DNA of 63,710 nt, filler included, from Chrysochromulina tobinii (taxonomy: Eukaryota), in NCBI GenBank assembly GCA_001275005.1. It is 4 parts of 4 records of this genome, joined end to end, with 100 filler letters (N's around TTAATTAATTAA, not from the genome) between each part and the next. Parts side by side here need not be neighbours in the genome. Positions count along the whole stretch, not along the records: positions 47,171 to 63,710 come from JWZX01001079.1; 3 more parts are not named here. One strand, written 5' to 3'. This document shows, piece after piece, positions 1 through 63,710 of the stretch. The position numbers were made by a program, and so were the translations under genes. The notes under the pieces are model-generated. The model had not been told where the DNA came from. It saw nothing but the letters and a program-made list of their open reading frames with translations, and searched no databases. Numbering within the stretch: the first letter of the stretch is position 1; each line of letters opens with the position of its first letter.

Positions 1-579
1 CCTCGCCGCCGCCGCCCTCGCAGCCCGGCCGCCGCCCACGCCGCGAGGAATGAGTCCGCGGAGCGTGGTACCGGCCACGTCCTTGATCACGAGGTGTTAC
101 CAGGTATCGACAGTATCATCCTAAGTCTCCTCTAGTCTTCCCTGGCGCCCCTGGGGCGCCTGCGGCGCCGTTTTCTTTTTTTTCTTTTCCACGCAACACT
201 ACGGAAAAAAAGCCGAAATTCAGTAATTCACACGACCGACAAGGCGTCGTGTCGAGCAGCTTCTCGAGTTGGCTGTCTTGGTTCAAGTAATGATAGAAAC
301 ATAAGTAGGTACGTGTCTATCACTGGACACAGTGACTCTATCCTCAACTGACACAAGAGGGGCATGCAGAGGGGTGCATTACACTTCCCATGCATGAGAG
401 TCAGCCCTCCTGTTTTCTGCGGACTCATCAGCCGAAATTGGTCTCCGATAAAACATCGTGCGCAGCGCGGCCACTGCGAGCGGATACGCGTGGATAAGGC
501 ACACGTGAGCGGCGGCGGTTGGTGGGCGACTGGGAGGGATCTCAAAGGCTCGAGGTACATGAGCGCGCACCTATTCGAA

Positions 580-1044
580 TCATGTCCAGTCGATCTGGTA
601 GCGAGTGACGCGCGGCTTATCGGCCAGGATGTTGCGCACGATGCGCTCGTAGATCGGGTACTCCGGTGGCGCCTCGTTGAGTTCGAGGCAGTCGTATTCG
701 CTGTTTACGTAGTAGCCAATGCGGATGAACTCACGGTCGCGGTAGAAGCATGAGAGCAGGATGACGGTCACGCCGAGCAAATCGTGCAGCGGGATTTTGC
801 TCGGGTCGGGAGGTTCGGCCTGAAAGACGATCTTGTAGCCGCCCACCTGCATGGGCCCCACAAGCACGGAGTCGAGGAGCTGATCATACTCGTCGCTCTC
901 AGCGGAGCCCACGTAGATGAGTTTCCACTCAATATCCTCGCTGATCGGCGCGAGGCACTCGAAGCTCACCTCGAACTGGAAGGGGTTGTCGAACCGAGCG
1001 GGGTTGTCGAGCACTGACACATTGGTCACCGAGACGCACGCCAT
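580..1044 (-). CDS. ASF1: Histone H3-H4 chaperone ASF1
   Basis: 154-aa intronless ORF with ASF1 motifs VLDNPARFDNPFQFEVSFECL, WKLIYVGSAESDEYDQLLDSVLVGP, EFIRIGYYV, RNILADKPRVTRY. Confidence 0.97.
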   Translation of the reverse strand: MACVSVTNVSVLDNPARFDNPFQFEVSFECLAPISEDIEWKLIYVGSAESDEYDQLLDSVLVGPMQVGGYKIVFQAEPPDPSKIPLHDLLGVTVILLSCFYRDREFIRIGYYVNSEYDCLELNEAPPEYPIYERIVRNILADKPRVTRYQIDWT

Positions 1045-1928
1045 CGGATCGGCGGGGCGATTTTGTCAGATTTGTACCGGTACCACGTCCACAAAATTTG
1101 GCGCGAAGGCTTCGGCGAAGGACCCACCCTGTCAATCAGTCACTCAACAGTGCCAACCTGTCAACTGACAGTCATGTCGCGGTTCCCCCGCCCACACTCC
1201 GTCTCAAGGGACGGCGCCGCTGTGCAACACAAGTTATTACTAATTACTCGCTCTCTCCGTCGGACTCCTCGTGCCCTCGGACTCCTTCACCTTTTTGCTA
1301 TCGATTTAGGATTTTCGATTACGATATCGAGCGCGTGAGGTCGTGCTCTCCCAGCGCAGCGCACAGTGTGATCCCTGTCGCTCGCTGCCCGTAGATGCTG
1401 CTGGGTGGTCGGTCGCAATTGGTCGGTCGACGCGCGGGTGTGGCGGGGCCAGAGGCCTGTTCTTCCGGGCGCGCATGCGGGCGCGGTCCACCTCGCGGAC
1501 GGGTGTGCGCGGTGGCTGCGCTCTTCCTCTTGCTTCAGCCTTCACATTAGGACATTTGTTCGTAGGCGCGCTAGGCCGCGTCGCGCCATGCTCCATGCTG
1601 CCCTTTCTTCACGCAATTTTAAGAAGGCTATACCATTCTATATCTGAGGCTCACCTGCTCTTACCGACCTGCAGGAAGGGAATGTGCGAAACCTTGCCGC
1701 CCGCAATGTATGATTGCGGGGGCAACGCAATGTTGGGGTCAATCGTCAGGGATCGAGGCATCGAGCATCGAACAGACCGACACAGTGCACACTACGTGCG
1801 CGACATCTGTTGACACTCGACTTGTTCTCACACCTTGACAAATGTTGAGATGATCCGTCTCCCGGGACCTAAGTACAACTTGTCGACGCTAGTACATGCT
1901 TGACCACTAAAGATCGCAGAGGGCGCTG

Positions 1929-4900
1929 TCAAAATCCAGGGCCCTTGAGTTGCCAGTCTGGAAAGCCGGCATTCCGAAGCTCGGCTATGCTGAAGCCGCC
2001 CTTTTTGAGCTCCTTGGCCGTCAGCCCGATGGCCTTGAGTTCGATTGCAGTGAAATCAGCCGCCTTCAGCTCGTCGGCGGTGAACGCCGCCGCCTTGACC
2101 TCATCCGGCGTGTAGCCGCCGTGCTTGAGCTCAACGGCCGAGAAGCCGATCATTTGCAGCTGGTATGCGAGCAGACCACCCTCGCGCATTTCGGTAGGCG
2201 TGAAACCCGCCGTCTTGAGCACCTTGGGCCCGTAGCCGCCATCGTAGAGCTCGCCCGCGCTGAACCCGACCGCATGAAGCTCGACCGCCGAGAAGCCTGA
2301 GAGGCGCAGCTCGGGCACCTTGAACGCAAAGGCGCGAAACTCTGCCGCGGTGAACCCGACCTGCCGAAGCTCCTTGACAGAGAACCCTGCATTGTACAGC
2401 TCGGTGGGCTCAACCCGCGCAAGCTTGAGCTCGGTGGCAGTGAAGCCAACGTTCCGCAGCTCGTTCACCGTGAAGCCTACGCCGCGGAGGTTGGCCGCGT
2501 CGATGCCAATCGCCCTGAGGTCCTTCGCGCTGAAGCCGCCGGCCCGAAGCTCGATCACGGTGTACCCAATCGCCTTGAGTTCCTTGGCCGAGAATTCTCC
2601 CGCCTTGAGCTCGGCGGCCGAAAAGCCCGATGCCTTGAGCGCTGGTGCCTGGAAGCCTCCCTGGCGCAGTTGCTTCATGGTATATCCGATTTGCTGCAGC
2701 TCGGTGGCTGTGAACCCGCCATCCTTGAGGTCCTCCACCGTAAACCCGCCCTCTCTGAGCTCGTCGCCCTGCACGCCAATGGAGCGCAGGTCCTTAACGG
2801 TGTACCCACCTTCCCGAAGCTGCTTCACAGTAAAGCCGGCGTGCTTGAGCTCGCGCGTCGAGTACCCAGCGAAGCGCAACTCGACCATGGTGCATCCGCC
2901 ATCCTTGAGCTCCTTGAGCAGGAATCCCTCCTCCTTGAGCTCCTTGGCGGTGAACCCCTCCGTCTTGAGTTCCTGGAACGTAAACGTGTTGCGCTGCAAC
3001 AAGCCGCCATCCTTGATCTCCCTTCCGCTGTACCCCGCTAACTTGAGCTGGGTGCCGTTGAAGCCGACGAAGGCCAACTCCTTGGCGGTGAATTCAGCTT
3101 CCCTCAGCTCGACAGGCGCGAATCCCGCCGCCTTGAGATCCTCGGCCGTGCAGCCGACAGCCTTCAAATCAGTTGCGTTGAACCCTCCTGTCTTGAGCTC
3201 CTTGGCTGTTGCACCCGCTTGCTTGCACTCTTCGGCGGTATACGCGCCGAGACGCATCTCCTCAACAGTATAGCCTCCCTGGATCATATCCTGTGCGTCA
3301 AAGCTCGTCTGCTTGAGATCTGATGCCGAGTATCCGCCGGCCTTCAATTCGGCGGCGGTGAAGCCGGACTGGTCGAGCTGGAGCGCGGTGTAGCCAACGG
3401 CCCTCAACTCCTTGGGCTTGAAGGCCGCACTCCTGAGATCGTCCAACGTAAAATTGGCCGCAATCAGCTGCTTGGCGGTAGCGCCCACGCCGCGCATGAT
3501 CTTGGCGCTGAAGCCGACCACTCGCAGCTCATGGCAGCTGAAGCCATGCCCGCTAGCGTACAAGTCCTTGACGGTGTACCCCACGTCCTTGAGCTCTTGC
3601 GCCGAGAAACCCACCTCCATCATCGCCCTCGCGGTGAAGCCAGCCTTGCGCAGCGTCGACGCGGTCACGTCCGCCGCCTTGAGCTGGTCGATTGAGAAGC
3701 CGCCTTCCTTGAGTTCCTTGCAGAGGAACCCACCAGCCATCAGGTCCTCCGCCGTAAAGCCTCCGGCCTTCAGGTCCTGAGCCAGGAAGCCGCCGTCCTT
3801 GAGCTCACGCACCGTGCAGCCGGCCGCCCGTAGCTCAGATGCGGACGTGTATCCAGCGAGGCGCAGCTCATTTGCCGAGAATCCGCCGGATGTGAGCTCG
3901 CGTGCCTCAAAGTTCGCCGCATGCAGCTGCATCGGCGTGAAGCCCGCGGCCTTGAGCTCCTTGGCCGAGTATCCCACAGCCTTCATTTGTTCCAGCGTGA
4001 TGCCCTCCACCTTGAGGCCAATTGCAGAGATGCCTGCAGCCTTCAGGTCCGCCACAGACGCACCCGCGCCCGTGAGGTCGGCGAGCGACGCGCCTGCGGC
4101 CCGTAACTCCTCGGCACCATAGCCCACCTCCTGCAGCGCATGTGCCGAGAAGCCGGCGGCACGCAGCTCGGTCAGCGGGTACGCCACCGCCCGCAGCTCA
4201 GCCGCCAGACATCCCGCCTCCTTGAGTTCCAAGGCCGTGTACCCCGCGCCCTTGAGCACCTCGACGGACCACTGTGAAGCGAGCAGCTCAGTTGCCATGT
4301 ACCCGGCGGGCCTAAGCTTCTTGGCAGTGAACTGCGCTTCCTTCATTTCTACCGCATTGTAGCCCGCCGCCTTCAATTCGCCCGCGCCGTAGCCGGCGAC
4401 CCTCAGGTCGCCTGCCATGAAGTCGGCCACCCTCATCTCGGTCGCGCTGTACCCGGCATTGCGTAACTCAGTCGCGTCATAACCGCCACCTTTGAGCTCG
4501 AGCAGCTCAAAGTGGACGTTGCGCAGGTCAATCGCAGAAAATTTGGCCCGCCGGAGCTCCTCGACGGTGTACCCAAGCGGCTTGAGGTCCTTGGCCACAA
4601 ACGAGCCCTGCCTCAGCTCAGTGGGCGTGAAGCCGCTCTCCTTGAGCTGACTAGCCTGATACCCGACGCCCTTGAGCTGTTTGACGGTAAATCCACCATG
4701 CTTGAGGTCCTCGAGAGAAAAGTACTTCGACGACTTGAGCTGCGCCGCCGTGTACCCACCCTTTCTGAGCTCTGCGGCGGTGAAGCCCACCTCACCCAGC
4801 TCGGCCGCCATGTGCGCCGCCTCCCTCATCTCGGTCGCGGTGAAGCCGCCCTGCCTGAGCTCGAAGAGCGAGAAGGCCTTTAACTTGAGCTCGCCCACTT

Positions 4901-7290
4901 TGAAGCCGACGTCGCGGAGCGCCTCTGCGCAGACCAAGCTCGCTAGGTGGCCCCGGCGCATCCAGCCGTCAGAAATGAGCTGTGTGATCGACTTCTCCCA
5001 CTCATCCTTGCTCAACCGGCCTTTCCTGCCCTCGGACAGTATCTTGGCGATCTCGTCACCAGCTTTGTGAATCTCAACCGAGCTTTCGGGACCGTGCGTG
5101 CCCTCCACGACCCGGCGCATCAGATCACCCATGAAGAAAATCTCCTCGCGCCATGGGCCGCCCGAGCTCATGAAGCGCTGCTTTCGCATCGTGGCCATCG
5201 CCTTATCTCGCCCCTCGCGCAGGGCCTCCACGGGGATGATATATCCACTCTTTTTGGTCAGAACAAGTTCCCTGAGGCTGCTGAGCGTTGCCTGCGAGCG
5301 TGCCATCGCCTCAACCAGCGGCGCGCCACTCTCCGCCGATCCTATGCAATCGTGGCCAAACTTTAGCCCCGATTCCGAGAGGTCAAGGTGTGTGAGGCTC
5401 GAGTTCTGGATGAGCGCATCGATGAGCGGCAGCACCTCTGATGGGTCAAGCTCATAAGAGCAGGTCCACTCCATGATCGCGCCCTTTTTGAGCGCGTCCA
5501 GCGGCAGCCCTGCGCCCACGTTCCACAGTTGGATGCCCTTCGCGATCACCGTGAGCCCTGCCTGCCGCGCGCTTTGTACCAGCTCGATCCACGTCATTTC
5601 AGAGGCGAGCGTAGAGACAATTATGGAGACGGGCAGCGCCGAGATGAAGGGCAGCATGAGCGACTGAGAGTGCGTGACTGTGCCGGTTTCCTCGTTGTGG
5701 AGGATGATGATGTAGATGCATGCCTGCAGCAGGCATTGCGGCAAGCTCTCAACGAGCACCTCGGTGATGATGCGCGTCGCCTTGTAGGCTGGCACGAACT
5801 GGCGCAGCCAGTCGGGAATGGGTAGCACAGCGAGTAGCCCAAAGGGTTCGAGGAACATGAGGATGTCGAACACAAACAGCCCCAGAGGAAAGCCGAATAT
5901 CATGAAGAGAAGGTAGATGGGATGGTCGCGACCAAAGGTGGAGCGAAGGTAAGGAAGCACGCGCAAGTAGACGACTCCAAACTGGACGATGAGTATCGAG
6001 GCTGACATCGCGCACCATAGATAGTTGCCCGTCGTATAAAGGAGCACGATGACCTTCAAGTCCGAGTATACGTCGGCGAAGTAGAGGCCAACCACCAACA
6101 ACCCTCGGCCCGAGCGTGCTAAGATCTGGCAGACGGCGCTGCCCAGCACCACGTTGACGAGGTCCGTCTGGCCGTTGGTACTCTTCTTTTTCGTCTCCTC
6201 CTTTTCAGAGGACCCTCCGTGCAGGATGGAGCGCAGCTCGTTGCCCCGTGCCTTCAGGATCTTGAGGCGATTGCGAGCGTCGATGGCCTGCTCCGATGTC
6301 GCCTTATTGTAGACCTTTACTTTGATCTCGAGCTCCTCTACCTGATCGGTGTTGCGTCTCAGCTCTCTGGCGAGCTTTTCGGGGCTCAGCTTGCTACCCT
6401 CCACCTTGCCACCCTCGTCCGCCTCGCTGAGCCGCTGATTAGCCTTTTTTTTGCCGCTTCTCATCCTGCGCAGCAATCTGGCGGGCCTCCCACCAATCTG
6501 TCATGTCTTTGAGGAAGAGGACGAAGGTGCCCACCGCAAACGCGATGCCAAAGTTGAGGGAGAGGAGGGCGACCGGATGCTTCTTACCCCACTCGAACAT
6601 TTTGTCGGCCTCGTAGCCGAGCATGCCAATGATGCCCACATCGCTCGGGAGGGCGGCAGCCCCATCGCCATCCGAACTACTTTGAACGACTTGTACGGCA
6701 AGCTCCAAGCCGGCGAAGATAATCGCCCCGACAAACAAATAACTGCATAACGAGCTCGAGAGGAAGTCATCAATCCAATCGATGACCCAATCGTATGCCA
6801 CTCGTAGGCAGTTGTTTTCGGGAATCGGAGGCGGCACGAGGACGAGTCCCACCTCAACGTCTGCACTCGTGCACGCAGCAGAAGCCGGCGCAGCCGACCC
6901 TCCTGCGACTGGAACGGGCCCTGGCGCTAATGGGCTGTCAAAGGGACTGTGCCCAGTCTCCATGCGCAGCTGCGCAACCCGCTCCTTTGCTGACAACACC
7001 TTAAAAATGCTCTTGCGCTTCTGCGGTGAAGGCGTCAATAACGTTTCTTCCGAAGCCGAAGGGTCTGCAGCAGGCGGAACCAGGCTGGGAGGACTCCTGG
7101 ATGGCTGCAGTGGTCGCTGAGGTGGCGGCAGAGCAGCACTGGGTCCTAGCGGTACTTCTATAGAGGCTGGATGCGGCCGCCTAATCCGTGGCAAGCCTGG
7201 CGCTGAAGGCAGTGATGAAGGCGATGAAGGCTCCTGAACCGGCGGTGAAGGCGGCAGCGATTCACCCGGCTCCTGCGTCAACCGCGACAT
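1929..7290 (-). CDS. Membrane protein: XK-family-like TM domain + LRR-like segment + very long decapeptide-repeat (ELKxxGFTAx) C-terminus; apparent 1-nt frameshift at the A8 run (+ strand T8, 6445-6452)
   Basis: ATG at 7290 (283-aa ORF with TM helices) overlaps a 1515-aa ORF that starts at TTG. XK-type motifs YFADVYSD and EVLVESLPQCLLQ; LRR-like NSSLTHLDLS; ~100 repeats of ELRxxGF(T/S)Ax. Confidence 0.75.
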
Positions 7291-7783
7291 CGGCCTTCAC
7301 TCTGCGCTCGGCGTGCTCGCCCTGCGCGTGCGCACGAACGTCGGACCGGCTGCAGACCCGCACCTGTCGCGAGGGTGGGGCACAACGCAAAGACGCGCAT
7401 TTGGCGAGTGAACTTTTATAAATGGGAAACACTTTTTGTATATTCCGTCCAACGTCCAAATCGGGAACTTAGCAGGAAGCACTTGAAAGGAGGGGGGCTT
7501 TTCGAGCACCACGCGTAGGAACCTACTGAATCGCTGTGTCCTGACTGTCACCGTGTGCCCGACTCTGTCTCGACTGTGAGCCACCTGAGCCTCTATAGGT
7601 TGGGAGGGTTCAAGGGAATAAACAAGGGTCGAGGGTTTCAACTTTCATACATTCACACACAAGTACACACCATCAGGAATCACGCGCCGACGCCCGTGTG
7701 TCTCCGACGCTTGTCTCGTGTCAACGTTCACACCAACAAATTCACGCCAGGGTCGTGTCTCTGTGTCTTGTGTTTCACAAAAA

Positions 7784-9370
7784 ATGCGCTTGGACGACGC
7801 CTGCGTGATCCTTGGCTGCGACAAGTGCTGCGCGCTTGAGGACGCGCAGAGCAAGTACCGACGGCTTGCTCTGATACATCACCCCGATCGTTGTCCGGGC
7901 GATCCGGGCGCCACCGCCAAATTTCAGACCGTTGGAGAGGCTTGGAGCCGCTTTCAGAGGTGGAAGTCGGACGGTTTTGACGACCCTGCGACAGACGATA
8001 CGTGGCGTGAGCAGGCGGCTGCCGACCCACGTTCAAGCAGCTGGTGGAGCAGCAGCTGGTTCGGCGGCGGCTTCGGTGGGTACACCGAGCCTCAGAGGTG
8101 CGGCCAGAATTGCGACTGCAGGTTTTGTCGCTTGGAGAAGAAGCGCGAGGGACGACGCGCCAGGGCGGAGGCCGAGGTGGAAGCGAAAGCTGCGGTGGCC
8201 GCAAAACGCTGGGAGGCGGTCATTGCGCAGAAGCAGCATGCTGCGCGTGAGTGGAAGGAGCGCAACAATAGGGAGCGTGCTGCAGCGGCAGAGGCCCAGG
8301 AGCAGGCAGCACGCGCCAAGGCAGAGCTTGAGAGGCAGGCGGCAGAGGAGGCAGAGGCGCAGGCGGAGCGCGAACGGTCTGAGCTGATCGAAAAGAAGCG
8401 GCAGCACGATGCTCAGGCTCGTCTGCTCCGCAAGCAGCGCACGCGACTTCGTACACTCGTGTGCGCGGCGCATGCAGGCCTGGCGGACGAAATGGCTTCG
8501 TCACTGGTGACTCTCCTCACTGCGCAGCTCGACGCGGTGGCGCTGAGTGCGCTGTGCGAGCAAGTGGACGCAGCGTTAGCTCGTGTGGACGCCGAGCCCG
8601 AGACTGTGAATGTTCACACCGCTGTACCCGGGGTTACAGCGCTGCTGCAGGCCGCCGTGGCCGCGTGCAAGTCTCGAGAGGTGCAGCCGCAACAAGAGGA
8701 GGAGGCAGCGGCCGGAGTGGCGGTGCCGCCGCTGGCTCGGAGCCGCCGGCCAGCCTGGACGGAGCAGGAGGGTGATCTCCTGTCCAAGGCGATGGTCAAG
8801 GTCCCAGGCGGCGTGCCCGATCGGTGGCAAAAGGTGGCCGAAATGATCAACAAGCTGGCGGCGCCGTGCCACCAGCGCACTGCGGACGAGGTGACACATC
8901 GTGTCAAGGAGTTGCGCAAGGCTCTCGAGAAGCAACGAGGTGAAAATGTGGCCGCGGACATGCGAGCGGCGGCGGCGGCGACGGCCGTGGCGAAGGTGGC
9001 GACGGACATGCAAGGCACGGGCTCGGCGGCACCTTTTGGATCGATCGCGCCGGCAACTGTACAAGCTGCTGCTAGTGCCCCTATCGTGGCTCCAGCACTG
9101 ACAGCAACGGTTCGGATCGCATCGACCACGCCATCCGCACCCTCAGCTGTGTCGTCCACCCCACCGCACGCACCGCCAGCAACCTGGGCAGACGTGTGGA
9201 CCGTTGAGCAGCAGATGGCGCTCGAGACGGCGCTTAAGCTCGTGCCCGCCTCCATCGGCCCTGGCCGGTGGGATCGCATCGCCGAGCAGGTGCCTGGTAA
9301 GACACGCGCCGAGTGCGTCAGGCGGTACAAAGAGATCGTGTCGGCGCTGAAAGCGAGGGTTCGTAGTTGA
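7784..9370 (+). CDS. DnaJ-domain protein with two C-terminal SANT/Myb domains (DNAJC2/ZRF1-like architecture)
   Basis: J-domain YRRLALIHHPDR...KFQTVGEAW; SANT motifs WTEQEGDLLSKAM..P...DRWQKVA and WTVEQQMALETAL...RWDRIAEQVPGKTRAECVRRY; first ATG at 7784. Confidence 0.85.
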   Translation: MRLDDACVILGCDKCCALEDAQSKYRRLALIHHPDRCPGDPGATAKFQTVGEAWSRFQRWKSDGFDDPATDDTWREQAAADPRSSSWWSSSWFGGGFGGYTEPQRCGQNCDCRFCRLEKKREGRRARAEAEVEAKAAVAAKRWEAVIAQKQHAAREWKERNNRERAAAAEAQEQAARAKAELERQAAEEAEAQAERERSELIEKKRQHDAQARLLRKQRTRLRTLVCAAHAGLADEMASSLVTLLTAQLDAVALSALCEQVDAALARVDAEPETVNVHTAVPGVTALLQAAVAACKSREVQPQQEEEAAAGVAVPPLARSRRPAWTEQEGDLLSKAMVKVPGGVPDRWQKVAEMINKLAAPCHQRTADEVTHRVKELRKALEKQRGENVAADMRAAAAATAVAKVATDMQGTGSAAPFGSIAPATVQAAASAPIVAPALTATVRIASTTPSAPSAVSSTPPHAPPATWADVWTVEQQMALETALKLVPASIGPGRWDRIAEQVPGKTRAECVRRYKEIVSALKARVRS

Positions 9371-9685
9371 TTCATGTGCTCGCCGCCGCTCTCGGATAGC
9401 GTTTTCTTTCGAGGATAGCCGTTTGTCCTAACCACCATTACCACCTCACAAACTCCTCCCTGTAAGAATTCTACCCCCCGGTAAGTCAACCTCTGCACTT
9501 ACACTTATCAACCGTTACATCAACGTTCAGCATGCGCAGCAGTAAGCTGTAAAGCTACTGGCGGCGGGAGACAAAGGACAGACGCCCAAGGTCCAGCGTG
9601 CGGATTTCGAAGCGTTGACGGAACGCACGTAAGATGAATGCGTGTAAAGATTCTCCAATACGAGGAAAAACACAGATTCTGCGTC

Positions 9686-10828
9686 ATGCTCACGTCCTTT
9701 GCGCTGCTCACGAGCCCGGCGCTGCGGCTGCCTGCACCGGCCGCAGCGCCGGTGATAATGCAGCTGCGCAGTGCCGCTGAGCGTGCCGCTGCGCGAGGAA
9801 ATGGCTGGGGTCCGTCCTACCCATCGCAATCAGCAAACGTCGTACAGGGTGGTGCACGCCGTACGTGGAGCAAGCGCTCGCAATACCCGGGCGAGAGCGA
9901 GGTGTTCATGAACACCGACGGGCGGCCGCTCGAAGCGAACATCGAGCTCTGGCAAGGCCCTGGCTACACGCCTCGAAAGATGCGTGTGTACAGCGATGAC
10001 GGCTATCTCCGTCCATTCCGCTCCCTCGAGACGCCTCACAGCTCCAATGGGCATTCGTACTCCATCCGCAATCGGGGGCCACTCGAATTCCCGATGGCGG
10101 CCTCGGTTAGGCAGCTGTCCGGCTACGGCGGGCCTCATCGTGGCGGGTATGGCAGCGTCTCGCCGTCCGGATACCCCGGAGTGGGAGCCATCCAACAATC
10201 GGGTGGAATCCCATCCGTGACGGTGCAGGGAGGTGCGATCCGCAGCTTTCCCTTCGGGCCCGAGGTCGAGAGCGTCGAGGTCATTCTGAGCACCGAGGGG
10301 CGCAACCTCCAGGCACGTATCGAGCTGCTGCAGGGGCCAGACAACGTGAAACAGTCGATCGACCTCGAGGAGGACGATGGGTATAATCGTCCGTTCGTCT
10401 GCACCTTCGAGACGCCTGGCTATGGCCACGTCGTGCGCATCGTGAACAACGGGCCGATTGAGTTCCCGCTCACCGCCTCGGTCATCCCGCGCACCTTTGC
10501 ACGCCCGGGGTACGATGATCGCGTCGTGTTGGGCGGCCGCATCGGCGGCTACGGCTACGGCGGCGATCGCGGCGGCCAAAGCGGCCTCGGCGGCATGGGC
10601 CGCGGGCGCACGAGCCTGCATGGCTACGACGACCAGCGCTGGTATGATCCGGTTGGCGCCGGTGCGATGTCGTATGGGGATCGCGGCGGCGGCTACGGCA
10701 GCTACGACGAGCGCCGCGGCGGCTACGACAACGGTCGCCCTCTGTACCAGGACACGCGCGAGTATGCGATGAGCTATGGTGGGCGCGGCCAGGCTGTGGA
10801 TAGCCGTCCGTGGTGGGAACGCGCGTGA
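9686..10828 (+). CDS. Conserved algal uncharacterised protein with a duplicated VQGGA..GRPL.A.IEL.QGP domain; probable targeting peptide; Gly/Tyr/Arg-rich tail
   Basis: Two internal repeats (VQGGARRTW..GRPLEANIELWQGP; VQGGAIRSF..GRNLQARIELLQGP); hydrophobic N-terminus from ATG 9686. Confidence 0.75.
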   Translation: MLTSFALLTSPALRLPAPAAAPVIMQLRSAAERAAARGNGWGPSYPSQSANVVQGGARRTWSKRSQYPGESEVFMNTDGRPLEANIELWQGPGYTPRKMRVYSDDGYLRPFRSLETPHSSNGHSYSIRNRGPLEFPMAASVRQLSGYGGPHRGGYGSVSPSGYPGVGAIQQSGGIPSVTVQGGAIRSFPFGPEVESVEVILSTEGRNLQARIELLQGPDNVKQSIDLEEDDGYNRPFVCTFETPGYGHVVRIVNNGPIEFPLTASVIPRTFARPGYDDRVVLGGRIGGYGYGGDRGGQSGLGGMGRGRTSLHGYDDQRWYDPVGAGAMSYGDRGGGYGSYDERRGGYDNGRPLYQDTREYAMSYGGRGQAVDSRPWWERA

Positions 10829-11427
10829 GCGCGTATAGGATGCTCTGCACTGTGCATCAGGTGGACACGATGAGATCACGTGTGAGGTGTATCTGTATGT
10901 GTCGCGTGTGGGTGTATCGTCGCGGTGACCGTGTGGCGTGTGGGTGTGTGCATCACTCACGCCGCGTGCAAGTTGCACACACTCGCACGCATGCTTGTTG
11001 TCGTCCGGGGGGTGGCTATTGCTAGTAAATTAATGCGGCTTACCTGCTGTTCTGCGCGCATTCTTTAGCAACTTTGCAATTGGCACTTTGGCGTGGCAAA
11101 GAATTGCGCTTTGCCGGCACGCGGACACCGCACGCAAGACGGCTCCGGTCCGGGCGGCGGCACGCCGCGCGGCGCGGGCGAAGCATGGGCCGTCTGGGCG
11201 CGAAGGTCGCGCAGCCGGGCCGGGTCTCGGCGCGGGGAGATCACAGATCTGCTGGCGTTTTCGCCCGCCCCATGTACTCAGTAATCATGAGCGGACTACC
11301 TTAACCATTATTCATTATTGGCCGCCACGTGGGCGCGCGCGCGCTAAGGGAGTAATGTGTGTCGATGTGTGCGCGACCGTGCTCAGGGGCACACGAGAAG
11401 CCGCACCATCTACCAACCCGCAACCGC

Positions 11428-12471
11428 TCAGAGGCTGAGGAGGCAATGGCCGAGGAGGGGCATGAGTACGGCGAGGTTCTCGCGCACGGCCTTGGGCCGG
11501 CCGGGCAGGTTGACGATGAGCGTCTCGCCGCGCAGCCCTGCTGCCGCGCGCGAGAGCGCCGCGAGCGGCTCCACGCGCAGCGACTCGCGCAGCAACAGCT
11601 CGGTGATGCCCGGGGTAGGGCGCTCGAGCAACGCACGCGTAGCCTCGGGCGTCACGTCGCGCGCCGCGAGGCCAGTGCCGCCGGTGGTCAAGATGAGGTT
11701 GCATGGCGCGCAACCCGCTGGCGCGGCCGCGCCAGCTCCCGTCGGTGCCGTGTCGCTTGGCCGCTCACTCCACGTGCGAAGCACATAACGGATGGCATCG
11801 ATGTCATCCGGCACGCAGACGGTGCGGACGACAGTTAGCCGCCAGCCAGCGCCAGCGGGGCTGGCCGCGAATGCTTGCATGGCGTTCGCAATTTCGGGGC
11901 CAGAGAGGTCGGCGTACACGCCCTCCGAGGCGCGGTCCGATACCGTGAGGATGCCCAACCGAATCGGCACGGGTGCCGCCGGTGGTGGCGGCGGCAACGC
12001 GGGAGCGGGCAGTGCCGGCCGAGCGCATGCGGCGGCCAGCTCGTCCTCGGGCACGCAGCACACATTCGAAATGCCGCCCGAAGCCGTCATAGTCGGCGGC
12101 GGCGGAGCTGCAAGGGCGGGCGAGGACGCCGCGGCCTGAGGTGCCACCGCAACTGGAGGAGGCTTCTCGTGCTTTGCGTGGCGTGCCTTGGTCTCTTCGA
12201 GCCTCAGAAGCTGCTCATCGCTCGCCTTGGACTGGTGCGTCGTCTTCCATTCGTTGTACGTCATGCCGTAAACGCGCTCGCACGCATCCTCATAGCTCAG
12301 GCCAACGCCGGCGTGTGCAGCGCCGACATGGTACCACTTGGAGAGGCAGTTCCGACAGAATCCCGAAAGGATCATGAGCTCGATGTTCTGCACGTCGGTG
12401 CGCGCCTGAAGGTGTGCTACGAGCTGGCGGAAGGCGTACGCCTCGGCCTCGACCTGCGCCGTGGATTGCAT
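11428..12471 (-). CDS. Fusion of DUF1244-like domain and molybdopterin adenylyltransferase (MogA/Cnx1G-type) domain
   Basis: N-term AFRQLVAHLQARTDVQNIELMILSGFCRNCLSKWY..VYGMTYNEWK..HQ; C-term GILTVSDR..DLSGP..VPDD..LILTTGGTGLAARDVTPEAT..LSRAAAG..NLPGRPKAV. Confidence 0.88.
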   Translation of the reverse strand: MQSTAQVEAEAYAFRQLVAHLQARTDVQNIELMILSGFCRNCLSKWYHVGAAHAGVGLSYEDACERVYGMTYNEWKTTHQSKASDEQLLRLEETKARHAKHEKPPPVAVAPQAAASSPALAAPPPPTMTASGGISNVCCVPEDELAAACARPALPAPALPPPPPAAPVPIRLGILTVSDRASEGVYADLSGPEIANAMQAFAASPAGAGWRLTVVRTVCVPDDIDAIRYVLRTWSERPSDTAPTGAGAAAPAGCAPCNLILTTGGTGLAARDVTPEATRALLERPTPGITELLLRESLRVEPLAALSRAAAGLRGETLIVNLPGRPKAVRENLAVLMPLLGHCLLSL

Positions 12472-12849
12472 CGGGGGAGTTTTGTCGGCCGAGTGCTGTG
12501 AACACAAACATGCACACTTGTCGCAAAATTGTAGCAGCTGTGAGTGTACGTACGCCGGTCCGGTGTCTTGGGTGTCGAATTATAAACATTGGCTGTGAAC
12601 GCTCGCACAGCTCGACACGAAACAACTCATTTTTCCCTCGGACAGTTTACAATTTTCCTCTTTTACTTTTTCCTGAGCCTGCTTCCCCCAACGGGGTTCC
12701 GAGAGTTGTTCCTGTACTATCATAACACGACCTAGTTTATTACATCACCCATGGCCTCCAACATGTTGCCATGTTGTACACAGACAGGCACCAATATCCA
12801 TTTGCGACGGGCACAGGGGCACAGCCACACCGTGGTGCTGGCTTGAGCT

Positions 12850-13932
12850 GGGTTAGGGGGGGTTTCCTATACAAATTGGGGGGAGTTTCCTATACAATAC
12901 GTATCCTGATGTATCCTATATGTATCCTGCATGTATCCTGTATGTATCCTGCAGGATACATGTATCCCGAAAGTATCCTGATGTATCTCAAATGTATCTT
13001 AAATGTATCTTACATGTTCTGTTACAATCCAAGAGAATACATGTATCTTGACATTTTGCATGTATTTAACACGTATCCCAAACGAGTCCAAGATACATTT
13101 TGGGATACACATGAGATACGTTACGATACATGTATCTTGGGCGCTTCCTTGGTGTCACACTGGATACATGTCAAGATACATCAGGATACGTGTATCTTGG
13201 ACTCTTCATCACGATACATTAGGATACACCGAGATACAAAATCACGATACATGTAACTTGGACGCGTCATGACGAATATATGTATATATGTGGGATACAT
13301 GCAAGCATTTATGCGGGATACATGCGGGATACATGTATCTGCAGTGGTTCCAGGATACATAGAGGATACATGCGGGATACATCAGGGATACATCATGAGA
13401 GACATGTATCTCAAATGTATGCAAAGAGGTACGTATCTGAGGTGCAAGATACATGCGAGATACATGCATGTTGCATGATACATGTATCCTCATCAGTATC
13501 CTCAGAGGTGATCAAGATACATACAGGATACATCCGAGATACATAGTGAGATACATAGTGAGATACATGTATCTCAACTGCATCGAGGAGAGAGATGTAT
13601 CTGATATGAAGGGATACATGCGGGATACATGCGGGATACATGCGGGATACATGCGAGATACATGTATCCTCAGTGATAATCAAGATACATGCTGGACACA
13701 TGCGAGATACATGCGGGATACATGCGGGATACATGCACGAGGATACATATCTCGGGGGTTGGGGGATGTAACAGAGCATGTAAGATACATTTGAGATACA
13801 TCAGGATACATTCGGGATACATTCGGGATACATGTATCCTTCAGGATACATGCAGGATACATGCAGGATACATAAGGATACGTATTGTATAGGAAACCAC
13901 CCCCAATTTGTTTAGGAACCCCCCCCTGACCC
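12850..13932. mobile_element. Non-autonomous foldback/MITE-like element with ~175-bp imperfect terminal inverted repeats built from GATACAT/ATGTATC subrepeats
   Basis: Left GGGTTAGGGGGGTTTCCTATACAAATTGGGGGGAGTTTCCTATACAATACGTATCC..TCTGTTACA matches the reverse complement of the right end (..TGTAACAGA..GGATACGTATTGTATAGGAAACCACCCCCAATTTGTTTAGGAACCCCCCCCTGACCC); AT-rich against the host background; no transposase; no TSD found. Confidence 0.8.
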
Positions 13933-14303
13933 TTTGTATGTGGGGATGCACCATGCACGTATTGAAGGTGATTGCATATGGCACCACAAAAAAGCGCGGA
14001 CGCGTTTTCCGTCCACACGCACGCAGGAAGATGTCGCAGCAGCACCTCCCTCTCGAAGCGTAGGTATGGATGCTTATGCATGAGCAGCTTCGAGCCTGCA
14101 GTGCCATGCGCCCATGCCGACGGTGCCATGCCCCATGGCCATGCGGTGCGCGTACGGCCGTACGGGCGAGGTGGATACATCATGAGCGTGCTTCGGAGGT
14201 GAGCGGCTTCGGCTGATGAGTGTGTCCGGACAGTATGTGGAGGGTTAAGGGTTCCGCTCCAGTACCGGTAAAGTACCGGTAACCTGAACCCTTCGACGGC
14301 GCG

Positions 14304-15551
14304 ATGGCGTCATTTCCGTCGGACACGGCGCCTCTCGCAATCGTTCAGTGGACTCACACGCTCGTGATGAAGCCCATGCTGCTGCTTGCCCGCGAACAGA
14401 TTTTGCGTTCGTCCTTTGCCGAGCACCACGTCGTATTACACTCGTGTGGCGACTCCTCGGAATCATGTTCGTTGCTACTGCAGAAAGTCCGGCCACTCGT
14501 CGAGAATGTGACGTGCACAAACGCAACCGATGTGGCGAATGCTTTGCCAGCCTTTTCGACGATACGGTCCATATTCAAGGGTCGTTTTCATGGATCATTC
14601 ATGAACTACCAATTGAGTCTCGATATTCAGAGGTCGTTTGGCCATCTTCTGCCCAATGGCATGCACCCGCTGGACGTCGGGCAGGTAGGATGGTGTTGGC
14701 ACAGCTGCGATGCACCATACCTTCTTTGGTACAGTCGCATCGGCCGAACACTTCATCATGTCCAATTCTTCTGGTTCCTGGAGTGGGATGTCGTGTGGAC
14801 GGGCGACGTGACAGCTGTCCTCTCAGCGTGGAGTGCTCTGCACGAACGGTTCGACAGCTCGGAGAGGGTGGATGTGGTCAACCCCTCCAGAGCTCTGAAT
14901 GGTAGCGGCCGCGACAGCTATTTGGACGATGGCCGCCGGATCTACAACCACGACTTGCTTTGCCCCAATCCAGGGTGGGCTGTGCGCAGCTGGGGGCATC
15001 GGGAAAAGCGCAACAATTCTCTCGTGCCGCACACACATGTGCATCGTTGCGTGACAGAGGTCTATAGAGTCACGCACCGCCTACTTGGCGCCATTCTCGA
15101 TTTTTCGCAGCAGCCGATGGCGGGAATGTTCTGCGAGATGCGTGCGGCTTCTGTATGTGCTATGCACCCCTGGTGCACCATGAGATCGCTCTTTGATCGC
15201 GACCATCTGCGCCTCTTCCACACCGCAACACGACGAGGTAAACCACAACAGATCGCAGATTTGGACGCGACGGCCGCAGCTCCTTCGAATGCGGAGGTCC
15301 ACTTGGCGCGAACTCGATGGGTAGCCTCGTACAACCACGACGGCGGCGTTCAAGATGCCGCACTGCAAAGACTGAATCGTCCGATGCTCTTCCACGCTTA
15401 TAAGTGGAACCTGTCCGCATCACCTCCGGTGCTGTCGTTTGCACATCGGATGCGCCATCTGACAAGACCGTTTGAAGAAGCTCTCCTACGAGACGCCTCA
15501 GCCTACAGCAGACTGCCCTCGCCTCCGCTTGTCGAAGAAAGTCAGCGATAG
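14304..15551 (+). CDS. Uncharacterised protein, possibly DUF3405/glycosyltransferase-like
   Basis: 415-aa ATG-initiated ORF with FFWFLEWDVVWTG motif and Cys/His-rich core. Confidence 0.55.
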   Translation: MASFPSDTAPLAIVQWTHTLVMKPMLLLAREQILRSSFAEHHVVLHSCGDSSESCSLLLQKVRPLVENVTCTNATDVANALPAFSTIRSIFKGRFHGSFMNYQLSLDIQRSFGHLLPNGMHPLDVGQVGWCWHSCDAPYLLWYSRIGRTLHHVQFFWFLEWDVVWTGDVTAVLSAWSALHERFDSSERVDVVNPSRALNGSGRDSYLDDGRRIYNHDLLCPNPGWAVRSWGHREKRNNSLVPHTHVHRCVTEVYRVTHRLLGAILDFSQQPMAGMFCEMRAASVCAMHPWCTMRSLFDRDHLRLFHTATRRGKPQQIADLDATAAAPSNAEVHLARTRWVASYNHDGGVQDAALQRLNRPMLFHAYKWNLSASPPVLSFAHRMRHLTRPFEEALLRDASAYSRLPSPPLVEESQR

Positions 15552-15600
15552 CGTGTCAGACTGCCCTCGCCTCCGCTTGTCGAAGAAAGTCAGCGATAGC
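15509..15600 (+). repeat. Perfect 44-bp direct repeat spanning the stop codon
   Basis: CAGACTGCCCTCGCCTCCGCTTGTCGAAGAAAGTCAGCGATAGC at 15509-15552 and 15557-15600. Confidence 0.95.
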
Positions 15601-16491
15601 CGCACGACGAGGGGCGTTGTACTCGAATCTGAGACTGAGCCTCACTTCTGAGCTGGCTGCATGGCGCATGCCCGAAGGGCTTGCGCATAATAATCATCGT
15701 ATCGTCCGGCGGGGACCGCACCGCGCCACGGCCGTGTCGTGACGATCTGACGAATGAGCCCGCGCGCGGGCCCCACGTGCCTCACGTGGCGACGAGCACA
15801 CAGGCGCGCTACCGTGCAGCACCTACACAGTGTCATACCGTACCGGCCGGTTTGGCGGTCTGCGTAAGGTATGCGATTAAGTCTGGTGCGGTCCGGCCCG
15901 TGCCTCGATCGCGCGATCCTTCGGATTATAAAAGCCATACGAACATCCGATCCTACGCGGCGTACGGGGCGCAGCTGCGACCAAGAACCAAGCCATGCGG
16001 TGTCCACTCTTAACAGTAAGATGAGTCAGGTTCCCCCTCGACTAATATATCCTGTGCAACCGGTGACACAGACATCAGACTGGTCGCGCGCGCGGTCCTC
16101 ACACTTTACCGCCACCTACTACCGACCGGGAGCTCGGGTCTGGGTCACACACGTAGACGTTCCACGAGAGCCTCATCCATCATCGCACGCCATGCCATGG
16201 CATGCCACACGTACGGTAACCCTACACTCCGTACAGGATGCGCACGAGCCTGATCTGCCTTGCGTGGGCGGGCGGTCCAGATACACCCCTGCATCATGCG
16301 ACTGACTCGAGGTGGACGGTGTGCGCCCCTCTGCTGCGAGGATCCAGCGCCCCGCGCACACTGTCGAACCCATCAGCCGCGAGCGGACGAAGAGAGCTCG
16401 TTCCTGCGCCCGCCTGCATCACCAGCGAGCCAGCCCTGCCGAGCGACCCGGCAGAGGGTCGCCTGAGGGTTCGTTTGCTTGCATAGGTCGC

Positions 16492-17386
16492 TCACTCACC
16501 AGTTTTGAATAGGCGCTCGAACTTTTCGCGCTCGCTCGCGAACGTGCTCGTGTCGATGGATTTCCCCTCGTCGGAGGGTGCGTATCCACCCGCGAGGTCC
16601 CGACGTCCCTGCACGTCCAGCGTGTCGTACGGCTCGTCCGCCGCGGGTGTTTGTAACCGTTCGAAGGCGTCCTTGTCGTACTCATTCTTGGCCGGCGGCG
16701 TGATCAAGGTGCCCTTTGGCACGAGCGAGACTTCGAACGAGCCTGCCGAGCAGAATTTGGCAAGCGTGTCGACCTCCCACTTGAGCGGGGTCGCGAGGTC
16801 CTGCGTGATTCAGTGCACAGGGCACGCGTCGTGAGCACACGCCACCAGAGACGCCACTTGTTCAAACGGGCGAGCCGGCTGGCGGCGGCGCTGGCTGGCG
16901 AGGAAAGGGGTGGCGACTCACAAAGCCCTCGGCCTGCAGCAGCTGCGCAAAGCGCCCGGCGTCATCGTTGAGCTCAAAGGCGAGCACGTATGCGTTCGCC
17001 TGCGCCGCACGCCCCTGCAGGGTGTACACACCCTCGTCCTGCTGGCCCGCGTTGAAGATGAGCACGTATGCGGAATCCAAGCCCTGGAGCACGCTGTGCG
17101 GCGAACCGAGCCTGGTCGTTGAGGCGCGCTCGATCGCGTTGCGCAGCGATGCCTGCGTCGGAGCGCACGAGATGGTCGTGAGCCGTGTGGCACGCGGCAT
17201 GCGCCGAGGCAAGGCTCGCTGTGGCGTGCGGGCGGCGGCGTGGCGTACCTCGTCGGATGCACTCCACTCGGAGTTCATGCGCAGCGGAGCAGTGCGCAGA
17301 GGGTGCTGGCGCGCCGGTGTGCAAACATGCAGGTGGCTCGGCAACAAGTAGGCGCTGGTCGCGGCAAAGAGTTGGAAGGCCAACAT
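16492..17386 (-). CDS. DUF3110-like protein, probably plastid-targeted; introns 17153-17248 and 16801-16921; 3' end uncertain
   Basis: YVLIFNAGQQDEGVYTLQ..VLAFELNDDAGRFAQLLQAEGF|DLATP..LVPKGTLITPP; GT-AG introns keep the frame; signal/transit-like N-terminus. Confidence 0.75.
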
Positions 17387-17800
17387 GGTCGGTGCTTGAT
17401 GACGGCTGAGAAGGTGGTGAGTGCTTCGCAGTCCATCATCACCAGGTTTCGTCTTCACAGTTGGGCCATCCAAATCAAAAAAGGGTTTTAAGGTTTCACA
17501 GACGACAGGTTTACGTAACGACCCGACACGACAGACGCGACAGCACGCCCCCGACTGTAAACCGGCGGCCAACAGGCAAGATCACGAGACTCGAGAGCCT
17601 CGAGAGCTCAGGTCCGCGAGCTTCGAGCTCGAGTGGGAAACGAGCGCCACCCGACCTGCGACGCCGTTCCGTCGCCCTGCGTTCCATTAGTATCATGCCT
17701 GTGGTGAAGTCGTAAAGCGATCTCCCGTTGATGAGATCGCTCGAAAAACAGTAAAACCCGAAGCGTCGCTGTCCGCGTTGCCCCGCTCCGTCTTACGCCA

Positions 17801-20800
17801 ATGTCCCGGCTGCTGCTCAGTGCCGCGCTGCTCCTCGGCTGCGTGAGCGTGCTCGCACAACCTAAGAAGCGGCCATCGCTCAGCGGTGCCTCCTCCAAGA
17901 GCTCGAGCTCCGAGGAGTCGCTCGGTAGCCAATTGCTCACCGCAGTCCTTGGCAACGATCTGGTGCGCTCCCGCCGCGCACGCATCTCGCCCTCGGCCCG
18001 CAGCGTTGACGCACGTGCCACCTGCCCACCCGCAGGTGGGCGCCAGCGCCATTTTTGAAACCGTGAGCGAATCGCAGGCGGTGCGACTGGCCAACGCGAT
18101 CGACTGGCGTGGCAAGAGCGTGCTGATGCACGCAGCCTCGCGCGACTTTGCCGAGATGACGTGAGTCGCTCTGCACCGGACGGGCGTGGCCTCGCGCTGC
18201 CTGGGCAGTTCCCACTGCACCCTCTGCGCCGACGCCGCCAGCAGCATGGCCGCGGCGGGAGCTGCCGCGGCCGCAGCCCGCCGCCTCAGGCGCCGCCGCC
18301 GTTAGCCGCTTTGCGAGCCGCGAGCCGCTGCGTCCGCCGCCGCCGCCACTGCTGACGCTGGCGCTGATCCCGGCGCTGTGCCGCAGGAACCTACTGATTT
18401 CGCACAAGGCGCGCGTCGATGCGGCCGAGTACACTGGCGGCGCCACGGCGCTCATGCTCGCTGCTCGCAATAGCTCGCTCGCGACAGTCGAGGCCCTCAT
18501 CGGCGCCGGCGCCAAGGTTGGGGCGGTGACGCCACAGGGGACGACGGTGCTGATGCAGGCGGTGGCGAGTGGCAGCATCCCGATCGTGGCGGCCATCCTC
18601 GCCGCCGGCGCCGACCCGAACGCACGTGACAAGAGCGGCGCCTCAGCCCTGTCTCTCGCTGCGTCCCTCGGGCTGCCCTCGATGGTGCGGCTCCTCGTGG
18701 CTGGCAAGGCGGACGTGGACGCTGCCGACGCGCACGGCACGACGCCACTGCTGGTCGCGGCGGCGGCGGGGCAGACGGAGACGGTGACTACACTCCTCGC
18801 GCTCGGCGCGATGGTCGATGCCGTCGATGCGGAGGGCATGACGCCACTGATGGAGGCGGCGAGGGCCGTTGGCGGTTTCGACGTGGCGAGCGCCCTCCTC
18901 AACGCGAAAGCGAAGCCCGACCTCTTCTCAAAGGCTGGGTGCGCGGGGCCAGACCCTCCTGCGCGCATGCTCTCGCCATCACTGCGCTCGCGACGCCCTT
19001 ACGCCATCCCGCCATCCGCCCTCTGAGCGCACCCACCCTGTAGCCGTCCCTTGCATCCTCTCAGAATCTTCTGACGCGCGCGCGTTGGCCCCTCGCATCC
19101 TCCCCGCCCCTCGCCCCCCCTCCCTTCCCCTTCCCCCCTTGGCCGCTCGGCAGCTTCACCCCACTCTCGATGGCGGCGGGCACGGGCAACGGGCCAGTCG
19201 TCGCCCTTCTCCTCCAACAAGGCGCCGATCCAAACGCGCTCCATCCAGAAGGGTCGACCGCGCTGATGGCCGCCGCGGAGAATGGCTCGGTCCCGATCGT
19301 CAAGGCATTGCTCGGCGTGGGGGCGGACGTGAACACCGCACGCTACGATGGGCTGACCGCTCTGATGGCCGGCTGCGGACAGACGAATGTAGAGCTTGTG
19401 CAGACACTCCTCGATAAGGGAGCGCAGCCGAATGCGGTCGACATGCGCGGCGTGAGCGCGTGCCATATGGCGGCCGAGGTGGGCGCACTCGACATTGTGA
19501 CCGCTCTGGTCCAGGCGGGTGCCGACTGCACGGTGATGGCCCATGCGGCGGCGATCACGCCGCTGATCGTGGCCGCCGCGGCGGGGATGGAGGAGATGGT
19601 CTCTCTCCTCCTCGCGATCACAACCGACGTAGATGCGCTCCATGACGACAAGTCCGCCATGTCCGCCTTGATGGCGGCCGCCTCCAATGGATCCAGCCTG
19701 ATCGTCGATCACATCCTCAAGGCGGGCGCCAATGTCAACCTGCGCAACTCCGATGGTGTGACCGCACTGATGCACTCGGCTGTCCTGTCTCACCTCGACG
19801 TCGTCGTGCAGCTGCTTGAGGCGGGCGCCGATCTGCATGCCACGGACAATGACGGCTTCGACGCCCTCGTCGCCGCAGCCACCGGCGGCTCGGCGGAGGT
19901 GGCGCAGCTCCTTCTGGGCAAGGGGCTCAATCCGAATGTGATTGCGGGCTCGGGCGGCGCACCCCTCATGATCGCTGCCAAAGCCGGGGCCTTGGACTGC
20001 GTCAAGGTGCTGCTCGCGGCCGGCGCCGTCGTCGACGCCCTAGCGGCGCCCTCGGCCGCCTTCGTAGCCGAGATCGAGAAGCTGCAGGCCCAGCCCGACG
20101 ACGGGCTGACCGAGCCCGAGCTCGACGCCAAGCGCCAGCGCATCGAAGCCTACTTTGAGCAAGGAACGACCGCCCTGATGCATGCGAGCGCCAACGGTCA
20201 CCACGAGGTCGTCTCGGAGCTGCTCGCGGCGGGCGCGCAGGCGGGCTTGCGTGACAAGGATGGGCAGTCGTCCCTCGTGTACGCGGCCAATACCGGCTCG
20301 ACCAAAGTGGTGGCGCTGCTGCTTGAGAGCGGCACGGCTGACCCGAATGACGTCGTCGGCGACTCGGCGACCGCGATGCCGCTGCTCGTGCACGCTCTCG
20401 CGTCGAATGCGGAGTCACTCGCGGAGCTCCTGATCAAGCACGGCGCCCACGTGGACGCGGTGCAGGGGGGCGTGGCGCCGCTGCTGCTCGCGGCGCAGGC
20501 GGGCTCGACGAAGCTGATTCAGCTGCTGATCAGCAAGGGCGCCGACCTCACTGCCGCCTCGGACAGCGGCGTCACGGCCCTCATGATCCTGGCCGCCGCG
20601 GGCCATGTCCGCGGCGTGAGGCTGATCCTCGAAGCGGCCAAAGAGAATGCCGCGGCGCCGCAGCTGATCACGCAGGTCGTCGATGCGACCACCGAGAATG
20701 GCACCGCCGCGCTGCACACAGCCGCACGTCAGGCCCACGTGAAGGCGGTCGGCGAGTTGCTCGCGGCGGGCGCATCGGTGACGTTGCGGGATCTGGGCGG

Positions 20801-21110
20801 GCAGACGGCCCTGGGCGCTGCGTACGACGGGCTGCAGGCGGTGGCCAAGTATGTTGAGGAGGCGCTGCTGGAGTATGCGGCGACAGCGGACCGCAAGCTC
20901 GGTAACGATATGCTCGCGCGCGCGGCAGCGCCGCACATCGAGGTGATGGAGAAGCTTCTCGGCGCGGGGGCCGAGCCGTCGCTCATCGACAAGGAAGGGA
21001 ACACAGTGGATGCTCTACGGATCGTGCAAACGTACCAGAGCCTCGCCTCCAAGGCAGAGGGCGAGGCCGCCGACGAGGAGGCGGCCGGTGGCACCAAAGA
21101 CGAGCTGTGA
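17801..21110 (+). CDS. Secretory-pathway multi-ankyrin-repeat protein with C-terminal KDEL; introns 17963-18035, 18161-18386, 18939-19153
   Basis: Signal peptide MSRLLLSAALLLGCVSVLA; many GxTALMxAA ankyrin repeats; ends ..GGTKDEL*; GT-AG introns join the frames. Confidence 0.88.
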
Positions 21111-22166
21111 CGGCGCCGCTGACACGCGCGCGGGCAGACGATGATGGTGGCGGCGGCGGCAGCATGGGCTCTGATGCATGGGACGGAGGGCGCTCGGTAG
21201 GGCGCTCAGTGAGCGTTGGTGGAGGATCGACGGCCGACGGGAGAGATTATGCCGAGATCGGTGGCGAGATTGGGCCAAGATCGGTGGCGAGATTGGGCCG
21301 AGATCGACGGCCGACGGGAGAGCCCAACCACTACCCTAATTACCCTAATTAACGGCCGACGGGAGAGCCCAACCATTACCCGACCATCGCTCTCGTCGCC
21401 TTGGGTCGGCTCGCAGGTGTCGTGGGGCTGCGTGTCCCCTCTGTAGGCGCCTCATGCGAGGTGCGGCCAGGGGCACGCGCAGATCGCCCGCAGCCAGTCA
21501 AGTCAAGTCGCAGCCAGACGCGTCGCGCGTCGATGCCATGGGCATGGAGCGAATGGAGGGAGTGGACGTGCACACGGTGCATGCACATCGATGTATCGTC
21601 CACAGAAAAATCGCATACATCTGGTCTATCCGGTGCAGGCGTCTGTCTATCCGGTGCCGGCGTGGGCGCCGGGGTGTGCTCGGTGGGTGCGTGTGCGCTC
21701 CGATGCTCGCCGATACACCAGAATCGTCATGGAGTACTATTATTTTTAAGGACACACGCAGTTTTTATGGTTTTACGGGTTGAGACTGCGGGGGTAGGAA
21801 GTGCACGCATCTGCCGTGCTCTCCTCCGAGCTCCGGGACCTCGGCGTGGACCTCGCTCCTCGGTTCCCTTGGCGCACCTCGTCGTCTCGTTTGACGTATC
21901 CTCGTATGTCGTATCGTCGTTCTGTGACGTGTAAGTTTATTTCTCAAATCGTGTGCGCTAGGGGCCTCTTGCGAACCGTGGGCAGAAATTAAAAGGCCAG
22001 GAGTGCATCAGACTGAGCTCGGGAGGGCTTGTGGACACCTCGTGAGTACCTCGTGAGCAGCTCGTGTGCACAGCATGTGCCTCGCGATCTCCAAGCATGG
22101 GCATGTGTACCGAGACCGCCCCGGCCGCATACACATGCAGCTCGGCTCGCGCGACAACCGTACAGC

Positions 22167-22266
22167 NNNNNNNNNNNNNNNNNNNNNNNNNNNNNNNNNN
22201 NNNNNNNNNNTTAATTAATTAANNNNNNNNNNNNNNNNNNNNNNNNNNNNNNNNNNNNNNNNNNNN
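22167..22266. other. Assembly spacer (N-run with TTAATTAATTAA six-frame stop linker)
   Basis: 100-nt N/TTAATTAATTAA/N block, identical to the other two. Confidence 0.98.
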
Positions 22267-22269
22267 GTC

Positions 22270-22288
22270 ACCGCCGCCACCGCCGCCA

Positions 22289-22319
<31 letters not shown>

Positions 22320-22335
22320 AGCCGCCGCAGCCGCA

Positions 22336-22365
<30 letters not shown>
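22270..22365. repeat. (GCC)n microsatellite at a contig edge
   Basis: Imperfect CCG/GCC run. Confidence 0.85.
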
Positions 22366-22366
<1 letters not shown>

Positions 22367-22569
22367 ACACCCACCGAAGCAGTGCTAAAGTCGCCGGCTC
22401 CCCCAGTTAGCGCGCCGTCGGCGTCGCAATCTGCGGTTGCGATTGTGACGGCAACAGTTGTGGTTGCAGCTCTGCTGATCGGTGTTTTCGCACACGCACG
22501 AGCAAAGCGATAGTACTTAAGCCGCAGGGAATTTCGCCTCTTTTTCCAGTCTATTCACACCGCTTTCCG

Positions 22570-24243
22570 ATGGCGACGTGCGGCTTTCTGCGGGCCGCTT
22601 CTCTTCGGGCGCGCGTTCGCGAGCTATCCGCCGTGGCCGCGGCCCTTCCAGCCGCCGTGCCGCTGCGCCCGCCGGCGCCCCGCCAGCAAGCCAAGCGAGC
22701 CACCTCGTTCGAGGCAATCGGCCTCACACCCGAGCTGGCGGCCGCGGTGCGCGCGCTCGGCTTCGTCAAGCCGAGCGACCCGCAGGTGCTCGCGGTGCCG
22801 GCGTTGCTAGCCGGCGAAAGTGTCGCGTTCGCGTCGAGCACAGGCAGCGGCAAGACGCTCGCGTATTTGCTGCCTACGATGCAGGCGCTGCGCCAGCAGG
22901 AGTTGAGTGCGCCATCGCTGGGGCGGCAGTCCGGCGAGCGCGCCAAGGCGCGGCCGCGCGCGCTCGTGCTCGCACCGACGCGCGAGCTCGCGGCGCAAAT
23001 CGGCGCGGTCGCCAAGGCGCTCTCGCAGCACATCCGGCTGCGTGTGCGCACGGCGGAGGGCGGGACGACGCTTCGCGAGACAATCCTCAAGCTCGAGAAT
23101 GGCGCGGACTTGGTGGTGGCGACGCCCGCGCGGCTGCTGCTGCTGCACCAGCGCGGCGCGGTCTCGCTGCGCGAGGTGCGCCACGTCATCATCGATGAGG
23201 CCGACGACATGCTCCTCCGCGGCTTTGACGAATCCATGCGCGATGTGCTGCGCCGCTGCCCGCCACGCACAGGCGAGCCGCCCTCACCGCAGCTCGCCTT
23301 CGTCTCAGCGACGCTCGGGAAGGCGGTGCAGCACGTGATCCAGCGCGAGTACCCCGACGTGCGCGCACTCATCGCCGCGTGCGCCCACCGCACGCCGCCT
23401 ACCCTCACCCACCAGCTGCGTCGCTACACGGGCCGTGACAAGCTCATTGAGCTTCATGAGACGTTGCTCACCATCCACGGCGGCGTGACTCACGACAGCG
23501 TGCACGACAGCGCCGGCGGCGCTGCTGCTGCTGCTGGCATTGGTGACCTCGGTGGCTTTCGTGAGCGTGCTGGTGGCCGTGGCGGTGTTGGCGGTGGCGG
23601 TGGTGCTGGTGCACGCGGCGGTCGTGCGGCGCCGGGATGGGAAGACGCCGCGGAAGGCACCGAGGATGAGGTTGACGTGGCACCACGGCCTGTGAGCCGT
23701 TCACGCACCCTCGTCTTCTGCCGCGGCGTGCAGTCGGCGAGAGCAGTGCTGCACAGCCTCGCCGAGGCCGGGCTTGCGGTGGGCGGCTGCCATGGCAAGA
23801 TGCCCGAGGCGGCGCGTCGCGCCGACCTCGCTGCCTTCGTGTTGGAGCCGCCTACGCGCCCGCTACTCGTGTGCACGGACCTCGCTGCACGGGGCATCGA
23901 CTTCCCTCAAGTAGAGACGGTACTCAACTTTGACTTCCCTGCCACCTCGTCGCTCTACCTGCACCGCGCCGGCCGTGCGGGCCGCATGGGCCGGACCGGT
24001 ACGGTCCTCTCCCTCGTCCACGACTCCGAGCACAGACTAGCCGCCTCGGTCCTCGACGCCGTCAACAGGCGCACCGAGGTCCACACGGTGCGCAAGGGCG
24101 ACTTCCGTGCTCGCACAAGTAGCGCCGTGAGGAGCACGAGCCGGGCGGGCGCGCGCGCGCTCATTGGGCAGGCGGCCGCAACGGGGCGCAGGCTTGCGGC
24201 TGCGCGAGGGGCACGTATCCCTGGGAGCCGGCGGACCAGATAA
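22570..24243 (+). CDS. DEAD-box RNA helicase, probably organellar
   Basis: Q motif, TGSGKT, PTRELA, ATPARL, IIDEAD, SAT, TDLAARGIDF, HRAGRAGR. Confidence 0.93.
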   Translation: MATCGFLRAASLRARVRELSAVAAALPAAVPLRPPAPRQQAKRATSFEAIGLTPELAAAVRALGFVKPSDPQVLAVPALLAGESVAFASSTGSGKTLAYLLPTMQALRQQELSAPSLGRQSGERAKARPRALVLAPTRELAAQIGAVAKALSQHIRLRVRTAEGGTTLRETILKLENGADLVVATPARLLLLHQRGAVSLREVRHVIIDEADDMLLRGFDESMRDVLRRCPPRTGEPPSPQLAFVSATLGKAVQHVIQREYPDVRALIAACAHRTPPTLTHQLRRYTGRDKLIELHETLLTIHGGVTHDSVHDSAGGAAAAAGIGDLGGFRERAGGRGGVGGGGGAGARGGRAAPGWEDAAEGTEDEVDVAPRPVSRSRTLVFCRGVQSARAVLHSLAEAGLAVGGCHGKMPEAARRADLAAFVLEPPTRPLLVCTDLAARGIDFPQVETVLNFDFPATSSLYLHRAGRAGRMGRTGTVLSLVHDSEHRLAASVLDAVNRRTEVHTVRKGDFRARTSSAVRSTSRAGARALIGQAAATGRRLAAARGARIPGSRRTR

Positions 24244-24650
24244 TCCGTGAGAGATCTCAGTCTGGCAGGACTTCGACTGTACTAAAGCTTTCGAGTACAA
24301 GGCCGGAGTTCGGTTAGGACCCCGGTGACTTTTGTCAGACAAATCGAATGTGGGTCATTAAAGGATCCAGTTTAATCGGTGTACTCGACCACGTCCACGA
24401 GCGCGGGGGCACGATCGTTGTAATCGGAGCACAGTTGGCGTTGACCCATGCGTTGACCGTTGTTGGCGGAATCCGATAAAGTCACCGGTCCTACCGTACA
24501 CGGTTCTCTCGTACTCCTCATACTACGTAGTGATTCAGAAGTCACACGGACTCCTGCGTTTCATCCGTGCTCCACCCTGTCCCATCGACCCCCCGACCCC
24601 CGCCCTAACCTCGCCCTGATCATTGCCGCCCTCGCCGCCTCAGCCTTCGT

Positions 24651-27600
24651 CTACGCCCTCGCCGCCTTCCGCGTGGCTGCCTCTTCGGCCGCCGCGCGCA
24701 CCCCCCCCTGCAAGAGCAGCCTCGAGACCTCTGGCGCGAAGTCGTGTCCCGATTTGGCAACCTCCGCGGCGAGGGCGCGCACGCGCTGCTCCTGCTGCAA
24801 GTAGGCGAGCGCGAAGGAGGGGAGCGCCGAATCGGGCACGCTGTTCACAAAGGTGAGTCCCTCGCGATAGACGAGGCGCGAGGCGAGCCCATTGGCGATC
24901 ATCGACTTTTGGTACTCCCACGGGATGCGCTCGGGCAGCCGTGCCGCATACTTTTCGAAGAGGACGGGGGGCAGCTGCTCACGTACCAGCGGCCACAGCC
25001 GGTCCTTGTTCGCGCTCTGGTCGAACCGATCGAGGAGTGCTGCAAGCGCCGTTGCGACACGCAGGCATGCAAACGAGATCTGCTCCGAGATCTTGACGTG
25101 AGGCACGGTCGGATCTCGCGCGCTCTCGGCGAAGAGCAGTGAGGCCTCCTGCCCGGCGAGCTCGCGCAGCCGGCACAGCACGTCGTGCACGTACTGCTCC
25201 TTGATGTCGACGAACTCGTCGGCCGATAGCGTCATCGAGGCGACAATCTCCATCGACGAGCAAATGACGCCGCACCTGACGTTAGAGGCGATCAGAGGCG
25301 ATCAGAGGCGATCAGAGGCGATCAGAGGCGATCAGAGGCGATCAGAGGCGATCTGAGGCGATCAGTGGCCATCAGTGGCCATCAGTGGCCTTCGGTCGCA
25401 GCCAGTCGCACGCAGCCAGTCGTCTTCTGAGCAGAAGGCGGCTCACTTGTTGGCGCTCGAATCTTTGACGATTGGTAGCCCAGTCGCGCCGAAGAGGCCC
25501 GCGCGCGCCTCGGGCGTTAGGAACAGGTTGGCCCCTTCGACGATGGCTCGTGAGGATGGGGAGCCGTCGGGCAGAAGGTACTGCTTCCAGTTGGCGCCGT
25601 TGATCGCGGCGGGGCGCCCCCCTGCGGGCACGAAGATGTCGGCTTGCACGCGGTTGTGGAGCGTGTTGCGGAGCGCGGCGCCTTCGGGCGTATTGGCCAG
25701 CGTCAGACTGCCTCGCGGCCCGAGCAGCTCGGTGCGCATCTCCGAGAGAGGCAGACCAGCGTGGAAGAGTCGAAGCAGGTCGGCCATCGGTAGACCGTCG
25801 GGGTCTTCCGCGCAGCCACTCCCGTCTGCCATTCCCACGACGCGCACGTAGTCGCCGTAGTCACGCGCAAGGACCTTGAGCATGTTGCCCGCCACGTCGC
25901 CGTCGGGGCCGCCGGTCAGCTTGATGCTCCATGGCTCGGCATCAGGGCGGATGCCGATGGCACGCAGCGCCTGCTCGAGGCAGTCAGCGCCGATCGAAAG
26001 CAAGTCAAGGGCGATCCGAGGCAATCCGATCGAAAGCAAGTCACAGCGCACATGCTCGAGGAAGACGGCCACGCCTTCCGACGTGACGCCATAGACCTTG
26101 TGGTTGATCCCCTCTCGGGGCTTGGAAGACATAAAGGCCGGGGCCATTGAGTAGCCGCGCTTCTTGGCGCGCGCGACGATCCAATTGATATCGAACGGAG
26201 TGATGTTCTCATCGGGGCCCAGGTAGAGCAGCTCGGGCTGTGCGGGTGTTGGGTGCGGGACGACGAGCACGTCGAGGAGCGAGTCGGTGAACGTCTTGAC
26301 GCACCGATGGAGGAGCTTGGAACGCTCCTCCCCATCAACCGAGGGCGTAGCGAGGCACACCGCCTTCGAGCCTCCCTCGGGGATGTCCTTGTTCTTCAGA
26401 TGCTGCGCCCATGCGAGGTCGAAACACTCTTTGAAATGGCGGGAAGATTCGGCCATATGCGCTTCGGCCGAAGGCGGTAACACGACGCGCAAGCCGCCGC
26501 GCGCAATGTCAGCGAAGCGCGTGTGGTACCCGTTGAACGAGCGGCCCGCGCAGAAGAAGACCCCGAATGGTAAGTTGGACACCGAGGACGGCGCGGGCGG
26601 GAGCTTTGGCGCGAAGAACTGCGGAGAGAGCACAAGTGGATCAGGGAACAGCAGAGGCAATCGGACGGAATGAGACGCAATCGGGGCAATCAGCCCGTAC
26701 CTTCGGGTCGAGTCGCAGTGCGAGCGCCCAGCGCGCGTCGCGGTGCACATTGGCACGAAGGGTATGGCGCACTGCCGACTCCATCGCCCGTAGGAGCATG
26801 CGAGTGGACTCATCCTCGAGCGACTTTTCGCGCGCTTCCGAAGCGGCGAGGAGCGCCGTGTCGAGCGCTGCGCTCGCGAAGATGTCGGTCGGGTCGAAGC
26901 GCCGTATGAAGAGGCGGGCGAGTTCGTTTGCATGCGGCAGAACCCGGGGCCGTAGAAGGGTCTCGTAGACGTATGGTCGGGTAAAGATCGGATGATCGAC
27001 GACGGCGAGGGCGAGGTCGGCGAGACCGACCGCAACCTCCGCCTCGAGGAGCGAGATCGAGCCCGGCGCGATTGAGGTCCCTGTAGAAGCGAGGCGGAAG
27101 GCCATCTCAGGCATCCATTTCGAGCGCAGAGCGTCGCGACGCAGTGCGTCCAGCGCGCCGTCCGATGGGGCGGGGATCCCAACGGGAGGACGCGCCAGCA
27201 CGCGCAGCAGCGTGATGCCGCCGCCGCCGCCGCCGCCGCCTTCACCGGCATCGGCGCAAGCACCGTCCGAGGGGCGGTCGTCGATGATGGTCACGGCTGC
27301 GCGGTACAGATTGAGGCCGTGCACATCAAGCAGGGCGAGAATCCGTCGGAGGGCCGCGCGGGCGGACATGCCATGCGTGGCGAGGGTGAGGAGGGTCGAC
27401 TCGTCTTCTCCGAGCGCAAAGCTGGCGGGTAGCCGCTCGATGTCCACCGCCACATCGTCCGTCCCCGCAATACTCTCGCACAGGTGCCGTTGCTTCAGCA
27501 GCAGCCGAGGCTTGTGAGACGTGACGTAGCTCGAGGGGCAGCGGCGCAGGAAGGCGTCGAGCGAGGCCTTGGCGCTACGGTTGGTGAGGCTCGACTCGGG

Positions 27601-28185
27601 CGGCGTATGCCGTCCCGCCGCCTCGCTCGTGAACGAGCCCGCCAACAGCTCCGACAGGTACCCGTGCATCACCTGCTCCGCTGCCCTCTCCTCGGGCGTG
27701 GCCGCCGCGAAGCGCGGCTCGGCCTCCTGCTCCGCTACCGTCGAGAAGAGGTGCAGACCGAGCCGGCCGTCCTTGGACGAGAAGAGGCGCACGCTCTGCA
27801 GGTCCGTACCGCTGGGCAACGAATCGAGCTCGCGCGCGACCGCAGCCGTCTTTGTGCGCCCCATCTGCTTCGTCTCCGACGAGAGGAAGGTGAATTCGCC
27901 GCCGTCCTTGAGCATGACGTCCGGCACTTGCACGCCGTCAGAGCAGACGGCCGTGATCGCCTGCAGGTGCTTTGACCGGAGTGGTGCTGATACGTGCCGA
28001 AAGTATGACTGGGGCATGTTGGCCAAGAACCAAGGCACTTCGCGCGCGGACGCCCGCTGCTGCAACGTGGCGAGCTCGGCGATCACCGCGGTCGAGTCCG
28101 GCAGAGAGATGATGCCCGAGGAGAGGCGACGCGAGGATGATGGCCTCGTAGAGGTGCTGAGCCGAACGAGGGCATTGCGCCGCAT
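24651..28185 (-). CDS. Large NAD-specific glutamate dehydrogenase (GDH2-type), mitochondrial-type presequence; introns 26619-26700, 25971-26051, 25276-25446
   Basis: RFADIARGGLR, KNKDIPEGGSK, LGPDEN, GINHKVYGVTSEG, TGGPDGDVAGN, VEGANLF, KDSSANK|CGVICSSMEI restored across introns; start MRRNALVRLSTS at 28185. Confidence 0.92.
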
Positions 28186-28437
28186 ATGGGATGGTTGAGC
28201 AAGAGGCCGGGAGCGTGTCGGAAGGGGCCCCGTCCAATGGAAGGCGCTCGTTTTCCTTACTTCGGAAACCCGCAACCGTGACGAATCCGACGAAACCCGC
28301 TGATTTACGACGAAACTGTTCCCATTGGCTAACAGCAACGATGGTTCGTAATTAGACGAACGAACGAGCCCGAAATCAGGCTCCGCATGTTTGCGCGCCG
28401 TGGAGGAATTGCTTGTCACTCGCCCTGGTCCATGCAA

Positions 28438-30216
28438 CTACCCTGCCGCCACCAATACCGCCGCCGTGTGCTGCACCTGGCGCACCGACGGCCTCGCCTC
28501 GGGCTGCGGCTTGAGCATGCCGAGCGCGAGGCCCTCCCACGGCGCCGTATTGGGCGAGTTCACTCCATCGTGCAAGGCGTCGAGATCACTACTCGCCGCG
28601 CGCAGCTTGAGCCAATGCACGACCGCCGCCCGCTCCATGGCCGTCGCAAAGCCGCCATGGATCTCAGCCACGCATACGCCTAGAGCGTACACGTCCGCCG
28701 GCGGCCCCGGCGCAGGCGGGCCGGACGCGCCCAGCACGGCGCCCGACTGTGGAAGCCGTTCGAGCACACGCTCAGCATGACGCTCGGGGGCCATGTATGT
28801 GGGCGTCCCCGCGGTTGCGGCCGCCGCGGCGGCGCGTGGCGCGGCTGCCGGGGAGGCGGCCAGAGGAGAGGCGGCCAGAGGAGAGGAGGTGACGACCGTG
28901 GCGCGGGCATCCGGGGCGGCAGCTGGGGCAGCGGGCATGGCAAACGGTGCAGCTGGGGCAGCGGGCATGGCAAATGGTGCAGCGAGTCCAAAGTCAGCGA
29001 GCTTGACGGCGCCATCGAGCGCGCAGAAGACATTGGCCGGCTTGACGTCATTGTGCAGCCAGCCATGCGCATGCATCGCCTCGAGAGCGCTCGCGATGCC
29101 CGCCACCCACTGCCACCGGACCGCGGTGGAGGGGACGGCGGCGGCGAAGGGGACGGCGGCGGCGGCGGCTGAGGTGACGGCGGCGGCGGAGGAGGAGGAG
29201 GGTGCAGACGAGGGCGCGGGCGCGCGGGGGCTGCGAGCATCGAGTGCGAGGCCAGCGAGGGACGTCGTGAGCGCGGCGGCGGCTGGCGGCGGCAGGCGCA
29301 GCGCCGCCGAGTGCGGCGGCAGCACGCTGCCCCGCACGCCGCCCTGCGCGCGCAGCGGTGGCGAGGAAGAGGAGGAGCGCGGGGAGGCGGTGGCCGAGGA
29401 GCGCCGCGCCATCTCGTGGGCTAGGATGGCGGAGAGCGTGGGCATCTGGCACAGCTCCAGCTGCAAGCACAGCGTGGGCACGCGCGCCGGCGCCGCACTC
29501 CCGCTTCTCGTAGACGTGTCGTCCTCTTCGTCGTCGTCATCTCCGTCCACGCTCCCGATGCTCGCCAGCTCGAGGCTCGCCCCTCGCCACGGCAGGTGTC
29601 TGGACGCCCAGGAGGACGCGTTGGTGTCCAGCTCCGCCAGCTCCTCCTGCAGCCGTGCGACTGGGAGCGGCTCGCTCCACACAGAGTGGTAACGGATGAG
29701 GTTGGTGTGTGGCGGGAGAGAGGCCATGCACTTGGCCTCGGATTGGGCGCCGGGGCGGTCAGGGACGAGTTTGATTGCATACGTGTGCCCATCGAGGCGG
29801 TTGCGAGCGCTATAGACCACGCCAAACCCGCCCTTCCCCACGAGCGAAAAGTCGTCAAAGTCAGTGATGAGGCGTGGCGGTACCGCCGGCGCCGGCGCCG
29901 GCATCGGCAGACTCAGCGGCCGAACCAACGACCATGGGAGCGGACCCGGACGCCGCCGAGCCTCGCCCACGGGATCGGGCGTGCGCGGCGGGGACGCGAT
30001 CGTACTGCCCGTGCGCCATGCTCTATACCGCAGACGGGCCTCGTGGAAGTCCTCATGATAATCTCCGATCTCAAACGCAGGCGGCAGCGACTCCTCCGAC
30101 TGCGTGTGGGCGCCCGCGACGGCCGGCGCGACCGCTCCAGCGACGGAGGAGAGGCTGCTGCCGCCGGTGGCGCCAGCCGCCCGCAAGATCGTGCCACGCA
30201 GAAGCGTGCTGCGCAT
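28438..30216 (-). CDS. eIF2-alpha-kinase-like (HRI/GCN2/PERK group) Ser/Thr kinase
   Basis: GKGGFGVVYSARNRLDGHTYAIK, acidic insert, HNDVKPANVF, DFG, GTPTYMAPE, DVYALG, FATAMER; start codon uncertain. Confidence 0.8.
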   Translation of the reverse strand: MRSTLLRGTILRAAGATGGSSLSSVAGAVAPAVAGAHTQSEESLPPAFEIGDYHEDFHEARLRYRAWRTGSTIASPPRTPDPVGEARRRPGPLPWSLVRPLSLPMPAPAPAVPPRLITDFDDFSLVGKGGFGVVYSARNRLDGHTYAIKLVPDRPGAQSEAKCMASLPPHTNLIRYHSVWSEPLPVARLQEELAELDTNASSWASRHLPWRGASLELASIGSVDGDDDDEEDDTSTRSGSAAPARVPTLCLQLELCQMPTLSAILAHEMARRSSATASPRSSSSSPPLRAQGGVRGSVLPPHSAALRLPPPAAAALTTSLAGLALDARSPRAPAPSSAPSSSSAAAVTSAAAAAVPFAAAVPSTAVRWQWVAGIASALEAMHAHGWLHNDVKPANVFCALDGAVKLADFGLAAPFAMPAAPAAPFAMPAAPAAAPDARATVVTSSPLAASPLAASPAAAPRAAAAAATAGTPTYMAPERHAERVLERLPQSGAVLGASGPPAPGPPADVYALGVCVAEIHGGFATAMERAAVVHWLKLRAASSDLDALHDGVNSPNTAPWEGLALGMLKPQPEARPSVRQVQHTAAVLVAAG

Positions 30217-30633
30217 GTGGAAAAGCGAGCACCAAAAACTCAACAGAAAACTCGAGTGCGGCACCGTCTCGAAGTCGGCCTGTTTTTAATGGAAACACGA
30301 CACAGGCGGGAGCCGGGACACGTGGTCACCACAAGTAGCCAAGTACTGAGCGAGAAGAAGTCGATCAGTAGATCTGATCCCAACGTGAAGATAGTGCTGC
30401 GACTGTCAAAAGTGGTACGTCACACGCCCATTCTCGATTCTGCGCCGACGAAGACGCGGCGATCACGCTCCGAGCGTGCTCACTAGAACACACTTTTAGG
30501 AGTCTGTTTTTTTCGAAGGTCCTCAAGATTTGAAGGTCCTAAAGAGTGAACGGAAAGCGAAGCACAACCGCACACGCTCAGCCGTCCTGCTTTGTAGACG
30601 CTGCTGCTGACCGTGCAACCGATGCCTCCTGAA

Positions 30634-30996
30634 CTACACACTCAAATGTGCCGGCGCCGGTAATCCTGTCAATGTTCTCCGCACGCCATTCATGACATCC
30701 TCTGGCGTCACAAGTTCGGCAGGTTTGAAGATCTTGAAGACCAAGGACCGCTCGCCAAGGAGGCTCACGACAGTCTCAAGAGGCGCACAGCCCTGCGTGA
30801 AATGGGGTGCAGTGAGAGGCTAGGAAAACGCATCAACAGATCGTGCGCGCGGCTGTACCGGCTCGTAGCACTGCAGCTCGTTGACCATGACCATGACCTC
30901 GGACATGCTCTCCGGCAGCGCATCCTCAACCCAACTCGTAATGCGCTTGAGTTCCACGCGATTCGCCGAAGGCTTCTTCGCAAAGTCGAAGGCCAT
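30634..30996 (-). CDS. Small conserved protein with CxEPGCxPLET motif; intron 30793-30858
   Basis: Spliced product MAFDFAKK..VMVNELQCYEP|GCAPLETVVSLLGERSLVFKIFKPAELVTPEDV..*; 66-nt GT-AG intron. Confidence 0.75.
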
Positions 30997-31281
30997 TACG
31001 GTGGCGGTACGAGCGCGTGCTGCAGAAGCGATCGGACGCGCGGCCCTGACCCTAGCTAGAGATTTCCCGATCAGGGCGCGCGGGCGCTTCGCCCACAGGA
31101 TTCGCTTCGCCGATACACAAATGAGACGAGCACCACTCGAGCACAAGTTGAGCACCCCACACCACGAGGAGTTCACACTCACGTTTAAAAGCAAGCGAAG
31201 GAGTAGGGGGCGGCTATAGGTCGAGAGTTCGCACCCGGGGGTGGCTCCGCGTTGAGTGATGCTTGCGTGCTTGCTTGAGTG

Positions 31282-31378
31282 TTGGTTTCCAAGTCAAGTC
31301 AAGTCTACTTGAACTTGAAGTCTATACATAAAAAACAGACAACTCCATGACTTGACTTGACTTGACTTGGTTTCCAAG
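31282..31378. repeat. Tiny inverted-repeat insert (AAGTC)n..(GACTT)n flanked by a 12-bp direct repeat
   Basis: TTGGTTTCCAAG at 31282-31293 and 31367-31378; AAGTCx3 on the left, GACTTx4 on the right. Confidence 0.75.
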
Positions 31379-31562
31379 ATGCGAGATGAATCGAGAGGAG
31401 GTGTTTTGACGTGCGGCGAACACTCTACACTGCCCGTCACTCTAGCTCTGTGTGAAACGGCTGTGAGCTTGCGGAACGTCCGAGAAGGCACACACTCATA
31501 GTTGAAAAGGTCGTGCCTTGGTCCGACTTCGTCTTTGATTCACACCGCTTTGGAATAGAGTT

Positions 31563-32036
31563 ATGTCGGGCCTAAACGCAAACCCGGACCTTTTCGACGT
31601 CGCCACGGAGCGCCGCTCGGCCGACGACACAGCTCGCGAGGTGGATCCGTCCGTGCGCGACCCGCTCGACGAATTAGAGGTCTTTGAGATGATTCGGGGT
31701 ATCAAGGATCCTGAGCACCCGCATACACTTGAGCAGCTTCGCGTGGTGCAACGCTCGCTCATCCGTGTGGACGACGCGCGTGGCCGCGTCTATGTGAACT
31801 TCACGCCGACGATCCCGCACTGCTCGATGGCGACGCTCATTGGACTCTCCATCCGCGTGCAGCTGCTCCGCTTGCTGCCGTCACGATTCAAGGTGGACGT
31901 GAATGTCACGCCGGGCACGCACATGAATGAGAAGGACGTCAACAAGCAGCTGAGCGACAAGGAGCGCGTTGCCGCTGCGCTTGAGAATGAAAATCTGCTC
32001 AAAATGGTCAACTCATGCCTGCAAGGAATCTCATAG
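31563..32036 (+). CDS. CIAO2B: Cytosolic Fe-S assembly component MIP18/FAM96B/AE7
   Basis: [52 protein letters not shown]. Confidence 0.96.
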
Positions 32037-32625
32037 TATAGAGGCGGAGGAGTGTTCAACCGATCTTTTTTTCTTTTTTTTCCCGTGGACCGGAGTCATT
32101 CACGACGTCTACCAGGTGGACCCGACGTCGGAATCTCATTTTAACAATCCATGAGATGCACATACTATACCCCCATTCATCACACGCCCATCGCACGCGA
32201 TAGCGCCCAGTGAGCTGAGACACGCGTGGTCCTTATACCGAGATCCATTTAGATCCATACACCTCCATGGGCAGGCGGCGCTCGGCTGGCGACCTGCACG
32301 ACCACGCGCTCGTCCGACAAAACGCTATGGCCACGTGTGCTGGCCCCCGCAACCCGCGCCCGCGCTTGCAGCCGGATCATGCCGGCTACCGCATGTGACC
32401 CCCAATCGTCGAGCATGGGTCCTCCGTGTGCGACGCTCCCATCATGCAATCCGCCTTGAGCCGTGAAGTACCGCGAGGGTCTTCGCGGTGCGCGCTCCCC
32501 CATCGGCGTGAGCACGCCCAGAAAAGCGCTCTCGTCCTCCTCCGCTACGATGAGGCTCGGAGCCCCGACAGCATCCTGCCGCCCAGCAAGTCATCACCGC
32601 ACGGCGCGGCGTCGCGCTCGCGCGG

Positions 32626-33388
32626 CTACTTTTTCGGCGGCGGCTTGTCAATTCTGTCGATCATCTCCATGATCTCCTTCTCACTCGGATCACCAGGCTG
32701 CCTGGCTATGTCCGCACTCAGCTGCGACGCACACGGGCGAGATAGGCGGGCGTCACAGGTACGGATGCACGCGGCAAGGATGCACGGCCGTAGGGGCAAG
32801 GTGGCAGCGGACGAGCAGCAGGCCATACGCACCGAGGCTCGACGGCTCAGGGTGCGGCCCAGCTCGGTCTTCTTAAACTGCTCACCCGCCCCCTGACGCG
32901 CGACTTGCAAGTGCTCGGTGACCGTCCGCTGCAAGGGCGCGAGCTTGGGAACCATGTAGCCCTGACAACACGGGCGTACATGGTCGCACGCGAGGCTCAG
33001 CGCGTGTGCGGGGGAGGCAAGAGAGAAGAGCGGCCAGCCACACCTCGAGCCCTTCGCGCGAGGGCAGCCAGCTCTTGATCGCGTCCGCGAGGTCCTGCGC
33101 CGACCGGATGCCATTTGCCCTTGCCGCCATGACCGCGCCAACGCCCATCAAACCCGCCAGACCGGTTCCATACAGGAAGGCGCGCCCTGCCCCGCTGCGT
33201 GCGAGCTGCTCTGCCTCTGCCGACGGTGGTTCAGGAAACTTTTCGAGGAGCTCCTTGAACGCGTTGCTGCGTCGGTAGGCTGAGGCGCCGTAACCAGCGC
33301 CGAAGCCCATGGCGGCGATACCCGCGCCGCAGAAGGCGAAGATCACGGGCACCGACCCGCTCGGGCCGGCTCCATCCTCCGGTGGCAT
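32626..33388 (-). CDS. Small two-TM membrane protein (TMEM242/DUF1358-like, tentative); introns 32962-33043, 32722-32832
   Basis: Two hydrophobic Gly-rich helices (..AGRAFLYGTGLAGLMG..GIRSAQDL..WLP); GT-AG introns keep the frame. Confidence 0.6.
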
Positions 33389-33644
33389 TGAGTGTTCCAG
33401 GAGTATGTACGCGAAGCAATGCACACAGAGGCGCTCGTAGCGCAAAGCGGGTCGCCGTGAAGCAAACTTATCTCGATGTAATCTGAAAACGCAATCTGCT
33501 GCCGCCTCATCCATCTGTCCTTTTTTCGCGTCCTTTTGAGCGTCTACGAAACTTGAGGCATGTGGACTGGTCTGTAAAAACAGACAGCTGAACGCACTCG
33601 CGCACGGCACGGGCTGGGCGGGCGTGGCTATCTGACAGTCGAGA

Positions 33645-36600
33645 ATGGATGGTGGTGGTTCGGTCCCGCTCTCCGCCGTGCCCATCTTGCTGCAGATCTT
33701 GAGCACGCCCAACCACTACGCCCGCGACGAGGTGCTCACGCTGCTCTGTGACCTCGTCGGCTCGGCCTACGGTGCGGAGGGTGCCGCACTCGGTGCGACA
33801 ATCCGCGAGTCGGGCGGGCTGCTCACGCTCTCGTGGCTGCTCGTCGAGTCCGATCCCTCCGTTCAGAAGCAGGCGCTCTACATCATCGCCAACCTCGCCT
33901 CGGATGCGGTTGATCCACTCTCGCATCTGACCAAGTCGATGCTGCTGCAGTGTGAAGCCGAGTACCGGCTGCTGCCGTGCCTGGATTCGGATGACGACGA
34001 GGTGCTCTCGTACGCGTGCGCGGCGGTCCAGAACCTCTGCCACGACGCCATTTGGTCGCGCGTGCTCCTCGATCAGGATGTTGTGGGTTTGCTCGAGGAG
34101 CTGCTTGACAACAAGAACGAGCAGGTACAGCACTATGCGGCGGGCGCAATCAAGAACGTGGTCGCGGCGGCGGCGACGATCAAGGCCCAGGGAGGCGGTG
34201 CGCCAGGAAGGGAGGTTCCTATTTCGCTGGTGAGTGAGGCAGCCCTCCTGAAGGTAGAGGAGCGCGCGCGCAACGCGTCGCTCAAGACCATCCAGGAGCG
34301 CATCGCGTCGCGAAAGATCCAGCGGCAGGTGCGTGCCAGGGCCAAGGCGAAGGCAGAAGCCAAGGCGAGGGCGGAGGCCCAGGCCAAGGCGGAGGCCGAG
34401 GCGAAGGCGGCGGCCGAGGCGAAGGCGGCGGCCGCCGAGGAGCACCGGAAGGCAGCCGAAGAAGCCAAGGCAGCCAAGGAGGCTGCGGCGGCCGCGGCGG
34501 CCGAGGCGAAGGCGGCCGAGGCCGAGGCACAGAAGTTGCGCGCGGCGGAGAAGGCGGCGGCGGCCGAGAAGGCCGCGGCGGAGGCGGCGGAGGCCAAGGC
34601 CGCCGCGGCGGAAGCAGCTGCAAAGAAGGATGTGGAGGCGGCGGCCGCCGCCGCGGCGGCAGCAGAGGCGCAAGCCGAGGCGGAGGCGGAGGCGAAGCTG
34701 CAGGCGATCGAGGAGGAATTGAAGACCAAGCTGCAGGCGCTCGTTGCGGATTCGAAGATGGATCAGGCGAGCAAGGATGCGGCCAAGGCGGAGGCGGAGC
34801 GGGCTCACGAGGCAGCCAAGGTGGAGGCGGCCGCCGCGGCCGAGGCTGCTAAGGAGCAAGCCGCGCGGGGCCTCGCCCAGGCCCAGGAGACTGCCCGCGA
34901 GGCGGCTGAGGCACGCGCGACGGCAGCGGCCACAGTGGACCAGAAGCGCGCGGCCGAGACGCAGGCGACGCAGCGCGCCCAGTCGGCAAACGCGGCGGCC
35001 AGGGCCACAGCGGCCAAGGAGGCTGAGGAAAAGGAGCGTTTGGCTAAGGCCTACGAGGCGAACAAGGAGGCGGCGGCCGAGGCGGCAAAGGCGGCGGCGG
35101 CCGAGCGAGCAGCGGCGGAGGCGGCCTTGGCCGCAGCAGACGCGGAAACGGCGGCGCAGGCCAAGGCGGCCACTACGCTCCAGGCGGCAAAGCGAGGAAA
35201 GGAGGCCCGCGCCAGGGCGTCTCAGCTCAAGAAGGAGAGGCAGGAGGTGGTGGATGGGCAGGCGAAGGCGGCCACTACGCTGCAGGCGGCAAAGCGAGGA
35301 AAGGCAGATCGCTCCAAGGTGGCGCAGCTGAAGCAAGAGAGGAAGGAGGCGGCGCTCGCCAACCTCGAGAATGCCCTCAAGAACCTGGGCAACGAGGACG
35401 ACTGGCAAGGGAGTTGCGACGCATGTCGAAAGGCGATCGAGGAGGCGAAGAGGCTCAAGGAGCAAGGCATTGCGATCGACACGACGGAGGCGGAGAGGCG
35501 GCTCGAGGAGGAGGAGGCGGACGACGGGCTCTCCGAGACTTGGAATTTAGACGGCAAGGCGGCGGCCAAGATGTTCGGCATGTCGGGCGTCAACAAAATG
35601 ATTAAGCGCCAGACCGCGAAGCTCGCTACCAAGGCGAAGGAGCAGATCGAGCGCACACGGATTGCAGAGGAGGCGGCGCGGCTCGAGATGGAGGCCGAGG
35701 CGGAGTACCTTCGCTATCTCGCCGAGGCGGAGGCCGCAGCGGCCGAGGCCGAGGAGGCGGAAGCGCTCGAGGCGGCGATGGCAGCGGAAGCGGCCGAGGC
35801 GGCGGAAAGGGCCCTGGAAGCGGCCAAGGAGGCCCGAGCCGCCATTGCGCGTGCTCAGGCGATGTTCGAGACGGCGCAGTCACCTGAGGAAAAGGAAAAG
35901 GCGGAGCGCACTATGGCCGAGGCGGAGGCGAATGTGAAAGCCGCGGAGAAGGCTGCCGTAGCGGCTAGGATGAAAAAGATGACAGCAGCAGCCAAAGCAA
36001 CGGCCGCCGGTGTCAAGATGCGTCGGCGAGCTACGGAAGCTTCGGCGAAAGCGGCGGCACTCCAGAAGGCGTCGGCCTATGCGGCGGAGGCGGAGGCCAG
36101 TCTGTTAGCACTTGAGGCGAAGGGAATGGCTGCAGCCACCCCGTCGCCAGCCGCCGCGTCGCCAGCCGCCGCGCCGCCAGCCGCCGCGCCACCAGCCGCC
36201 GCGCCGCCAGCTGTTGCAGTCTCGTCATCGGCGGCAGCACCAGCTGAGATCCTGTCATCGGCGGTGGCGCCAGCTGCGGCCGATGTCGACCTCTCGACGA
36301 TCCCGCAGCACGCCAAGGCGCCCGAGACGATCGCGCGGCTGGAGAAGTACCTCGAAGCTTCCTTCCTCTTCCGCTCACTCGACGACGGCATTCGCCGCGC
36401 TCTCGTGCTTTCTATGGTCTCCAGCGTCATCCAGCCTGGCGAGCGCGTCATCGTGCAGGGCAGTCCGGGCGACTTCTTCTACATAGTGGACGAGGGTGCG
36501 CTCGAGTGCTTCGTGGCGGCCGAGGGCGCGCCGGCGCCGGGCGCCAAGGTGACCGAGTACGGGCCGGGATCCACCTTCGGCGAACTCGCCCTCATGTATG

Positions 36601-39600
36601 ACTGCCCGTGCAAGGCGTCCGTCGTCGCATGCACCAAGTGCGTGCTCTACGCGATCGAGCGTGAGGTATTCACAAAGCTCGTGCTCCAAAAGTACAGGCA
36701 GCAGCGCATGCGCTTCGAGCAGCTCACGGCAGGCATCGCGCTCTTCGGCACGATGAACGAATTCGAGCGCGCCGCCCTCGCCGATGGCTTCGACGAGGTT
36801 GTCTTCACCGCCGGCGCCGCCATCATCAACGCGGGAGATCACGGGCAGACCTTTTACGTCGTCCTCGAGGGCTCCGCCGTGGCGGTCCAGGTGGACGCGA
36901 CAGGCGTTGAGGTGGTGCTCGAGCGCTACGGCGCGGGCGGCCACTTTGGCGAGCTCGCCCTACTCCACAACGAGAAGCGCGCAGCGAGTGTGGTCGCGGA
37001 GACTGAATGCAGGTGTATTGTGCTCCACAAGAGAGCCTTTGCGGCGGCGGCGGCTGTCTCGTCTGAGGCGGCGAAGAAGGCGGTGGCGGAGGAGGCGGCG
37101 AAGGCGGCGGAGGCGGCGGAGGCCGCAAAAGCAGCGGAGGACTCGGCCGCGGCGGAGGCCTTGGATCTGGCCAACAAGCTGAAAGCTGCCAAGGTCGACC
37201 TGGGCCTAGCCGACAATGTGGAAGAGCGACGAGGGCTGAAACGCAAGGTGGCGGAGCTAGAAGAGGCGCTGACGACAGCAGTGGCGGTCCAGAAGGTGGC
37301 GGCTAAGCTTAAGGGCAAGGCCGAGCGGGCGGCCGTGGCGGCGAGGGAGGCGGCCGAGAAGGCCGCGAGGGAGGCGACCCTGAAGGCGGCGAAGGAGGAG
37401 GAGAAGGCGGTATCTGAACGGGCTGAGAAGGAGGCGAGGGAGGCGGCCGAGAAGGTGGCGTCGGCCGCCGCCGCCGCAAAAGGAGGAGCGGCGCGAGCAC
37501 GTTGGGAACGCGCCCGGGGGCGATCGCAGGCGGTCTCGGCCTTGGTTTCGGCGGGTGGTGACGCGAAGGCTGTGGCCGAAGCGGCGGCGGCGGCTGAGAG
37601 GGCGGCCGCGGCGGCGATTGCAAAAGCGGCGGCCGAGAAAGCGGCGAGGGACGCTTCCGATCTGGCGAGGTTGCAGGCGGCCTCTGCGCTCGCAGAGGAG
37701 CAAGCGGCAGCCGAGGAGGCGGCGGCGGCCAGGGCCGTGATCGAAGCCGAGGCGGCTGAGGCGGCCGCGGAGGCTGAGCGCGCCGCGGCGGAGCGGGCGG
37801 CGGACGCGGCGGCGGTGGACCCAGCCGCGCTTCGGGAGCGAAAAGAGCGTGAGGCCGCTGCCAACGCGGACAAGGAGAGGCGCCTGAAGTTCGAAGCCAT
37901 GCAACGGGCGGAGGAAGCCGAGGAGGAGAGTGACGACGATCTTGGACTGTCCGACCTGTGGGATGTGGACGGTGACAATGCGCAGAAGATGGCAAAGAGT
38001 GCGGGAGTCTTCGGCCTGGTGAGCAAAGCGAAGAGAGGGTTCAAAGCGAAGGCCAAGGGTGCAGCCAAGGACAAGGACAAGGCTGCGCCACCTGCTGCCG
38101 CGCCGGCGGCCGCCAGGGCTGCCCCAGCCACCGCCCCGTTCGCGGCCCCGACCGCAGCACTAGCGACAAGCGCGGCGCCAGCGCTGAGCGCGGAGGCGCA
38201 GGCAGCGGCGGCGCTGAGTCTCTTGCCCTCGCCAAAGGCCGCTCTGCTGCCTGCGCTGCTCGCAGTGCTTCGCGAGAGCAGCAGCAGCGAGGAGGCTCAG
38301 AGCGACGCGCTGTACCAGCTTGCCGAACTCACCAACGATGCCTACGACGAGGAGGCGATCGCGCTGTGCGAGTACATGCGCGCCACGGGCGCCGTGCAGC
38401 TCATTGCCAGCCGTCTCAGTAGCCCTGTGGTCTCGATCCATCAATACGCGCTCATGCTCGTGGGCAATCTCGCATCTGTTGCTGTCGACCCTGATGCTGA
38501 GAAGACAAAGGTATTGCTCAAGACGGTGGGCGCCTTCGGTCTGCTGCTGCCACACATCTTTTCCGAGGATTATATGACGCTCTTGTACGCACTGGGCTCT
38601 GTACAAAATCTGTGCACCGAGATCGCGTACGTTGAGCAGCTGCAGCAGGCGGGTGGGCTCGAGCGACTGCAGGCGATCCTCCAGCTGAACGATCCGCAGC
38701 TCGAGCCGTTTGCACGCGGCTGCCTGACCAACGTGACGCAGACCAAAGTGGTGACCACCCTCCAGCGGCGTGTCGAGAAGCGTAGCGGCAACGCCGCCAG
38801 CACTATCCAAGCGGCCGCGCGGCGCTGGTTGGTTGGCTTCCGCGAGAGGCGACGTCTCGCAGCGTTCGAGGCGGCGACACCGGCGCAGGTATCTCAACCA
38901 GCATTGCAAGCTCCCGAAAGGCCCCAAACCCCTGCCGAGGTCGTCGTGCAGGCGGTGATCGCTCAGAGTGTCGAAGCCGTCTCAAGACCATCCACCGCCG
39001 AGTTCATGGCAAGGGAGGAGGCAGCGCTGATGGTTGAGCTTGCAAACGCTCAGAAGGTTCTCGCCGAGGCCGAAGCCGCCGAGAAGGCACTGGTCGAGGC
39101 TTCGGCGGCGGAGGAACTCAATCATTTCGAGGCACAATTGGAGGTCGAGGAGGCGACAGTCACAGTACCTTCTGCCACCACAGAAGTAGAGGTCCTGGCA
39201 GGGGCGACGGCGGCAGCGCCTACTGAGGTAGTGGCGGCGATTGTCGCAGCGCCTGCTGCCACCGCTGAGGGGGCGGCAACCGAAAAGGTGGCCGCGGCCG
39301 AGAAGGTCGCAGCAGCCGAGGAAAACGCGACGGCCGAGAAAAAAGCGCTGGCCGAGAAGGCGACGGAGATAGAAAAGGCGGCGGCCGAGGCGAAGGCGGC
39401 CGCTGAGACAGAGAAGGTGGCTGTGGCCGAGAAGGCGGCAGCTCAAAAGGCGGCGGCCGAGAGAGCGGCGGCCGAGAGGGCGGCGGCGGCCGAGAAGGCG
39501 GCAGCCGAAAGGGCGGTGGTGGCCGAGAAGGCCGCGGCCGAAAAGGCGGTGGCCGACAAGGTAGCGGCCGAGAAGGCAGCAGCCGAGAGGGCAGCAGCCG

Positions 39601-41234
39601 AGAGGGCGGCGGCCGAGAGGGCTGCGGCCGAGAAGGCAGCGGCCGAAAAGGCGACGGCCGAGAAGGCGGCGGCCGAGAAGGCGGCGGCCGAGACAGCGGC
39701 GGCGGCGGCACGTGAGGTGCTGGTGGAGGCGACGGTGCAGTGGGTGATGGCAGAGGCGCTGCAGTTGGAGGCACGGAGGCAGATGGAAGAGAGGCAACGA
39801 AGGGCTGCGGCGGCAGCGGCGGGCCGTCGAAAAGTGCACAAGGCGGCACATGCCATCCGTGCGACGATTCGAATGCATGCCCTAGCAGAGGAGACGAGGG
39901 CCATTTCGAGGGCCGAAAAGGCTGTGCTCATTCGCAAGCTCGCGCTCGAAGAGTCTGCCTACGCTCTCGCCGTCGTCTGGGACCTCGCAATGAAGGAGTG
40001 TGATCTGTTGGCCGCCGAGAGGGTGGCAGCCGAGGCCGCAGCGGCTGAGGCAGCGATGGAGTCCGATCCCAAGATGAGGGCGCTCTTCGACAAGATTCTG
40101 ACGGAGCCGAGTCTCGAGGGCACAACGCTCGTCGACATGATGCGGGCGCTCACGAAGGCTCGTGGGCACGTGGGCCTCGCGTTCCTTCACCTGCAAAGGG
40201 CTCATTCCGAGCCTCGACCAGCATTCATCTCAACAGTAGCACTTCCCTCGGCTCGCACTGAGGCCGAGACTACGGCAGCTAAGGAAGCGGCAGCAAAGAA
40301 GGCGGCGGCTCAGGCAGCTGCGGCCGGCGCGACGGGCGCCGAGGCGCCGCTGCCTGAGGGGTGGATGCAGGTCAAGGCACCCGACGGGCGGACTTACTAC
40401 TTGATTCAGGGAGGCGGCAAGCCGCAGTTCGAGCGTCCGACGGAGCCCGCATCCGCATCGTTCGGCCTATCGGAAGGGCGGATTCCGTTCGGATCGTGGC
40501 CTGCTCGCGGCATGACGCCTTTGGCCTCTCTGCCGCCGCTACCTTCCACTCGACGTACCCAGGCGTGGTACGACCGGCAAGAACAGCTCCAAGAAAGGTT
40601 GAATGCGGGGCGGCTGTTACAGGAGGCTGCTGAGCAGCCTTTGCCGCTTCCAGCCATTGCTGACATCCAGCCTCAGCTGTGGCCCTCGACCACTTGGGCG
40701 GGATACGACTCGGCGAAGCGGATGAGAGGCCGCCACGACGGCAGTAACAGTGCGCACGGAGGCCTGCTTGGGGGGTCAAATGCTGCCGGTGGAGCAACAA
40801 AGCTTATAGACCCGACCTCATTTGAAACGCCCACCGCGCCAAAGGTAGCAGCTACCTCCAAGGCGAGCCCGCGCGTGCGGATAGCGCGCCAACAGGCAGA
40901 GTACAAGGGCGACACTCATCAACCGAAGGAGGCGACAAGCTTGAGCCCCCAGCTGATCTTGCCCAACCTAACACCTCGCTCGGGGATGGGAGCTGCGCGA
41001 ACGGCAATGGAGCGCCAGTTGGCAGCGTACCATGAGATCTACGGACAAGACCAACGTGTTGTCCATCATCACCAGCGGCTCAAGCCAAACTTAGTCAGGC
41101 CTGCACTGTCAGCAGAGACGCGTCCAGAAGCCACACTTCTACCACACGTCAATGTGCTGGGAAGCGGGGCCGGGGGTAAAGGTAAGGGTACAAGTACGAA
41201 AAAGGCGCATGCGTACTTTGAAGCGTATGTATGA
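33645..41234 (+). CDS. 2529-aa multidomain protein: two ARM modules, IQ motifs, tandem cNMP-binding domains, WW domain, Ala/Glu/Lys coiled coils
   Basis: Uninterrupted ORF; IQ-like [11 protein letters not shown] and [12 protein letters not shown]; c[11 protein letters not shown] and [40 protein letters not shown]; (AEKAA)n. Confidence 0.85.
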
Positions 41235-41331
41235 TTTCGGTATGACGGTACTTAGTTCACCGAAGCCCCGCGCCTCCTATCTCACCATCTCGCCTCTCTT
41301 TCGGTGAACGGCTTGTCGGACCGCATGCACC

Positions 41332-43273
41332 TCAAACGTCTTCGAGCCTGAGGCGAGCGACAATGTTCATAGATTGCAGCTCCTGAAACAACAATTTGCA
41401 AGCATATGGGATCTCAATCTGGCGCAGCTTCTCGCCATTATGACAGTTTCGGCACCATGCCGGGCGACCCAATAGGCCGCACGTCTCGCACACGTGCACC
41501 TGGAAACAGTCGGACGAGGTCATCAGCCGCTCGTTGAGCAGCATAGATGCGCCGTAGCCAATCAGACAGTCGCGCTCCATCTCGCCGAGACGCAGCCCAC
41601 CCTCACGCGAACGCCCTTCAGTCGGCTGACGCGTAAGCACCTGCCGCGGCCCACGCGCGCGCGCATGCATCTTGTCAATGACCATGTGCTTGAGCTTTTG
41701 ATAGTAAATGGGCCCAACGAAGACGTAGCTCTTGAGCGGCTCGCCGGTCAAGCCACTGAACATGATGTCCTTGCCAAGGTAGTTGAAGCCATGCTTCACG
41801 AGCGCCACGGAGCACTCGGCGACTGAGTCGCCCTTGAAAGCAGTGCCATCCCCCATGCGACCCTCGAGCACGCCCGCCTTGCCCGCCATGAGCTCAATCA
41901 TCTTTCCAACGGTCATGCGCGAGGGGAAGCCGTGCGGGTTCATGATGATGTCCGGGCACACGCCCATGTCAGTGAAGGGCAGGTCCTCCTGCGGCACGAT
42001 TCGACCGATGACGCCCTTTTGGCCGTGGCGCGACGAGAACTTGTCGCCTAGCTCTGGCCGTCTCGTTGAGCGCACGCGGATCTTGACGAGTTGCCGATCG
42101 TTCTTATTCCCCGAGAGCATCACGCGGTCCACGTACGTATCCATATGCCCGGCGGGGCCTTTGTACGTCAACGGCGACGGACGCAGCGCCGAGTCGGGCA
42201 GCCGCTCGTGCTCCGAGTAGGGCACGTCGTCCCGCGTGTTGACTGGCGTGTGCTTATTGACGAGGAGGTCGAGTTGGTGGATCCGCTCGCCGACCATGCA
42301 CAGGCCATCGTCGTCGATCAGCCGAAACCTGTTCGGCTGCGAGGAGCGCTCTCTCAGCCCCTCGCGGGCTGCAGCCGGTGATGGTTTAGGCGGTGGCCTC
42401 GCGACCTCGCAAGAGCCATTGGGGAACTTTTTGAAGGTCTGGGTGAACTTTTTGAGCACCATGCATCGGCCGAAGCCGCGGTCGAGGGCCGCCTTGTTGA
42501 TGATGAGCGCGTCCTCAATGTCGTATCCCGAGTAACTCATGACTGCGACGGTCGCATTGTGCCCAGCGGGCAGATTCGCGAACTTGATCAGGTCGAGCGT
42601 ACGTGTCTTGACGAGCGGCTTATGCGGGTAGATGAGCAGGTACAGGATGGTGTCGATACGATCAGCCTGGTTGTGCGCAATGGTGCCCATCGCTTGCTTG
42701 CCCATGGCGCACTGATACGTGTTGCGAGGCGACTGGTTGTGATGGGGATATGGGATGAGGCCCGCGCACACGCCCAGGATCGTGAGGGGGTCGATCTCCA
42801 TGTGTGTGTACTGCGTCCGCCGCTCGCCGCGCAGGTCTGCTTCCGAGACCGCGATCTCGGCCGAATTCTCCTCGTTGACATCGAGGTACTCAATGATGCC
42901 CTCCTTGATGAAGGCCGACCACTCGCGCTTGCCTGCAGCGAGCTCGTCGAGGTGGCACTGCTTGAGCAGCAGCGTGCCGTTGTCGACGATGAGCAGCGGG
43001 CGGCACACCCGTCCTGAGTCGGAAGCGATATTGACGCTCCGGTGCGTCGGATGCAATTGCACAGAGACGAACTCGCCCACGTGGCCCGTGCGGCGCAGCT
43101 GACGGATGGTGGCCAGGAGCTTGTGCGGCTGTCGGTGCACCCCAAGGATGAGGCCGTTGAGTAAAACGAGGTGTGCGCCGTTCCTCGCCTCGTACAGGTC
43201 GTCCGGGCAGAGCAGGTGCACATCTTCGACGCCGAGGGAGAAGCACAGCCGCCGAATCGGCTCCTCGTCGTCG
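41332..43273 (-). CDS. POLR3B: RNA polymerase III second-largest subunit (5' truncated by the spacer)
   Basis: [97 protein letters not shown]. Confidence 0.95.
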
Positions 43274-43373
43274 NNNNNNNNNNNNNNNNNNNNNNNNNNN
43301 NNNNNNNNNNNNNNNNNTTAATTAATTAANNNNNNNNNNNNNNNNNNNNNNNNNNNNNNNNNNNNNNNNNNNN
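43274..43373. other. Assembly spacer
   Basis: 100-nt N/TTAATTAATTAA/N block. Confidence 0.98.
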
Positions 43374-46300
43374 GTACTGCAGGGTGCCCGACGAGTCGGT
43401 CGCCACGGTGCCGCCGTACGAGTAGCCGGTGATGCCCTCGATCGTCGTGGTGGTCGCCACGTTGGTCGGCGCGTTGCCGAGCAGGATGAGCCCGCCCCAC
43501 TTGCCGCGCTCGCCGAGCGTGATGGCGTTCTCATTCGAGTCCGTGAAAACGGTGACCGAGCTCGATAGCGCCGACTCGGCAAGCACGGACGTGAACGTGA
43601 TCGGCAGCGAGAACGTGCCCGACGCGCTGATCGAGCCACCCTTCAAGACCACGAGCGCCGGAGCGGGATCCGTGTCCATGACGGGCAGCCCATACACGGA
43701 GGTGCCGGCGGCGATGGTGAGCGTGACGCCCGATTGCACGAAGAGCTGCGAGGCGAGCAGATAAGACGTTGTGTTCGTCCAGGATGCGCTTGCGCTGAGG
43801 GCGCCGCCCACCGCGGCCGCCGTGTCGAGGAGGGTAGCAAAGGGAGCGGCTGGGATGCCAGTGCACGTGGATCCAACCATCTTGCCACTGCACGCCAGCC
43901 ACGAGTAGCCGGCGAGCCAGTTGTCCGTCGAGCTGCCGAACGCGCCCTTGCAGGACACCGACGAGAAGAAGGTGTCGCCGTTGGGGGGTGCGTCCTTGCC
44001 GCTCTGGCAGGCCGCACCAGTCTCCATCGGGAGCGGATTGAATGTGCTGCTCAGCCCCGTGTAATCCAGCATGGACGCTGGCACGTTCGTTAGGCCAGGG
44101 TCAATATTGAGTGCCGAGAAGACCCCAGCGGCGCAATTGGTGCCGAGCGAAATGGGGGTCGCGGCGCCATTGATGATGTTGTTCGGCGAGAAGTACAGGT
44201 ACGTGTTGATCGAAACCGACGCGGCGGGCAGCGAAGACGTGCGCGTCTCGGTGCCGCAGTCATTGTTAAGCAAGCCGACGTCCCGGGCGTTCGTGAGCAC
44301 GATGTTGCCAAACTTGCCGCCCGTGCCCTCGCGCAGGCGCATCAGGCCGCCGGTGCGGCCCGAGGCGCCGCCACCGATGATGGTCATCGAGTAGAAGGCC
44401 GGGTGCGAGCGCGGCAGCGAGTTCAGGTTGCTGTTGGTCATCGAGTCCATCTCTGTGCCGTGGTTGCCACCGAAGCCAGTCATCGCAAAGAGGTACTGGC
44501 CGCGGCCCTGGTACCCCTCATCCGTGTCGAAGGCGTCGTCGATCACGAAGAGCGCCGACAGGTACTTGACGTCGACTGTGCCGCCGAAGAACTCGAAGCC
44601 GTCGTCCGCGTTGAACGCCACCTCGCAGTGGTCGACGACGGTGCCGGAGCCGACGCCGCCGAAGGTGATGCCGTTGATCTCGTTGTTCGCGCCCACGATC
44701 GCGCCGCCGTGCCACACGCGCACGTACTGCATGACGCCCGAGCCGTCGGTCGGCACGGAGCCGCCGTACGTGTAGCCGGTGATGCCCTCGATCTGCGTGG
44801 TGGTCGGCATGTTGGTCGGCGCGTTGCCGAGCAGGATGAGGCCGCCCCACTTGCCGCGCTCGCCGAGCGTGATGGCGTTCTCATTCGAGTCCGTGGAGGC
44901 GGTGGCCGAGCTCACGAGCGCCGACTCTGCAAGCACGGACGTGAACGTGATCGGCATCGTCGCGCTGCCCGTCGCCACGAGCGAGCCGCCCTTCACGACC
45001 ACGATCGCCGGAGCGGGGTCCGTGTCCATGACGGGCAGCCCATACACGGAGGTGCCGGCGGCGATGGTGAGCGTGACGCCCGATTGCACGAAGAGCTGTG
45101 AGGCGAGTAGATAAGACGTTGTGTTCGTCCAGGATGCGCTTGCGCTCAGGGCGCCGCCCACCGCGACCGCCGTGTCGAGGAGGGTAGCAAAGGGAGTGGT
45201 TGGGATGCCAGTGCACGTGGATCCAACCATCTTGCCGCTGCACGCGAGCCACGAGTAGCCGGCGAGCCAGTTGTCCGTCGAGGTGCCGAACGCGCCCTTG
45301 CAGCTCACCGTTGAGAAGAAGGGGTCGCCGTTGGGGGGTGCGTCCTTGCCGCTCTGGCAGGCCGCACCAGTCGCCGTCGGGAGCGGATTGAACGTGCTGC
45401 TCAGCCCCGTGTAATCCAGCATGGACGCTGGCACGTTCGTTAGGCCAGGGTCCACTGTGATTGCCGAGAAGGCCCCGGCGATGCAACCGGTGCCGAACGA
45501 AATGGGGGTCGCGGCGCCATTGATGATGTTGTTCGGCGAGAAGTACAGGTACGTGTCGATCGAAACCGACGCGGCGGGCAGCACAGACGTGCGCGTCTCG
45601 GCGCCGCAGTCATTGTTAAGCAAGCCGATGTCCCGGGCGTTCGTGAGCACGATGTTGCCAAACTTGCCGCCCGTGCCCTCGCGCAGGCGCATCAGGCCGC
45701 CAGTGCGGCCCGAGGCGCCGCCACCGATGATGGTCATCGAGTAGAAGGCCGGGTGCGAGCGCGGCTGCGAGTTCAGGTTGCCGTTGGTCATCGAGTCCAT
45801 CTCTGTGCCGTGGTTGCCACCGAAGCCAGTCATCGCAAAGAGGTACTGGCCGCGGCCCCGGTACCCCTCATCCGTGTCGAAGGCGTCGTCGCCCACGAAG
45901 AGCACCGACAGGTACTTGACGTCGACTGTGCCGCCGAAGAACTCGAAGCCGTCGTCCGCGTTGAAGGCCACCTCGCAGTGGTCGACGACGGTGCCGGAGC
46001 CGACGCCGCCGAACGTGATGCCGTTGATCTCGTTGTTCGCGCTCACGCGCGCGCCGCCGTGCCACACGCGCACGTACCGCATGACGCCCGAGCCGTCGGT
46101 CGGCACGATACCGCCGTACGTGTAGCCGGTGATACCCTCGATCTCCAATGGTGACGACGCCGACGTGGGCGCAAGGCCGAGCACGATGATGCCACCCCAC
46201 TTGCCGCGATTCTCGAGAACGGTGGCGGCGAATTGCGAGTCAGACGAGACCGTTTCGCTCGACGCCCTCTCCGGGTTGAGAGCCGTGAAGGTGATGGGCG

Positions 46301-47070
46301 AAGCCGCAGTGCCATCCGCGATGACCTTGCCGCCCTTCAAGACGACGAGAGCGGGCGCAGCGCCACCGATGGCCTTGGGCGTCGAGTAGATCGTCGTACC
46401 AGCGCCGATCGCAACCGTCTTTCCGCTTGGCACAAACACCTGGCACGTCATCACGTAGATGCGGCCTGGCATCCACGTCACGTCAGTCGTGAGATTGTGG
46501 CTCGGAACACCGGCCGGGCACAGGCTCACAGGCTCCGAGGCCTCAGCAGCAGTGGGGCACGTGTACGAGCTCGACACGAAGCCGCCGTGCGTGTTCACGA
46601 ACGACCAGCCGTTGAGCCAGTTCACGCTGCCAAAGGCGCCCTTGAAGTTGACAGCATCGAAGAAAGGGTCAGCAACCGTGGATGCGGCCACGTCCTCCAC
46701 GTCTTGGAACGCCGCGCCGCCGCACACAGGGCGCGGGTCGAGCGGCAGCGTCGCGGACAGTCCACCGCTCAGTTCGAATCGGCTCCAAAGATTGTGCGCC
46801 GACATGAGCAGCGGGTCCGTCTGCACGGCGGTGAAGCTCAGCAGATCAGTCGAGCACTTGCCGCTCTCGGTGCTGAAGACCGAGCCCGTCCCCGAGGGCA
46901 CACCCGAGATGATGTTCTTGGAGCTGAAGTACAGGTAGTTGAGGACGCTGGGCGTGACGAATGACAGCTGCTGGGTGATCAGGTAGTTGCTGCTCCACGA
47001 GGTGGATGAGCACTGGAGGATCTCGACGCCGATGTTGGTCGGGTTGTCCAGGAGCACATTGATGAACTTG
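43374..47070 (-). CDS. Large extracellular-type beta-helix repeat protein with ~450-aa tandem modules; truncated at both ends
   Basis: Open across the whole contig; module GKWGGLILLGNAP..EG..YGG..DGSGVMxYVRVWHGG..NEINGITFGGVGSGT..DDGFEFFGGTV repeats with a 1350-bp period. Confidence 0.85.
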
Positions 47071-47170
47071 NNNNNNNNNNNNNNNNNNNNNNNNNNNNNN
47101 NNNNNNNNNNNNNNTTAATTAATTAANNNNNNNNNNNNNNNNNNNNNNNNNNNNNNNNNNNNNNNNNNNN
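47071..47170. other. Assembly spacer
   Basis: 100-nt N/TTAATTAATTAA/N block. Confidence 0.98.
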
Positions 47171-48183
47171 CCCCCCCGCCGGCAGCCGCACCGGAGAGCG
47201 CCGCGTCGGGCAGCGCCGTGTCGGGCGCGGAGACCGGCGGGCTCGACGCCGCGCTGCGCGCCAATGTCGAGTCACAGCTCGAGCGGCTTCTGGCGCAGCT
47301 CGAAGATCTGGAAGAGCTCAAGGAGGACCTGTCGGAGGAGGAGTACGTCGAACGGCCTCAAATGGCCTCGGAGTGCCTCTTGATTGCCTCTTGATTGCCT
47401 CTGATTGCGTCTGATTGCGTCTGATGGCCTCGGAGTGCCTCTTGATTGCCACTGAGGACCTCTGAGAACACTTTCGAGTGCCTCCCTCATCATCTCTGAG
47501 TGCCTCCCTCATCATCTCTGAGTGCCTCCCTCATCATCTCTGAGTGCCTCCCTCATCATCTCTGATTGCCTCCCTCATCATCTCTGATTGCCTCCCTCAT
47601 CAGGTACAAGGCGACCAAGGAGGACACACTGGCGCAACTCAAGGAGTTCCAAACGTCCCTCGCCAAGATGGCCTCGGGCTCGATGACGCTGCAGTCGAAC
47701 CTCGAAAAGACGCGGCTCGCCGTCTCGGCGGCCGTCTCCGGCGCCTTCCAGACACCCGAGGTCAGCCGGCCCTTCGCCTCCACGCAGCCCGCCGCATGCA
47801 AGTGCTCACCACGGCGCCCTCCCCTCCCGTTTCCCCACAGGTCATCCGGCTCTTCGCCTCCAAGCAGCCCGCCGCGATGCGCCGCCGGCTCGCCGAGATG
47901 GAGCGAGATGTCAAGCTCGGCAAGCTCGCGGCCGCGGCCTTCGACGGCATGAAGTCCGAGATGCTGGTCGCACTCAAGAAGCTCGGGGAGCCGCTCAGCG
48001 CGAGCGAGGAGGCCTTCCTGGGCGCAAACAAGTCCGCGTCCCTCTCGGAGTTTGAGGCGGTCGATGATAATGCGGACCAGGTGAGCCAGCTGCCGGTGAA
48101 CCTCTGATTGCGTCTGATTGCGTCTGATTGCGTCTGATGGCCTCCCTCATCAGGTGAGCCAGCTGCCGGTGAACCTCTCGTGA
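47171..48183 (+). CDS. LZIC: LZIC (leucine zipper and ICAT-homologous) protein, 5' truncated; introns 47343-47603, 47761-47840, 48081-48153
   Basis: Spliced: NVESQLERLLAQLEDLEELKEDLSEEE|YKATKEDTLAQLKEF..AFQTPE|VIRLFASKQP..LKKLGEPLSASEEAFL. Confidence 0.9.
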
Positions 48184-48690
48184 ACGAATCGCCGGTGTGA
48201 ACGAAGTGTGAACCTCTCGTGAACGAAGCGCCGGGAGCACACACCGTGTGCGCATCGTTGACGCGTCGTCGCAGGCGCCGATGACGCGCGTCGTCGTGGG
48301 CAACGAAGCGCCGAAGACGCGTCGTCGTGGGCGCCGTGGGCGCCGAAGACGCGTCGTATTGGGCACAGTGGGCGCCGAAGACGCGTCGACGCGTCTCTGG
48401 GACTGCGGTGATGATGTGGAGATCGAGATCGAGATGGGAGTGCGAGCGAGGGGCAGCCTGGCAACTCTACACAGCGGGGCATCACGCGTTTATTCAGGAC
48501 GGCGAAAAACACAAAACTCGGCTCCAGCGTGTGTGAATCGGTAGGGTCGGAGACTAATTGGGGGGAAGAGTTCAGAAACACATTCACATTCACACATGCT
48601 CGAGTCGGCACCGCGCCTGCACACCGCGCCGCCGAGCCCCACTCACAGGAGGCCACAGTGCACATCATATCAGGGTGCGCAGCGCACGCG

Positions 48691-50388
48691 ATGACGACTT
48701 CCGCGTCACAGTGGATATACCCAAGTTTGGCGCTCAACTGCATCTTCTTCGTGCACCTCGTTGTGCGCGGCAATCTTGTCCCATGTAGTGCTGTGCCATG
48801 TTTCGTGGCGACGCCGTCTGCAAGTTCAGAGACCCCGTCTGCGAGGTCAGCGACCCCGTCTGCAAGCTCAGAGGCCGAATCCATGCCTCCAAGGGACCCA
48901 CAGAGTTTGCCAATCTGGGCCAGGTTCGCACGGTATCCAGGGCCCGATTGGAACAAGCTCTTGGCCGACGAGAAGGTGGAGCGAAAACCCCATCGAACTT
49001 CTCCGCCGACGCCGCCGTATCCGCCGCCAGGGCCCACTCAGACGGTTGGTTCGCCAACTTGCACGCATTTGCTGGAGTGCAGCCTCTCCAAGGGTATGCG
49101 GTCCAAGGTGTACCAAGCGTTCCAGAATGGATACACGCACCGGATCCCAGACGAACTTGGATACGAGAATGGCATCCGAGACCTCGCCGACGGCGGCAGC
49201 GAGCTCCTCGTCCCGATTCGAAAGCAAATCATGCCGCCCGCTGCCAACATCCAGCTTGACTGGAAGCCTGCGCCGTGGCCCACACGCATCGATCTCAACC
49301 ACCTCAACTGGGCAGCCCTTCCAAATGGGGAGAGGTTCCGCGAGTGTGGGAAATCGCATGCACTCACTAATGAAGTGCACTTATACTGCAAGTGCGTGCT
49401 CCGCTTGCGTCGACCGTTTGCTCCTGGAGCCCCCACCACCTCGAAGCGGGCGCCTCAGGAGCCGTCCTTTGTTTGCCCGCAGGTTTTTCACAAAGCAGGC
49501 CCTCTTGTGGAATAAGGACTATTGGCCGGGTGCGGAGCCCTACGACGACATCCCCGACCACGTGTTCGATCGGCCAGACGTGCGGCTGGTGCTTGATCTA
49601 GGTGCCGGCAACGGCAACCTCGCCGTCAACTTGTTCCGGCGATATGGCGATCGCGTCATCACGGTGTCCGCCACGCTCATCGTCGCCGCCGAGGCAGGCA
49701 CGCTCACGCCGCCCTTCCTGCAACGGATGACATGCAACTGATTACATGCTGATGACATGCAACTGATGACATGCAACTGATGACATGCTGATTACAGGCA
49801 CGCTCACGCCGCCCTTCATGCAACTGATCGCGGCGCGTGGCTTCCCCACTGTGGCGGTCGACATCTACTCATTCTTCCCCTTTGGTGAATCAACGTTTGA
49901 CGTGGTCCACACGAGCTGGGTCTATCACAGCGGCTTCACGCGCCACGCCATCATGGAGATGTGAGCACTCGCCACGTGATTCCACCCGGGCCTCACAAAC
50001 GCTGTCACGTGATTCGAACCTGGCCTCACAAACACGCTGTGTGCCTGGCTGAGCGGCGGTACCCGATCGGTTCCGTTGGGCAGGTACTGATTACAAATGA
50101 TTACATGCTGATTACATGCTGATTACATGCTGATTACCGTTGGGCAGGTACCGCGTGCTGCGCCCCGGCGGGTACTTGATCCATACGGTGTGGGATAAGA
50201 TGGCCTCCCTCCGGGGCACGCTGCTCCTCGAGTCGCTCGCCGCGAAGATGAATTGGAAGCTTCTCGCTCATTACGAGACCATGAAGGGGCATAATGTCAC
50301 CAAGGCGAGGCTCCGGGGGGACAAGGTGCCCTACGACTGCTACAAGACCGTCTACCAGATGCCGAGCTACAAGTACTCGAAGAGGTAG
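48691..50388 (+). CDS. Type II membrane class I SAM-dependent methyltransferase; introns 49392-49482, 49698-49797 (GC-AG), 49961-50147
   Basis: N-terminal hydrophobic anchor; VLDLGAGNG, PFMQLIAARG, FPFGESTFDVVH, EM|YRVLRPGGYL assembled across introns. Confidence 0.82.
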
Positions 50389-50732
50389 GAAGTCCTGCAG
50401 GTACGTGTGACTCAATACAGGCAAGGTGTGTAGATTCCAACGGGGGCTTTGAGCCACGACACCGGGTCACTGCAATGCCGATGTTCCACAGGCGACAACG
50501 AGCTATTACGTACAGTACATTTCTGTGTTTCTGTGATTTCGAATCGTCTTGATCTGTTTGTCAGTTGGCTGTTGCGCGGTTGTACGATCGGTAATAGTAC
50601 CTACACCCGAGATAGGCCGATGTCCGAACGAAATAGCGTCGTGCCGAGCGTTTTTCGCGTTCAACGCCCTCTCTCGCGACCTCCTTGGCGGGGAAGGCGA
50701 GCTGCTACAGGCTACTAGCCTCGCCGGAATCG

Positions 50733-53700
50733 ATGGCGCGCAAGACGCACAAAAAGTCGCTGCAAGAGTACATGGAAGAGAATGGGATTGGCGTCGGGGA
50801 TCCGGACGACGATGAGGAAAGCGTGGTGGCGCCCATTGTGCAGGAGACGCCGCGGCTCGTCACACGTGCCCTTCGGACGGAGCACCTGCAGCCGCTCATC
50901 GACCTCGTCTTCTCGGACAGCACCGAGGTGCAACGCAACGCGACGCGCTTGCTCGGCACGCTGGCCCTCAACGCCGATAACATCGACATCCTGATCGACT
51001 CTGGCTCGTTGGGGCCGCTGCTGACGATGGCAGGGTCGACCGACTCGTCGGTGCGGCGCGCGGCGCTTGCAGGCCTCGCGCACATGAGCTCACGCGACGA
51101 CATTCGGACGAAGCTTTGCGCGGTGGCCGGCGGGCTCCAGACGGTGGTCGCCGGCGTCACATGCAGCGACGGGCCGTCGAGGTTGGCCGCGGCCGAGTGC
51201 ATGGCCAACATCGCCACCTCCCTGAAGCTGCGTGGGAGGCTGATTGACAGCAAGGTGGGCGGGCTGCCCGCGCTGCTCTCGCTGCTCACGTCGCGCACGT
51301 CCGAGCTCAAGCGCTGGGGCATGCTCACGCTGCAGCGCCTCGCCGTCTGCCGGAAGACCAATGGTGCCATCATCACCACCAAAGACGACCCCGAAGGCGA
51401 CGGTTACGCGGACGAGCTACTTAAGGCAGGCGTGCTGCAGCCGCTGCTCACGATGCTCCGGGCGGGCACGATGAGTCTCGAGGAGGACCTGCGCACGCAG
51501 GCCATGTGCACCGTCTACTCTCTGGCCGACGCGAATGAGGAGATCAAGAAGAAGCTCGGCGAGCACCCGGTGAGGGCCGAGATTTCCCTGAATGACGAAC
51601 CCCTGATGAAACTGTGACGGAACTGTGACGAGCCCGATAGCTCGGCGAGCGCACCCGGTGTGAATGCCTCGACGAGAGCACACGGGCGAGTGTGCCATGG
51701 AGCGCCTTTGAGTGATGAGTGACGTTGATGATGAGTGGCGCTGATGAGTGTCTCTTGATCGCCTCTTGATCTTCCCTTGAGAGCCCCTGATGGCCCCTGA
51801 TGGCCCCTTGAGGGCCCCCTGAGAGCCTCCGATGGCCCCTTGAGGGCCATGGCCCCAGAATTGCAGTGGTCATCAGAATTGCAGGTGCTCGTGAAGGCCA
51901 TTGTGGGCTTGCTGACGACCACTGATTGCCTCTGATGACCACTGATTGCCTCCCTCATCAGGTGCTCATGAAGGCCATAGTGGGCTTGCTCACGCTGGAC
52001 GACCACGCGGGCACCGGCGCGACGCAGCGCGAGGCCTGCCGCACCGTCCAGCTGCTCGCGACGCGCGCCGACAATGTGTATCGCCTCCTCGGCGCTGGCT
52101 TGATCGTTTCACTCTCGATGCTCGCCCGCACCGAGAATCTCATCAAGAAGCAGTTTGCGAGCACGATGCTGCTACGGGTCGCTACGGAAGCGGGCTGCCG
52201 GCGCTCGCTGCTCGATGCCGGTGGCGCGCGCACGCTGTGCTTCCTCTGATTGCCTCTGATTGCCTCTGATTGCCTCTGATTGCCTCTGATTGCCTCCCTC
52301 ATCAGGTGGCGCGCGCACGCTGTGCTTCCTATGCCGCCCGTCGCTTCCTCGCAAGGTCGTCCGTCCCGCGGCGAACGCGATCTCACTGATGTGCAGCTCG
52401 GCCGAGTGCGTGCCGTCGCTGCTCGACACGGGCGCCGGCTCGGTGCTTGCGACGCTCGCGAGCTCGTCCGACCCGGAGATGCTCCTCGGCGGCTGCCAGG
52501 CGCTCGCCAACATGCTCGCGTGCATGGCGGAGGAGGCGGGGACGGTGGCCAAGGCGGTGAACCGCGCGGGCAGCCCGGTTGTGAACCGCGCGGGCAGCCC
52601 GGTTGTGTCGCGCCCCACCTCGCCAATCTCCCAAACCTCGGCCGAAGAAGACGAGGAGCGCCGTCCCGGGCGGGGCGCCACCGAACCGGAGGGGGCGCCG
52701 TCCCGGGCGCCCCCTCCCAAACCGGAGGGGGCGCCCACGAGCGCCGTCTCGAGCGCCGACCCGCTCGGCCGGGTGCGCGAGGCCGTCCGAGTGACCGACC
52801 AGCTGCATGCTGATGGCCTCCCTCATTGCATGCTGATGGCCTCCCTCATCAGGTGCGCGAGGCTGTCCGAGTGACCGACCAGCTGCTTCAGCAAGGCGCC
52901 CTCTCCGTCTTCCTGTCGGCCGCGACCTCCTCCGATCGCCAGCTGCAGCTGCATGCCTCCCGCGGCCTCAAATTCATCGCGATGCGCTCGCCACTCTTTG
53001 CGCGCGTCCTCGCCCGCAAGGGCGCCGCGCGCGCCCTCGCTGCGCTGCTGGGTGCCGCGCGTGAGGAAACGCTCCGGAACGCAGTAACGGCCCTCCACCT
53101 GATCACCACGGCGCTCTGTGAGGGCGTTGGGCGCGAGCCTCTCACGGCCAAGCGTCTCTCGACGGTGCGCGGAGGGCAGCTCTGATGGCATGCTGATTGC
53201 ATGCGGATTACATGCTGATGGCATGGTGATTACATGGTGATTACATGCGGATTACATCTCTGATCGCGTGCTGCTTGCCCATCTGCTCGCGTGCTGCTCG
53301 CCTCCCTCATTGCATGCTGCTCGCCTCCCTGATCAGGTGCGCGGGGTGCTCGAGCTCGGTGTGGTGGGCACACCCAAGGAGCTCTGGGCGCGCCTGAATG
53401 AGGACGGTGGGCTGCCCGCGGCGACGCTCCTTCGGCTCGCATGCCACTTTGAGGGGCTGCACGCCGAGGCGGGGGAGCGCTCGCGAGCGATACTCGAATT
53501 GCTCAAGCCGGGCTTGCTGCAGTCCCTCGACATCGACGACCCAAGACGCGCCAGCCAGTCGGCGAAGGCGATCGCTGAGCGCCGAGGGAGGAATAAATCC
53601 ATCGCCAAGGTCCAGAACCTGTTCCGCCTTTCTCGCAGCCTGAAGCCGGCCGCGGCCGACCCGTTCACCGCGTTCAGCCGACCGACTACCTCGGCGAACG

Positions 53701-54435
53701 CCACGGGCGCCGCCTCGGGCGCGGCCTCGAACTTTGCGTCGCTCGTGCGCGCGGCCAAGCTGGGCAACGGGCTCGTGGCGAACGACTCGCCGCGCTGGGC
53801 CAAGGCGTGGGGAGGCGCCTTTGGGGCCAAGGCGGGCTCGGCCGCGGCTGCCTCGGTACTGAACGCGCAAGCGACAGGCGCGGACGCGATCTCGAAGCTA
53901 ACCCTAACCCTAACCCTAACCCCAACCCTGACCCTAACCCTGACCCTGACCCTAACCAGGCGCGGACGCGCTGTCGAAGCTCAAGGAGGCCGCGGCCCAC
54001 GCACGGAAGGCGTCCCAAGAGGCCGGTCCCAAGTTCAAGTCGCTCGCGGCCGCTGCAGGCGCCCACGATGGCGCGGGGAAGCGGACGCTCTTCGCGATCC
54101 TGCACCAGCCTCGCCCGCCCGCGACGGCGCGTCCCGAGGCGAGCGGCGCACGCGCGCGAGCGGTCAGCCTCCTGGGAGCAGAGACCGCCTCGTCCTCAGC
54201 CGAGCCAGCCCAATCCGAAGCGCCAGGTGCGCCAGGAGCGCCGGCGGTCACCAAAGAGAGGCACACCGGTAGGCCTCCTGCTTTGGGATTGTGGCTCGGC
54301 GGCGCCGTCGGCACGAGCAGCGCTGCTGGAGCAGCTGCTGGGGCGATGGTGGTGGCGGCGCCCGAGAAGGAGAAGCGGATCTCGGCAGTGCGGCGCGCTC
54401 AGATGACTCTCGAGGCCCAGGATCTGACGCTTTAA
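50733..54435 (+). CDS. Armadillo-repeat protein; introns 51570-51961, 52221-52305, 52773-52852, 53165-53336, 53878-53959 (GC-AG)
   Basis: ARM repeats (LQPLIDLVFSDSTEVQRNATRLLGTLA, GGLPALLSLLTS); the five introns give a continuous frame to TAA at 54433-54435. Confidence 0.82.
53900..53959 (+). repeat. Interstitial telomere-type (CCCTAA/CCCTGA)n array forming the body of an intron
   Basis: AACCCTAACCCTAACCCTAACCCCAACCCTGACCCTAACCCTGACCCTGACCCTAACCAG. Confidence 0.92.
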
Positions 54436-54660
54436 GCGGGCGGGATTTCTTTTTTAGCTTGTCGACTAGTCAGAACTCGGACACTTGTACGGTAGGTGTG
54501 CGGTGTCCACAAAGATGTGTAAAAGATGTGCGGTGTTCACAAAATCCATCCCCCACCCCCTTCCCCCCTACGCATGCAAGAGTTTCCCACAGCCTGTGTT
54601 CACGCCGTGACTCGCGCGAAGGCGTGATTAGGCGCTCGCGGCCGAAAACAAGCGGGGGAA

Positions 54661-55881
54661 ATGCCCCGACCACCGCCACCGCCGGCTATGGACGTCGAGG
54701 ACATCCTCGTGCGCATGCGGCAGATGCTCAAGAAGCGTGGTGCGGTGGGCATCAGGGGACTGACGAGAAACTTTCAGATCTGCGACACCGACAAATCGGA
54801 GAAGCTCAACCTCGCCGAGTTGACTAAATGCGTCAACTTGTGCAAGCTCGACCTCTCGCAAGAGGAGGTCCGCGCACTGCACCGCCATTTCGATTCGTCC
54901 GGCGACGGACTGGTGAGCTTCGACGAGTTCGTCAAGACAGTGCGCGGTCGGATGAGCGAGCCACGCAAGAAGCTCGTGATCAAGTGCTTTGAGGCTCTCG
55001 ACCAGGCAGGCGACGGCAACGGCCAGCTGTCGGTGGCCGACTTGAAGCCGTACTTCAACGTCGAGCACGATCCTCGCTTCCTCACGGGCGAGAAGACGGC
55101 ACACGAGCTCCTCCAGGAGTTTGTCGACGGGTTCGAGCGAGGCCAGGGAGGCGGAGACGGCGTCATCGGCATCGACGAGTGGATCGGCTATTATGAGGAG
55201 CTGTCAGCGGGGATCGACGACGACGACTACTTCGGTGTGATGCTAGTGAACGCGTGGAGTGCACTGAAGAAAAAAGGGCCGAATGGCGAGGAGGTGCCAG
55301 CCATCCAGTATGTGTGCGAGGGCGACATCGACGTGCTCGAGCAGATCCTTCGGAAGAACATCTTCCAAAAGTCGGTCGGTACGAATGAGGTGCGTGCGCT
55401 GAAGGAGACGTTCAAGCGCTTTGACCAGGACAATAGCGGCGAGGTCAACTTTCGCGAGTTTTGTCGAGCGATGGAGTGCTTCGGGCTCTCCGTGTCGCAG
55501 CCTGGTCAAAAGGGCTCTGGAGGCGTGCCGCCCGATGTGCTGCGCGGCCTCTTCAACCGTTACAACACTGACGGGTCCGAGTGCATCAGCTACCTCGAGT
55601 TTACGAGCGGGCTGTTCCAGCGTGAGGCGGAGGCGCGGAGCAGCGACCCCGCGTTCACCACTGGCAACGGCGCCAATCTCACGCTGCCAAACCTCGTGCG
55701 CGACTATGATGCCGTGGCCGCCTCGGCAGCAGGGCTCGCACCACCGCCGCGCTGTATGCCTGACACGCGGAAATCACCCCTCCTCCGACCCGACGGTAAA
55801 GGGGGGAGCCTTGGCAATTACCCAGTGCGGCCCGATCGCGTCGTACGTCCCGAAGAGCGGGCGAAGGGCTTCTTCCGGTAA
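54661..55881 (+). CDS. Calcyphosin-like multi-EF-hand protein
   Basis: RGAVGIRGL..F...D, FDSSGDGLVSFDEF..VRGRMSEPRK, LDQAGDG, DGVIGIDEWIGYYEELSAGIDDDDYF, plus an extra EF pair FDQDNSGEVNFREF. Confidence 0.9.
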   Translation: MPRPPPPPAMDVEDILVRMRQMLKKRGAVGIRGLTRNFQICDTDKSEKLNLAELTKCVNLCKLDLSQEEVRALHRHFDSSGDGLVSFDEFVKTVRGRMSEPRKKLVIKCFEALDQAGDGNGQLSVADLKPYFNVEHDPRFLTGEKTAHELLQEFVDGFERGQGGGDGVIGIDEWIGYYEELSAGIDDDDYFGVMLVNAWSALKKKGPNGEEVPAIQYVCEGDIDVLEQILRKNIFQKSVGTNEVRALKETFKRFDQDNSGEVNFREFCRAMECFGLSVSQPGQKGSGGVPPDVLRGLFNRYNTDGSECISYLEFTSGLFQREAEARSSDPAFTTGNGANLTLPNLVRDYDAVAASAAGLAPPPRCMPDTRKSPLLRPDGKGGSLGNYPVRPDRVVRPEERAKGFFR

Positions 55882-56335
55882 CGGAGAGGAGCGGAGTCAG
55901 TCGGTAACCCTAACCGGAAGCGCATACCGCGATGTTCGTCGAGCTGGTTGCCTTATATAAGCTCTGAGTCTCTGTACACTCTCGGAGCTGCGCCTCGGAT
56001 CGTAAGAAGTAGCGGGGACTAGTGGTTGAGCTTATAGTTTCAAAATCCGGACTTATAACGTAAAACGTAAAAGTCAAAACGGCATATCTCGGGATACCGG
56101 TTACCGCTTCGTTCGATCGCAATTGTGAATTGACTAGCGTATACGACCGTATTACGTTAATAGCGGGTCCGAGTGTAGACGCTGCCTGTCGTCTCCCTGC
56201 AGGAGGCGTGAGTAGGAGATGCACACATCGGGTGATGACGTGAGGCGCGGTCGAGAGACGTGCCGCAGCTGCACACCTGTGCGTCTAGAATGATCTTGAA
56301 TGATCGTGCGCGTCGTCTGGCGGCCGCGGCGTGGG

Positions 56336-59300
56336 TCATTGCCGCAGCGTGACATAGGGCGGCTCATCGTTGGCGCAGCGGCAGAAGCCGCATGGCACGA
56401 TCGCCATCAGATCGGCTGGAGGGCGGAGAGTGCCCTCCTTCCCGCGGCACTGGTAGCACGCAGAGGGCAGGTTGCAGTTGTTTGCACGGCCCGTGTCGCT
56501 TCCTAATTTGGCACGGCCCGTGTCGAGCGCGGCCGACTGGTTGTTCCAGAGCTGCTTGAACTCGTGCGGCAGGTGGTCGATGGTCTTGGCGCACCTGATG
56601 AGGGGGTGGGGTGTCGGAGGCCATCAGACGCAATCAGCGGCCATTAGCGGCCATCAGCGGCCATCAGCGGCCATCAGCGCACTGGTAAGAGTAGACGTTC
56701 CACTCGGCCTGCTGGCTGAACCAGCACTGTGCATACTCGGGGTGTCGCGCCATGATGTCTCGTCGGTTGCGCGCAAATTGGGCACAGTTCCATGCAGTGT
56801 AGAGGCCAGTGAAGATCGGGTCGTGGCGCGCGCGCTGGTTGCCCGGGTGCTTGACCACAGAGTCGCCCGTGACGAAGTGGAACGTGAGCCGCGGCGAGAG
56901 CAACGCCATCCGACAGCCCGCGTGCGCATGCAACGCCTGCATCAGGTCCGTTGCGATCATTGAGACGCCCACCTGATGAGGGAGGCAATCAGTATGCCAT
57001 CAGAGAGGCAATCAGCATGCCATCAGAGACGCCCACCTGATGAGGGCTCGCCATCATTCGCCATCATTCGCCATCATTCGCCATCAATCGTCATCATTCG
57101 CCATCATTCGCCATCAATCGTCATCATTCGCCATCATTAGTCATCAATCGTCATCACCATTGTGAAACCGAGTGAGAGCTGCGGCACCCAGCGGCGCGGG
57201 AAGGTCCAACAGTCGTGACCTGGATGGGCGAGGCCCGTCCCACGCCATCCGAGAGCTTGCTCCACGCCGAAGGTGACGGGAGCGTGCTCGTACTCCTCTC
57301 TGATGAAGCTGATTGGAATGTCGGGCATCAGCTGTGCCAACGGGTAGAACGGGTAGGGGGAGGGGCGAGAGGGAGGGCAGGGGAAGGGGGTGACGAGGAG
57401 GGAGGTAACCTCAGGAGCACACCCAAAGCACATCGGGAGCTCATCGGGAGCTCATCGGGAGCTCATCGGGAGCTCATCGGGAGCTCATCGGGAGCTCATC
57501 GGGAGCTCATCGGGAGCTCACCTGCAGCTGACGCGCGAGCTTGAGGTAGAACGGCGCCTGCACGCCAATGTCGATGTTTGAGTACGTCAGGTGCTCTCCC
57601 TCGCCCTTGAGGTAGCCGGCGTACCTGATGAGGGAGGCAATCGGATGCAATCTCCTGAGGGGCGGCGTAACTGATGAGGGAGGCTTTTTGATGCGAGCGG
57701 CCATCCGAGGCCATCGGTGGCAATCAGCAGGCAAACCACGTACAGGATCATGTTGAGGAAGGGGAGCTTGGCGTGATGACGGAAGCTCGGGAGCAGCGTC
57801 GCGACCGACACGTTGAGCAGCGCGACGGCGAAGCCCTGCTGTGCGCACTGCGGCAGCCGGGCAGCGTCTTCGGGGAACATGGCGCAGACCACATCGACGC
57901 GCACGCCCTGGGTGTTTGCGAGGGCGACGGCGTGCGAGATGGAGGCGATGGTGATCTCTTGCGCGCGCGCATGCTCGGCGTCGTGCTCGGAGTAGAACGG
58001 GTTGATCACGTGCGTGATCGAGATGTTCTGCGCGCGCCGCGGCGGCGCCGCACGCGCCGCCCACTCGGAGAACCAATGCTCAGCACGGCGCGGCGGCTCG
58101 GGCTGCAGCACGCGCACGACTGGCTGGCGGACGAATTCTTGGGTCCACGCGCCGCAGCAGCGTGGCGGCTCGGCGCTCGACTTTGCCTCGCGGAGTCGTG
58201 TCTCGATGAAGGTCTTGCGCACCTGGACAGAAGGAGGCGCGCCATCAGCGGCAATCAAGGGAGATCGCACCTGGACAGAGGGGGCGCGCCATCAGCGGCA
58301 ATCAAGGGAGATTGCACCTCGTCCGACCAGGCGGAGGTCGTGCCACCGTCCATCGGCGCTGTCGCATTGCTCTTCTTCTTGGGCTTCGCCTTGAGGGAGA
58401 GGGTGAAGGCGCGCTGTACCGAGCTGATGGGTACCTCAAGGAACTCGGCCAACGGCGCCGGGTACCTGAAGCAAGGGGGGCGCCGTGGTGGGCATGGGTG
58501 CCGTTAAGGCGCCGTGGTGGGCATATGCATGCCGTGGCGGGTACTTGAAGCAAGGGGGGCGCAATCAGCGGCCATCCGCGGCAATCGGCTGTCGTCAGTG
58601 GAACTCAGAGGCACTTAGAGACACACAGAGGCACTCAGTGGCACACAGAGGCCGTCAGAGGCCATCAGAGGCACTCAGTGGCACCCAGAGGCGCTCAGGT
58701 GCACTTCGGCGCACCGCTCAGGGCGCAAAAGCATGTCCGTGTAGTTGACGACGCGGTACTCCTCCGCGCGGAGCATCTGCAGCTGTGAATACATCTGGTC
58801 GAGCTGTGACAAGAAGAGGCTCACCTGTGGTTGGCGTAGTGCGTGGCGCCGTGGTGAGCACATGCATGCCGACGCGTGCACGCGCGCCGTGGTGAGCATG
58901 CGCATGCCGACGCGTGCGCTCGCTGTGACATGAGGCGAGGCGAGGCGAGGCGGCTCTCACCTGCTGGATATCATCAGAGGTCATCAGGGAGGTCATCAGA
59001 TGTCATCAGCGAGGCGAGGCGGCTCTCACCTGCTGGATATCATCAGAGGTCATCAGGGAGGTCATCAGATGTCATCAGCGAGGCGAGGCGGCTCTCACCT
59101 GCTTGTGCAGCTTGAAGGTGCGGCCAGCCCGCCGCCAGATCTTTGGGAGCCCGCGGTTGTTCATCGACATGATCGCGTCGATCGGGTCGCGGTACAGCAC
59201 GATCACCTTGAGCCGCACGCCGAGCAGGTCGCACATGTACACGATGTCCGCCAGGTCGGGGTAGTGGGTTCCGTCCTCGGTCTCGTTCGACGAGCGAGAA

Positions 59301-60166
59301 AAGGGATACGAAAACATCTGGCCTACGGGCTGGAAGGAGCCGTTATTGGATCGGCCGTCCAGCAGCTGGCCCGCCAGCTGCTGCTGCATCCCGCTGATCC
59401 ACGAGCAGTGCCGCTGACGCGAGATGCGGAAGCACGTGCGCGCGCAGAAGGCGGGGTGCTTGTGGTGCGAGTGGGCCTGACGGACCCATTCGGCGAAGGC
59501 CTCGAGGGCGGCCCAGAACGTGGCTGGGTCGTGGTGCTTCGGGTCCCACCAGAGCGACTGGAACACCTGCTCCTGCACCAGCGACATGGGCATCAGCTCG
59601 GGCAGCCGCATCATGAGCGCGGTGATGAAGTGGTGGCCTGTGCCCTCGGCGCCGGCGACGAAGACAAGCTGCCGTTGGCTATCGCTGAGCGGCTTGCTGT
59701 GGTCGGCGGGCTGCTGGGGCTTCACGTACGGCCGCCAGAAGGATGTGTCGAGCGGCGTCTCGATGGACGCGCGCCGCTTCACGACCTCGAGGAAGGCCTC
59801 CTGCTGCGCCTCGGCCGAAAGCCGCTGCGGAGGCGGAGGCGGAGGCGGGCTGCTGAGATCGGGCGGCGTTGGAAACCCGGTGGGCGAGAGGGAGGAGGAA
59901 AAGGAAGATGGTGATGATGATGAGGAGGAGCTGATGTGGTCCACGGTTGGGAGCAGAAGCTCGTGCTGCAGCAGCACGCACGACAGCGCCGCAGCCGAGA
60001 GCGACGCGGTCGCGAGCATCATGAGCTTGACGACGCCGAGTGGCGCCTCGCACTCGCGATCGGCGCGACGGTCGTGGCGGGCATGCTGGGCGGGGAGCAG
60101 GCGGCTGGAGGAGGCGGTGGAGGAGGTGGTGGTGGCGGTGGCGGCTGCGTCGGAGAGCGTGGGCAT
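56336..60166 (-). CDS. Type II membrane protein with a sulfotransferase-like domain and a second, possibly glycan-modifying, domain; introns 58825-59098, 58466-58714, 58223-58317, 57625-57743, 57332-57521, 56973-57157, 56595-56682
   Basis: TM anchor; PAPS-loop-like FVAGAEGTGHH and KVIVLYRDPIDAIMS; frame restored across seven GT-AG introns to TGA at 56336. Confidence 0.75.
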
Positions 60167-60390
60167 AGAGGCGGAGCCAAGTCGGTGTGAAGGGGTGAAG
60201 AGATTTGTTGAGGGTCACCCCTTTACACACGAGAGCACGAATTACATGTATGGCTCCTCTGCTCAAGAGTCGCTACGCACGAAGTGTGGTGGCGAACCTT
60301 TGATACCGAAGATGCTCGGCAACTGTTTGGGGTTCGCAAGTTAGCATGCGATTATAAGTTGTTGATCGCAAGTGTTGGAGGATACTTTCC

Positions 60391-60463
60391 TTCCCTATAG
60401 TCTAGTTGGTTAGGATAACCCGCTTTCACCGGGTCGACCTGGGTTCGAGTCCCAGTGGGGAAA
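60391..60463 (+). tRNA. tRNA-Glu (anticodon TTC)
   Basis: Acceptor TTCCCTA/TGGGGAA; D-arm; anticodon stem ACCCG/CGGGT with CT-TTC-AC loop (60425-60427); T-arm CTGGG-TTCGAGT-CCCAG. Confidence 0.93.
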
Positions 60464-60824
60464 AAAAAAAACTTGCTTCCTTTGTCAACCTCTTTTGCAC
60501 CTGTCCGGATCCGACGAGTCCCAGTGGGTCCGGATCCGTGCGAAATGACGCGCCCCGGGCGGCCTCCCCGCCCCCGCGCCCCCGGGTGCGGGCGGTGGGC
60601 CCGCCCCCGCGTTGGGGTCGTGGCTCGTGCCGCGCCGCGGGGGGAACCATGCCGCATGCGGGGATGGGGGAACTCTTACTAAACCGGGCGGCGTGGGATC
60701 TAGAGCATCTTTGGCCCGTTCGATTACGATTTCGTCCTATAAGTATCACCAAAACAATGCGCAGCATGCGTGTATGGGGCACGGTAGCCGCGACGCCCCT
60801 CGTGTGTCCTCTGAGTCCACCTTC

Positions 60825-63710
60825 TCAACTGAGAGAAGTTTTCTCGAGCGCGCCGCTCAGCTTGCTTGTTGCCCCATCGGCGCCGTCGCGGGCGGCGCGC
60901 GCCGCGCCGAGCGCACTCGAGAGGTGGATGATCCACAAGTTACGTTCCTCCTCAGTCGGGGCGGCAAGCACGACGCCGCCGTCGGGCGCGCCGTCCCGAG
61001 CGGTGAGGCGGAACGCGTAGGGCAGATTGTCCGACGGAGGCTGCGACGACCAGTCATCAGAGGTCGTCAGAGGTCATCAAAGGTCATCAGAGGTCATCAG
61101 AGGTCATCAGGGCAGATTGTCCGACGGAGGCTCTGGGGAAATGGGTGCTACGACCAGTGGGGCAGGGGAGGGGGCGCCCAGGACGACGCACGGTTGAGGC
61201 GCGCGTCAGCACAGATCAGAACGCGGCGCCGCCACGCGCGCTCGCGGCACTGTGGGGAGATCGGGGAGATCGATGGGAGATCGATGGGAGATCGATGGGA
61301 TAAGAGGGGGTCGCGTCGTCCCGGGCAGCGCACCGTGGCTTGCTCCACCCGATCGAAGCCGGAGAGCGGTACGATGCCGCGCGCGTGCTGCGGAGGGTCG
61401 TCGGCGTTCTGGTAGTACACGATCGTGCCCTCGTCGCGCAGGCGGAAGTGGCGAGCGACCCAATCCCGTGCCTGCCCTGTCTCCGCCTCGCTCCGCTGCG
61501 CAATGTGCACCTGATGAGGGAGGCAATCAGCATCCCATCAGAGAGGCAATCAGAGGCCATCCTGATCGAGCAGTCTCCGCCTCGCTCGCACTGATGAGGG
61601 AGGCAATCGGCATCCCATCAGAGATGCACTCGGCACCTTGGAGGCTCGCTTATAGAGGAGGCCGCTCAACTCGGTGCCTCGCGATGTGGCGTCTTCGGCC
61701 GCACTGGCGGAGCTACTCGGTACTTTGATGACCTCTGATTGCCTGGCATGAGTGGAAACTCCCCCGCCGGCGGTCGCGGCGGTCGCGACGGGCAGCGGCG
61801 AAGAGGGCGGCGCCACGGCGGACGAGGAAGCCGACAGCTGCGCGCCACAGGCGCAGAGGACGCGTATCCAGTCATCGCGTTCCCGCGCCGAGTCCGACGC
61901 GAGGTGGTACCTGATGAGGGAAGCCATCCGAGGTCATCAGAGGTTATCAAGAGGCAATCAGGTGAGCGGTGCCTGATGAGGGAAGCCTTTAGGGAAGCCA
62001 TTCCTCGGAGGTCACATCAGAGGCACCACTCGGCAGGTCATCCGAGGTCATCCGAGGTCATCCGAGGCCATCCGAGGTCATCCGAGGTCATCCGAGGTCA
62101 TCAGGGGCCATGCGTACGTCCGATTGCTCGTGTGCACCGCAAACGAATAGTGGCGGGCAAGCGAATTCTCTCCCTCGCCATGAGGCTGGATGATCAGTGG
62201 CGTGGGCCGCGCGCCGGCGCCATTGCTCATCACGGCGCTATGGCTCGACTCGCGACCACCGTTGGTGCCGCCGCCGCCGCTGCCGTGCGCCACGGCCGCG
62301 CCCGCACCGCCGTGGTGAGCACTTGCATGCGCGGGAGCGGCCGCGCCCGCACCGCCGTCGGGTGCCGTGGCGCCATAGTGGGCGCCGTAGTGGGCGCCGC
62401 TGCTCAGCTCGGCGCCGCTGTCAGACTTGCCGAACGCCCTTACACTGGCTGACGGGCTCGAGCCGCCGCTGATCGAGATGACGCCGAGAGAGAGGGGGCG
62501 GGGCGTCGTGGTGAGCGCTTGCATGCAACGCACGCCATCAGAGGCAATCAACGCACCTGCTCGAGCGGCACCCACTCCAACTTCTGATGAGGGACACAAT
62601 CACATGCAATCAGAGGCACTCAAGGCACCTGATCGAGATGACGCCGAGAGGCTGGAATGGGTTGGACATCTCGGCCGCGTAGTAGTAGAAGAGCTCGCCG
62701 TCGCACAGGCAAAAGTAGCGCCTCTTCCAGGACGGGACCCGCCGCCCCTTTTTGTAGAGATGGCCCTGCGAACCGAGGCCACGGGATGCGATGAGATGAA
62801 TTGGGAGATGCGATGAGATGCATTGGGAGATGCGATGAGATGCATTGGGATGCGATGAGATACGCCGAGTGACCACTCCGGGGTCACTCGGCGTCAGAGT
62901 GGTCACTCGGCGTCACTCAGCCGTCACTCAGCCGTCACTCTGCGGCCACTCAGCGGCCGCTCTGAGGAGCTCTCAGCGGCACCCACCTGCTTGGTGCACA
63001 CTCGATGGAGTGACTGGTGCAGCGCCGTCTCGTCTTCGCCGAACTCGGCGCCGTGTTGGGCGTCTGCCTCCACAAAGTAGCAGAAGAGCGACGAGGCCGC
63101 CAGCGCCGGGATGGCCACGCACTGCTGCAGGTAGCGCTCGAGCGCCACGCGTCGCTCCTCGACGAAGCTCGGGTGAAGGTTGCCGAAGGCGCGCTTCGCT
63201 GGGAGGGCCTGCGGCACTAGCGGGCCGAACTCCTTGCGCAGCAGCTGGTCCAGCAGGTTGAAGTGCTTGTACCTGTGGGGAGAGGCGAGGGCGCCGTGGT
63301 GAGCGCGTGCATGCACGGCAGGCCATCAGCATGCAATCAACGTACCGTCGCTCGGAGCGAGAGAGGGCGCCGGGGTGAGCGCTTGCATGCACGGCAGGCC
63401 ATCAGCATGCAATCAACGTACCGTCGCTCGGATCGCAGCGTCGTCTGCACGCCGTGCACGAGCAGCACGGAGTCGACCAGGTACGTGACGTACTCGTTGC
63501 CATGCCCACCCTCGCGCTGACGCTGGGTACCGGCGAGGCGCACCGAGTGGAGCACAACGTCCTTTGATCGCGCACGCAGCTCGGTGCCCGTCGGCGACAA
63601 GGGCGGCCCTCGCCCCTCGAGCGCCGTGGTGAGCGCCTCGTCGCCCGCGTGCATGCCCACACCGATCGTGAGCGCTGTGGTGAGCAGCCCGCCGCCGAGC
63701 TCACCACGGC
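60825..63710 (-). CDS. PX + two PH domain protein, 5' end beyond the window; introns 63273-63421, 62766-62986, 62469-62628, 61911-62117, 61511-61636, 61041-61333
   Basis: PX: YVTYLV..ERR|YKHFNLL..LPAKR..FVEERRVALERYLQ; PH1: GHLYKKGRRVPSWKRRYFCL..RT|YHLASDSARERDDWI; PH2: SGLLYKR..WVARHFRL..LAAPTEEERNLWI. Confidence 0.87.

What the first reader, a model, noticed from the sequence alone, without database searches (positions are those of the whole stretch)
47343..63421. Apparent intron-generating system: exon-start duplication + branch-point microsatellite filler + shared acceptor CCCTCATCAG
Seen: in several unrelated genes the intron begins with a near-exact copy of the downstream exon's first bases. 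Cases are 47761-47840 (35 nt, 3 mismatches), 48081-48153 (25 nt, exact), 49698-49797 (31 nt, 2 mm), 51885-51961 (33 nt, 3 mm), 52221-52305 (25 nt, exact), 52773-52852 (34 nt, 1 mm) and 53878-53959 (22 nt, 2 mm). A tandem filler such as (CTGATTGCCT)n follows, then a stereotyped 3' end. CCCTCATCAG occurs about 15 times in this contig, always in gene-sense orientation on either strand. The copy starts with GT or GC, so splicing removes one copy plus the filler and restores the frame. Established: CTRAY is the branch-point consensus; described Introners are mostly TIR DNA transposons with short TSDs; repair-associated intron gains usually show short repeats. Inference: the layout [TSD][5'-variable insert with constant 3' AG end][TSD] matches target-primed reverse transcription of an excised intron's 3' end into (A)G|GT/GC sites, or templated repair of a staggered break. 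That would be a TIR-less, self-propagating intron family. I cannot confirm that it is undescribed.
Basis: partly seen in the sequence, partly recalled or inferred. Interest (0 to 1): 0.95.

Follow-up and report, generated by a model that had tools for sequence, protein, structure and literature searches.

The report
Ongoing intron birth by duplicate-and-fill
In this haptophyte alga six introns begin with a 22-35 base copy of the next exon followed by repeats shared with many other introns, and related gene copies appear to lack four of them, so new introns are likely still being made when DNA-break repair duplicates a stretch of a gene and fills the gap from existing intron ends.

Summary
All seven exon-start copies are present as described: 6 of 24 modelled introns start with one, against 0 of 552 shuffled pairs. 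One correction: 51885-51961 is only the 3' end of intron 51570-51961. The alga is Chrysochromulina tobinii. Empty sites support recent gain. A paralog lacks the 49698 intron in DNA, and reading frames of close relatives run through 47761, 48081 (in some) and 52221 while other introns stay unspliced. The pattern is wider than reported. The same duplication plus filler occurs at old acceptors, at old donors, in mirror form, at a non-GT site and in frame inside an exon. Ends are not constant, since only 3 of the 6 end in CCCTCATCAG. This favours staggered-break or template-switch repair copying from a high-copy pool of intron ends, filtered by selection for spliceability (0.55), over target-primed reverse transcription of excised introns (0.22). 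I saw no direct RNA joint for the six introns and had no genome-wide count. A published survey scores this species as having no introners. Verdict: a new variant of repair-associated intron gain.

The parts
47343..47603 (+). LZIC intron 1: older filler-rich intron ending CCCTCATCAG; best local match (32 nt) to the insert of intron 48081-48153
   Evidence: open frame; match; unspliced in relatives' ORFs
47761..47840 (+). LZIC intron 2: 35-nt exon-start copy (3 mismatches) + family-B intron end; site read through in 11 of 11 informative cluster members, present in L003
48081..48153 (+). LZIC intron 3: exact 25-nt exon copy + 10-mer filler + CCCTCATCAG; present in 5 and absent in 6 of 11 relatives' ORFs (inferred from protein ends); filler one unit longer in L003
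49698..49797 (+). Intron of a methyltransferase-like gene (family name from motif recall; no Pfam hit): GC donor, 31-nt exon copy + 11/14-mer filler; absent from a paralog in DNA
49961..50147 (+). Older intron with a 15-17-nt repeat spanning its acceptor (50071 and 50135) around pure filler; the acceptor comes from the duplication
   Evidence: joint 49960-50148 in paralog-like RNA contigs
51570..51961 (+). ARM-gene intron 1, spliced to the last AG; holds a 33-nt exon-2 copy at 51885 behind an older acceptor, and a partial copy of the donor region at 51639
52221..52305 (+). ARM intron 2: exact 25-nt copy + perfect 10-mer array + CCCTCATCAG; likely the youngest, site read through in 6 of 9 close relatives' ORFs
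52773..52852 (+). ARM intron 3: 34-nt copy (1 mismatch) + two 23-nt units ending CCCTCATCAG; shared by 7 of 9 close relatives
53165..53336 (+). ARM intron 4: filler-rich, 8-nt exon copy at its start; spliced in one RNA contig
   Evidence: record 9; record 29
53878..53959 (+). ARM intron 5: GC donor, 22-nt copy + telomere-like hexamer filler
56973..57157 (-). Intron with older acceptor + 11-nt exon copy + new filler + second acceptor
57625..57743 (-). Intron with a 22-25-nt repeat spanning its acceptor (57687 and 57641); first copy altered from AG|GT to AG|TT
58223..58317 (-). 47-48-nt intron duplicated whole in tandem
58466..58714 (-). Intron with a repeat spanning its acceptor (58565 and 58486) around family-B-derived filler
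58825..59098 (-). Intron with a duplication of its own donor region plus filler, present twice as an exact 69-nt unit
61041..61333 (-). Intron holding a 22-nt exon copy that starts CC, not GT/GC, followed by filler and a new acceptor; last AG used
   Evidence: RNA joint in 4 of 4 runs
61511..61636 (-). Intron with two acceptors and a deleted exon copy between them; last AG used
   Evidence: RNA joint in 4 of 4 runs
61726..61744 (+). 19 nt of filler lying antisense inside a coding exon of the minus-strand gene
   Evidence: exon covered by RNA contigs
62293..62358 (-). In-frame exonic insertion: exact 21-nt duplication around 24 nt of family-B sequence; no intron formed
   Evidence: RNA contig X17 record 22 covers 62114-62490 without gaps
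62469..62628 (-). Mirror case: intron ENDS with an exact 22-nt copy of the upstream exon's end
   Evidence: RNA joint with 22 letters fitting both sides, 1 of 4 runs
63273..63421 (-). Intron with a 76-nt unit duplicated across its donor; family-B end
   Evidence: RNA joint in 4 of 4 runs

Best explanation
These introns likely arise in one step when repair of a staggered break, or a stalled fork, in a gene duplicates about 10-50 bases and fills the gap by microhomology-guided copying from the repeat-rich ends of existing introns. Shown: the duplications, the shared inserts and an empty site in a paralog's DNA. Inferred steps: (1) offset nicks or a template switch leave the same 22-35 nt on both sides; (2) the free 3' end pairs over about 2-5 nt with an intron's filler, nearby or elsewhere, as DNA or possibly as RNA, and copies 20-70 nt with slippage; (3) the ends rejoin over 1-3 nt plus GT/GC; (4) selection keeps exonic events only if the copy starts like a donor and the insert ends in AG (a new intron) or the frame is kept, while events at old introns survive in any register that leaves a usable last acceptor; (5) each new intron enlarges the template pool, so the process feeds itself without an element-encoded enzyme.
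For: Exon-edge copies lie in 11 of 24 introns against 0 of 552 shuffled pairs, at offsets 0, internal and terminal (two boundaries of copy-free introns corrected). Other registers, pure tandem duplications and an in-frame exonic insert occur. At the copy-to-filler joint 1-5 bases are shared with the template (5, 3, 3, 2, 1, 4, 4 in the 7 of 9 joints where the script found one). Empty site in a paralog at single-copy depth in 2 of 2 DNA runs. Read-through ORFs in relatives that keep neighbouring introns unspliced. A relative's ORF P0078 translates as family-B inserts at two sites empty in the window (inferred from protein). 2,350 and 2,289 DNA contigs were laid on a 4.1-kb stretch, with summed depth of 17,000-40,000 in most filler bins against about 45 elsewhere (not a copy number). 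Best matches of three inserts are in the same gene (32, 16 and 16 nt). An independent locus, L004, has a 39-nt repeat around four 10-mers. Breaks with 3' overhangs give tandem duplications with microhomology and occasional templated inserts in mouse cells (PMC5730883, passages).
Against: Filler motifs are nearly confined to introns (66 hits in modelled introns, 5 elsewhere, all five in or at genes); plain DNA repair does not explain their absence from intergenic DNA unless breaks are transcription-linked or templates are local. All intronic motif hits are in sense. For 11 of 14 inserts the best match is in another gene or is trivial. Five of the six stand-alone cases share only 1-3 nt upstream, which is thin for rejoining. 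No direct RNA joint was listed for any of the six stand-alone introns (15 of 89 and 15 of 158 joints shown). Read-through ORFs could be partly spliced RNA; intron retention is common in Emiliania (PMC4028052, passages). The paralog's empty site has 8 letters where splicing leaves 5. One 16.5-kb contig is a small sample, and one picked for this feature.
Confidence: 0.55

Rival explanations
1. A reverse transcriptase (non-LTR, Penelope-like or telomerase-like) primes on a nicked gene and copies the 3' end of an excised intron RNA, giving a long variable target duplication, a variable 5' end and an AG 3' end.
For: The geometry of the six stand-alone cases fits target-primed reverse transcription as recalled from L1 biology: variable duplication, microhomology at the 5' joint, 1-3 nt shared at the 3' joint. 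Inserts are sense and gene-confined. One filler is telomere-like. A survey classes about 5% of categorised introners as non-LTR-derived and lists one such family in another haptophyte (PMC12130899, passages and supplement rows).
Against: Mirror, donor-side, acceptor-spanning and exonic events have inserts that do not end at an intron's AG. A non-GT target exists. Four different ends occur among six cases. AG ends and sense orientation are expected from selection alone. No reverse transcriptase was tested.
Confidence: 0.22
2. Turnover of old introns, not gain: a tandem duplication across an existing acceptor, or an aborted copy from spliced cDNA, leaves an exon copy, and the upstream part of the old intron is then lost precisely.
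For: The intermediate exists: older acceptor + exon copy + filler + acceptor at 51885, 57035, 61130 and 61590, and joints in DNA contigs from other loci show acceptor-short unique-filler order (table 5c).
Against: It predicts an ordinary intron at the same site in relatives. The paralog has none in DNA, and relatives' ORFs read through 47761, 48081 and 52221, including more distant ones that keep other introns unspliced.
Confidence: 0.1
3. Plain tandem genomic duplication of an AG|GT-containing exon segment creates the intron; microsatellite growth and gene conversion among intron ends later overwrite its 3' part.
For: Tandem duplications without insert are frequent in the window; the mechanism is established (PMC3443670, passages); filler length varies between strains.
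Against: The apparently youngest intron (52221: exact copy, perfect array, absent from a relative identical over the queried exon) already has the full filler and acceptor, which points to one step; no intron made only of duplicated exon was found among the 24.
Confidence: 0.08
4. A classical introner (non-autonomous DNA transposon) family whose copies have decayed.
For: Marine Chrysochromulina MAGs carry introners with 4-bp duplications and no inverted repeats (10.1101/2022.06.06.494994, passages; supplement rows).
Against: No fixed length, fixed termini or fixed duplication size (22-35 nt among the six); longest exact match between any of 14 inserts and another intron is 6-32 nt; the species is scored with 0 introner families.
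Confidence: 0.05

Closest known systems
Intron gain by staggered double-strand-break repair in Daphnia pulex (PMC4202315, passages seen)
   Same: Polymorphic new introns; direct repeat of adjacent exon bases at the opposite intron end; further duplications inside young introns.
   Different: Daphnia repeats shared with an adjacent exon are 4-12 bp; here 22-35 nt. Here the insert is traceable to a high-copy pool of other introns' filler and acceptor ends.
Intron gain by tandem genomic duplication (PMC3443670 passages; PMC3265369 and PMC4974935 search listing only)
   Same: A duplicated exon segment beginning at AG|GT supplies the donor and splicing restores the frame.
   Different: Only the first 22-35 nt are duplicated exon; branch-point-like repeats and the acceptor come from elsewhere.
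Introners (10.1101/2022.06.06.494994 / PMC9860276; PMC12130899; passages and supplement rows)
   Same: Many introns share sequence; donor co-opted from the target duplication and acceptor carried; haptophytes are known hosts, and one Emiliania family has that polarity.
   Different: No element boundaries, inverted repeats or fixed duplication length; duplications of 2-5 nt are listed for haptophyte families; C. tobinii is listed with 0 families.
Tandem duplication with templated insert at breaks with 3' overhangs, cNHEJ/TMEJ (PMC5730883, passages)
   Same: Duplication of the overhang, microhomology at joints, occasional templated inserts.
   Different: Shown at engineered breaks in mouse cells with local templates; not linked there to intron birth.
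Introner-like elements and sister introns of fungi (PMC8469720, passages)
   Same: Intron sequence proposed as filler or template in break repair; no transposase.
   Different: Those are full-length, hairpin-forming and insert without duplication; these are partial, tandem-repeat-based and flanked by long duplications.

Membership tests
Repair-associated intron gain | Intron absent in close relatives or paralogs | tested here: met
   Paralog DNA lacks 49698 intron; relatives' ORFs read through 47761, 48081 (6 of 11), 52221 (6 of 9), DNA not seen
Repair-associated intron gain | Direct repeat of flanking exon at the intron end beyond chance | tested here: met
   6 of 24 versus 0 of 552; longer than the 4-12 bp of Daphnia
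Repair-associated intron gain | Microhomology at insert joints | tested here: met
   1-5 nt at 7 of 9 joints, no template found for 2; no formal null computed
Repair-associated intron gain | Dependence on end-joining enzymes | not testable with these tools
   needs mutants; no genome held
Spliceosomal intron | Removed from mRNA at the stated junctions | tested here: inconclusive
   All five spliced frames open and continuous with orthologues; RNA joints seen for 8 other introns of the contig and one in a paralog, none listed for the six stand-alone cases
Introner (transposon-derived) | Multiple near-identical full-length copies with defined termini | tested here: not met
   longest exact shared stretch 6-32 nt for 14 inserts against 23 other introns; window only
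Introner (transposon-derived) | Fixed short target duplication and/or terminal inverted repeats | tested here: not met
   duplications 22-35 nt and variable; best antisense match of inserts to other introns 6-11 nt; no inverted ends visible in the sequences
Target-primed retrotransposition of intron RNA | Insert always ends at the RNA's 3' terminus | tested here: not met
   exonic, mirror and acceptor-spanning inserts end in mid-template; met trivially in the six stand-alone cases
Target-primed retrotransposition of intron RNA | Variable-length target duplication with variable 5' end | tested here: met
Target-primed retrotransposition of intron RNA | An intact reverse transcriptase/endonuclease in the genome | not testable with these tools
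   no genome held
Tandem genomic duplication intron gain | Whole intron is a copy of adjacent exon sequence | tested here: not met
   only 22-35 of 73-100 nt are exon copy

The most novel reading that the evidence does not exclude
An element-free, self-feeding intron generator: intron RNA, excised or nascent, is the template that a reverse-transcribing enzyme copies into staggered breaks of transcribed genes, so that intron 3' ends propagate genome-wide, create new introns and rebuild old splice sites, with no transposon and invisible to introner screens.
Probability: 0.25. Interest if true: 0.92.

Novelty: new variant of a known kind. Interest (0 to 1): 0.7.

Why it matters
Most recently gained introns have no traceable source, and a recent survey proposes transposons as the main cause of ongoing gain (PMC12130899, abstract). 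Here young, apparently still polymorphic introns show both halves of their origin: the donor is a long copy of the target and the acceptor side is borrowed from other introns, in a species scored as having no introners. If this holds genome-wide, it is a second route to mass intron gain that current screens miss. It is directly testable in a cultured alga with wild relatives, by strain comparison and mutation accumulation. It also explains why gene prediction fails in this genome: the public model P0039 runs from LZIC into the next gene and ends in the 49698 exon copy.

Tried and rejected
No whole genome is held, so there is no genome-wide count and no RT search. The one metagenome scan gave 3 loci of 248 stretches; all three carry LZIC intron 47761 or match the window, and none shows an empty site. 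Viral-contig scans gave 0, 1 and 0 loci. RNA joints for the six stand-alone introns were not among those listed; contigs that stop at 52219 and 52771 and continue elsewhere are only a hint, and the telomere-like stretch was skipped by the tool. The joint 49693-49799 was rejected as proof of splicing because it stands in DNA too. Assembly artefact was rejected. A constant acceptor was rejected. Local templating is unresolved: 3 of 14 inserts match best within their own gene. P0084 diverges six residues after the 52221 site and may be a parallel insert or a contig end; not counted. P0080 and P0081 start after that site and are uninformative. Intron 48081 does not sort cleanly with protein variants, so recombination, loss or partly spliced RNA remain possible there. 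Pfam named ICAT, Arm and EF-hand but not the methyltransferase-like, PH-like or fifth gene fragments. Three look-ups in earlier scan findings gave nothing that bears on this. Literature: nine searches found no description of this layout; four motifs were absent from the 2022 supplement (cut when stored) and two from 12 of 14 files of the 2025 supplement. Subscription papers and unseen supplements, including introner consensus sets held outside the papers, may bear on novelty.
Full report
Setting. The window is four contigs joined by N spacers; the finding covers the last, 47171-63710. A public protein model matching its LZIC translation is named Chrysochromulina tobinii, a haptophyte alga. I modelled 24 introns in five genes by hand. 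All five spliced frames are open: 198 of 201, 439 of 440, 963 of 965, 877 of 880 and 506 of 506 codons. RNA contigs show joints for the six introns of the last gene (five in 4 of 4 runs, one in 1 of 4) and for ARM introns 51570-51961 and 53165-53336 in one run.

Observation. The seven copies are exactly as described. Six of 24 introns start with an exon copy, against 0 of 552 shuffled pairs, and 11 of 24 hold a copy of an exon edge somewhere, against 0 of 552. Both counts ran with a few boundaries of copy-free introns still off, corrected. DNA contigs of two runs span four of the copies without differences. Assembly L002 is identical over 10,629 bases, and strain L003 at 94.6% has both LZIC introns with one more filler unit. 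One correction: the copy at 51885 lies inside a 392-nt intron spliced to its last AG. Of 15 CCCTCATCAG hits, 10 end introns and 5 are internal; only 3 of the 6 stand-alone cases end with it.

Are they new introns? Four sites have evidence of an empty state. At 49698 a paralog (7 differences in 133 nt) joins 49693 to 49799 in 2 of 2 DNA runs at depth 45-47, equal to the locus itself, with 8 letters between where splicing leaves 5. At 47761, 11 of 11 informative members of a 15-member protein cluster read through the site; 8 of them begin inside unspliced intron 1 and none shows the spliced exon 1-2 junction. Three other members are fragments of the next gene and one is the public model. At 48081, 5 of the 11 stop where the intron copy stops and 6 run on as if it were absent. 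At 52221, 6 of 9 close relatives read through, five of them running on into the unspliced 52773 intron; two are uninformative and one diverges just after the site. P0078 translates as family-B inserts at two sites that are empty in the window (inference from protein). I did not see the DNA behind these proteins. Partly spliced RNA is the alternative, and retention is common in Emiliania (PMC4028052, passages), but the same neighbouring intron is retained each time, and one variant is on 63 contigs. No direct RNA joint was listed for the six stand-alone introns; their splicing rests on open frames and orthologue continuity.

The pattern is wider than reported. Duplication plus filler also occurs behind old acceptors (51885, 57035, 61130, 61590), across acceptors so that the AG comes from the duplication (50071, 57687, 58565), across donors (59105, 63435, 51553), as a mirror image with the exon end copied at the intron end (62469-62628), and as a whole-intron duplication (58223-58317). 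The copy at 61130 starts CC, so GT/GC is not needed by the process. Inside a coding exon a 21-nt exact duplication flanks 24 nt of family-B sequence in frame, within an ungapped RNA contig, and 19 nt of filler lie antisense in another exon. An unrelated locus, L004, has a 39-nt repeat around four 10-mers upstream of a family-B intron end. At copy-to-filler joints 1-5 bases are shared in 7 of 9 cases. The filler pool is large: 2,350 and 2,289 DNA contigs were laid on 4.1 kb, and joints from other loci show acceptor, short unique stretch, filler. Nine of ten filler units contain the CTRAY branch-point motif (consensus recalled) and none contains AG in sense, while nine do in antisense. Selection against stray acceptors could therefore produce the sense bias (inference).

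Mechanism. I favour one-step repair of a staggered break or stalled fork with microhomology-guided copying from intron ends, followed by selection (0.55). It covers every register seen, and engineered breaks with 3' overhangs give the same product class (PMC5730883, passages). Five of the six stand-alone copies have G at position 5, as most donors here do, which fits a filter for donor-like targets. Against it, filler is almost confined to genes (66 motif hits in introns, 5 elsewhere), which hints at a link to transcription or to local templates; 3 of 14 inserts match best in their own gene. Target-primed reverse transcription of excised introns fits the six stand-alone cases but not the inserts that end in mid-template (0.22). 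Turnover of old introns (0.10), duplication followed by overwriting (0.08) and a decayed introner (0.05) fit worse. Whether the template is DNA or RNA is untested.

Comparison with what is known. It works like Daphnia repair-associated gain, whose exon-shared repeats are 4-12 bp (PMC4202315, passages), and like tandem-duplication gain for the donor (PMC3443670, passages). It is not an introner by the tests I could run. Marine Chrysochromulina MAGs have introners with 4-bp duplications (10.1101/2022.06.06.494994, passages; PMC9860276 supplement rows), while C. tobinii is listed with 0 families (PMC12130899 supplement row). Fungal sister introns insert without duplication (PMC8469720, passages). 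Passages of the species' genome paper (PMC4580454) and of PMC8379373 do not mention this layout. Nine searches found no description; the library lacks most subscription papers, and two supplement files were not searched.

Verdict. A real feature and likely ongoing intron gain; a new variant of repair-associated gain with unusually long duplications and a traceable, self-enlarging source. Interest 0.70. The RNA-templated, element-free reading remains open at 0.25.

Noticed in passing
window 25973-26047 (-): In another contig, a glutamate dehydrogenase gene has an exact 18-nt duplication around 18 nt of filler-like sequence, within a probable short intron that ends in an 8-nt copy of the upstream exon end (Pfam). 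The process is not confined to the last contig.
   Followed up: partly
window 1-47070 versus 47171-63710: All 15 CCCTCATCAG hits lie in the last 16.5 kb; the other contigs hold mostly long open frames and few filler introns (one at about 25275-25440), so filler introns are patchy.
   Followed up: partly
window 12897-13881: About 1 kb of degenerate 11-mer repeats arranged in two orientations, outside any modelled gene and unlike the intron fillers; function unknown.
   Followed up: no
window 52557-52607: In-frame 24-nt tandem repeat in an ARM-gene exon varies from one to three units among relatives' proteins.
   Followed up: partly
window 15509-15600: Exact 48-nt tandem duplication at the end of a 422-codon open frame with no Pfam match.
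   Followed up: no
window 51570-51961, 61041-61333, 61511-61636, 61911-62117: Where an intron holds two acceptor-like ends, RNA contigs use the last one; upstream ones are often altered. Either distal AG choice or recursive splicing.
   Followed up: partly
window 48689-50390: The methyltransferase-like gene has a paralog about 95% identical that dominates the RNA contigs over this stretch and has a different third intron at the same position.
   Followed up: partly
L004 1-2060: A contig filed as viral ends in about 330 bases of haptophyte-like intron sequence; probably a chimeric join.
   Followed up: partly
window 1929-6500 (-): 1523-codon open frame with 21 decapeptide-repeat matches and a weak XK-related match.
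   Followed up: no
window 43374-47069 (-): Open frame of over 1200 codons, cut by contig ends, with no Pfam family above its cut-off.
   Followed up: no
window 33636-41234 (+): 2532-codon open frame rich in alanine-glutamate-lysine repeats; not identified.
   Followed up: no
protein P0084: A relative's ORF leaves the ARM frame six residues after the 52221 site into a different low-complexity sequence; possible parallel gain at the same site, or a contig end.
   Followed up: no

Follow-up and report, generated by a model that had tools for sequence, protein, structure and literature searches.

The birth of spliceosomal introns without a recognisable transposon is a standing question, and it is raised by a 63,710-nt stretch of DNA of Chrysochromulina tobinii (GCA_001275005.1; hereafter the window): how did one complex motif of ~25 nt come to recur in three unrelated genes? 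The original prediction was that a donor elsewhere must have supplied it by copying. The motif does exist and is specific to the lineage. With up to two mismatches allowed, its core occurs seven times in the window (0.51 expected; none of 100 shuffles reached seven), and motif matching within the window placed all seven copies at the predicted positions and on the predicted strands. The three host genes are LZIC/ICAT on the + strand and, on the − strand, a gene without a Pfam match and a PX-PH-PH gene. The features of the window are as follows.

47761..47840 (+): LZIC hybrid intron of 80 nt, GT..AG, phase 0, between TPE and VIRLF (sequence and homology)
47761..47795 (+): 35-nt duplicate of the downstream exon start (47841-47875), 3 mismatches (sequence)
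47794..47816 (+): core in consensus form (motif match), putative branch A at 47808 (from position and near invariance)
47817..47840 (+): C-rich tract and CCCCACAG acceptor (sequence)
58466..58714 (−): predicted intron with two degenerate cores (58510-58532 and ~58481-58497), borders from the reading frame
58825..59098 (−): predicted 274-nt intron with cores 58885-58907 and 58847-58869 (motif match), ending in CCACAG (sequence)
62293..62358 (−): exonic, in-frame 45-nt insertion with core 62308-62330 (motif match; RNA contig and open frame)
62469..62628 (−): 160-nt intron with core 62504-62526 (motif match; RNA joint in 2 of 4 runs, both=22)
63273..63421 (−): 149-nt intron with cores 63368-63390 and 63292-63314 (motif match), ending in CCCCACAG (RNA joint in 4 of 4 runs)

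RNA joints demonstrate precise splicing of the introns at 63273-63421 and 62469-62628, and homology does so for the LZIC intron; among the matches listed there was no RNA joint for 47761-47840, 58466..58714 or 58825..59098. Three host introns end in CCACAG as predicted (at 47840, 58825 and 63273), and the picture of a motif residing in introns was right for most copies, but not for 62308-62330. This copy is exonic: a single RNA contig covering 62114-62490 runs across it and the reading frame stays open. It sits between 21-nt direct repeats (62338-62358 and 62293-62313), which share their first 6 nt with the end of the core, and the insertion puts HASAHH into the linker of the PH domains; a peptide search with the HASAHH repeats returned the orthologue only. 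The list of seven had left out the degenerate pair at 58481-58532, and two of its entries, correctly placed at 63292 and 63368, are not independent, because they are the halves of a 76-nt tandem duplication. In a sister lineage (~95% amino acid identity) the 63273..63421 intron is read through at the same position and in the same tandem layout; the core has persisted there although its flanks differ, pointing to selection on the core too. The 5' part of the intron at 58825..59098 contains 69-nt tandem repeats, and 62469..62628 takes its acceptor from 22 duplicated nt of the end of the upstream exon and does not finish in CCACAG. In LZIC, the exon duplicate provides the GT donor, and its final 2 nt overlap the core.

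The recurrent motif proved to be the 23-nt core, containing GCATGCAAGTG and CTCAC, of a larger 3'-splice-site cassette of ~45-50 nt found in a C. tobinii-like haptophyte, in which the core is followed by a C-rich tract and CCCCACAG. Loci were picked by exact core match with several strains pooled, and all counts below refer to the matches listed; the frequencies are therefore not genome-wide. Among the matches listed, the core accompanies 119 of 124 acceptors of the C-rich CCCACAG type, its GCTCA positions are almost invariant, and the putative branch position lies 23-37 nt upstream of the acceptor. From this position and near invariance, the branch signal is likely to reside within the cassette. 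The C-rich tracts vary (69 distinct ones in 75 introns, among the matches listed), and so do the 5' extensions of the core, which are of several different kinds and share a 5' end in few loci only; a near full-length form repeats in L100, L137 and L015. Family acceptors mostly have GT directly after them, and some copies reside in exons, in frame and with the full core.

Orientation relative to the gene was sense in 202 of 256 copies among the matches listed, antisense in 8 and undecided in 46, as the original prediction of a sense-oriented family had it. The fixed 3' end holds for acceptor-bearing copies, but by the acceptor rule applied the acceptor is absent in 84 of the 256 (among the matches listed). 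Acceptor-less copies (58 sense vs 6 antisense, among the matches listed) are in many cases local derivatives. One antisense copy (L074), a rare case, lies between direct repeats.

The 5' part of many of these introns comes from the host. In 102 of the 256 relaxed copies among the matches listed, GT and a second copy of the first nucleotides of the downstream exon precede the cassette. In clean hybrids (n=88, among the matches listed) the duplicate measures 13-39 nt and the intron 65-92 nt (5th-95th percentile); the full spread of duplicate length is 10-47 nt among the matches listed, and the duplicate makes up one third to half of the hybrid intron. A flanking repeat score of at least 15 was reached by 97 of 159 exact-core copies among the matches listed, vs 0 of 473 mismatched pairs and 28 of 209 random sites.

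Two hybrid introns are absent from the orthologues of close relatives, and their gain is therefore recent. At the DNA level, L134 and L018 have ~98% identical flanks, and L134 alone carries an 81-nt insertion composed of a 33-nt duplicate and a 48-nt cassette; the latter equals, save for one variable base, the end of the following intron, which lies 524 nt downstream. For LZIC, absence is read from predicted proteins: five cluster members, with 2-4 differences in 132 amino acids, start in the upstream intron and end in the downstream one with TPEVIRLF unbroken, so that the junction is continuous in relatives that look unspliced. The spliced flanks are identical to C. tobinii LZIC (132/132 amino acids). 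The comparison shows that new introns are still being made in this alga.

As to the donors, a copy from the same locus was among the top three matches for 24 of 96 copies among the matches listed (6.1 on permutation; maximum 15 in 300 permutations), and rare variants were held in common by 9 of 43 within-contig vs 108 of 1476 between-contig pairs (p=0.004, among the matches listed). Common variants gave no local concordance (0.32 vs 0.31), and most within-locus pairs are not specially alike (similarity of at least 12 in 6 of 152), both among the matches listed. Directional donor traces amount to one clear case among many background matches. In L023 a whole hybrid intron is involved, its 5' part deriving from a conserved exon of the same gene, 1.2 kb further downstream. 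Nearby templates appear to be preferred over distant ones. Identical long 5' extensions are also found on unlinked loci, and therefore copying in trans happens too, which calls for explanation alongside same-gene copying. The claim of a donor elsewhere is thus borne out by the empty orthologous site that lacks both the 48 non-local bases and the 33-nt duplication, and by the LZIC relatives without the 47761-47840 intron (predicted proteins). The original prediction had overlooked that exon sequence is duplicated, that one copy is exonic and that donors are often local. A longer single master did not emerge among the loci compared, given the several 5' extensions and the variety of tracts, and in place of a single donor, neighbouring introns often serve, as same-gene resemblance and shared rare variants indicate.

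Alongside the observed anatomy, empty sites, sense bias, same-gene resemblance and junction microhomology, we place the following reading, to which we give a probability of roughly 55%: template switching, guided by microhomology, carries the cassette from existing introns, in many cases those of the same gene, to new sites, where 13-39 nt of the target are copied a second time. A nascent strand would leave its target where a short match exists, e.g. (A)G|GT, copy ~48 nt of a donor intron end from unspliced RNA or its DNA (the odds between RNA and DNA as template are about even) and rejoin the target, the exon start thereby being written twice. Where the duplicate begins with GT, a spliceable intron could arise, and selection would then likely retain products of ~65-92 nt that have a working donor, or exonic copies that keep the frame. 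As family acceptors are mostly followed by GT, donors would tend to land at GT again, perpetuating the family. The exon end matches the cassette end by at least 1 nt in 70 of 88 cases among the matches listed (32% at random exonic GT), an enrichment of junction microhomology that splice-site selection is equally expected to produce. Donor-recipient pairs share at least 4 exon bases past the GT in 5 of 7 cases vs 19%, three of the seven pairs being from one locus. Divergence of the duplicate and of the core is weakly correlated (rho 0.18, p 0.09, among the matches listed). No copying enzyme was found, and none of the 36 window ORFs/exons scanned had a Pfam match to a reverse transcriptase or transposase.

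A different source of the cassette, which we regard as unlikely, is a tRNA. The cassette would be the antisense strand of a tRNA-Ala-like short RNA (the head of a SINE, or a tailless retropseudogene) that a LINE reverse transcriptase had inserted, leaving target duplications of long and variable length; its fixed CAG end would be the 5' end of the RNA, and survivors would be antisense only, because no other orientation gives a branch point and an acceptor. The family could also have begun with such an event and have been spread afterwards by template switching. With a gap of 4-6 nt, the core in reverse complement did match tRNA genes in 98 of 123 cases (73 tRNA-Ala; gap of 5 in 116), but this gap was designed with tRNA-Ala already in view, and the common GCATGC palindrome inflates the match. 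Compared with E. coli tRNAs, all seven queries had an antisense tRNA as best match (Ala-GGC for six; shuffles reached this in 0-34 of 300), yet with a second tRNA set six of seven were not significant, and all tRNAs compared are bacterial. At 12-34 nt upstream the top hexamer is CGAACC, which is complementary to the T-loop/B-box and occurs at 8 loci where 1.67 are expected, among the matches listed; the per-copy score, however, was 27.6 against 26.8 for shuffles, a generic tRNA profile placed 76 of its 80 matches elsewhere, and Rfam gave no tRNA, and nothing else credible, on the cassette loci. Tailless retropseudogenes have target-complementary ends and TSDs of ~8-35 nt according to the available part of PMC5322556, which the 13-39 nt duplicates (5th-95th percentile) suit, as does the antisense copy L074, while same-gene donors and the 58:6 sense bias of acceptor-less copies among the matches listed are left unexplained.

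Half reverse splicing, which seems to us improbable, would act at the level of the lariat: a spliceosome with a family lariat would join the intron 3' end to R-loop DNA at AG|GT, and the free upstream DNA end, extended along the template, would write the exon start twice before it is joined in the vicinity of the branch region. From such a process one expects insertion exactly at AG|GT, a duplicate that begins at the insertion point, sense orientation, a bias towards the same gene and a 5' boundary close to the branch region; 45 of 57 acceptor-bearing non-seed anchors among the matches listed indeed reach the GCATGC boundary or at most 7 nt past it. An R-loop model is described in the part of PMC4540971 available, and L023 resembles whole-intron transposition. 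Against this stand the copies without acceptor, some of which stop at the core with microhomology (62308), introns whose AG comes from a duplicate (62469-62628), the antisense copies and the exon bases past GT common to donor and recipient, which a lariat cannot supply. Reverse splicing of whole introns would fit the precise insertion without long duplication seen in one case (L023), but most copies have duplicates of 10-47 nt. That there is no copying, i.e. that the introns come from ordinary tandem duplications of exons and that selection in old introns has arrived at the motif as an extended consensus for a branch point or enhancer, is very improbable and largely refuted. Tandem duplication is an accepted route of intron gain (available part of PMC3443670), the GCTCA positions are almost invariant among the matches listed and the core is kept in the orthologous intron of the sister lineage; nevertheless, L134 gained 48 non-local bases in one step, beyond what pure tandem duplication yields, in-frame exonic copies have the whole core, and long extensions repeat on unlinked loci. 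We give equally little credence to decayed copies of a classical MITE-type DNA-transposon introner. Introners with 4-bp TSDs are reported from marine Chrysochromulina MAGs (available part of PMC9860276) and the near full-length form recurs in a few loci, but the duplicates vary in length, no fixed-length TSD was seen, and the 5' ends are host-derived or variable, with no terminal inverted repeats and no terminal pairing in folds. Folding z values ranged from −0.56 to +0.71 for five stretches and was −2.1 for the exonic copy, i.e. near shuffles in five of six, so there is no conserved fold.

Template switching of intron 3' ends can be set beside several known systems. In the available parts of bioRxiv 10.1101/2020.10.14.339549 and PMC9860276, introners/ILEs of Symbiodinium and Polarella (classes 4/5 and 6/8/10) carry the 3' splice site and take the 5' site from the TSD. 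As in our cassette, the element gives the acceptor and the target duplicate the donor, precise introns result, and the starts of exons look like donors; as described there, however, those introners have fixed TSDs of 3-8 nt and often TIRs, in contrast to a 10-47 nt duplicate without TIRs, a family without a single master and a preference for same-gene donors. Micromonas introner elements and fungal ILEs are likewise sense-oriented, polymorphic for presence and absence and without an encoded protein, but the available part of PMC4540971 describes whole-intron copies without long duplications, whereas in the present family it is mainly the 3' half that moves, and some copies are exonic or, rarely, antisense. 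Intron gain by duplication or filler DNA also turns a duplicated AG|GT exon segment into a splice site, with direct repeats flanking the filler and intron sequence homologous to other introns; there it involves random filler or a pure duplicate, here one splice-signal cassette at more than 100 loci. Tailless retropseudogenes and tRNA SINEs, as far as the available part of PMC5322556 describes them, share a short insert, a variable 8-35 nt TSD, a target-complementary end and possibly a tRNA-like antisense strand, but in the cassette the tRNA origin is not established and orientation is strongly biased; no partner LINE was seen for the family.

The core gave one host-like fragment in viral contigs, the longer-extension pattern gave no match there, and phage blastn gave chance matches only. 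A single isolated match without cassette context was found in 596 Gb of prokaryote genomes, and none of 31 matches of a U2 motif scan was U2. No description of the family was found in the literature searched, where coverage of subscription journals was thin. The published introner screen (Gozashti definition) demands similarity at both the 5' and the 3' intron boundary, and in the available part of the PMC9860276 supplement C. tobinii appears once, in the table of genomes surveyed. As host exon forms the 5' part in 102 of the 256 copies among the matches listed, this cassette class would be missed by such a screen, and half-copied introns may hence be going unnoticed in other organisms as well.

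A bolder and rather doubtful extension is an enzyme-free half-intron replicator: 3' ends would template their own insertion from the unspliced RNA of a gene, borrow the donor from host exon, seed more introns in genes that already bear them and add peptides of the HASAHH type, having originated in an antisense tRNA-Ala fragment. If true, it would give population-level evidence for the long-proposed gain of introns by template switching. Since the family is active, its footprints readable and the freshwater alga culturable, comparison of strains can separate template switching, reverse splicing and retroposition. The readable footprints are duplicate length, microhomology and donor identity.

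The cassette studied here (a 23-nt core, a C-rich tract and an acceptor, ~45-50 nt in all) defines a real, active intron-gain family. Two orthologous loci from our metagenome scan, L018 and L134, are ~98% identical, and L134 carries 81 additional nucleotides: 33 nt that duplicate exon sequence and 48 nt of cassette, with CCCCACAG at its end. The empty site contradicts an origin by selection on a branch consensus alone, which we regard as highly improbable; selection probably acts on the core as well. For the window's LZIC gene, the predicted proteins of five relatives (2-4 of 132 residues different) begin in the upstream intron and end in the downstream one, with TPEVIRLF unbroken. This is the pattern expected of unspliced DNA that lacks the intron at 47761-47840 (+), although partially spliced transcripts may be the source. 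Some introns are older than the recent gains, e.g. that at 63273-63421 (-): a lineage whose protein is 95% identical reads through it, tandem layout included, with the core kept and the flanks changed. One copy is common to L044 and L114, while L039 and L079 differ by a tandem duplication of a whole intron. At L060, L074 and L039/L079, whole hybrid introns stand in tandem, AG|GT abutting, and the number of copies is polymorphic.

All seven core copies predicted in this eukaryotic, GC-rich DNA were found (7 vs 0.51 expected). RNA contigs have the 63273-63421 intron spliced out in 4/4 runs and 62469-62628 in 2/4; they run straight through the copy at 62308-62330, which is therefore exonic. Among the joints listed, none corresponds to the LZIC intron or to 58825-59098 (-); the former is a predicted intron supported by homology, the latter a candidate suggested solely by its reading frame. 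On either side of the intron, the LZIC exons agree at 132/132 residues with a protein annotated as Chrysochromulina tobinii, so the DNA is from that haptophyte or a very near relation.

A single scan of metagenomes for the exact core served to sample the family; it returned at least 143 stretches from culture assemblies and lake samples. Among the matches listed, 24 redundant loci were merged or dropped, leaving the window and 120 regions that total 220 kb, with 272 copies at ≤3 mismatches, or 256 after removal of 16 near edges. In 596 Gb of prokaryote genomes the core was found once, without cassette context. The predicted sense orientation held. A codon model, for which genes of the window served as the training set, called 202 of the 256 listed copies sense, 8 antisense and 46 undecided; inspection showed L074 and L120, at least, to be genuine antisense copies.

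The cassette comprises a variable 5' linker (most commonly CTGCCTT), the core, a C-rich tract of 14-28 nt and CCCCACAG; C-rich acceptors of this type have the core upstream in 119/124 cases. The A of CTCAC, invariant in 172 acceptor-bearing copies and located 23-37 nt ahead of the acceptor, is the putative branch point. The main feature, overlooked in the original prediction, is the nature of the intron's 5' part, which duplicates the beginning of the exon that follows. Flanking repeats scoring ≥15 accompany 97/159 exact copies, vs 0/473 mismatched pairs and 28/209 random sites. Among the matches listed, the hybrid layout (GT, duplicate, cassette) occurs in 102/256 copies, an acceptor with no local duplicate detected in 70/256, and no acceptor in 84/256. 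In clean cases (n=88) the duplicates span 13-39 nt and the introns 65-92 nt; exon duplicates are ~4-5% diverged from their source. Solo copies lacking an acceptor are often flanked by direct repeats whose period is a multiple of three (14/26); the 62308 copy is of this type, its 45 nt adding HASAHH to a linker. Exonic copies in open frames, frequently HASAHHGA and at times repeated, were also noted at L008, L058, L122, L127 and L044, and their number varies among relatives (proteins P0034, P0098).

The single master copy that had been envisaged is not supported: 75 introns contain 69 tract variants, and the family has several 5' extensions, some recurring at unlinked loci. In many cases the donor is local. 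The new L134 cassette differs at a single variable base from the end of the intron that follows it, at a distance of 524 nt, and in L023 (a gene we presume, by a motif, to be FtsH-like) an upstream intron starts with the sequence of a conserved exon 1.2 kb downstream. A same-locus copy is among the top three matches for 24/96 copies (6.1 by permutation), and rare variants are in common in 9/43 vs 108/1476 pairs. Against local donors, neighbouring copies mostly show no special resemblance to one another, and common variants give no local signal. A complete hybrid intron at L023:1478-1544 has apparently moved 1.2 kb upstream within the gene, without a long duplicate.

The long variable duplicates, microhomology, local donors and exonic by-products make template switching the simplest account of the cassette introns, to which we assign a probability of about 0.55; its footprints are present in the sequences, and from them we infer the switching step, the enzyme and an RNA or DNA template. 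The growing strand would depart from its target at a short match, copy ~48 nt from the end of a different intron, and return to the target in such a way that the exon start is left in two copies; products that splice or stay in frame would then be retained by selection. Half reverse splicing would explain the hybrid introns, but copies without an acceptor do not agree with it, and it seems improbable as the source. An antisense origin from a tRNA-Ala-like sequence with LINE mobilisation is unlikely: some tests were positive, including that with the E. coli tRNA set, whereas others were negative or flat, including that with a second tRNA set.

Template switching and repair-associated gain are among the proposed intron-gain routes that PMC3443670 lists. 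Introners with their own acceptor and a donor recruited from the TSD (bioRxiv 10.1101/2020.10.14.339549; PMC9860276) work alike, but their defining features (fixed short TSD, TIR, similarity at both ends) are absent from the cassette family, whose anatomy standard screens would miss. Parts of PMC4540971 and PMC5322556 also served for comparison; the portions of the main text of PMC12130899 consulted do not mention haptophytes. Replitrons, which PMC10288648 describes as elements that carry a transposase and terminal repeats, were for that reason not taken as the family's identity. No description of the family was found in the literature searched, which took in bioRxiv preprints without supplements and a minority of subscription papers.

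The window also has another intron-end cassette (TGATTGCC..CCTCATCAG, 10-11-nt repeats), more frequent than the first, at 47344-47604, 48081-48154, 61511-61636, 61911-62117 and elsewhere. It too is accompanied by exon-start duplication, hybrids with the core exist, and it probably arises by the same process. All eight core copies in the window lie past 47 kb, where other intron repeats cluster too. Window genes look either intron-poor or intron-rich: positions 1-45000 hold long uninterrupted ORFs and almost neither cassette, and both are dense in 45001-63710. Partial core-like matches within coding sequence (LTTA twice) at 63622-63685 (-) and 63697-63710 (+) are remnants or chance.

Other features of the window
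1932-6500 (-): 1523-aa decapeptide-repeat protein
9638-10825 (+): Pyrenoid shell (PyShell) family protein
12897-13881: 11-nt GATACAT-type satellite, low-GC stretch
48683-49960: expressed paralogue or multicopy element (the RNA contigs that map here are ~95% identical and have joints of their own; no Pfam hit)
53898-53957: (CTAACC)x10 telomere-like repeat, contig-internal
60391-60463 (+): tRNA-Glu(TTC) gene, with a short partial look-alike adjoining at ~60500-60530

In protein databases, unspliced cassette introns appear mistranslated as ..DDLPCMQVLTTA.. (P0035-P0038, P0080-P0096); MQVLTT is present in 22/98 fetched proteins, and P0089 seems chimeric through a cassette.

Follow-up and report, generated by a model that had tools for sequence, protein, structure and literature searches.

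Several introns in the window (the whole 63,710-nucleotide stretch of Chrysochromulina tobinii DNA that was analyzed) carry their 3' splice site twice, which raised the question of what process had duplicated it. The initial annotation named five such acceptor pairs and proposed that insertions repeatedly hit existing acceptors. All five pairs were found where it had placed them, with the following exact limits:

Case 1, 50073-50087 and 50137-50151, plus strand: 15-nt duplication (11 intron and 4 exon nucleotides), 0 mismatches, period 64; over 50073..50151 it straddles the acceptor of intron 49961-50147 in a methyltransferase-like gene
Case 2, 51882-51917 and 51959-51994 (51882..51994), plus strand: 36-nt duplication (CAG and 33 exon nucleotides), 3 mismatches; intron 51570-51961 in an armadillo-repeat gene, with a non-family old acceptor
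Case 3, 57046-57026 and 56982-56962 (56962..57046), minus strand: 21-nt duplication (10 nucleotides of shared acceptor and 11 of exon)
Case 4, 58562-58538 and 58483-58459, minus strand: 25-nt duplication (18 and 7) straddling the acceptor
Case 5, 61132-61109 and 61042-61019, minus strand: 24-nt duplication (AG and 22 exon nucleotides) in a PX/PH-domain gene

All five had the same layout, with two copies of a target sequence X around a filler, as expected of the insertions with target duplication that had been proposed. The case 1 filler, (CTGATTACATG)n, had no splice site of its own, and the gene gave weak Pfam methyltransferase matches in an upstream exon, below the cut-off. In case 2, a 33-nt exon start with three changes was stranded, and the filler ended in CCCTCATCAG at 51961. 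Case 3 was a family acceptor struck again by a different filler, with an 11-nt exon start left stranded. The case 4 filler belonged to a second family, of the CACCACGGCGCC type, and a single mismatch abolished the upstream AG. Case 5 comprised an old acceptor, a 22-nt stranded exon start without GT, a (CTGATGACCT)n filler, and an acceptor at 61041. Cases 1 to 3 kept an intact AG/GT, at which recursive splicing would be possible, unlike in case 5. Because the spacer differed from the sequence just upstream in all five cases (scored for cases 2 and 3, judged by eye for cases 1, 4, and 5), these were not plain tandem duplications. An anchored 11-mer would arise within 150 nt by chance with a probability of about 1e-4. 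Which copy in a pair is old and which is new is something that we infer.

In all five cases, only the downstream acceptor (56973 in case 3) kept the reading frame. With this acceptor, homolog scores rose from 98/100/61 to 194/210/133 for case 2 and from 128/124/119 to 295/281/258 for case 3, and in case 5 the RNA contigs X1 and X2 linked 61334 to 61040, which is use of the downstream acceptor. Among the 15 of 301 RNA joints that were listed, mostly repeat noise, none was a junction of cases 1 to 4. Six introns in the window's last gene had RNA joints that showed the insertion spliced out; for the others, splicing was indicated by frame and homologs. Unspliced contigs agreed with the genome in case 2 (X1, 0 differences) and case 4 (X15, 18 differing letters and no gap), which makes an assembly artefact unlikely.

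Three similar acceptors, as well as the same anatomy at donors and within exons, had been overlooked in the initial annotation. The further events in the window were as follows:

57617..57684, minus strand: duplicated acceptor 57671/57625
61500..61600, minus strand: duplicated acceptor 61591/61511, with the exon-start copy partly deleted; RNA uses 61511
61906..61987, minus strand: duplicated acceptor 61973/61911; RNA uses 61911
52220..52330, plus strand: new 85-nt intron 52221-52305 within an exon; GT comes from a 25-nt exon copy, and the (CTGATTGCCT)n filler supplies the branch point and AG
52772..52886, plus strand: new 80-nt intron 52773-52852, 34-nt duplication
47759..47875, plus strand: new 80-nt intron 47761-47840, 35-nt duplication, second filler family
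49695..49828, plus strand: new 100-nt GC-AG intron 49698-49797, both splice sites inside the duplication (CAG/GC)
53875..53981, plus strand: new 82-nt GC-AG intron 53878-53959, filler a telomere repeat (CCCTAA/CCCTGA)n
48078..48178, plus strand: donor event with a 25-nt intron start duplicated; the filler is similar to an array of this gene that lies 713 nt upstream
58940..59103, minus strand: donor event, then an exact 69-nt tandem re-duplication
62469..62650, minus strand: mirror type with a 22-nt exon end duplicated; GT starts the filler, AG comes from the copy, and the intron is spliced in X1
58218..58319, minus strand: whole 47/48-nt intron, a tandem duplication across AG/GT

The wider sample was 731 kb of non-redundant DNA from C. 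tobinii and close relatives, with at least 129 metagenome loci picked on the acceptor motif in place of a genome-wide survey. In this motif-picked sample, the family 3' motif CC[CT]TCATCAG was found at no fewer than 336 sites; the acceptor motif scan gave 0 matches in viral contigs and 0 in prokaryote genomes. An anchored upstream copy of the exon start was present at 73 of 175 terminal family acceptors, against a shuffle null mean of 0.1. Existing acceptors were indeed struck repeatedly, far above chance. All 328 repeat rows left by the anchored filter were read (earlier unanchored lists were noisy, with 375 of 668 rows read), and 140 events were classified by hand, 132 from these rows and 8 from the noisier list. 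What remained outside the 140 events comprised tandem re-duplications, repeats inside arrays, and unclear rows.

The target duplication measured 13 to 56 nt and the filler 27 to 134 nt, both lengths being free to vary; they were anti-correlated (r = -0.59), as a minimum intron size would produce. The 5' end of the filler was variable, and the terminal inverted match was at most 1 nt in 55 of 61 fillers. At least three unrelated kinds of filler shared this geometry, one of them the telomere repeat (three fillers, whose splicing was not seen in RNA). The same process also gave new introns inside exons and a mirror form that duplicates exon ends. In the new exonic introns, G preceded the donor in 52 of 61 (31% background) and AG in 28 of 61 (8.4% background), which bears out the proposed preference for AG/G(T) contexts. 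Together with the duplicated acceptors, these introns agree with the proposal that old introns are lengthened while new ones arise.

This anatomy bears on one alternative, an introner in the sense of a non-autonomous transposon, whose TSD would be unusually long and which would insert at AG/GT and into earlier copies. Many dispersed similar introns with a common 3' end were present, the insertions were removed by splicing, and 4-bp-TSD introners without TIR are reported in Chrysochromulina sp. in the accessible part of PMC9860276. As far as the available text of three introner studies goes (PMC9860276; bioRxiv 10.1101/2020.10.14.339549; PMC12130899), introners likewise form families of similar introns where one of the splice sites is brought in and the other comes from the target duplication; the two arrangements are both described, as is a class that draws both sites from the TSD. 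The TSDs described there are fixed, at 3 to 9 nt, and the elements have defined ends, whereas here neither the lengths of duplication and filler nor the 5' end were fixed and no TIR was found, and end-to-end similarity was seen in one whole-intron copy (L026), which with its short duplication would look like an introner. The fillers here consisted of truncated fragments from other introns, or of telomere repeats, some contained pieces of other loci's exon copies, and repeat strikes at existing splice sites were common. The shared geometry of unrelated fillers also speaks against a transposon, and we consider this alternative improbable.

The origin of the fillers could be traced directly in some cases. 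Six fillers could each be assigned to one particular intron, whether of that gene or of another place, and three of the six pairs were between loci:

L019 filler: 48 of 48 nt, source an intron located 590 nt upstream (second-best match 19)
L087 filler: 39 of 39, source 202 nt upstream (second-best match 23)
L026: whole 100-nt intron copied over 2.87 kb, with a duplication of only 6 nt
L127 second filler: starts with the tail of the stranded exon copy of L068
L052 filler: 38 of 38 from L099
L105: 56 of 60 with L001

Most fillers in this small, motif-picked sample had no traceable template, and the starts of non-array fillers were mostly untraceable. In the four scored pairs, the match entered the template's exon by 4, 6, 5, and 8 nt (P = 0.36, 0.015, 0.10, and 0.003, respectively), so the template was an intron plus exon. 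An excised lariat, our first idea for the template, lost ground on this account. Transposition from excised intron RNA, which would be seamless and end at GU and AG, did not match the long duplication and the exon homology. Microhomology to the array averaged 1.27 nt at the left junction versus 0.32 (n = 22) and 2.11 nt at the right junction versus 0.35 (n = 27), with an approximate null in both comparisons. Junction microhomology and inserts traceable to a template are both expected of break repair. Because short homologies were present at both junctions and reached the template's exon, the results point to repair by template switching rather than to a transposon or an excised lariat, and the suggestion that the process primes on shared sequence is consistent with the traced pairs.

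Ordinary local tandem duplication across a splice site, later altered by array slippage, describes 9 of 39 nested events and the window cases 58218-58319, 58940-59103, and 63287-63432. The other 30 nested events, including cases 2 and 3, had fillers unlike the upstream sequence, and local duplication cannot create exonic introns or carry sequence between loci. The between-locus pairs refute it as a general account; it is true for a minority and very unlikely to explain the duplicated acceptors as a whole.

The initial annotation was borne out for insertion, recurrence, context, and intron gain, and was not supported where it made 3' splice sites special. Specific targeting of these sites, via the spliceosome or the AG itself, would fit the 22 of 73 duplicated terminal acceptors that, by our own reading, immediately followed an older acceptor and had a foreign filler (5 non-family). 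It would also fit the exact exon-start strikes on unrelated acceptors (about 6 to 7), which equaled the straddling ones (7 listed). Some straddling strikes are probably local tandem copies, and straddling has many more possible positions. Yet donor-side events were at least as common (34 versus 25 acceptor-side events among the 140, in a sample picked on the acceptor motif), 17 of the 22 repeat strikes fell on acceptors of the filler's own family, and the L127 repeat strike was traced to another locus, with the switch inside the shared acceptor homology. Unrelated acceptors were struck at 5 per estimated 250 to 400 and exonic AG/GT at 11 per approximately 1,370, a rough excess per site of only about twofold, before selection and sampling bias, that selection could explain. 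We therefore regard acceptor-specific targeting as unlikely. Donor-side duplications had a median intron share of 5 nt, a value that was shortened by trimming at array motifs and for this reason was not counted as targeting evidence. The stranded AG was lost in 5 of the 22 repeat strikes, a weak hint of selection.

The duplicated acceptors and new introns were likely left behind by error-prone DNA repair: a broken end is extended by copying 30 to 100 nt of another intron, and mainly the spliceable products are kept. A staggered break, or a nascent strand returning 13 to 56 nt behind, would duplicate X. Between the X copies, an end would pair over a few bases with a second intron, whether of that gene or of some other place, and frequently across the AG/GT or G/GT junction of this template; part of the template would be copied, and a second microhomology would allow rejoining. 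Telomere repeats might also serve as filler, possibly via telomerase. Exonic events would survive selection only if the product splices cleanly, which could occur in three ways: GT or GC opens X and AG closes the filler (type A), AG closes X and GT opens the filler (type B), or AG/GY lies within X. Events at existing splice sites would be nearly neutral, and we propose that family acceptors are struck again, stranding the old acceptor and exon start, because they share 10 to 25 nt of homology with the template. The X-filler-X repeat could then enlarge by ordinary tandem duplication.

Break repair is expected in either orientation and at any place, which was not what we observed; selection may explain part of this. 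Neighboring arrays less than 1 kb apart had the same orientation in 173 of 174 instances. Among long non-coding gaps, none of the 61 that lacked a complex intron had an array (approximately 10 expected); of all 65 long gaps, 4 had arrays, and each of these four was judged by eye to be a complex intron. For the window by itself, the count was 0 versus 2.6 expected (P = 0.07, not significant). Strand counts from a codon model were dropped because this classifier was unreliable and misassigned introns known in the window; orientation was judged instead from neighbor concordance and the window genes. The single orientation and the absence from long non-coding gaps make a link to transcription possible.

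An RNA template, tied to transcription or splicing, can be entertained tentatively. The template-strand end would likely be reverse-transcribed, in a TPRT-like manner, from unspliced pre-mRNA or telomerase RNA. The single orientation and the lack of arrays in long intergenic-like gaps would agree with this, as would an enrichment of local templates (the best-matching array was the neighbor for 18 of 290, versus 2.9 expected) and the finding that microhomology was stronger at the right junction, the expected position of such a primer. In all three telomere fillers, the C-rich strand lay in the same sense as nearby arrays, and two ended in the family acceptor motif. Fillers ended at AG without long foreign exon tails; by eye, no clear filler had more than 2 nt of foreign exon past the AG, which a DNA template would sometimes be expected to carry. 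Sense orientation can, however, stem from host-intron homology and selection, the telomere fillers number only three, and the excised lariat in particular is disfavored by the homology into the template's exon. The RNA-template account overlaps with break repair and differs from it in the template and in a real targeting to genes or splice junctions. Plain DNA repair is expected to be blind to strand and gene, and this the arrays were not.

In known intron gains from filler DNA between direct repeats, the duplicated AG/GY gives the splice sites, as here. Those gains are scattered, with mixed or unknown filler, whereas here most filler consisted of the ends of existing introns, so that many introns arise from earlier ones. 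Introns of Emiliania may be rich in 10- to 11-nt repeats. Breaks with overhangs yield tandem duplications of tens of bases with junction microhomology, sometimes with templated inserts, as here (PMC5730883, in the portion available); the inserts described there were occasional, in mouse cells, and templated in cis, and against plain repair it must be said that ours also moved between loci, had one orientation, and were confined to introns. At breaks, telomere repeats are inserted with microhomology that is in register and, in some instances, with a duplicated target (PMC2246262, in its accessible text), as here, where the inserts read as introns because the C-rich strand supplies CTAAC branch points (3 cases). 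Exon stuttering on avian dot chromosomes, as outlined in PMC12954441, also places exon-edge copies inside repeat-rich introns, but with repeats of local origin, unlike here. Fungal stwintrons are likewise nested at splice elements, and the integration without TSD described for them in part of PMC8469720 differs from our events.

The origin of new spliceosomal introns remains an open problem, and for most gains no source can be traced. In the DNA analyzed here, hundreds of recent events retain a readable footprint (duplication, template, and both junctions) and parents can be named, so models of break repair and of intron-to-intron copying become testable by counting. The natural pairs of competing acceptors, 45 to 110 nt apart, are material for studies of 3' splice-site choice. 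If the repair reading is true, new introns are created and extra splice sites are piled on old ones without a transposon, and some introner families without transposon ends may be re-explained. A less probable form of such transposon-free spread is that breaks in transcribed genes are mended from unspliced pre-mRNA, either of the broken gene or of a different one, or from telomerase RNA, primed across splice junctions. If that were true, each intron would serve the next one as template and also as hot spot, and intron gain would be transcription-coupled, RNA-templated, and self-amplifying, with traceable parent-daughter pairs.

The window was eukaryotic, had a GC content of about 63%, and consisted of contigs linked by N linkers; the sole named homolog was an Emiliania protein, which indicates a haptophyte-like alga, possibly one resembling Chrysochromulina. 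The features considered here are listed below, where X is a duplicated target stretch and filler is the sequence between its two copies (X-filler-X).

47171-63710: last contig, with five genes (methyltransferase-like, armadillo-repeat, EF-hand, unnamed, and PX/PH)
60391-60463, plus strand: tRNA-Glu (TTC) gene
50083/50147, 51884/51961, 57037/56973, about 58545/58466, and 61110-61132/61041: duplicated acceptors, cases 1 to 5
47761, 49698, 52221, 52773, and 53878: new introns within exons, X-filler-X (telomere-repeat filler at 53878)
48081 and 59097: X-filler-X at donors
62629/62469, minus strand: mirror form, X being the exon end; spliced in RNA run X1

The five duplicated acceptors reported in the initial annotation were all present at the described places when their exact limits were checked. 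In each case, only the downstream acceptor kept the reading frame, and tblastn alignments with homologs broke at the same positions in cases 2 to 4. RNA contigs of two runs (X1 and X2) spliced at the downstream acceptor of case 5, which was the only one of the five with splice support among the RNA joints listed. RNA contigs also spliced at downstream acceptors 61511 and 61911, both absent from that annotation.

Because X-filler-X was also found in exons, at donors, and in mirror form, acceptors were one event class among several. The proposal that old introns are lengthened and new ones created was borne out by the presence of the layout both at old splice sites and inside exons. Within the 160-nt intron 62469-62628, a 27-nt stretch (62557-62583, minus strand) lay between AG and GT; it would be in frame if included, was skipped by the X1 contig, and is a possible micro-exon or decayed exon copy. 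At 58218-58319 (minus strand), two complete introns of 47 and 48 nt adjoined at AG|GT with no intervening exon, a candidate for recursive splicing. At 21230-21420 (plus strand), behind an ankyrin-repeat gene, an X-filler-X whose repeats are 11/12 nt long and which contains telomere-like TACCCTAAT units was apparently a 3' UTR intron. A roughly 1.08-kb element at 12850-13932 looks from its sequence like a non-autonomous DNA transposon: its terminal inverted repeats are 91 nt long (91% complementary), and GATACAT-type 11-nt repeats occur internally in both orientations.

A scan for the 20-nt acceptor motif in metagenome contigs then gave at least 129 loci (731,260 non-redundant bases including the window; locus L124 was identical to the window across 428 nt). 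This family end, seen at 52286-52305 and shared by all family acceptors, starts with CTGAT and finishes with ATCAG, and by its sequence is a small inverted repeat including the AG. Coding-like sequence followed 175 of 336 motif sites. An anchored upstream copy of the exon start was found at 73 of these 175 terminal sites, compared to 0.1 expected from 20 swaps. Being picked on the acceptor motif, the sample favors acceptor-type events. Automatic classification gave 34 new introns with exon upstream (median X, 25 nt), 30 nested events with foreign filler, and 9 local tandem copies. When the nested events were read, an older acceptor lay directly upstream in 22 (17 of the filler's family and 5 unrelated), an exon-end copy in 7, and plain exon in 1. 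Hand classification of 140 events, 8 of them taken from a noisier list and the others from 328 filtered unanchored repeats, yielded 61 new type A introns (X starts GT/GC, filler ends AG), 20 new type B introns (the mirror form), 34 donor-side events, 18 nested at acceptors, and 7 straddling acceptors. At L059 (plus strand, 1092-1200), the donor of one event lay 9 nt inside the duplication, so that three codons would be gained where other events gain none.

The initial annotation held that AG|G junctions are targeted. AG|G contexts were indeed preferred: the donor was preceded by G in 52/61 type A introns (background, 31%), by AG in 28/61 (8.4%), and by CAG in 13/61 (1.6%), and G followed the acceptor in 14/20 type B introns (background, 41%; P = 0.008). 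Selection for donor strength could account for part of the type A bias. Acceptor-specific targeting fared less well. There were 11 events per ~1,370 exonic AG|GT sites (3.42 per kb in 402 kb of coding sequence), 5 per 250 to 400 unrelated acceptors (a total estimated from a hand count of ~38 window introns), and 17 per at least 175 family acceptors, giving rough per-site rates over exonic AG|GT of ~2-fold and ~10-fold, respectively. The 2-fold excess requires no targeting because exonic events must splice at once, whereas repeat insertions are nearly neutral; the 10-fold rate matches the longer homology of family acceptors. Cases 1 to 5 are likely to be repeat insertions favored by homology and tolerated by selection.

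Six fillers were traced to one other intron each. Two were exact 5'-truncated copies of a same-gene intron end; the parent lay 590 nt upstream at L019 and 202 nt upstream at L087. At L026, the whole of a 100-nt intron, which had started out as a duplicate of its own exon, was copied to a second position at a distance of 2.87 kb, joined via 9 and 4 nt of homology. At L127, a family acceptor had been hit twice, and the parent of the repeat insertion could be named: this second insertion entered through 7 nt of homology and opened with the tail of a stranded exon copy from another gene (L068). L052 matched L099 at 38/38 positions, and L105 matched L001 at 56/60. Scoring of four pairs showed matches extending 4 to 8 nt into the parent's exon, beyond chance in two (P = 0.015 and 0.003) and within chance in two (P = 0.36 and 0.10); the template was therefore intron plus exon, i.e., DNA or unspliced pre-mRNA. 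Excess microhomology was likewise seen at junctions located within arrays (repeat-type fillers). Neighboring arrays were mutual best matches in 18/290 cases versus 2.9 expected, so local templates were favored, though not the rule.

An RNA-templated, transcription-linked version of this copying is a tentative alternative that we consider rather unlikely, although three observations that fit plain DNA repair poorly (array orientation, long non-coding gaps, and the sense of telomere fillers) point toward it. Orientation was the same in 173/174 array pairs less than 1 kb apart. Arrays occurred in 4 of 65 non-coding gaps longer than 600 nt (52 kb), read as complex introns, where ~10 sites were expected at background density; in the window alone, the absence of arrays from 10.3 kb of long non-coding gaps was not significant (P = 0.07). 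Telomere fillers were C-rich in sense in 3/3 cases. At L070 (minus strand, 2222-2500), two adjacent introns had telomere-repeat fillers in which both CCCTAA and CCCCTAA units occurred, and both introns ended in the family acceptor motif. Array introns were dense across the last 16.5 kb of the window, and stop-free frames of up to 7.6 kb at 33646-41232 (plus), 1960-6460 (minus), and 43380-47060 (minus) had none. Array-intron events looked clustered by gene; within loci, event density fell only mildly with distance.

In the accessible text of the sources, introners draw one splice site from the target site duplication (TSD) and have fixed 3- to 9-nt TSDs and defined ends (PMC9860276; bioRxiv 10.1101/2020.10.14.339549; PMC12130899), whereas the window family has variable ends and long, variable duplications. 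With parents traced and ends that vary, copying of pieces of introns is a better reading of this family than a short mobile sequence. This distinction follows main-text descriptions; the supplements list Chrysochromulina families, which may include the window family. As far as the available portions describe them, exon stuttering involves repeats of local origin (PMC12954441), whereas X-filler-X pieces were also copied from other loci, and stwintrons lack the TSD (PMC8469720) that X-filler-X has. Repair of breaks with overhangs is described as producing duplications and templated inserts (PMC5730883), telomere repeats are described as entering breaks (PMC2246262), and break repair is a listed model of intron gain (PMC3296678). 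The literature outside subscription journals yielded no account, for haptophytes, of truncated intron copies accompanied by long duplications of variable length. The X-filler-X events are real and recurrent and are likely to represent intron gain by templated insertion.

Follow-up and report, generated by a model that had tools for sequence, protein, structure and literature searches.

How genomes gain new spliceosomal introns other than through bursts of transposons has been asked for a long time, since for most such introns no source can be found. The introner-like elements of Symbiodinium and Polarella glacialis have target duplications of fixed length, 4 or 8 nt in the accessible parts of the reports (bioRxiv 10.1101/2020.10.14.339549; PMC9860276). 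The intron described here, at 52221-52305 of a stretch of Chrysochromulina tobinii DNA, follows the same logic as Symbiodinium and Polarella classes 4/5 and 6/8/10 as presented there, in that target duplication gives the 5' splice site, the insert provides the 3' splice site, with the mRNA left unchanged. Unlike those elements, as far as these parts describe them, it has a duplication of 26 nt (8-35 nt in its sister introns) and a body of variable length built from branch-like units in tandem, and where the Symbiodinium elements carry terminal inverted repeats it has at most a 5-nt inverted end. Family fam24 of Emiliania huxleyi (5 copies) is entered in the supplement of PMC12130899 as 'co-opt 5' carry 3'' with '10bp terminal direct repeats', mechanism unknown; like our intron it belongs to a haptophyte, co-opts the donor and carries the acceptor, and it differs, by description and not by sequence, in an automated duplication call of 2 nt. 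Family 5 of Chrysochromulina sp. TARA, under the same genus label, is also an intron family with target duplication, but in the accessible part of PMC9860276 its polarity is opposite (it carries the 5' site and co-opts the 3' site) and its duplication is 4 nt.

In Daphnia pulex, polymorphic new introns with direct repeats on either side have been ascribed to staggered-break repair in the passages available (PMC3443670, PMC4974935). Our intron resembles them as a probable gain, likely polymorphic, flanked by direct repeats, and is likewise read as gap filling around inserted DNA, whereas the Daphnia repeats are short and a source is given for 1 of 21 introns; here a long repeat supplies the donor and the filler is an acceptor end common to introns. 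Drosophila has no excess of repeats at introns in the part of PMC3296678 that bears on it. In boundary-duplication introns ('mirage' or potato type), duplicated exon sequence is also spliced away, and in potato the acceptor signals derive from a parental intron; unlike in potato or in AG|GT duplications, the acceptor piece here lies outside the duplicated segment. Because the target site reads CCG|GT rather than AG|GT, an acceptor cannot come from the duplication. The tandem-duplication intron of Rogers, which takes both sites from a duplicated AGGT (PMC4974935, in the part available), was rejected for this site, where the copies share only the G leftward. Replitrons (PMC10288648) and stwintrons (PMC8469720), as outlined in the accessible text, do not fit the build either.

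The build is not described in the available parts of PMC10288648, PMC8379373, PMC2784329, PMC12480563, PMC11282704 and PMC8469720, and no description of it was found in the literature searched; subscription papers and preprint supplements, which lay outside that search, may bear on novelty. The supplement of a 2025 introner screen gives 0 families for C. tobinii (PMC12130899), that of a 2022 introner survey names the species only in its list of surveyed genomes, and the accessible text of the paper on the C. tobinii genome (PMC4580454) has a single mention of introns. The intron works like introners that take the donor from the target duplication, yet it lacks the short fixed duplication (3-9 nt) and the terminal inverted repeat of at least 6 nt by which introners are recognised. 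It likely represents a route of intron gain by a donor-making duplication that published introner screens do not list for C. tobinii.

The 85-nt intron and its host gene

The window, i.e., the whole stretch of 63,710 nt that was analysed, is composed of four pieces with N spacers between them, and the target intron lies in the last piece (about 47161-63710). The host gene (50733-54438, plus strand), read in frame after removing five introns, has six exons and encodes a 963-aa armadillo-repeat protein; the first 782 aa of the spliced model are identical to C. tobinii KOO34821.1. The target is intron 2 of this gene (52221-52305, plus strand), an 85-nt GT-AG intron in phase 1, which when kept leads to a stop at codon 375 and when removed restores the open frame. 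In RNA run X14, a contig of 379 nt joins 52220 to 52306 and skips all 85 nt; its aligned part starts at 52305, and its loose upstream end is exactly 52190-52219. The bridging contig is found in one of the four RNA runs (X14), one of which (X17) has no cover at the joint. In X15 and X16 contigs begin at 52305 with 4 loose letters, which is consistent with splicing and not proof of it; X15 also has a contig across the unspliced 3' junction of the intron, and another of its contigs skips intron 1 (51570-51961). In a broader read alignment over 47200-54480, where the joints were swamped by family repeats, the 85-nt skip was unlisted, and the freshwater run X21 had no cover at the target site. By its GT...AG ends and its removal from the mRNA, the target is a U2-type spliceosomal intron.

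As the earlier note had stated, the intron splits exactly into 25, 50 and 10 nt with zero mismatches. Its first part, 52221-52245, is identical to 52306-52330 (25/25), and the direct repeat is 26 nt when the G at 52220/52305 is counted and 25 nt otherwise. The left copy (52220-52245, plus strand) reproduces the start of the downstream exon and is the source of the GT donor, and the right copy (52305-52330, plus strand) is composed of the acceptor G and the first 25 nt of exon 3. The second part is an array (52246-52295, plus strand) of five exact CTGATTGCCT units, each with a CTGAT that resembles a branch site, and six such putative branch motifs (CTGAT/CTCAT) occur in the intron in all. The E. 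huxleyi genome paper reportedly describes intronic repeats of 10-11 nt as well. The third part (52296-52305, plus strand) is the family 3' end, CCCTCATCAG, which includes the acceptor AG, and the final 20-22 nt of the intron are identical to the ends of four other introns in the window. The 10-nt periodicity is perfect over 52243-52296 (5.4 copies), and since it already holds from 52243, the CCT at 52243-52245 (plus strand) belongs to both the exon copy and the array, which bears out the microhomology at this junction that had been pointed out before. The 60-nt insert reads CTGAT...ATCAG, a 5-nt inverted repeat, and folds weakly (-2.9 kcal/mol); the whole intron is without an inverted repeat.

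Introns of the same build in the window

A scan of both strands for GT/GC...YAG stretches whose start repeats the sequence behind them gave 19 matches (13 plus, 6 minus), and five block shuffles (plus strand only) gave 0. Seven matches are introns of the same build, all within 47761-53959; the other 12 are coding repeats, tandemly duplicated introns or array self-matches. The exon-copy lengths over nine introns are 35, 25, 31, 33, 25, 34, 8, 22 and 11 nt, with 0-3 mismatches. On the plus strand, the probable intron at 47761-47840 has a 35-nt exon copy (3 mismatches) and a non-tandem family end, and that at 48081-48153, also probable, has a 25-nt exact copy and a CTGATTGCGT array. A GC-AG intron of a methyltransferase gene (49698-49797) has a 31-nt copy (2 mismatches), and its repeat unit, read by eye, contains 12 nt of local exon. 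At 51885-51961 a 33-nt copy (3 mismatches) with repeats is stacked on the 3' end of the intron 51570-51961, and the intron at 52773-52852 is composed of a 34-nt copy (1 mismatch) and a 23-mer repeated twice. An older-looking intron (53165-53336), which is removed in KOO34821.1, starts with an 8-nt exact copy and is then diverged, and a probable GC-AG intron at 53878-53959 has a 22-nt copy (2 mismatches) followed by a (CCCTAA/CCCTGA)n array. On the minus strand, an 11-nt copy with 23-mer repeats appears to sit on an existing acceptor at 56973-57036. At least four unrelated insert types thus share one build, namely CTGATTGCCT, CATGCAACTGATGA, CCCTAA and the non-tandem end. The (CCCTAA)n array at 53878-53959 we take to be a telomere-like repeat; its CTAAC units match a branch consensus, and telomeric insertion at a break is possible for this intron.

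The overlaps between copy and array in eight scored introns are 3, 3, 1, 3, 3, 0, 2 and 4 nt. An overlap of at least 3 nt is found in five of the eight, as compared to 0.05-0.13 expected per junction (two-sided null; binomial 2e-5 to 1e-3), a small sample whose array periods and intron map were chosen manually and in which 47761 (no array) and 61040 were left out. The recurrence of such junctions claimed in the earlier note therefore holds, with changes to single cases: the overlap TGC at 52806 is 3 nt against the array's own period, as described; that at 48105 is 3 nt (TCT) and would be CCTCT only if the donor unit ended in GCCT; and that at 53899 is CT (2 nt), not GCT. Taken as products, these introns are joined exactly on their 3' side (G|GT or G|GC), vary in duplication length and have a ragged 5' junction with microhomology.

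The sequence CCCTCATCAG occurs 15 times, always in the last piece and in intron sense, and 0 times in the other 47 kb; GCCTCCCTCATCAG has 18 matches with 1 mismatch allowed, vs 0.01 expected. In a hand-made map of 28 introns, of which two are shown spliced by RNA, four are removed in KOO34821.1 and the rest are inferred, 19 have a 14-mer in common with another mapped intron. As in introners, a repeated family of similar introns is present, with the similarity confined to the 3' part. Over 58.9 kb, family 14-mers turn up outside the mapped introns at 3 places; all three belong to a single gene, and one lies antisense within an open frame. No family words were found in intergenic DNA or antisense within introns in these 58.9 kb, where the intron-sense count is circular by construction. 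At 61727-61745, 19 nt equal two family units, antisense in the open coding frame of a minus-strand gene, with no flanking duplication seen. The family introns are concentrated in the last piece as compared to 1-47071, and the long genes at 1921-6460 and 33646-41230 are by eye intronless and without the family motif.

Scans of viral and prokaryote sequences covered 56 loci and flagged 4, among them one further example (L008 = L034, 14-nt copy), a contig-end fragment (L012) and one likely chance match. Five viral contigs (L059-L063, about 48% GC) have two or three CTGATTGCGT-like units without the acceptor end, about as many as chance and independent repeats could give.

Other duplications were seen in the window. 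At 62461-62628 (minus strand) and 50085-50147 the polarity is opposite, the intron 3' end being a copy of upstream sequence (22 nt of exon and 11 nt of an acceptor, respectively), so that the duplication provides the AG. At 58961-59098 and 58223-58317 (minus strand), short introns of 69 nt and 47 nt are tandemly duplicated whole, with no exon between. A foldback-like element of about 1.1 kb lies between genes at 12850-13932, with inverted arms that span 91 nt at 91% complementarity and with other, nested arms; it is made of GGATACATGC-type 11-mers, whose unit resembles by eye (9/11) the intronic GATTACATGC 11-mer at 53182-53278. A tRNA-Glu(TTC) gene was found at 60391-60463, and the Rfam and tRNA scans gave nothing besides it.

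The intron site in relatives

Where a protein called on a raw contig ends within an unspliced intron, it reflects the state of the genome. An allele that lacks only the target intron is predicted to give a product of 273 aa ending in intron 3, as compared to 93 aa for the window allele, and three of the eight protein matches fit this prediction, i.e., P0061 (263/268 aligned residues identical to the predicted product; cluster of 6), P0062 (243/266) and P0063 (241/261). P0062 begins in the tail of intron 1 and stops in intron 3, as expected of an allele with the introns on either side but without the target. These called proteins indicate that genomes of relatives have alleles without the target intron, which partly spliced RNA or an assembler jump over the 26 nt could mimic. 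Gain is the simpler reading, because two more distant alleles also lack the intron, and the target is probably a gain rather than a loss; precise loss via the direct repeat could likewise make empty alleles. The claim that the intron is very recent and possibly polymorphic stands as far as these three proteins read through the site, at the protein level; the identity over 25 nt dates the event only loosely. The same intron in diverged form did not turn up in distant relatives, and spliced RNA was found (the X14 contig spans the joint), two outcomes on which the earlier reading had been staked.

Presence/absence variation among close relatives, as deduced from P0061-P0063, P0055/58, P0013 and P0019-P0031, also concerns two sister introns. 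The 52773-52852 intron is missing in P0055/P0058, both of which stop in intron 4, and present in P0061-P0064; absent from near alleles (P0055/58) and present in more distant ones (P0062/63), it shows that precise loss or recombination also occurs. Strains appear to differ in the unit number of its repeat as well (P0061/62 end in LIAC*, the window in LIRCARLSE*). The sole mismatch between its 34-nt copy and the exon lies in the exon, at 52864, and P0050, P0054, P0063 and P0064 fit the intron's letter, so that the intron copy keeps the ancestral state. The site 49698-49797 is read through by 13 of the 15 members listed of a 77-member cluster, which stop in the next intron, and the other two of these 15 start inside the intron, like the window's own ORF; a DNA contig of the freshwater run X21 skips 49698-49797. 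These empty versions may be paralogues, the gene apparently having a second copy in the culture. In the culture DNA, 48683-50350 has a second copy, about 5-7% diverged and at similar depth, and the RNA contigs mostly match this other copy.

The assemblies L004 and L007 carry an identical intron; over 47700-60336 they do not differ from the window at any base, and are thus the same strain and not independent evidence. They are two of the seven loci found by a motif scan of metagenomes, the rest being four chance matches and one intronless homologue (L001, about 72% identity), which is probably cDNA and hence says nothing on the genomic state.

Discussion

With a probability of roughly 0.85, the intron is real, built of an exon copy and a family end, and recent. 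From the features seen directly, namely splicing at the boundaries, the 26-nt direct repeat, the shared 3' end and the CCT overlap, we infer a mechanism, and to an origin by repair of a staggered break at G|GT, in which the 3' end of another intron was copied and slippage followed, we give even odds. Nicks offset by about 25 nt would be filled in and the exon start thereby duplicated; the broken end would then anneal by 3-4 nt (G|GTG on the right, CCT on the left) to a second intron of the family, in the form of DNA or of nascent RNA, from which the branch repeat and CAG would be copied in. Slippage would subsequently change the unit number, and selection would retain the events whose duplicate begins with GT or GC, because splicing then restores the mRNA exactly. 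As each product ends in CAG|GT, it would in turn serve as template for a further event, and no dedicated transposase would be needed. Break repair is favoured because unrelated inserts share the build, one repeat unit is mixed with local exon, and there is neither a tail nor a clear inverted repeat. Indeed, several unrelated inserts of the same build fit an opportunistic process better than one element, and the local exon sequence inside the 49698 repeat unit is as expected from repeated template switches.

Several points weigh against break repair, among them the 5-nt inverted repeat of the insert and the pattern at 52773, which shows that precise loss or recombination also takes place. Target-primed reverse transcription leaves a fixed 3' end, a ragged 5' end with microhomology and a variable duplication, and the fixed 3' end, the variable duplication and the 5' microhomology of these introns equally mark that process. 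Blind DNA repair would also be expected to leave intergenic and antisense copies; as no intergenic copies were found in the 58.9 kb, the process must be transcription-linked, or such copies have been purged.

A possible reading, held tentatively, is retroposition, by which a non-LTR reverse transcriptase would nick the template strand at G|GT, prime on an RNA that ends in CCCTCATCAG, be it SINE-like or an excised intron, copy a 5'-truncated piece and join it by microhomology, with a long variable target duplication. It agrees with the exact 3' end common to the introns and with the variable 5' end, its microhomology and the variable duplication length, and it explains more easily than break repair why the family is found only in sense within introns. 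One introner family of Pavlovales is classed as non-LTR and 'co-opt 5' carry 3'' in the accessible part of PMC12130899. On the other hand, the insert ends in CCCTCATCAG and bears neither a poly(A) nor a simple-repeat tail there, and the number of unrelated insert types and the mixing of the 49698 unit with local exon sequence speak against retroposition. Stalling at the lariat branch was rejected, since the junctions, judged by eye, fall elsewhere than at the branch A, and so lends it no support.

An origin as a miniature DNA transposon, an introner bounded by CTGAT...ATCAG that an integrase with long staggered cuts would have inserted, is unlikely. The inverted ends of the 60-nt insert, the point just before a CT that most junction windows include by eye, the splice-site logic of Symbiodinium and Polarella classes 4/5/6/8/10 and the foldback-like element of 11-mers at 12850-13932 all point to such an element, but the duplications of known introners are 3-9 nt and fixed per family, as against 8-35 nt here. 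The inverted repeat of 5 nt falls below the 6-nt criterion given in the accessible part of PMC9860276 and is absent from the CCCTAA and non-tandem types, and the weak folding of the insert also counts against this origin.

Also improbable is the remodelling of an old intron, whose 5' part would have been replaced by an exon copy through a template switch from spliced cDNA or a boundary duplication, the empty alleles then being precise losses via the direct repeat. Duplicated boundaries that sit on existing acceptors are frequent here (51885, 56973, 50085, 58961), the 52773 pattern requires loss or recombination, and products starting with MCSS (P0050, P0054, P0064, P0055, P0058) may derive from intron-bearing strains. 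Against it are three different alleles without the target intron, two of them more distant, and a copy, array and end that are all mismatch-free. A parental intron end directly upstream of the copy is present at 51885 and 56973 and absent at the target, where the coding exon runs in frame into the copy and the homologues show no additional residue at the site, so no older donor remains. An assembly artefact, in which mis-joined repeat reads gave the duplicate and the array, is very improbable: repeat lengths can be wrong, as the 22-mer array at 47476-47602 is collapsed (5.8 copies in the window vs about 12 in L004, the same strain), but the intron is identical in L004 and L007, X13 DNA contigs enter the array from the exons on both sides, and the X15 contig crosses the unspliced 3' junction.

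Coming back to the favoured repair of a staggered break, the source of both intron halves is visible in each intron here. The mechanism is testable, the intron being real, spliced, and likely recent and polymorphic; strains appear to differ at three sites within 3.2 kb, and the alga is culturable. Screens for end-to-end similarity would miss such introns, because an exon copy specific to its locus makes up 11-44% of each (less in the oldest-looking one, 8/172 nt) and tandem repeat makes up the remainder. A transposon-free making of introns, in which nicks in transcribed genes are repaired on branch-and-acceptor ends of introns already there, these being nascent or excised RNA, and in which this same repair turns a duplicate of the exon start into a donor, is a doubtful extension of these observations. 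If it is true, acceptor ends would propagate themselves, on the sense strand only, reversibly via their own direct repeats, and would still be segregating in lake populations.

Follow-up and report, generated by a model that had tools for sequence, protein, structure and literature searches.

The window analysed here is a stretch of 63,710 nucleotides, filler included, from Chrysochromulina tobinii (assembly GCA_001275005.1), and the GC content of 63.4% given for C. tobin in the accessible part of its genome paper is consistent with it (PMC4580454). A gene for an armadillo-repeat (Vac8-like) protein lies on the plus strand at 50733..54435 and gives a product with a Pfam Arm match, encoded by a 2,892-nt CDS that reads as a single open frame of 963 amino acids after removal of five introns. 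Its first exon falls in a 90% cluster that contains the C. tobinii protein KOO34821.1, which places the host in that species or very near to it. The public model of KOO34821.1 skips ~53807-54330, and ~144 residues are missing from it relative to the RNA-supported frame. Upstream, a long open reading frame on the minus strand (43329-47114) has an internal repeat of ~480 residues and adjoins an assembly gap (47072-47170) that consists of a short TTAATTAATTAA filler flanked by runs of N.

The focal intron of this study lies on the plus strand at 53878..53959, within the stretch missing from KOO34821.1, between an exon at 53337..53877 that ends in ACAG and the last exon at 53960..54435, which closes with the stop codon at 54433-54435. 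The first-pass annotation had proposed an 82-nt GC-AG unit here, and its coordinates, sequence, length and ends all hold, with a GC donor, a CAG acceptor and phase 1. As had also been read from the DNA, translation through the unit gives a TLTLTL run, and its removal restores a frame with ATGADALSKLKEAAAHARK that stays open to the stop. The duplication seen around the filler can be refined to 25 nt including the CAG, so that the intron carries at its far end a direct repeat of the adjacent exon, identical at 23 of 25 positions. The left copy (53875..53899, plus strand) gives the GC donor and differs from the exon copy by two substitutions, and the right copy (53957..53981, plus strand) contains the CAG of the acceptor as well as the first bases of the last exon. 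Such a pair would arise by chance with a probability of ~1e-10, or ~0.003 window-wide over 500 spacings. There are 15 equivalent ways of cutting the unit out, and canonical ends result from 53878/53959 alone. Terminal inverted repeats are absent.

The space between the two copies is filled by a telomere-type array (53898..53957, plus strand), for which a count of about ten hexamers had been suggested; there are exactly ten, namely six CTAACC, three CTGACC and one CCAACC, nine of which fit CTRACC, and the antisense strand reads as a telomere tract in GGTTAG register. The array shares CT with the left copy and C with the right copy. The earlier claim that every unit holds a perfect branch point is right for the six with CTAAC and wrong for the three with CTGAC and the one with CCAAC; by sequence, nine candidate CTRAC branch sites are spread from -59 to -5. 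The AACCAG ending is present, its AACC being part of the tenth hexamer. On the antisense strand the order is CCTG, GTTAG, nine more units to a final GGTTAG, and then the left copy. The bases at the break site that are in register with the array number one (G) at the primer end, where a lone base matches by chance in 25% of cases, and two (CT/AG) at the far end.

Six RNA runs contain the stretch, of which four were compared over 47200-56000 and three over 53560-53906. In contig X15 (record 5), the RNA follows 53560-53899 with two mismatches and then continues from 53982 on, and contig X17 (record 7) likewise has two mismatches and stops 4 nt further on, whereas a third contig (X18) ends at 53876, short of the splice joint. 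We infer that the two mismatched letters are those of the downstream copy. The depth bins of X15 record 5 around the repeat (53891-53963) are arithmetically consistent with an 82-nt skip. A DNA run (X13) has no mismatch to the window and is possibly its own source. Contigs from two runs (X15 and X17) thus skip 53878-53959, as an RNA-seq check of the proposed functional intron should show; the evidence comes from assembled contigs, from which retained forms may have been filtered out. The segment is a real, spliced spliceosomal intron of the U2 type (GC-AG) whose removal restores the frame. Elsewhere, over 48683-49700, RNA contigs differ from the window by ~5%, also at the joint 49693/49799, so an allele, a paralogue or a second strain would appear to be expressed there in those runs.

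The architecture of the focal intron is repeated at other introns of the window. Those at 47761, 48081, 49698, 51885 (nested), 52221, 52773, 53165 and 56973 begin with a copy of the first 8-35 nt of the next exon; a tandem filler comes next, and the intron closes with a fixed end, in most cases CCCTCATCAG. Exon-start copies were found at 9 of the 27 candidate acceptor motifs examined, the focal one included, and the end motif occurs in the window 15 times as CCCTCATCAG and once as CCCTAACCAG. Duplication plus filler is an anatomy common to several fillers, CCCTAA arrays being one. In an upstream gene, the intron at 48081..48153 (plus strand) has a perfect 25-nt duplication and a CTGATTGCGT filler and is spliced according to RNA joints, and two introns resemble it (47761-47840 and 49698-49797, plus strand); two related proteins (P0174 and P0175) read through 47761-47840. 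Within the host gene, the plus-strand intron at 53165..53336 (172 nt, RNA joint) combines a CTGAT-type filler with a duplication of only 8 nt, and its position is probably common to the sister lineage described below. The intron at 51570..51961 (392 nt, plus strand, RNA joint) contains in its last 77 nt, from 51885, a nested 33-nt duplication with filler at an older acceptor.

Two further introns of the host gene vary among relatives. The one at 52773..52852 (plus strand) has a 34-nt duplication and a CTGATGGCCTCCCTCAT filler and is absent from two predicted proteins (P0147 and P0149), which yet continue into the next intron, so that empty alleles probably exist as DNA. At 52221..52305 (plus strand), where the window has a 25-nt duplication and a CTGATTGCCT filler, the alleles (P0152-P0166) carry duplications of ~25 to 44 nt, judged from translations, and the filler unit varies, which suggests an ongoing process of parallel gain or rewriting.

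Several other structures in the window deserve mention. Nested duplication-plus-filler units at existing acceptors (51885-51961, ~50075-50150, 56973-57036 and 57625-57671) leave an internal CAG/GT or a repeated acceptor within a longer intron. On the minus strand, a whole 69-nt intron-like unit is perfectly duplicated in tandem at 58961-59098, and a marine locus (L076) has a telomere-type intron with a comparable whole-unit repeat. An AT-rich segment at 12850-13932 has terminal inverted arms of ~180 nt, 91-96% complementary, with GATACAT 11-mers in both orientations; it was considered as a two-part intron and rejected, the inverted 11-mer arrays resembling a foldback element, and is possibly a non-autonomous DNA transposon.

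Comparison with related proteins suggests a recent origin of the focal intron. In the cluster of near-identical sequences the insert is present in all 10 members, in four or more versions distinguished by the duplicated part and by the variant units. In a sister cluster (89% identical), among the best 15 of 33 members, 10 span the site and none carries the insert, while the other five do not include it; the sister proteins read ATGADAL[S/A]KLKEAAAH without interruption. The empty alleles were seen as predicted proteins, and they probably represent DNA, because most of the sister open reading frames begin at the exon that follows intron 53165-53336, and the contig of one of them, at 6,421 nt, exceeds the 2,892-nt CDS in length. 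Scans for related loci with P0008 as the query found no relative. The lineages differ at ~10% of residues (142-144 of 160 identical) and the focal copy has diverged from the exon at 2 of 25 positions, so the duplication probably postdates the lineage split. With the insert in 10/10 near-identical alleles and in 0/10 sister frames, the intron is probably young and recently gained, although a precise loss through the flanking direct repeats in the sister lineage is possible.

Telomere-type arrays were also retrieved from marine metagenomes with a pattern of three C-strand units followed by CAG, which gave at least 111 loci (178 kb); removal of edge and duplicate matches reduced 142 arrays to 116. 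Scans of viral contigs with the pattern gave no match, and the 14 matches in genome contigs, mostly chance bacterial repeats, were excluded. Three contigs placed in prokaryotic MAGs (L119, L120 and L122) carry CCCTAA-plus-CAG arrays and are probably eukaryotic contamination or chimeric ends. The ESM Atlas yielded no taxon of use. The sole taxon link for the marine loci comes from a gene at locus L057, to which a cluster with a Phaeocystis antarctica member is 55% identical; by sequence similarity this ties them loosely to haptophytes. At the same locus (L057:1410-2234, minus strand), in-frame exons of an N-myristoyltransferase (Pfam NMT_C) are parted by predicted telomere-repeat introns, one of which would use GTTAGG as donor and CCCTAG as acceptor; since its tract starts at GTTAGG, a G tract can supply the donor.

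The flanking duplications expected around such arrays are frequent in these loci. Among the matches listed, 53 of the 116 arrays are preceded by a copy of the exon start that follows them (score of at least 8), compared with 1.3 in a swapped-partner control, and a clear duplication is absent from the other 63. Again among the matches listed, the duplications measure 8-29 nt, apart from two of at least 60 nt that are whole-intron repeats, and their copies have a pooled identity of 803/846. The units span 70-176 nt in the same set of matches, with differing variant repeats and a site-specific 5' part.

A bias of the arrays to one strand of genes had also been predicted. Pfam searches of 250 open-reading-frame pieces from the first 73 loci gave matches in 18 loci, 13 on the pattern strand and five on the opposite strand, the latter possibly from neighbouring genes. 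These matches being too sparse, 16 of the frames were used to train a codon model, which in leave-one-out trials was right in 55 cases, wrong in none and ambiguous in two of 57. Among the matches listed, the model assigned a strand to 156 of 350 tracts, of which 107 have the C strand on the sense strand, 35 are G-then-C and 14 have G on the sense strand (194 uncalled); some of the 14 look like miscalls. The predicted preference for the C strand is borne out in listed tracts that lack the search pattern, with 55 C, 16 G-then-C and 12 G (C versus G, p=1e-7). The two-part tracts are TTAGGG-then-CCCTAA in 51 of 51 cases among the matches listed, where 17 have no CTG before the tract at either end, so that their order was not demanded by the search; the one C-then-G junction found among these matches lies inside a composite tract. 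Selection for spliceable inserts and the search pattern can both contribute to the strand bias and to the G-then-C order.

The register of the arrays is not random either. Among the matches listed, 37 C-only tracts have a duplication and 33 of them could be phased; 16 of the 33 start with CTAACC, which corresponds to a G strand ending in GGTTAG, where 17-22% would be expected under three null models (p 3e-5 to 8e-4). Three adjacent phases hold 27 of these 33 listed tracts (null 35-46%), and in 26 of the 33 no extra base separates the duplication from the array. At the unselected end of two-part tracts, CTG-GTTAG occurs in 8 of 33 among the matches listed, against a background of 6% (p=6e-4, weaker if double-ended tracts are sampled twice), and CTG-GTTAG-type starts stand at both ends in 8 of 33 listed two-part tracts. 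As for the predicted AACCAG ending, it is the commonest one without being universal: 16 of 71 sense tracts for which the search did not require it have an AG 1 nt past the last CTRAY, among the matches listed. The raw count of CCAG at such non-required tract ends, with antisense and internal ends mixed in, is 18/110 among these matches.

The Emiliania genome paper reportedly describes repeat-rich introns. TTAGGG telomerase activity was found in a haptophyte, according to the part of the report available (PMC3622300), and the TTAGGG motif assumed by the first-pass annotation is given, in the source portions at hand, for Pavlova, Calcidiscus and Phaeocystis, which are relatives of C. tobinii. 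The accessible part of the Calcidiscus leptoporus study describes pervasive internal TTAGGG tracts and ascribes them to possible rearrangements (PMC13518057); the likeness lies in a haptophyte genome that is rich in introns and often has telomere repeats at internal sites, which that part does not link to introns or duplications. The passages available from PMC12480563, PMC2784329, PMC4580454 and PMC13685798 contain nothing on telomere-repeat introns, and 'telomer' does not occur in those of the C. tobin genome paper (PMC4580454). We found no report of telomere-repeat introns in the open-access literature, supplements aside, those of PMC13518057 and of the introner papers being ones that may bear on the matter.

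Two known processes offer parallels, as far as the available parts of the reports go. In primates and rodents, short interstitial telomeric sequences were inserted at repaired double-strand breaks (PMC2246262, PMC7215372), with in-register bases, duplications and template-flanking bases at the breaks, the duplications being found at 6/130 rodent and 4/25 primate loci (PMC2246262). The focal intron resembles them in its short internal TTAGGG array, the empty orthologous site, the in-register junction bases and the duplication that some of them have; unlike them, it interrupts coding sequence and is removed by splicing, and in its class duplications are common (53/116 among the matches listed), the C strand is favoured on the sense strand and head-to-head pairs are frequent. 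In Daphnia pulex, introns were gained through the repair of staggered double-strand breaks (PMC4202315), and the likeness extends to the direct repeat of the adjacent exon, to the presence of the intron in some relatives and its absence from others, and to recurrent events within young introns. The Daphnia repeats are 4-12 bp long with a filler mostly of unknown source, against 8-29 bp and telomere repeats here, and the word telomere is absent from the main text of that paper as far as it was available (PMC4202315). By analogy, the focal intron may work like a mammalian-type telomere insertion combined with a Daphnia-type intron gain.

From the observed splicing, duplication, array and register, we infer that the focal intron was made recently by a staggered break with 3' overhangs, to which telomere repeats were added, probably by telomerase, before the ends were rejoined; we would put the probability of this reading at about one half. 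Strand geometry suggests that a duplication with both ends kept as 3' overhangs is the product of staggered nicks, and ends with 3' overhangs are substrates of telomerase. Two nicks ~25 bp apart would leave the same stretch as a 3' overhang on both ends, after which the antisense end (CCTG-3', its last G in register) would gain about ten GGTTAG units. The final AG of this extension could then pair with the CT closing the sense overhang, and fill-in would yield copy, array and copy. Such an insert would be tolerated because the GC of the left copy can act as donor, CTRAC branch sites are available on the C strand and the CAG comes with the right copy, so that the original mRNA would be restored exactly. 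Extension of one end would give the focal type and extension of both ends the TTAGGG-then-CCCTAA introns of marine relatives, and selection would retain the inserts that splice cleanly.

The C-strand bias, the CTAACC register and the 51/51 polarity among the marine matches listed, together with the empty sister alleles, argue for break healing by telomere-repeat addition. Against it, most duplication-bearing introns of the window have a non-telomeric CTGAT-type filler in the same geometry, and visual inspection places the start of these fillers, too, close to the CT of a CTRAY motif, which could make the register a generic outcome instead of a mark of telomerase. A CCAG ending could come from a donor that is another intron or, by analogy, from the template flank of a telomerase RNA; the CTG-GTTAG ends speak modestly for a built-in CAG whichever of the two models is right, and a search for a haptophyte telomerase RNA found none. 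The two origins first offered, telomerase and a propagating filler family, are not exclusive: the arrays are one of several fillers and have telomerase-like polarity and register, with telomerase itself a putative agent.

A tentative alternative keeps the staggered break and the duplication and has the filler copied from an existing telomere-type intron end, telomeric DNA or RNA, either by a repair polymerase or by the reverse transcriptase of a retroelement; in that case CTAACC arrays would form one of several filler families that propagate themselves, and two-part arrays would reflect priming at both ends. The CTGAT-type fillers, which share the anatomy and have a 3' end that is fixed within the family, fit this account, as do filler families specific to lineages, CCCTCATCAG occurring 15 times in the window and not at all in the marine loci among the matches listed. 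The variable length of the duplication (8 to 29 nt among those matches) agrees with it as well; in target-primed insertions, duplication length varies. Among the matches listed, 26 of 42 duplications starting with GY have no AG before the copy, so the A of the acceptor is not derived from the target and would have to be supplied by a donor or an untemplated step, which simple telomerase addition leaves unexplained. A long array as template nevertheless predicts a random phase at the truncated end, in conflict with the CTAACC start in 16/33 listed tracts, and among the same matches the array mostly lies within a few bases of the duplication (26/33 with no extra base) and foreign exon sequence is absent. 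The CTG-GTTAG ends (8/33 among the matches listed) also speak somewhat against copying, though compatible with both models.

It is rather improbable that an older intron was rewritten through replacement of its 5' part by a new duplication of the exon start and growth of the branch-site motif CCCTAAC by slippage, with the telomere match a convergence and the intron lost from the sister lineage. Nested duplications at existing acceptors (51885 within the spliced 51570-51961), the different duplication lengths and fillers at one site (52221) and the 8 matches in 10 positions between CCCTAACCAG and CCCTCATCAG, the usual intron end, would suit such rewriting. It requires, however, that the sister lineage underwent an additional precise loss, and it does not explain the sense-strand TTAGGG in 51 two-part arrays among the matches listed, and two alleles that are 95% identical in protein (P0001 and P0025) have arrays of equal length, which counts against rapid slippage. 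Reverse transcription of a lariat tail stalled at the branch A was rejected as well, since the start would then be expected beyond the branch A and not at CTAAC.

Introners are known from Chrysochromulina sp., with a 4-bp target-site duplication and no inverted repeats in the material available (bioRxiv 2022.06.06.494994), and the accessible parts of studies of Chrysochromulina sp., Symbiodinium and Polarella give class-specific duplications of 3-8 nt (bioRxiv 2022.06.06.494994, 2020.10.14.339549). In spite of this precedent for target-site duplications in the genus, the insertion of a classical introner, that is, a non-autonomous DNA transposon, is very unlikely, since duplication length here varies (8-29 nt across loci among the matches listed and 8-35 nt in the window), element length (70-176 nt) and internal sequence vary among those matches and the body is a tandem repeat, with neither a fixed short duplication nor end-to-end similar copies of near-constant length.

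A bolder version of the telomerase reading, which we regard as speculative and somewhat doubtful, would make the enzyme a routine maker of haptophyte introns that extends one or both 3' overhangs within genes. Bases just 3' of the template in its RNA would furnish the closing CAG, and the repeat would serve as branch site, acceptor and, in two-part introns, GT donor. Many or most introns of some marine lineages would then be healed breaks, and the introns built of CTGAT 10-11-mers would either be descendants or have been made by a related repeat-adding reverse transcriptase.

The source of new spliceosomal intron sequence is a long-open question, and the filler at repaired breaks is usually of unknown origin. 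Here the filler is identifiable, the footprint can be read to the single base, filled and apparently empty alleles exist in relatives of a cultured alga, and dozens of marine loci repeat the pattern, which makes the telomerase route directly testable. The contribution of the focal locus, which comes from a relative of a cultured species, lies in its RNA contigs, in the sister allele that seems to be empty and in the statistics on register. If true, the patching of staggered breaks by telomerase would be a little-recognised route to new introns, and the same process may account for interstitial telomere repeats being so pervasive across haptophyte assemblies, as well as for failures of gene models there, such as that of KOO34821.1, which skips the region of the focal intron.

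Follow-up and report, generated by a model that had tools for sequence, protein, structure and literature searches.

In recursive splicing through a zero-length exon, as in Drosophila ratchet points, S. pombe SPNCRNA.445 and human introns, an acceptor is directly followed by a donor inside an intron that is lost completely from the mRNA. The original prediction for the locus described here placed this process mainly in very long animal introns, which understates its range: a zero-length exon is reported in the 336-nt S. pombe intron of SPNCRNA.445 (10.1101/226894), and human introns shorter than 1 kb are reported to yield recursive lariats, conventional ones being the more common (PMC10156609). 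Tandem genomic duplication of a segment containing AG|GT makes splice sites by head-to-tail copying, and the outer sites leave the frame unchanged; in the cases described (PMC3265369, PMC4974935) an exon segment thereby becomes a new intron. Fungal stwintrons (PMC7138796) are short complex introns with duplicated splice elements for which removal in one or two steps is possible; an element of the outer intron is split by the inner one, so that splicing must proceed in two steps or else yields another product. The Introners of Chrysochromulina sp. are short introns with a direct repeat of a few bases, a 4-bp target duplication (PMC9860276); Introners are recognized by many near-identical full-length copies at unrelated positions. 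No account of junction duplications in haptophyte introns was found in the literature searched, most subscription papers lying outside its reach, and the accessible part of the C. tobin genome paper (PMC4580454) gives no intron size range.

Here we describe a doubled 95-nt intron, the third of its gene, in Chrysochromulina tobinii. The window, by which we mean the whole stretch of DNA that was analysed, comprises 63,710 nucleotides, filler included. Like recursive introns, intron 3 contains an acceptor that abuts a donor and is fully lost from the mRNA, but known recursive sites are conserved and have intermediates or lariats, whereas here neither of the latter was seen in RNA contigs, the middle GT is missing from one allele, and the segments measure only 47 and 48 nt. 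A stwintron was ruled out because no prior splicing is needed to restore either outer splice site: the donor and the acceptor at the two ends are already intact. The two units lie end to end, and the mRNA is identical if they leave in a single step. The 6-nt direct repeat at both ends of intron 3 is of the kind that marks an Introner target-site duplication. Intron 3 itself is a local tandem copy. Shared intron motifs recur across the window; from this intron it is only a 17-nt core motif that does so (35 matches when up to 3 mismatches are allowed, 0.47 expected), and no further full-length copy of the unit turned up in the rest of the window. In origin the doubling comes nearest to tandem duplication across AG|GT, with the difference that an existing intron and its acceptor junction appear to have been copied, with no new intron position. 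In our judgement the 95-base intron is likely a tandem duplication across the acceptor junction that is cut out in one step, the middle AG|GT being ignored.

Structure of intron 3 and its host gene

The host gene has seven introns (274, 249, 95, 119, 190, 185 and 88 nt), all of which fit the piece coordinates of RNA contigs; removal of all seven leaves one open frame of 892 codons. Pfam gave no family for 4/4 proteins; Atlas leads for the host protein are sulfotransferase-like in the front part (under 0.9) and glycosyltransferase-like in the back part. Among 12 homologs of the neighbouring EF-hand gene, the Chrysochromulina rotalis match is 60% identical, and a tRNA-like stretch was seen by eye upstream of the host gene (60405-60470, minus strand). 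The features of intron 3 and its surroundings are the following.

58223..58317, minus strand: intron 3 of the host gene, 95 nt, GT..AG; RNA joints in runs X14, X15 and X16 (CT..AC on the plus strand), open model frame
58271..58317, minus strand: unit 1, 47 nt, with the real donor GTGCAA and an internal acceptor copy
58223..58270, minus strand: unit 2, 48 nt, starting with GTGCG as the downstream exon does and ending in the real acceptor
58267..58272, minus strand: internal AG|GT junction between 58271 and 58270, the would-be zero-length exon, read from the sequence; AG|AT in allele L004
58314..58319, minus strand: 6-nt direct repeat AGGTGC at the donor junction, with further copies at 58267-58272 and 58219-58224 ("both = 6" at the RNA joint)
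58244..58248, minus strand: predicted branch-point-like CTGAT of unit 2, its A 22 nt before the 3' end, with a twin at 58291-58295 in unit 1
58318..58465, minus strand: upstream exon, 148 nt, from RNA contig pieces
57744..58222, minus strand: downstream exon, 479 nt, starting GTGCGC, from RNA contig pieces; homolog P0002 is 68% identical

As had been predicted, the two units are near-identical and each runs from GT to CAG; sequence comparison places 0 bases between them. They differ at 3 places (two substitutions and one 1-nt indel), have a longest common exact stretch of 30 nt, and are scored by TRF as a repeat of period 47 with 2.1 copies and 94% matches. The pyrimidine tract of unit 1 is 1 nt shorter in 3/3 doubled alleles seen as DNA. 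Each unit has a donor, a branch-like CTGAT, a pyrimidine tract and CAG, and intron 3 thus holds the internal YAG|GT with pyrimidine tract and branch-like motif by which a recursive splice site is recognized in sequence. RNA folding of 58213-58327 predicted a stem, around the middle site, in which the two GGCGCGCC copies pair (z = -1.63); 11/200 shuffles were equally good, and the stem was dropped as evidence.

Removal of one unit had been expected to leave either a frameshift or an insert with an in-frame TGA, so that both units must go, by recursive splicing or by skipping of the first AG. The frame is open when both units are removed and is shifted when unit 2 alone is taken out, as expected. 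Removal of unit 1 alone, however, keeps unit 2 as 16 open codons in the gene's frame with no stop, TGA sitting in the other two frames. Since unit 1 alone could be removed in frame, the argument for obligatory two-step splicing falls; recursion and skipping of the first AG stand as the two routes to full removal.

Removal of intron 3 from mature RNA

RNA evidence consists of contigs, in which rare forms are dropped, from five of the six RNA runs with the gene (X14-X18; X19 was left out). The alleles L003, L004 and those of the P series discussed below are known from DNA. In X14, X15 and X16 (3/5 runs examined) a single joint omits exactly 95 nt bounded by GT and AG, at depths of 6.4, 7.9 and 4.6, respectively, and with a short side of 88-94 letters. 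X17 ends short of intron 3 and the X18 contig stops there, so that neither bridges it. All 95 nt leave the mature mRNA, which bears out the original prediction, and with its GT..AG ends, its removal from mature RNA and the restored frame intron 3 has the properties of a U2-type spliceosomal intron.

No cover was found inside unit 1 or unit 2 in any of the five RNA runs examined (contigs, depth under 10), and no junction linking the upstream exon with the internal site was seen (contigs only, depth under 10). Introns 2 and 6, by contrast, yielded unspliced contigs. As the runs are represented by contigs that drop rare forms, a short-lived intermediate could escape notice, and contigs of mature RNA cannot tell one-step from two-step removal.

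The same data bear on a use of the first AG on some occasions, which would give a stable mRNA with 16 extra codons beside the fully spliced one. The 48-nt unit is open in frame in 3/3 doubled DNA alleles, and L004 could make a 16-residue insert. The position of intron 3 precedes the start of conservation with P0002, and the junction likely lies in a poorly conserved linker, where such an insert would fall. Against this, RNA contigs leave unit 2 uncovered in 5/5 runs examined. A product without unit 1 only would keep the frame and contain no stop, and decay would therefore not conceal it; as no cover was seen, it is not a major final product, and we consider alternative acceptors improbable.

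Alleles of intron 3

L001 and L002 have the same 95 nt as the window. L003, a divergent metagenome allele, has a 39-nt copy of the donor junction together with both units, 134 nt in all, and its middle site is AG|GT; L004, also a divergent metagenome allele, shares this arrangement, its middle site being AG|AT. The cluster of translated DNA to which P0030 belongs contains both forms: P0030 has two 39-nt copies and the doubled form, and P0001/P0029, P0031 and P0033, three distinct alleles seen in translated DNA products only, combine two 39-nt copies with one 48-nt unit. P0032 begins past the intron 3 site. Each 39-nt copy comprises 18 nt of intron start and 21 nt of exon end and is open in frame.

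L003, ~690-730, and L004, ~780-820; also P0001, P0030, P0031 and P0033: 39-nt donor-junction copies of intron 3, one or two copies

Across alleles the intron ranges from 95 to about 173 nt. A bare 48-nt intron was found in 0/7 distinct alleles covering the site, and no empty-site allele was found among the alleles examined. The single-unit alleles may be ancestral, may have collapsed from the doubled form, or may be assembly collapses. Conversely, they are what would be expected if the doubling were itself an assembly artefact of a single 48-nt intron, an explanation to which we give almost no credence: the two copies differ at three places and match exactly over at most 30 nt, a 1194-nt contig of DNA run X3 (the one examined of 13 DNA runs with a match, and possibly the window's own source) crosses both units with 0 differences and 0 gaps, and L003, L004 and P0030 are doubled with changes of their own, which in L003 and L004 include SNPs in the doubled forms.

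Base 5 of unit 2 is an exon-like G in 3/4 doubled alleles (window, L004 and P0030) and A in L003. This suggests that the copied segment began within the intron and took in five bases of the downstream exon, a pattern that L003 does not fit. The middle AG|GT is not conserved, being AG|AT in L004 and absent with its site from the single-unit alleles.

Duplicated junctions in other introns

Introns 1, 4 and 6 of the host gene served as controls. RNA contigs were aligned at 90% likeness, at which shared intron motifs give many joints. Introns 1, 4 and 6 were judged among the joints listed, with 127 more beyond the list, so that intermediates at these introns may have escaped notice.

58825..59098, minus strand: intron 1, control, 274 nt; three abutting GT..AG units of 69, 69 and 136 nt; removed whole in RNA
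57625..57743, minus strand: intron 4, control, 119 nt; exact 14-nt internal acceptor copy ending at 57671, then TT; removed whole
56973..57157, minus strand: intron 6, control, 185 nt; internal AG|GT at 57037, giving 121 and 64 nt; removed whole

The two 69-nt units of intron 1 are exact copies, and L004, which is without both, has an intron of only 132 nt. In intron 4 the internal acceptor copy lies 46 nt upstream of the last acceptor and is followed by TT in the window strain and by GT in L003 and L004. The pieces of X18 record 13 are separated by 98 letters, as for the last acceptor (144 would be expected for the internal one), with 0 differences from the window allele. In the window strain, correct mRNA from intron 4 comes only by passing an exact acceptor copy, which is skipping; because TT follows the copy, recursion is impossible there. 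An mRNA spliced at the internal acceptor would be frameshifted, and its decay could keep it from being seen. Junction duplications are present in 3/7 introns of the host gene and vary among alleles. A further donor-junction copy was noticed in intron 6 of L003.

One of these controls, intron 4, counts against recursive splicing as the main route at intron 3, in which unit 1 (47 nt) would leave first, the exon end would form a new donor with GTGCGA, and unit 2 (48 nt) would follow. Such a route fits the 95-nt end product and the complete set of splice elements in both units; the window and L003 both retain the middle GT, and the 336-nt S. pombe intron indicates that a zero-length exon can work. 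We nevertheless regard it as unlikely. The middle GT is lost in L004, and intron 4 passes an exact internal acceptor without a GT; the natural variants unable to recurse (AG|AT in L004, and AG|TT in intron 4, which is spliced whole) thus favour skipping. The lack of an intermediate in the five RNA runs points the same way, weakly, as these are contigs only, and conventional lariats outnumber recursive ones in the human introns under 1 kb. The seven RNA-fitted introns measure 88-274 nt, and the bare 48-nt form is missing from the seven alleles. That the units are too short to splice is only a lead, the shortest RNA-fitted intron being 88 nt against a possible, predicted intron of 45 nt at 62584-62628. 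The latter (minus strand, GT..AG) would bear on minimum intron length; we take the gene that holds it to have PX- and PH-like motifs.

Duplicated junctions were also sought across the window. Repeated YAG|GT junction pairs numbered 9 at 7 loci, whereas 30 block shuffles averaged 0.07, a comparison whose thresholds were set after cases had been seen and whose shuffle destroys all repeats, so that it tests non-chance repetition and not function. RNA is available for 3 of these loci, and the pair at 62629/62557 is a weak match. None was found in the 4.6 kb of extra DNA of L001. Exact CCCTCATCAG acceptor sites number 15 against 0.17 expected; GT follows 1/4 internal copies and 10/11 last copies (Fisher p 0.033, a small and post hoc comparison, with RNA support for 3/11 last copies).

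Several other stretches of the window deserve mention. Three more repeated YAG|GT pairs, 64-77 nt apart, lie on the plus strand at 48081-48153, 50084-50147 and 51885-51961 and are candidates for the doubled layout. The neighbouring gene has, on the minus strand, donor-side (76 nt) and acceptor-side junction copies at 63290-63432, 61511-61591 and 61911-61973, its internal acceptor copies being followed by TG and GC. On the plus strand, each of the predicted introns at 47761-47841, 49699-49798, 52221-52305 and 52773-52852 opens with 25-35 nt copied from the exon that follows and closes with a repeat-rich acceptor cassette, an arrangement that looks like the outcome of an insertion with a long target duplication. 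Ten copies of the 6-nt repeat CTAACC, presumably telomere-like, occur at 53898-53957 inside a gene region and are possibly intronic. The stretches at 22167-22266, 43274-43373 and 47071-47170 are masked or gap sequence, each made up of two runs of 44 N separated by 12 bases.

Origin and splicing of the doubled intron

Under duplication followed by skipping, the reading that we favour, a 48-nt core intron flanked by the 6-nt direct repeat would have been duplicated head to tail, the copy taking in the opening bases of the exon that follows. The repeat AGGTGC is the likely microhomology for this event, through slippage or repair at that point. As the next exon begins GTGCG, the copy would automatically resemble a second complete intron. 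The exons after 6/7 RNA-fitted introns of the gene begin with GT, so that any copy of an acceptor junction makes an AG|GT by itself. For the same reason each splicing event leaves behind a donor-like sequence at the exon junction, which the cell ordinarily has to disregard; in Drosophila the exon junction complex is reported to block re-splicing at regenerated donor-like sites (PMC8184009). The spliceosome would pair the first donor with the last acceptor, probably in a single step, to give the end product seen in RNA, and the middle site would drift as a neutral sequence, as its variation among alleles suggests.

Some observations speak against removal in one step. Work on stwintrons (PMC7138796) indicates that in fungi the smallest possible intron is chosen first. 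The donor GTGCGC occurs twice among the real donors of the host gene, and the regenerated site GAG|GTGCGA resembles these; this likeness, with CTGAT and CAG in each unit, would favour stepwise use of the two units. A wider proposal would have haptophyte junction duplications create AG|GT ratchet points de novo that are removed stepwise, in which case the 47- and 48-nt units would be among the smallest recursively spliced segments known and presence/absence alleles would segregate in wild populations; this we hold to be doubtful.

As a single locus intron 3 is ordinary, an intron lengthened by tandem duplication and one case of a common local habit. Its alleles, with the middle site intact, broken or absent, form a natural test set, and the 95-nt form fits one amplicon, so that skipping and recursion would be cheap to tell apart. 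Junction copies mimic mini-introns, and annotators thus risk false calls. More generally, the presence of splice-junction copies in many introns, with exact acceptor copies passed at 46-80 nt, raises the question of how the spliceosome of this organism picks the last acceptor.

Follow-up and report, generated by a model that had tools for sequence, protein, structure and literature searches.

How new introns arise is an open question; unspliced by-products of the process are rarely seen, as selection is expected to purge them. Among the closest described systems, introners are reported, in the accessible parts of PMC9860276, to be spliced efficiently and to be flanked, where duplications occur at all, by ones of 3-9 bp. 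The same parts describe a Chrysochromulina introner family with a 4-bp duplication and no inverted repeats, and an introner family of Aureococcus sp. that adds four residues. Introner classes of Polarella carry fixed duplications of 3, 4, 5 or 8 nt, according to the available portion of bioRxiv 10.1101/2020.10.14.339549, and the introner filter given in the accessible text of PMC12130899 calls for similar intron sequences in at least four unrelated genes. Introns attributed to break repair in Daphnia pulex are described in the available sections of PMC4202315 as having repeats of 4-12 bp and AT-rich inserts mostly of unknown source, all 90 of them being spliced; under fate 1 of that account, inserts without splice signals stay unspliced and are expected to be purged by selection. 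End joining by Pol theta leaves templated insertions of 3-30 bp with microhomology, copied mostly from adjacent DNA, and its first tracts rarely exceed 10 bp (PMC7165422, available sections). Finally, in tandem AGGT duplication, as outlined in the accessible part of PMC3443670, a duplicated exon stretch supplies the splice sites, and imprecise cases add coding nucleotides.

An intron-family fragment that is fixed in frame within coding sequence shows the insertion process where splicing is not required, and it helps to separate transposon activity from error-prone repair. Such a fragment is present in the DNA analysed here, a 63,710-nt stretch from Chrysochromulina tobinii (the window). It is a 45-nt segment in a minus-strand PX-PH-PH gene at the window's end, the domains having been assigned by Pfam on the sister-lineage protein P0016. 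The segment is a real, old and fixed intron fragment in coding sequence and not a recent failed intron, and it has probably never been an intron itself. In literature outside subscription journals and introner supplements, no description of exonised intron fragments in this organism's group was found.

The segment is organised around a perfect direct repeat with a period of 45 nt, formed on the minus strand by two identical 21-nt copies, copy 1 at 62358-62338 and copy 2 at 62313-62293, and separated by a 24-nt spacer at 62337-62314. Copy 1 holds the codons for GGAGAA, the second Gly of which is Ser in many alleles, and the spacer comprises 17 nt of intron motif and 7 nt of uncertain origin. 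On inspection, no AG was seen in the 24-nt spacer, nor in either 21-nt copy of the window allele, and the frame stays open through the segment (DGGAGAAAPAHASAHHGGAGAAV) and on into the last PH strands. Re-inspection thus upheld the sequence claims of a first-pass annotation of this DNA, namely the 21-nt repeat, the 45-nt period, the missing AG and the open frame. A GT at 62352, inside copy 1, sits in a donor-like context, and no use of it as a donor was seen in the RNA joints listed. The spacer opens with 7 nt that agree at 5 of 7 positions with intron copies of the same gene and could equally be explained as a fold-back of copy 1. A quasi-palindrome lies at 62331-62350; it was not counted as a fold-back scar, because this stretch, being GC-rich, has many such pairs (8 within 111 nt). 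Eight other exact repeats of at least 20 nt with a period of 3n and no intron module occur among the 74 repeats listed for the window, so the 21-nt duplication alone is weak evidence and may not be a target duplication.

The link with introns lies in a 23-nt exact match to an intron 3' motif (62330-62308, minus strand). This 23-mer includes a branch-point-like CTCAC, is identical to the intron copy at 47794-47816, and overlaps copy 2 with its last 6 nt. When up to 3 mismatches are allowed, 8 copies of the motif occur in the window and none in 100 dinucleotide shuffles; apart from the exonic copy, all 7 are located within introns or intron-like stretches. It recurs, always in sense orientation, in introns of three window genes and in the contig L001. 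Comparison of the exon with 10 intron copies gave a longest exact match of 24 nt, compared with a maximum of 14 nt in 500 triplet shuffles, and Markov models place the chance count of the motif match expected in the window below 1e-7. Across the 30 nt from the start of the spacer through the overlap, 26 of 30 positions match the best intron copies. The nearest motif copies lie 196 nt away, in a polymorphic intron, and about 1 kb away.

The exonic copy consists only of the middle of the intron motif, without donor module or pyrimidine tract. Copy 2 replaces the tract, and the pyrimidine share after the motif is 42% here versus 60-91% in 6 other copies; at the other motif copies a pyrimidine tract follows, and then an AG 26-53 nt past the branch-like A. 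The first-pass statement that exon and introns carry the same cassette is therefore correct as regards the shared motif, exact over 23 nt, and overstated in that only its middle is present. The microhomology proposed at the junction was confirmed: the last 6 nt of the motif are the first 6 nt of copy 2, and 0 of 400 random flanks reach such an overlap. At the left junction of the 45-nt insert there was no measurable overlap.

Searches of large collections returned few further matches. A scan of a prokaryote collection (596 billion bases) yielded one, a 22-mer in bacterial coding DNA (L009), which is a chance match. A scan of a viral collection also yielded one, in L001, where the motif stands with an intron-like tail at the contig end.

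RNA contigs from 3 of 4 runs (X13 record 1, X14 record 4, X16 record 9) cross the exon at 62114-62468 (minus strand) with 0 gaps. This exon, which spliced RNA contigs keep in full, codes for the long low-complexity loop of PH domain 1 and for the later strands, and the RNA check that the first-pass annotation had put forward thus found the segment unspliced. The X14 contig is spliced on both sides of the exon, and it therefore represents mRNA and not DNA. Four of the six runs found were mapped, including X17, which has no listed piece across the site and is uninformative; runs X19-X21, with nearly none of the query words present, were left out. All runs are mixed-culture samples, maybe of one strain, and their contigs hide rare forms.

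Six introns of the gene are skipped at GT-AG ends by RNA contigs, the real upstream donor being 62628. Among the 15 of 21 RNA joints listed there is no 62352/62280 or 62628/62280 joint, and alternative or non-canonical splicing of the 45-nt segment was rejected, as no joint among these 15 matches it. The claim that use of the AG at 62280 would shift the frame holds if that AG is paired with the GT in copy 1 (73 nt), and fails if it is paired with the donor at 62628, which would give an in-frame skip of 189 nt. An intron piece can accordingly sit unspliced in a gene, as the RNA contigs demonstrate and as had been proposed.

The 15 residues encoded by the segment occur in 13 of 13 sister-lineage proteins that cover the site, the sister being 87-89% identical over the exon, and in 17 of 17 own-lineage alleles that cover it. 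The sister sample consists of the 15 listed members of a 24-member cluster, 2 of which do not reach the site. For the own lineage, 15 of a 42-member cluster were listed and 18 proteins were examined, including the window's own; one of these ends in the upstream intron, and P0046, which starts past the site, was left out of the count. Loci L003, L004, L005, L006 and L008 carry the segment unchanged. A recent insertion was rejected on the presence of the residues in the sister lineage and in every own allele covering the site. Nor do these 13 of 13 and 17 of 17 proteins support a failed intron that is recent and has freshly duplicated its target, and orthologs that share the 15 residues are what the first-pass annotation had itself named as evidence against its reading. 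The segment likely predates the split from the sister lineage and arose once.

Because the empty site is absent from all 30 covering proteins (30/30) and from the five loci L003, L004, L005, L006 and L008, the insertion is inferred from homology. The segment is fair evidence that the intron-making process can deposit pieces regardless of splicing.

The perfect form of the repeat is a single allele and does not mark the segment as recent, since the repeat is imperfect in most alleles seen. Copy 1 encodes GGASAA in 6 of 17 alleles of the own lineage and, in the sister lineage, in 13 of 13 proteins (Ser for Gly in 19 of 30), and copy 2 of the sister reads GGAPGAAAA or longer. The Gly in copy 1 may itself be ancestral and have persisted as an old polymorphism, and the perfect repeat is not established as derived. 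Among 212 stored proteins, 30 contain the peptide, and these belong without exception to the two lineages. Homolog searches, a metagenome scan (7 loci) and a search of representatives (150 of 210 hits listed) gave no lineage between the sister group and unalignable outgroups. The loops of distant orthologs are unalignable, and BLASTP with P0037 gives a gap at the site of 25 residues, not of 15.

The architecture of the host gene offers a setting in which such an addition may be harmless. Orthologs of the PX-PH-PH gene add the N-terminal domains PF16561 and PF04739. The 45-nt segment lies in the exon after the first half of PH domain 1, in a loop between PH strands that measures 109-116 residues in the two lineages and 23-97 in 19 more distant rows. 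A predicted model of allele P0044, weak at a mean pLDDT of 52, places strands at 28-56 and 150-177 and coil at 57-149. Variable sites among alleles amount to 1 of 8 and 3 of 8 for the motif-derived codons, and to 15 of 87 and 6 of 92 for the whole loop; the motif-derived codons vary about as freely as the rest of the loop. The segment is probably selectively neutral, and it is likely tolerated within a PH loop predicted to be disordered. The same loop holds, at 62372-62395 of the window, a 12-nt tandem duplication (GAHY twice) that neither L008 nor the sister lineage has; short duplications are often acquired by this loop.

The gene also contains spliced introns of the same family, one of which varies among alleles. 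The intron at 62628-62469 (minus strand) carries the motif at 62526-62504; its AG comes from a perfect 22-nt duplication of the end of the upstream exon. It is present in 13 own-lineage proteins and maybe in one sister-type protein, and absent from 3 own-lineage proteins (P0044, P0054, P0058) and from 13 of 13 covering sister proteins. The sister-type read-through P0018 runs into this intron, which may reflect a shared polymorphism or a chimeric assembly. Since presence of the intron varies, recent or ongoing activity is indicated, either of the insertion process or of precise loss between the repeats. Its gain after the lineage split was considered as well, and is weakened by its absence in the 3 own-lineage proteins and by the P0018 read-through. 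The intron has a simple form of 88 nt in L003 (482-569); in the window and in L008 (652-811) it has an extra 72-nt piece, absent in L003, whose last part is exon-like and similar to the end of the upstream exon.

Another spliced intron, at 63421-63273 (minus strand), holds two motif copies (63390 and 63314) and is a candidate local template about 1 kb upstream of the segment. It is also found in the sister lineage, where its read-through, LPCMQVLTTA, agrees with the variant of the motif that the exon carries. As the sister shares this intron, the template would have stood about 1 kb away in the common ancestor, judging from protein letters only. A 76-nt unit, made up of the start of this intron and 11 nt of the upstream exon, occurs in 2 copies in the window, 2 in L004, 4 in L005 and 3 in L006; its copy number varies between assemblies that are otherwise more than 99.5% identical, as an unstable repeat or as assembly variation.

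Comparable inserts are found elsewhere in the window. In another gene, on the plus strand, an intron-like insert at 47759-47875 has the identical 23-nt motif, a pyrimidine tract, an AG and a 37-nt flanking duplication. An intron-like insert at 49695-49828, with a 34-nt duplication, would by prediction give a GC donor and not a GT. Altogether, ten duplication-flanked inserts show duplications of 15-37 nt, spacers of 24-138 nt and differing modules with differing start and stop points; they were picked by eye and from a scan for repeats of at least 15 nt, so that short duplications are unsampled. Left-junction overlaps with other copies at the 7 measurable inserts are 3, 5, 0, 3, 3, 4 and 1 nt, mostly not at splice sites, and for 4 of the 7 no more than 14 of 400 random flanks give such an overlap, while right-junction overlaps at true introns are inflated by the conserved AG|GT. 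In the 4 of 4 regions tested, terminal inverted repeats are absent at the ends.

We regard it as somewhat probable that the segment is an intron fragment put in place long ago by templated insertion guided by microhomology, and then kept in mRNA and tolerated in a disordered PH loop; the insertion, its template, the template-switch mechanism and the neutrality of the result are what we infer. A polymerase engaged in repair or replication would first have copied the exon stretch of 21 nt and then moved over to an intron of the family, probably intron 63421-63273 of the same gene. There it would have copied some 24-30 nt of the branch-point region before re-annealing upstream at the shared 6-nt word, leaving the target duplicated. 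No intron would have formed because the polymerase left its template before the pyrimidine tract and AG, and the event would have survived because the 45 nt keep the frame, bring no stop and fall in a disordered loop. Re-entry at AG|GT, or an AG in the duplicated exon, could have produced the gene's true introns, likely by the same process.

Comparison with repair systems reveals both kinship and distance. Like the scars of Pol theta or SD-MMEJ, the segment combines an insert in the 3-30-bp range, identical to other genomic DNA, with a direct-repeat scar; the right junction has the 6 nt of microhomology seen in 0 of 400 random flanks, the left one being beyond measurement. Unlike those scars, its putative template is not adjacent but 0.2-1 kb away or at another locus, and the likeness is one of sequence pattern. 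Against the template switch stand tracts mostly below 10 nt per round and distal templates below 0.1% (PMC7165422, available sections), the shared template here being about 1 kb off. With the Daphnia pulex gains the system shares exonic insertion between direct repeats, presence/absence polymorphism and the unspliced fate, and differs in that the insert here derives from an already existing intron family and has become fixed. It differs from tandem AGGT duplication in that the two copies enclose a foreign intron fragment and no AG precedes the GT.

Next to templated insertion, the best-surviving explanation, although an unlikely one, is an introner placed by staggered-cut insertion with a 21-nt target duplication, truncated or without a usable AG, and so an old failed intron. 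The system resembles introners in its repeated intron sequence in unrelated genes, in the duplications that flank many introns and in splice sites co-opted from the duplicated exon. The sense-oriented motif occurs in introns of at least three window genes and in L001, a count at the scale of the window to be set beside the four or more genes of the introner filter, and introners that add residues are known (legend to Fig. 2F-G of PMC9860276). On the other hand, the duplications are variable, at 15-37 nt, in contrast with the 3-9 bp given for DNA-transposon introners in the accessible parts of PMC9860276 and with the fixed 3, 4, 5 or 8 nt of the Polarella classes in the available portion of bioRxiv 10.1101/2020.10.14.339549. 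Rather than whole elements, the inserts comprise module fragments and module mixtures, and they start and stop at differing module points. Four introner features are lacking: a spliced-out copy, the 45-nt copy being unspliced and adding 15 residues; end-to-end similarity, which is confined to 23-30 nt of the middle; a short fixed duplication; and terminal inverted repeats, absent from the 4 regions tested. Two other exonic fragments, described below, have no clear duplication, and one of them is antisense. A retroelement-type insertion with a variable duplication is a conceivable variant.

It is improbable that the segment descends from a once-spliced intron, with its donor GT in copy 1 followed by motif, pyrimidine tract and AG, that was deprived of its 3' end and so became an in-frame part of the exon. 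The donor-like context of the GT in copy 1 fits such a history, as do the insert at 47759-47875, which has the same layout with its 3' end intact, and the frequent rearrangement of the gene's introns, exemplified by the 2, 2, 3 and 4 copies of the 76-nt unit in the window, L004, L006 and L005. This history requires a second event, however, and leaves as coincidence the 6-nt word shared by the motif and the exon upstream of the GT (0/400); no spliceable allele was found among 30 proteins or 5 loci.

Equally doubtful is an ancestral low-complexity coding sequence whose match is due to chance, or an exon that itself seeded the intron motif. The residues are common to all near orthologs, Gly/Ala repeats arise easily, exon-like pieces do enter introns (the internal piece of 62628-62469, in the window and L008 and not in L003), and a 22-mer arose once by chance in bacterial coding DNA (L009). 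Against chance stand the expected count below 1e-7 in the window, the single bacterial match from 596 billion bases and the restriction of the peptide to 30 of 212 stored proteins from only these two lineages. As for the exon as source, the family has one source and many possible fragments, which makes a source within the window improbable.

Templated insertion of intron fragments may have left further traces in exons. An intron library of 25 stretches was compared with the remaining 59,137 bases of the window, 45-nt margins being masked, and 5 matches of at least 14 nt were found, 3 of them of at least 16 nt; in 20 shuffles there was 1 match of 16 nt, and the two 14-nt matches are at chance level. 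All three longer matches fall in RNA-retained exons of the PX-PH-PH gene, at 62308-62328, at 63621-63636 and, antisense, at 61723-61738. The second candidate (63621-63636, minus strand) is a 16-nt exact match to the intron copy at 63314 and encodes LTTAL in the linker before the PX domain. The third (61723-61744, plus strand) matches the gene's own intron 61334-61040 exactly over 16 nt and continues into another intron module; it lies in the linker between the PH domains, in RNA-retained exon 61633-61906, and is kept in L003 and L008. Both are much weaker than the main fragment and have no clear duplication.

Two details of this region were also recorded. LTTAL, which matches the intron motif, is found twice, 51 nt apart (63621-63636 and 63674-63685), in the linker before the PX domain, and orthologs P0068 and P0072 are without it. 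A reverse-complement 12-mer at 63699-63710 has a counterpart in ortholog codons of L002, and short matches can therefore be coding chance.

A broader reading is offered tentatively, as a possibility that falls short of even odds: introns may spread without a transposase, microhomology-guided template switching copying intron pieces between duplications of 15-37 nt in a splicing-blind manner, with exonic fragments in either orientation and in-frame ones fixed as new residues of disordered linkers. If so, the PX-PH-PH gene would hold three such fossils beside an intron whose gain or loss among alleles continues. Taken alone, the 45-nt segment is one old, probably neutral patch of 15 residues. 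Should many such fragments exist genome-wide, intron gain and linker growth would be tied to one mutational process in wild populations, for which allele data are already available.

Two observations concern other DNA. The viral-collection contig L001 (1-1560) has at its end some 300 nt of eukaryote-style DNA, which include the intron motif and a duplication-flanked array of 10-nt repeats; its remainder looks prokaryotic by eye, as in a chimeric assembly or an integrated element. Within the window, positions 33636-41234 on the plus strand contain a stop-free frame of 2,532 codons with a strong purine skew and many Ala/Glu/Lys repeats.
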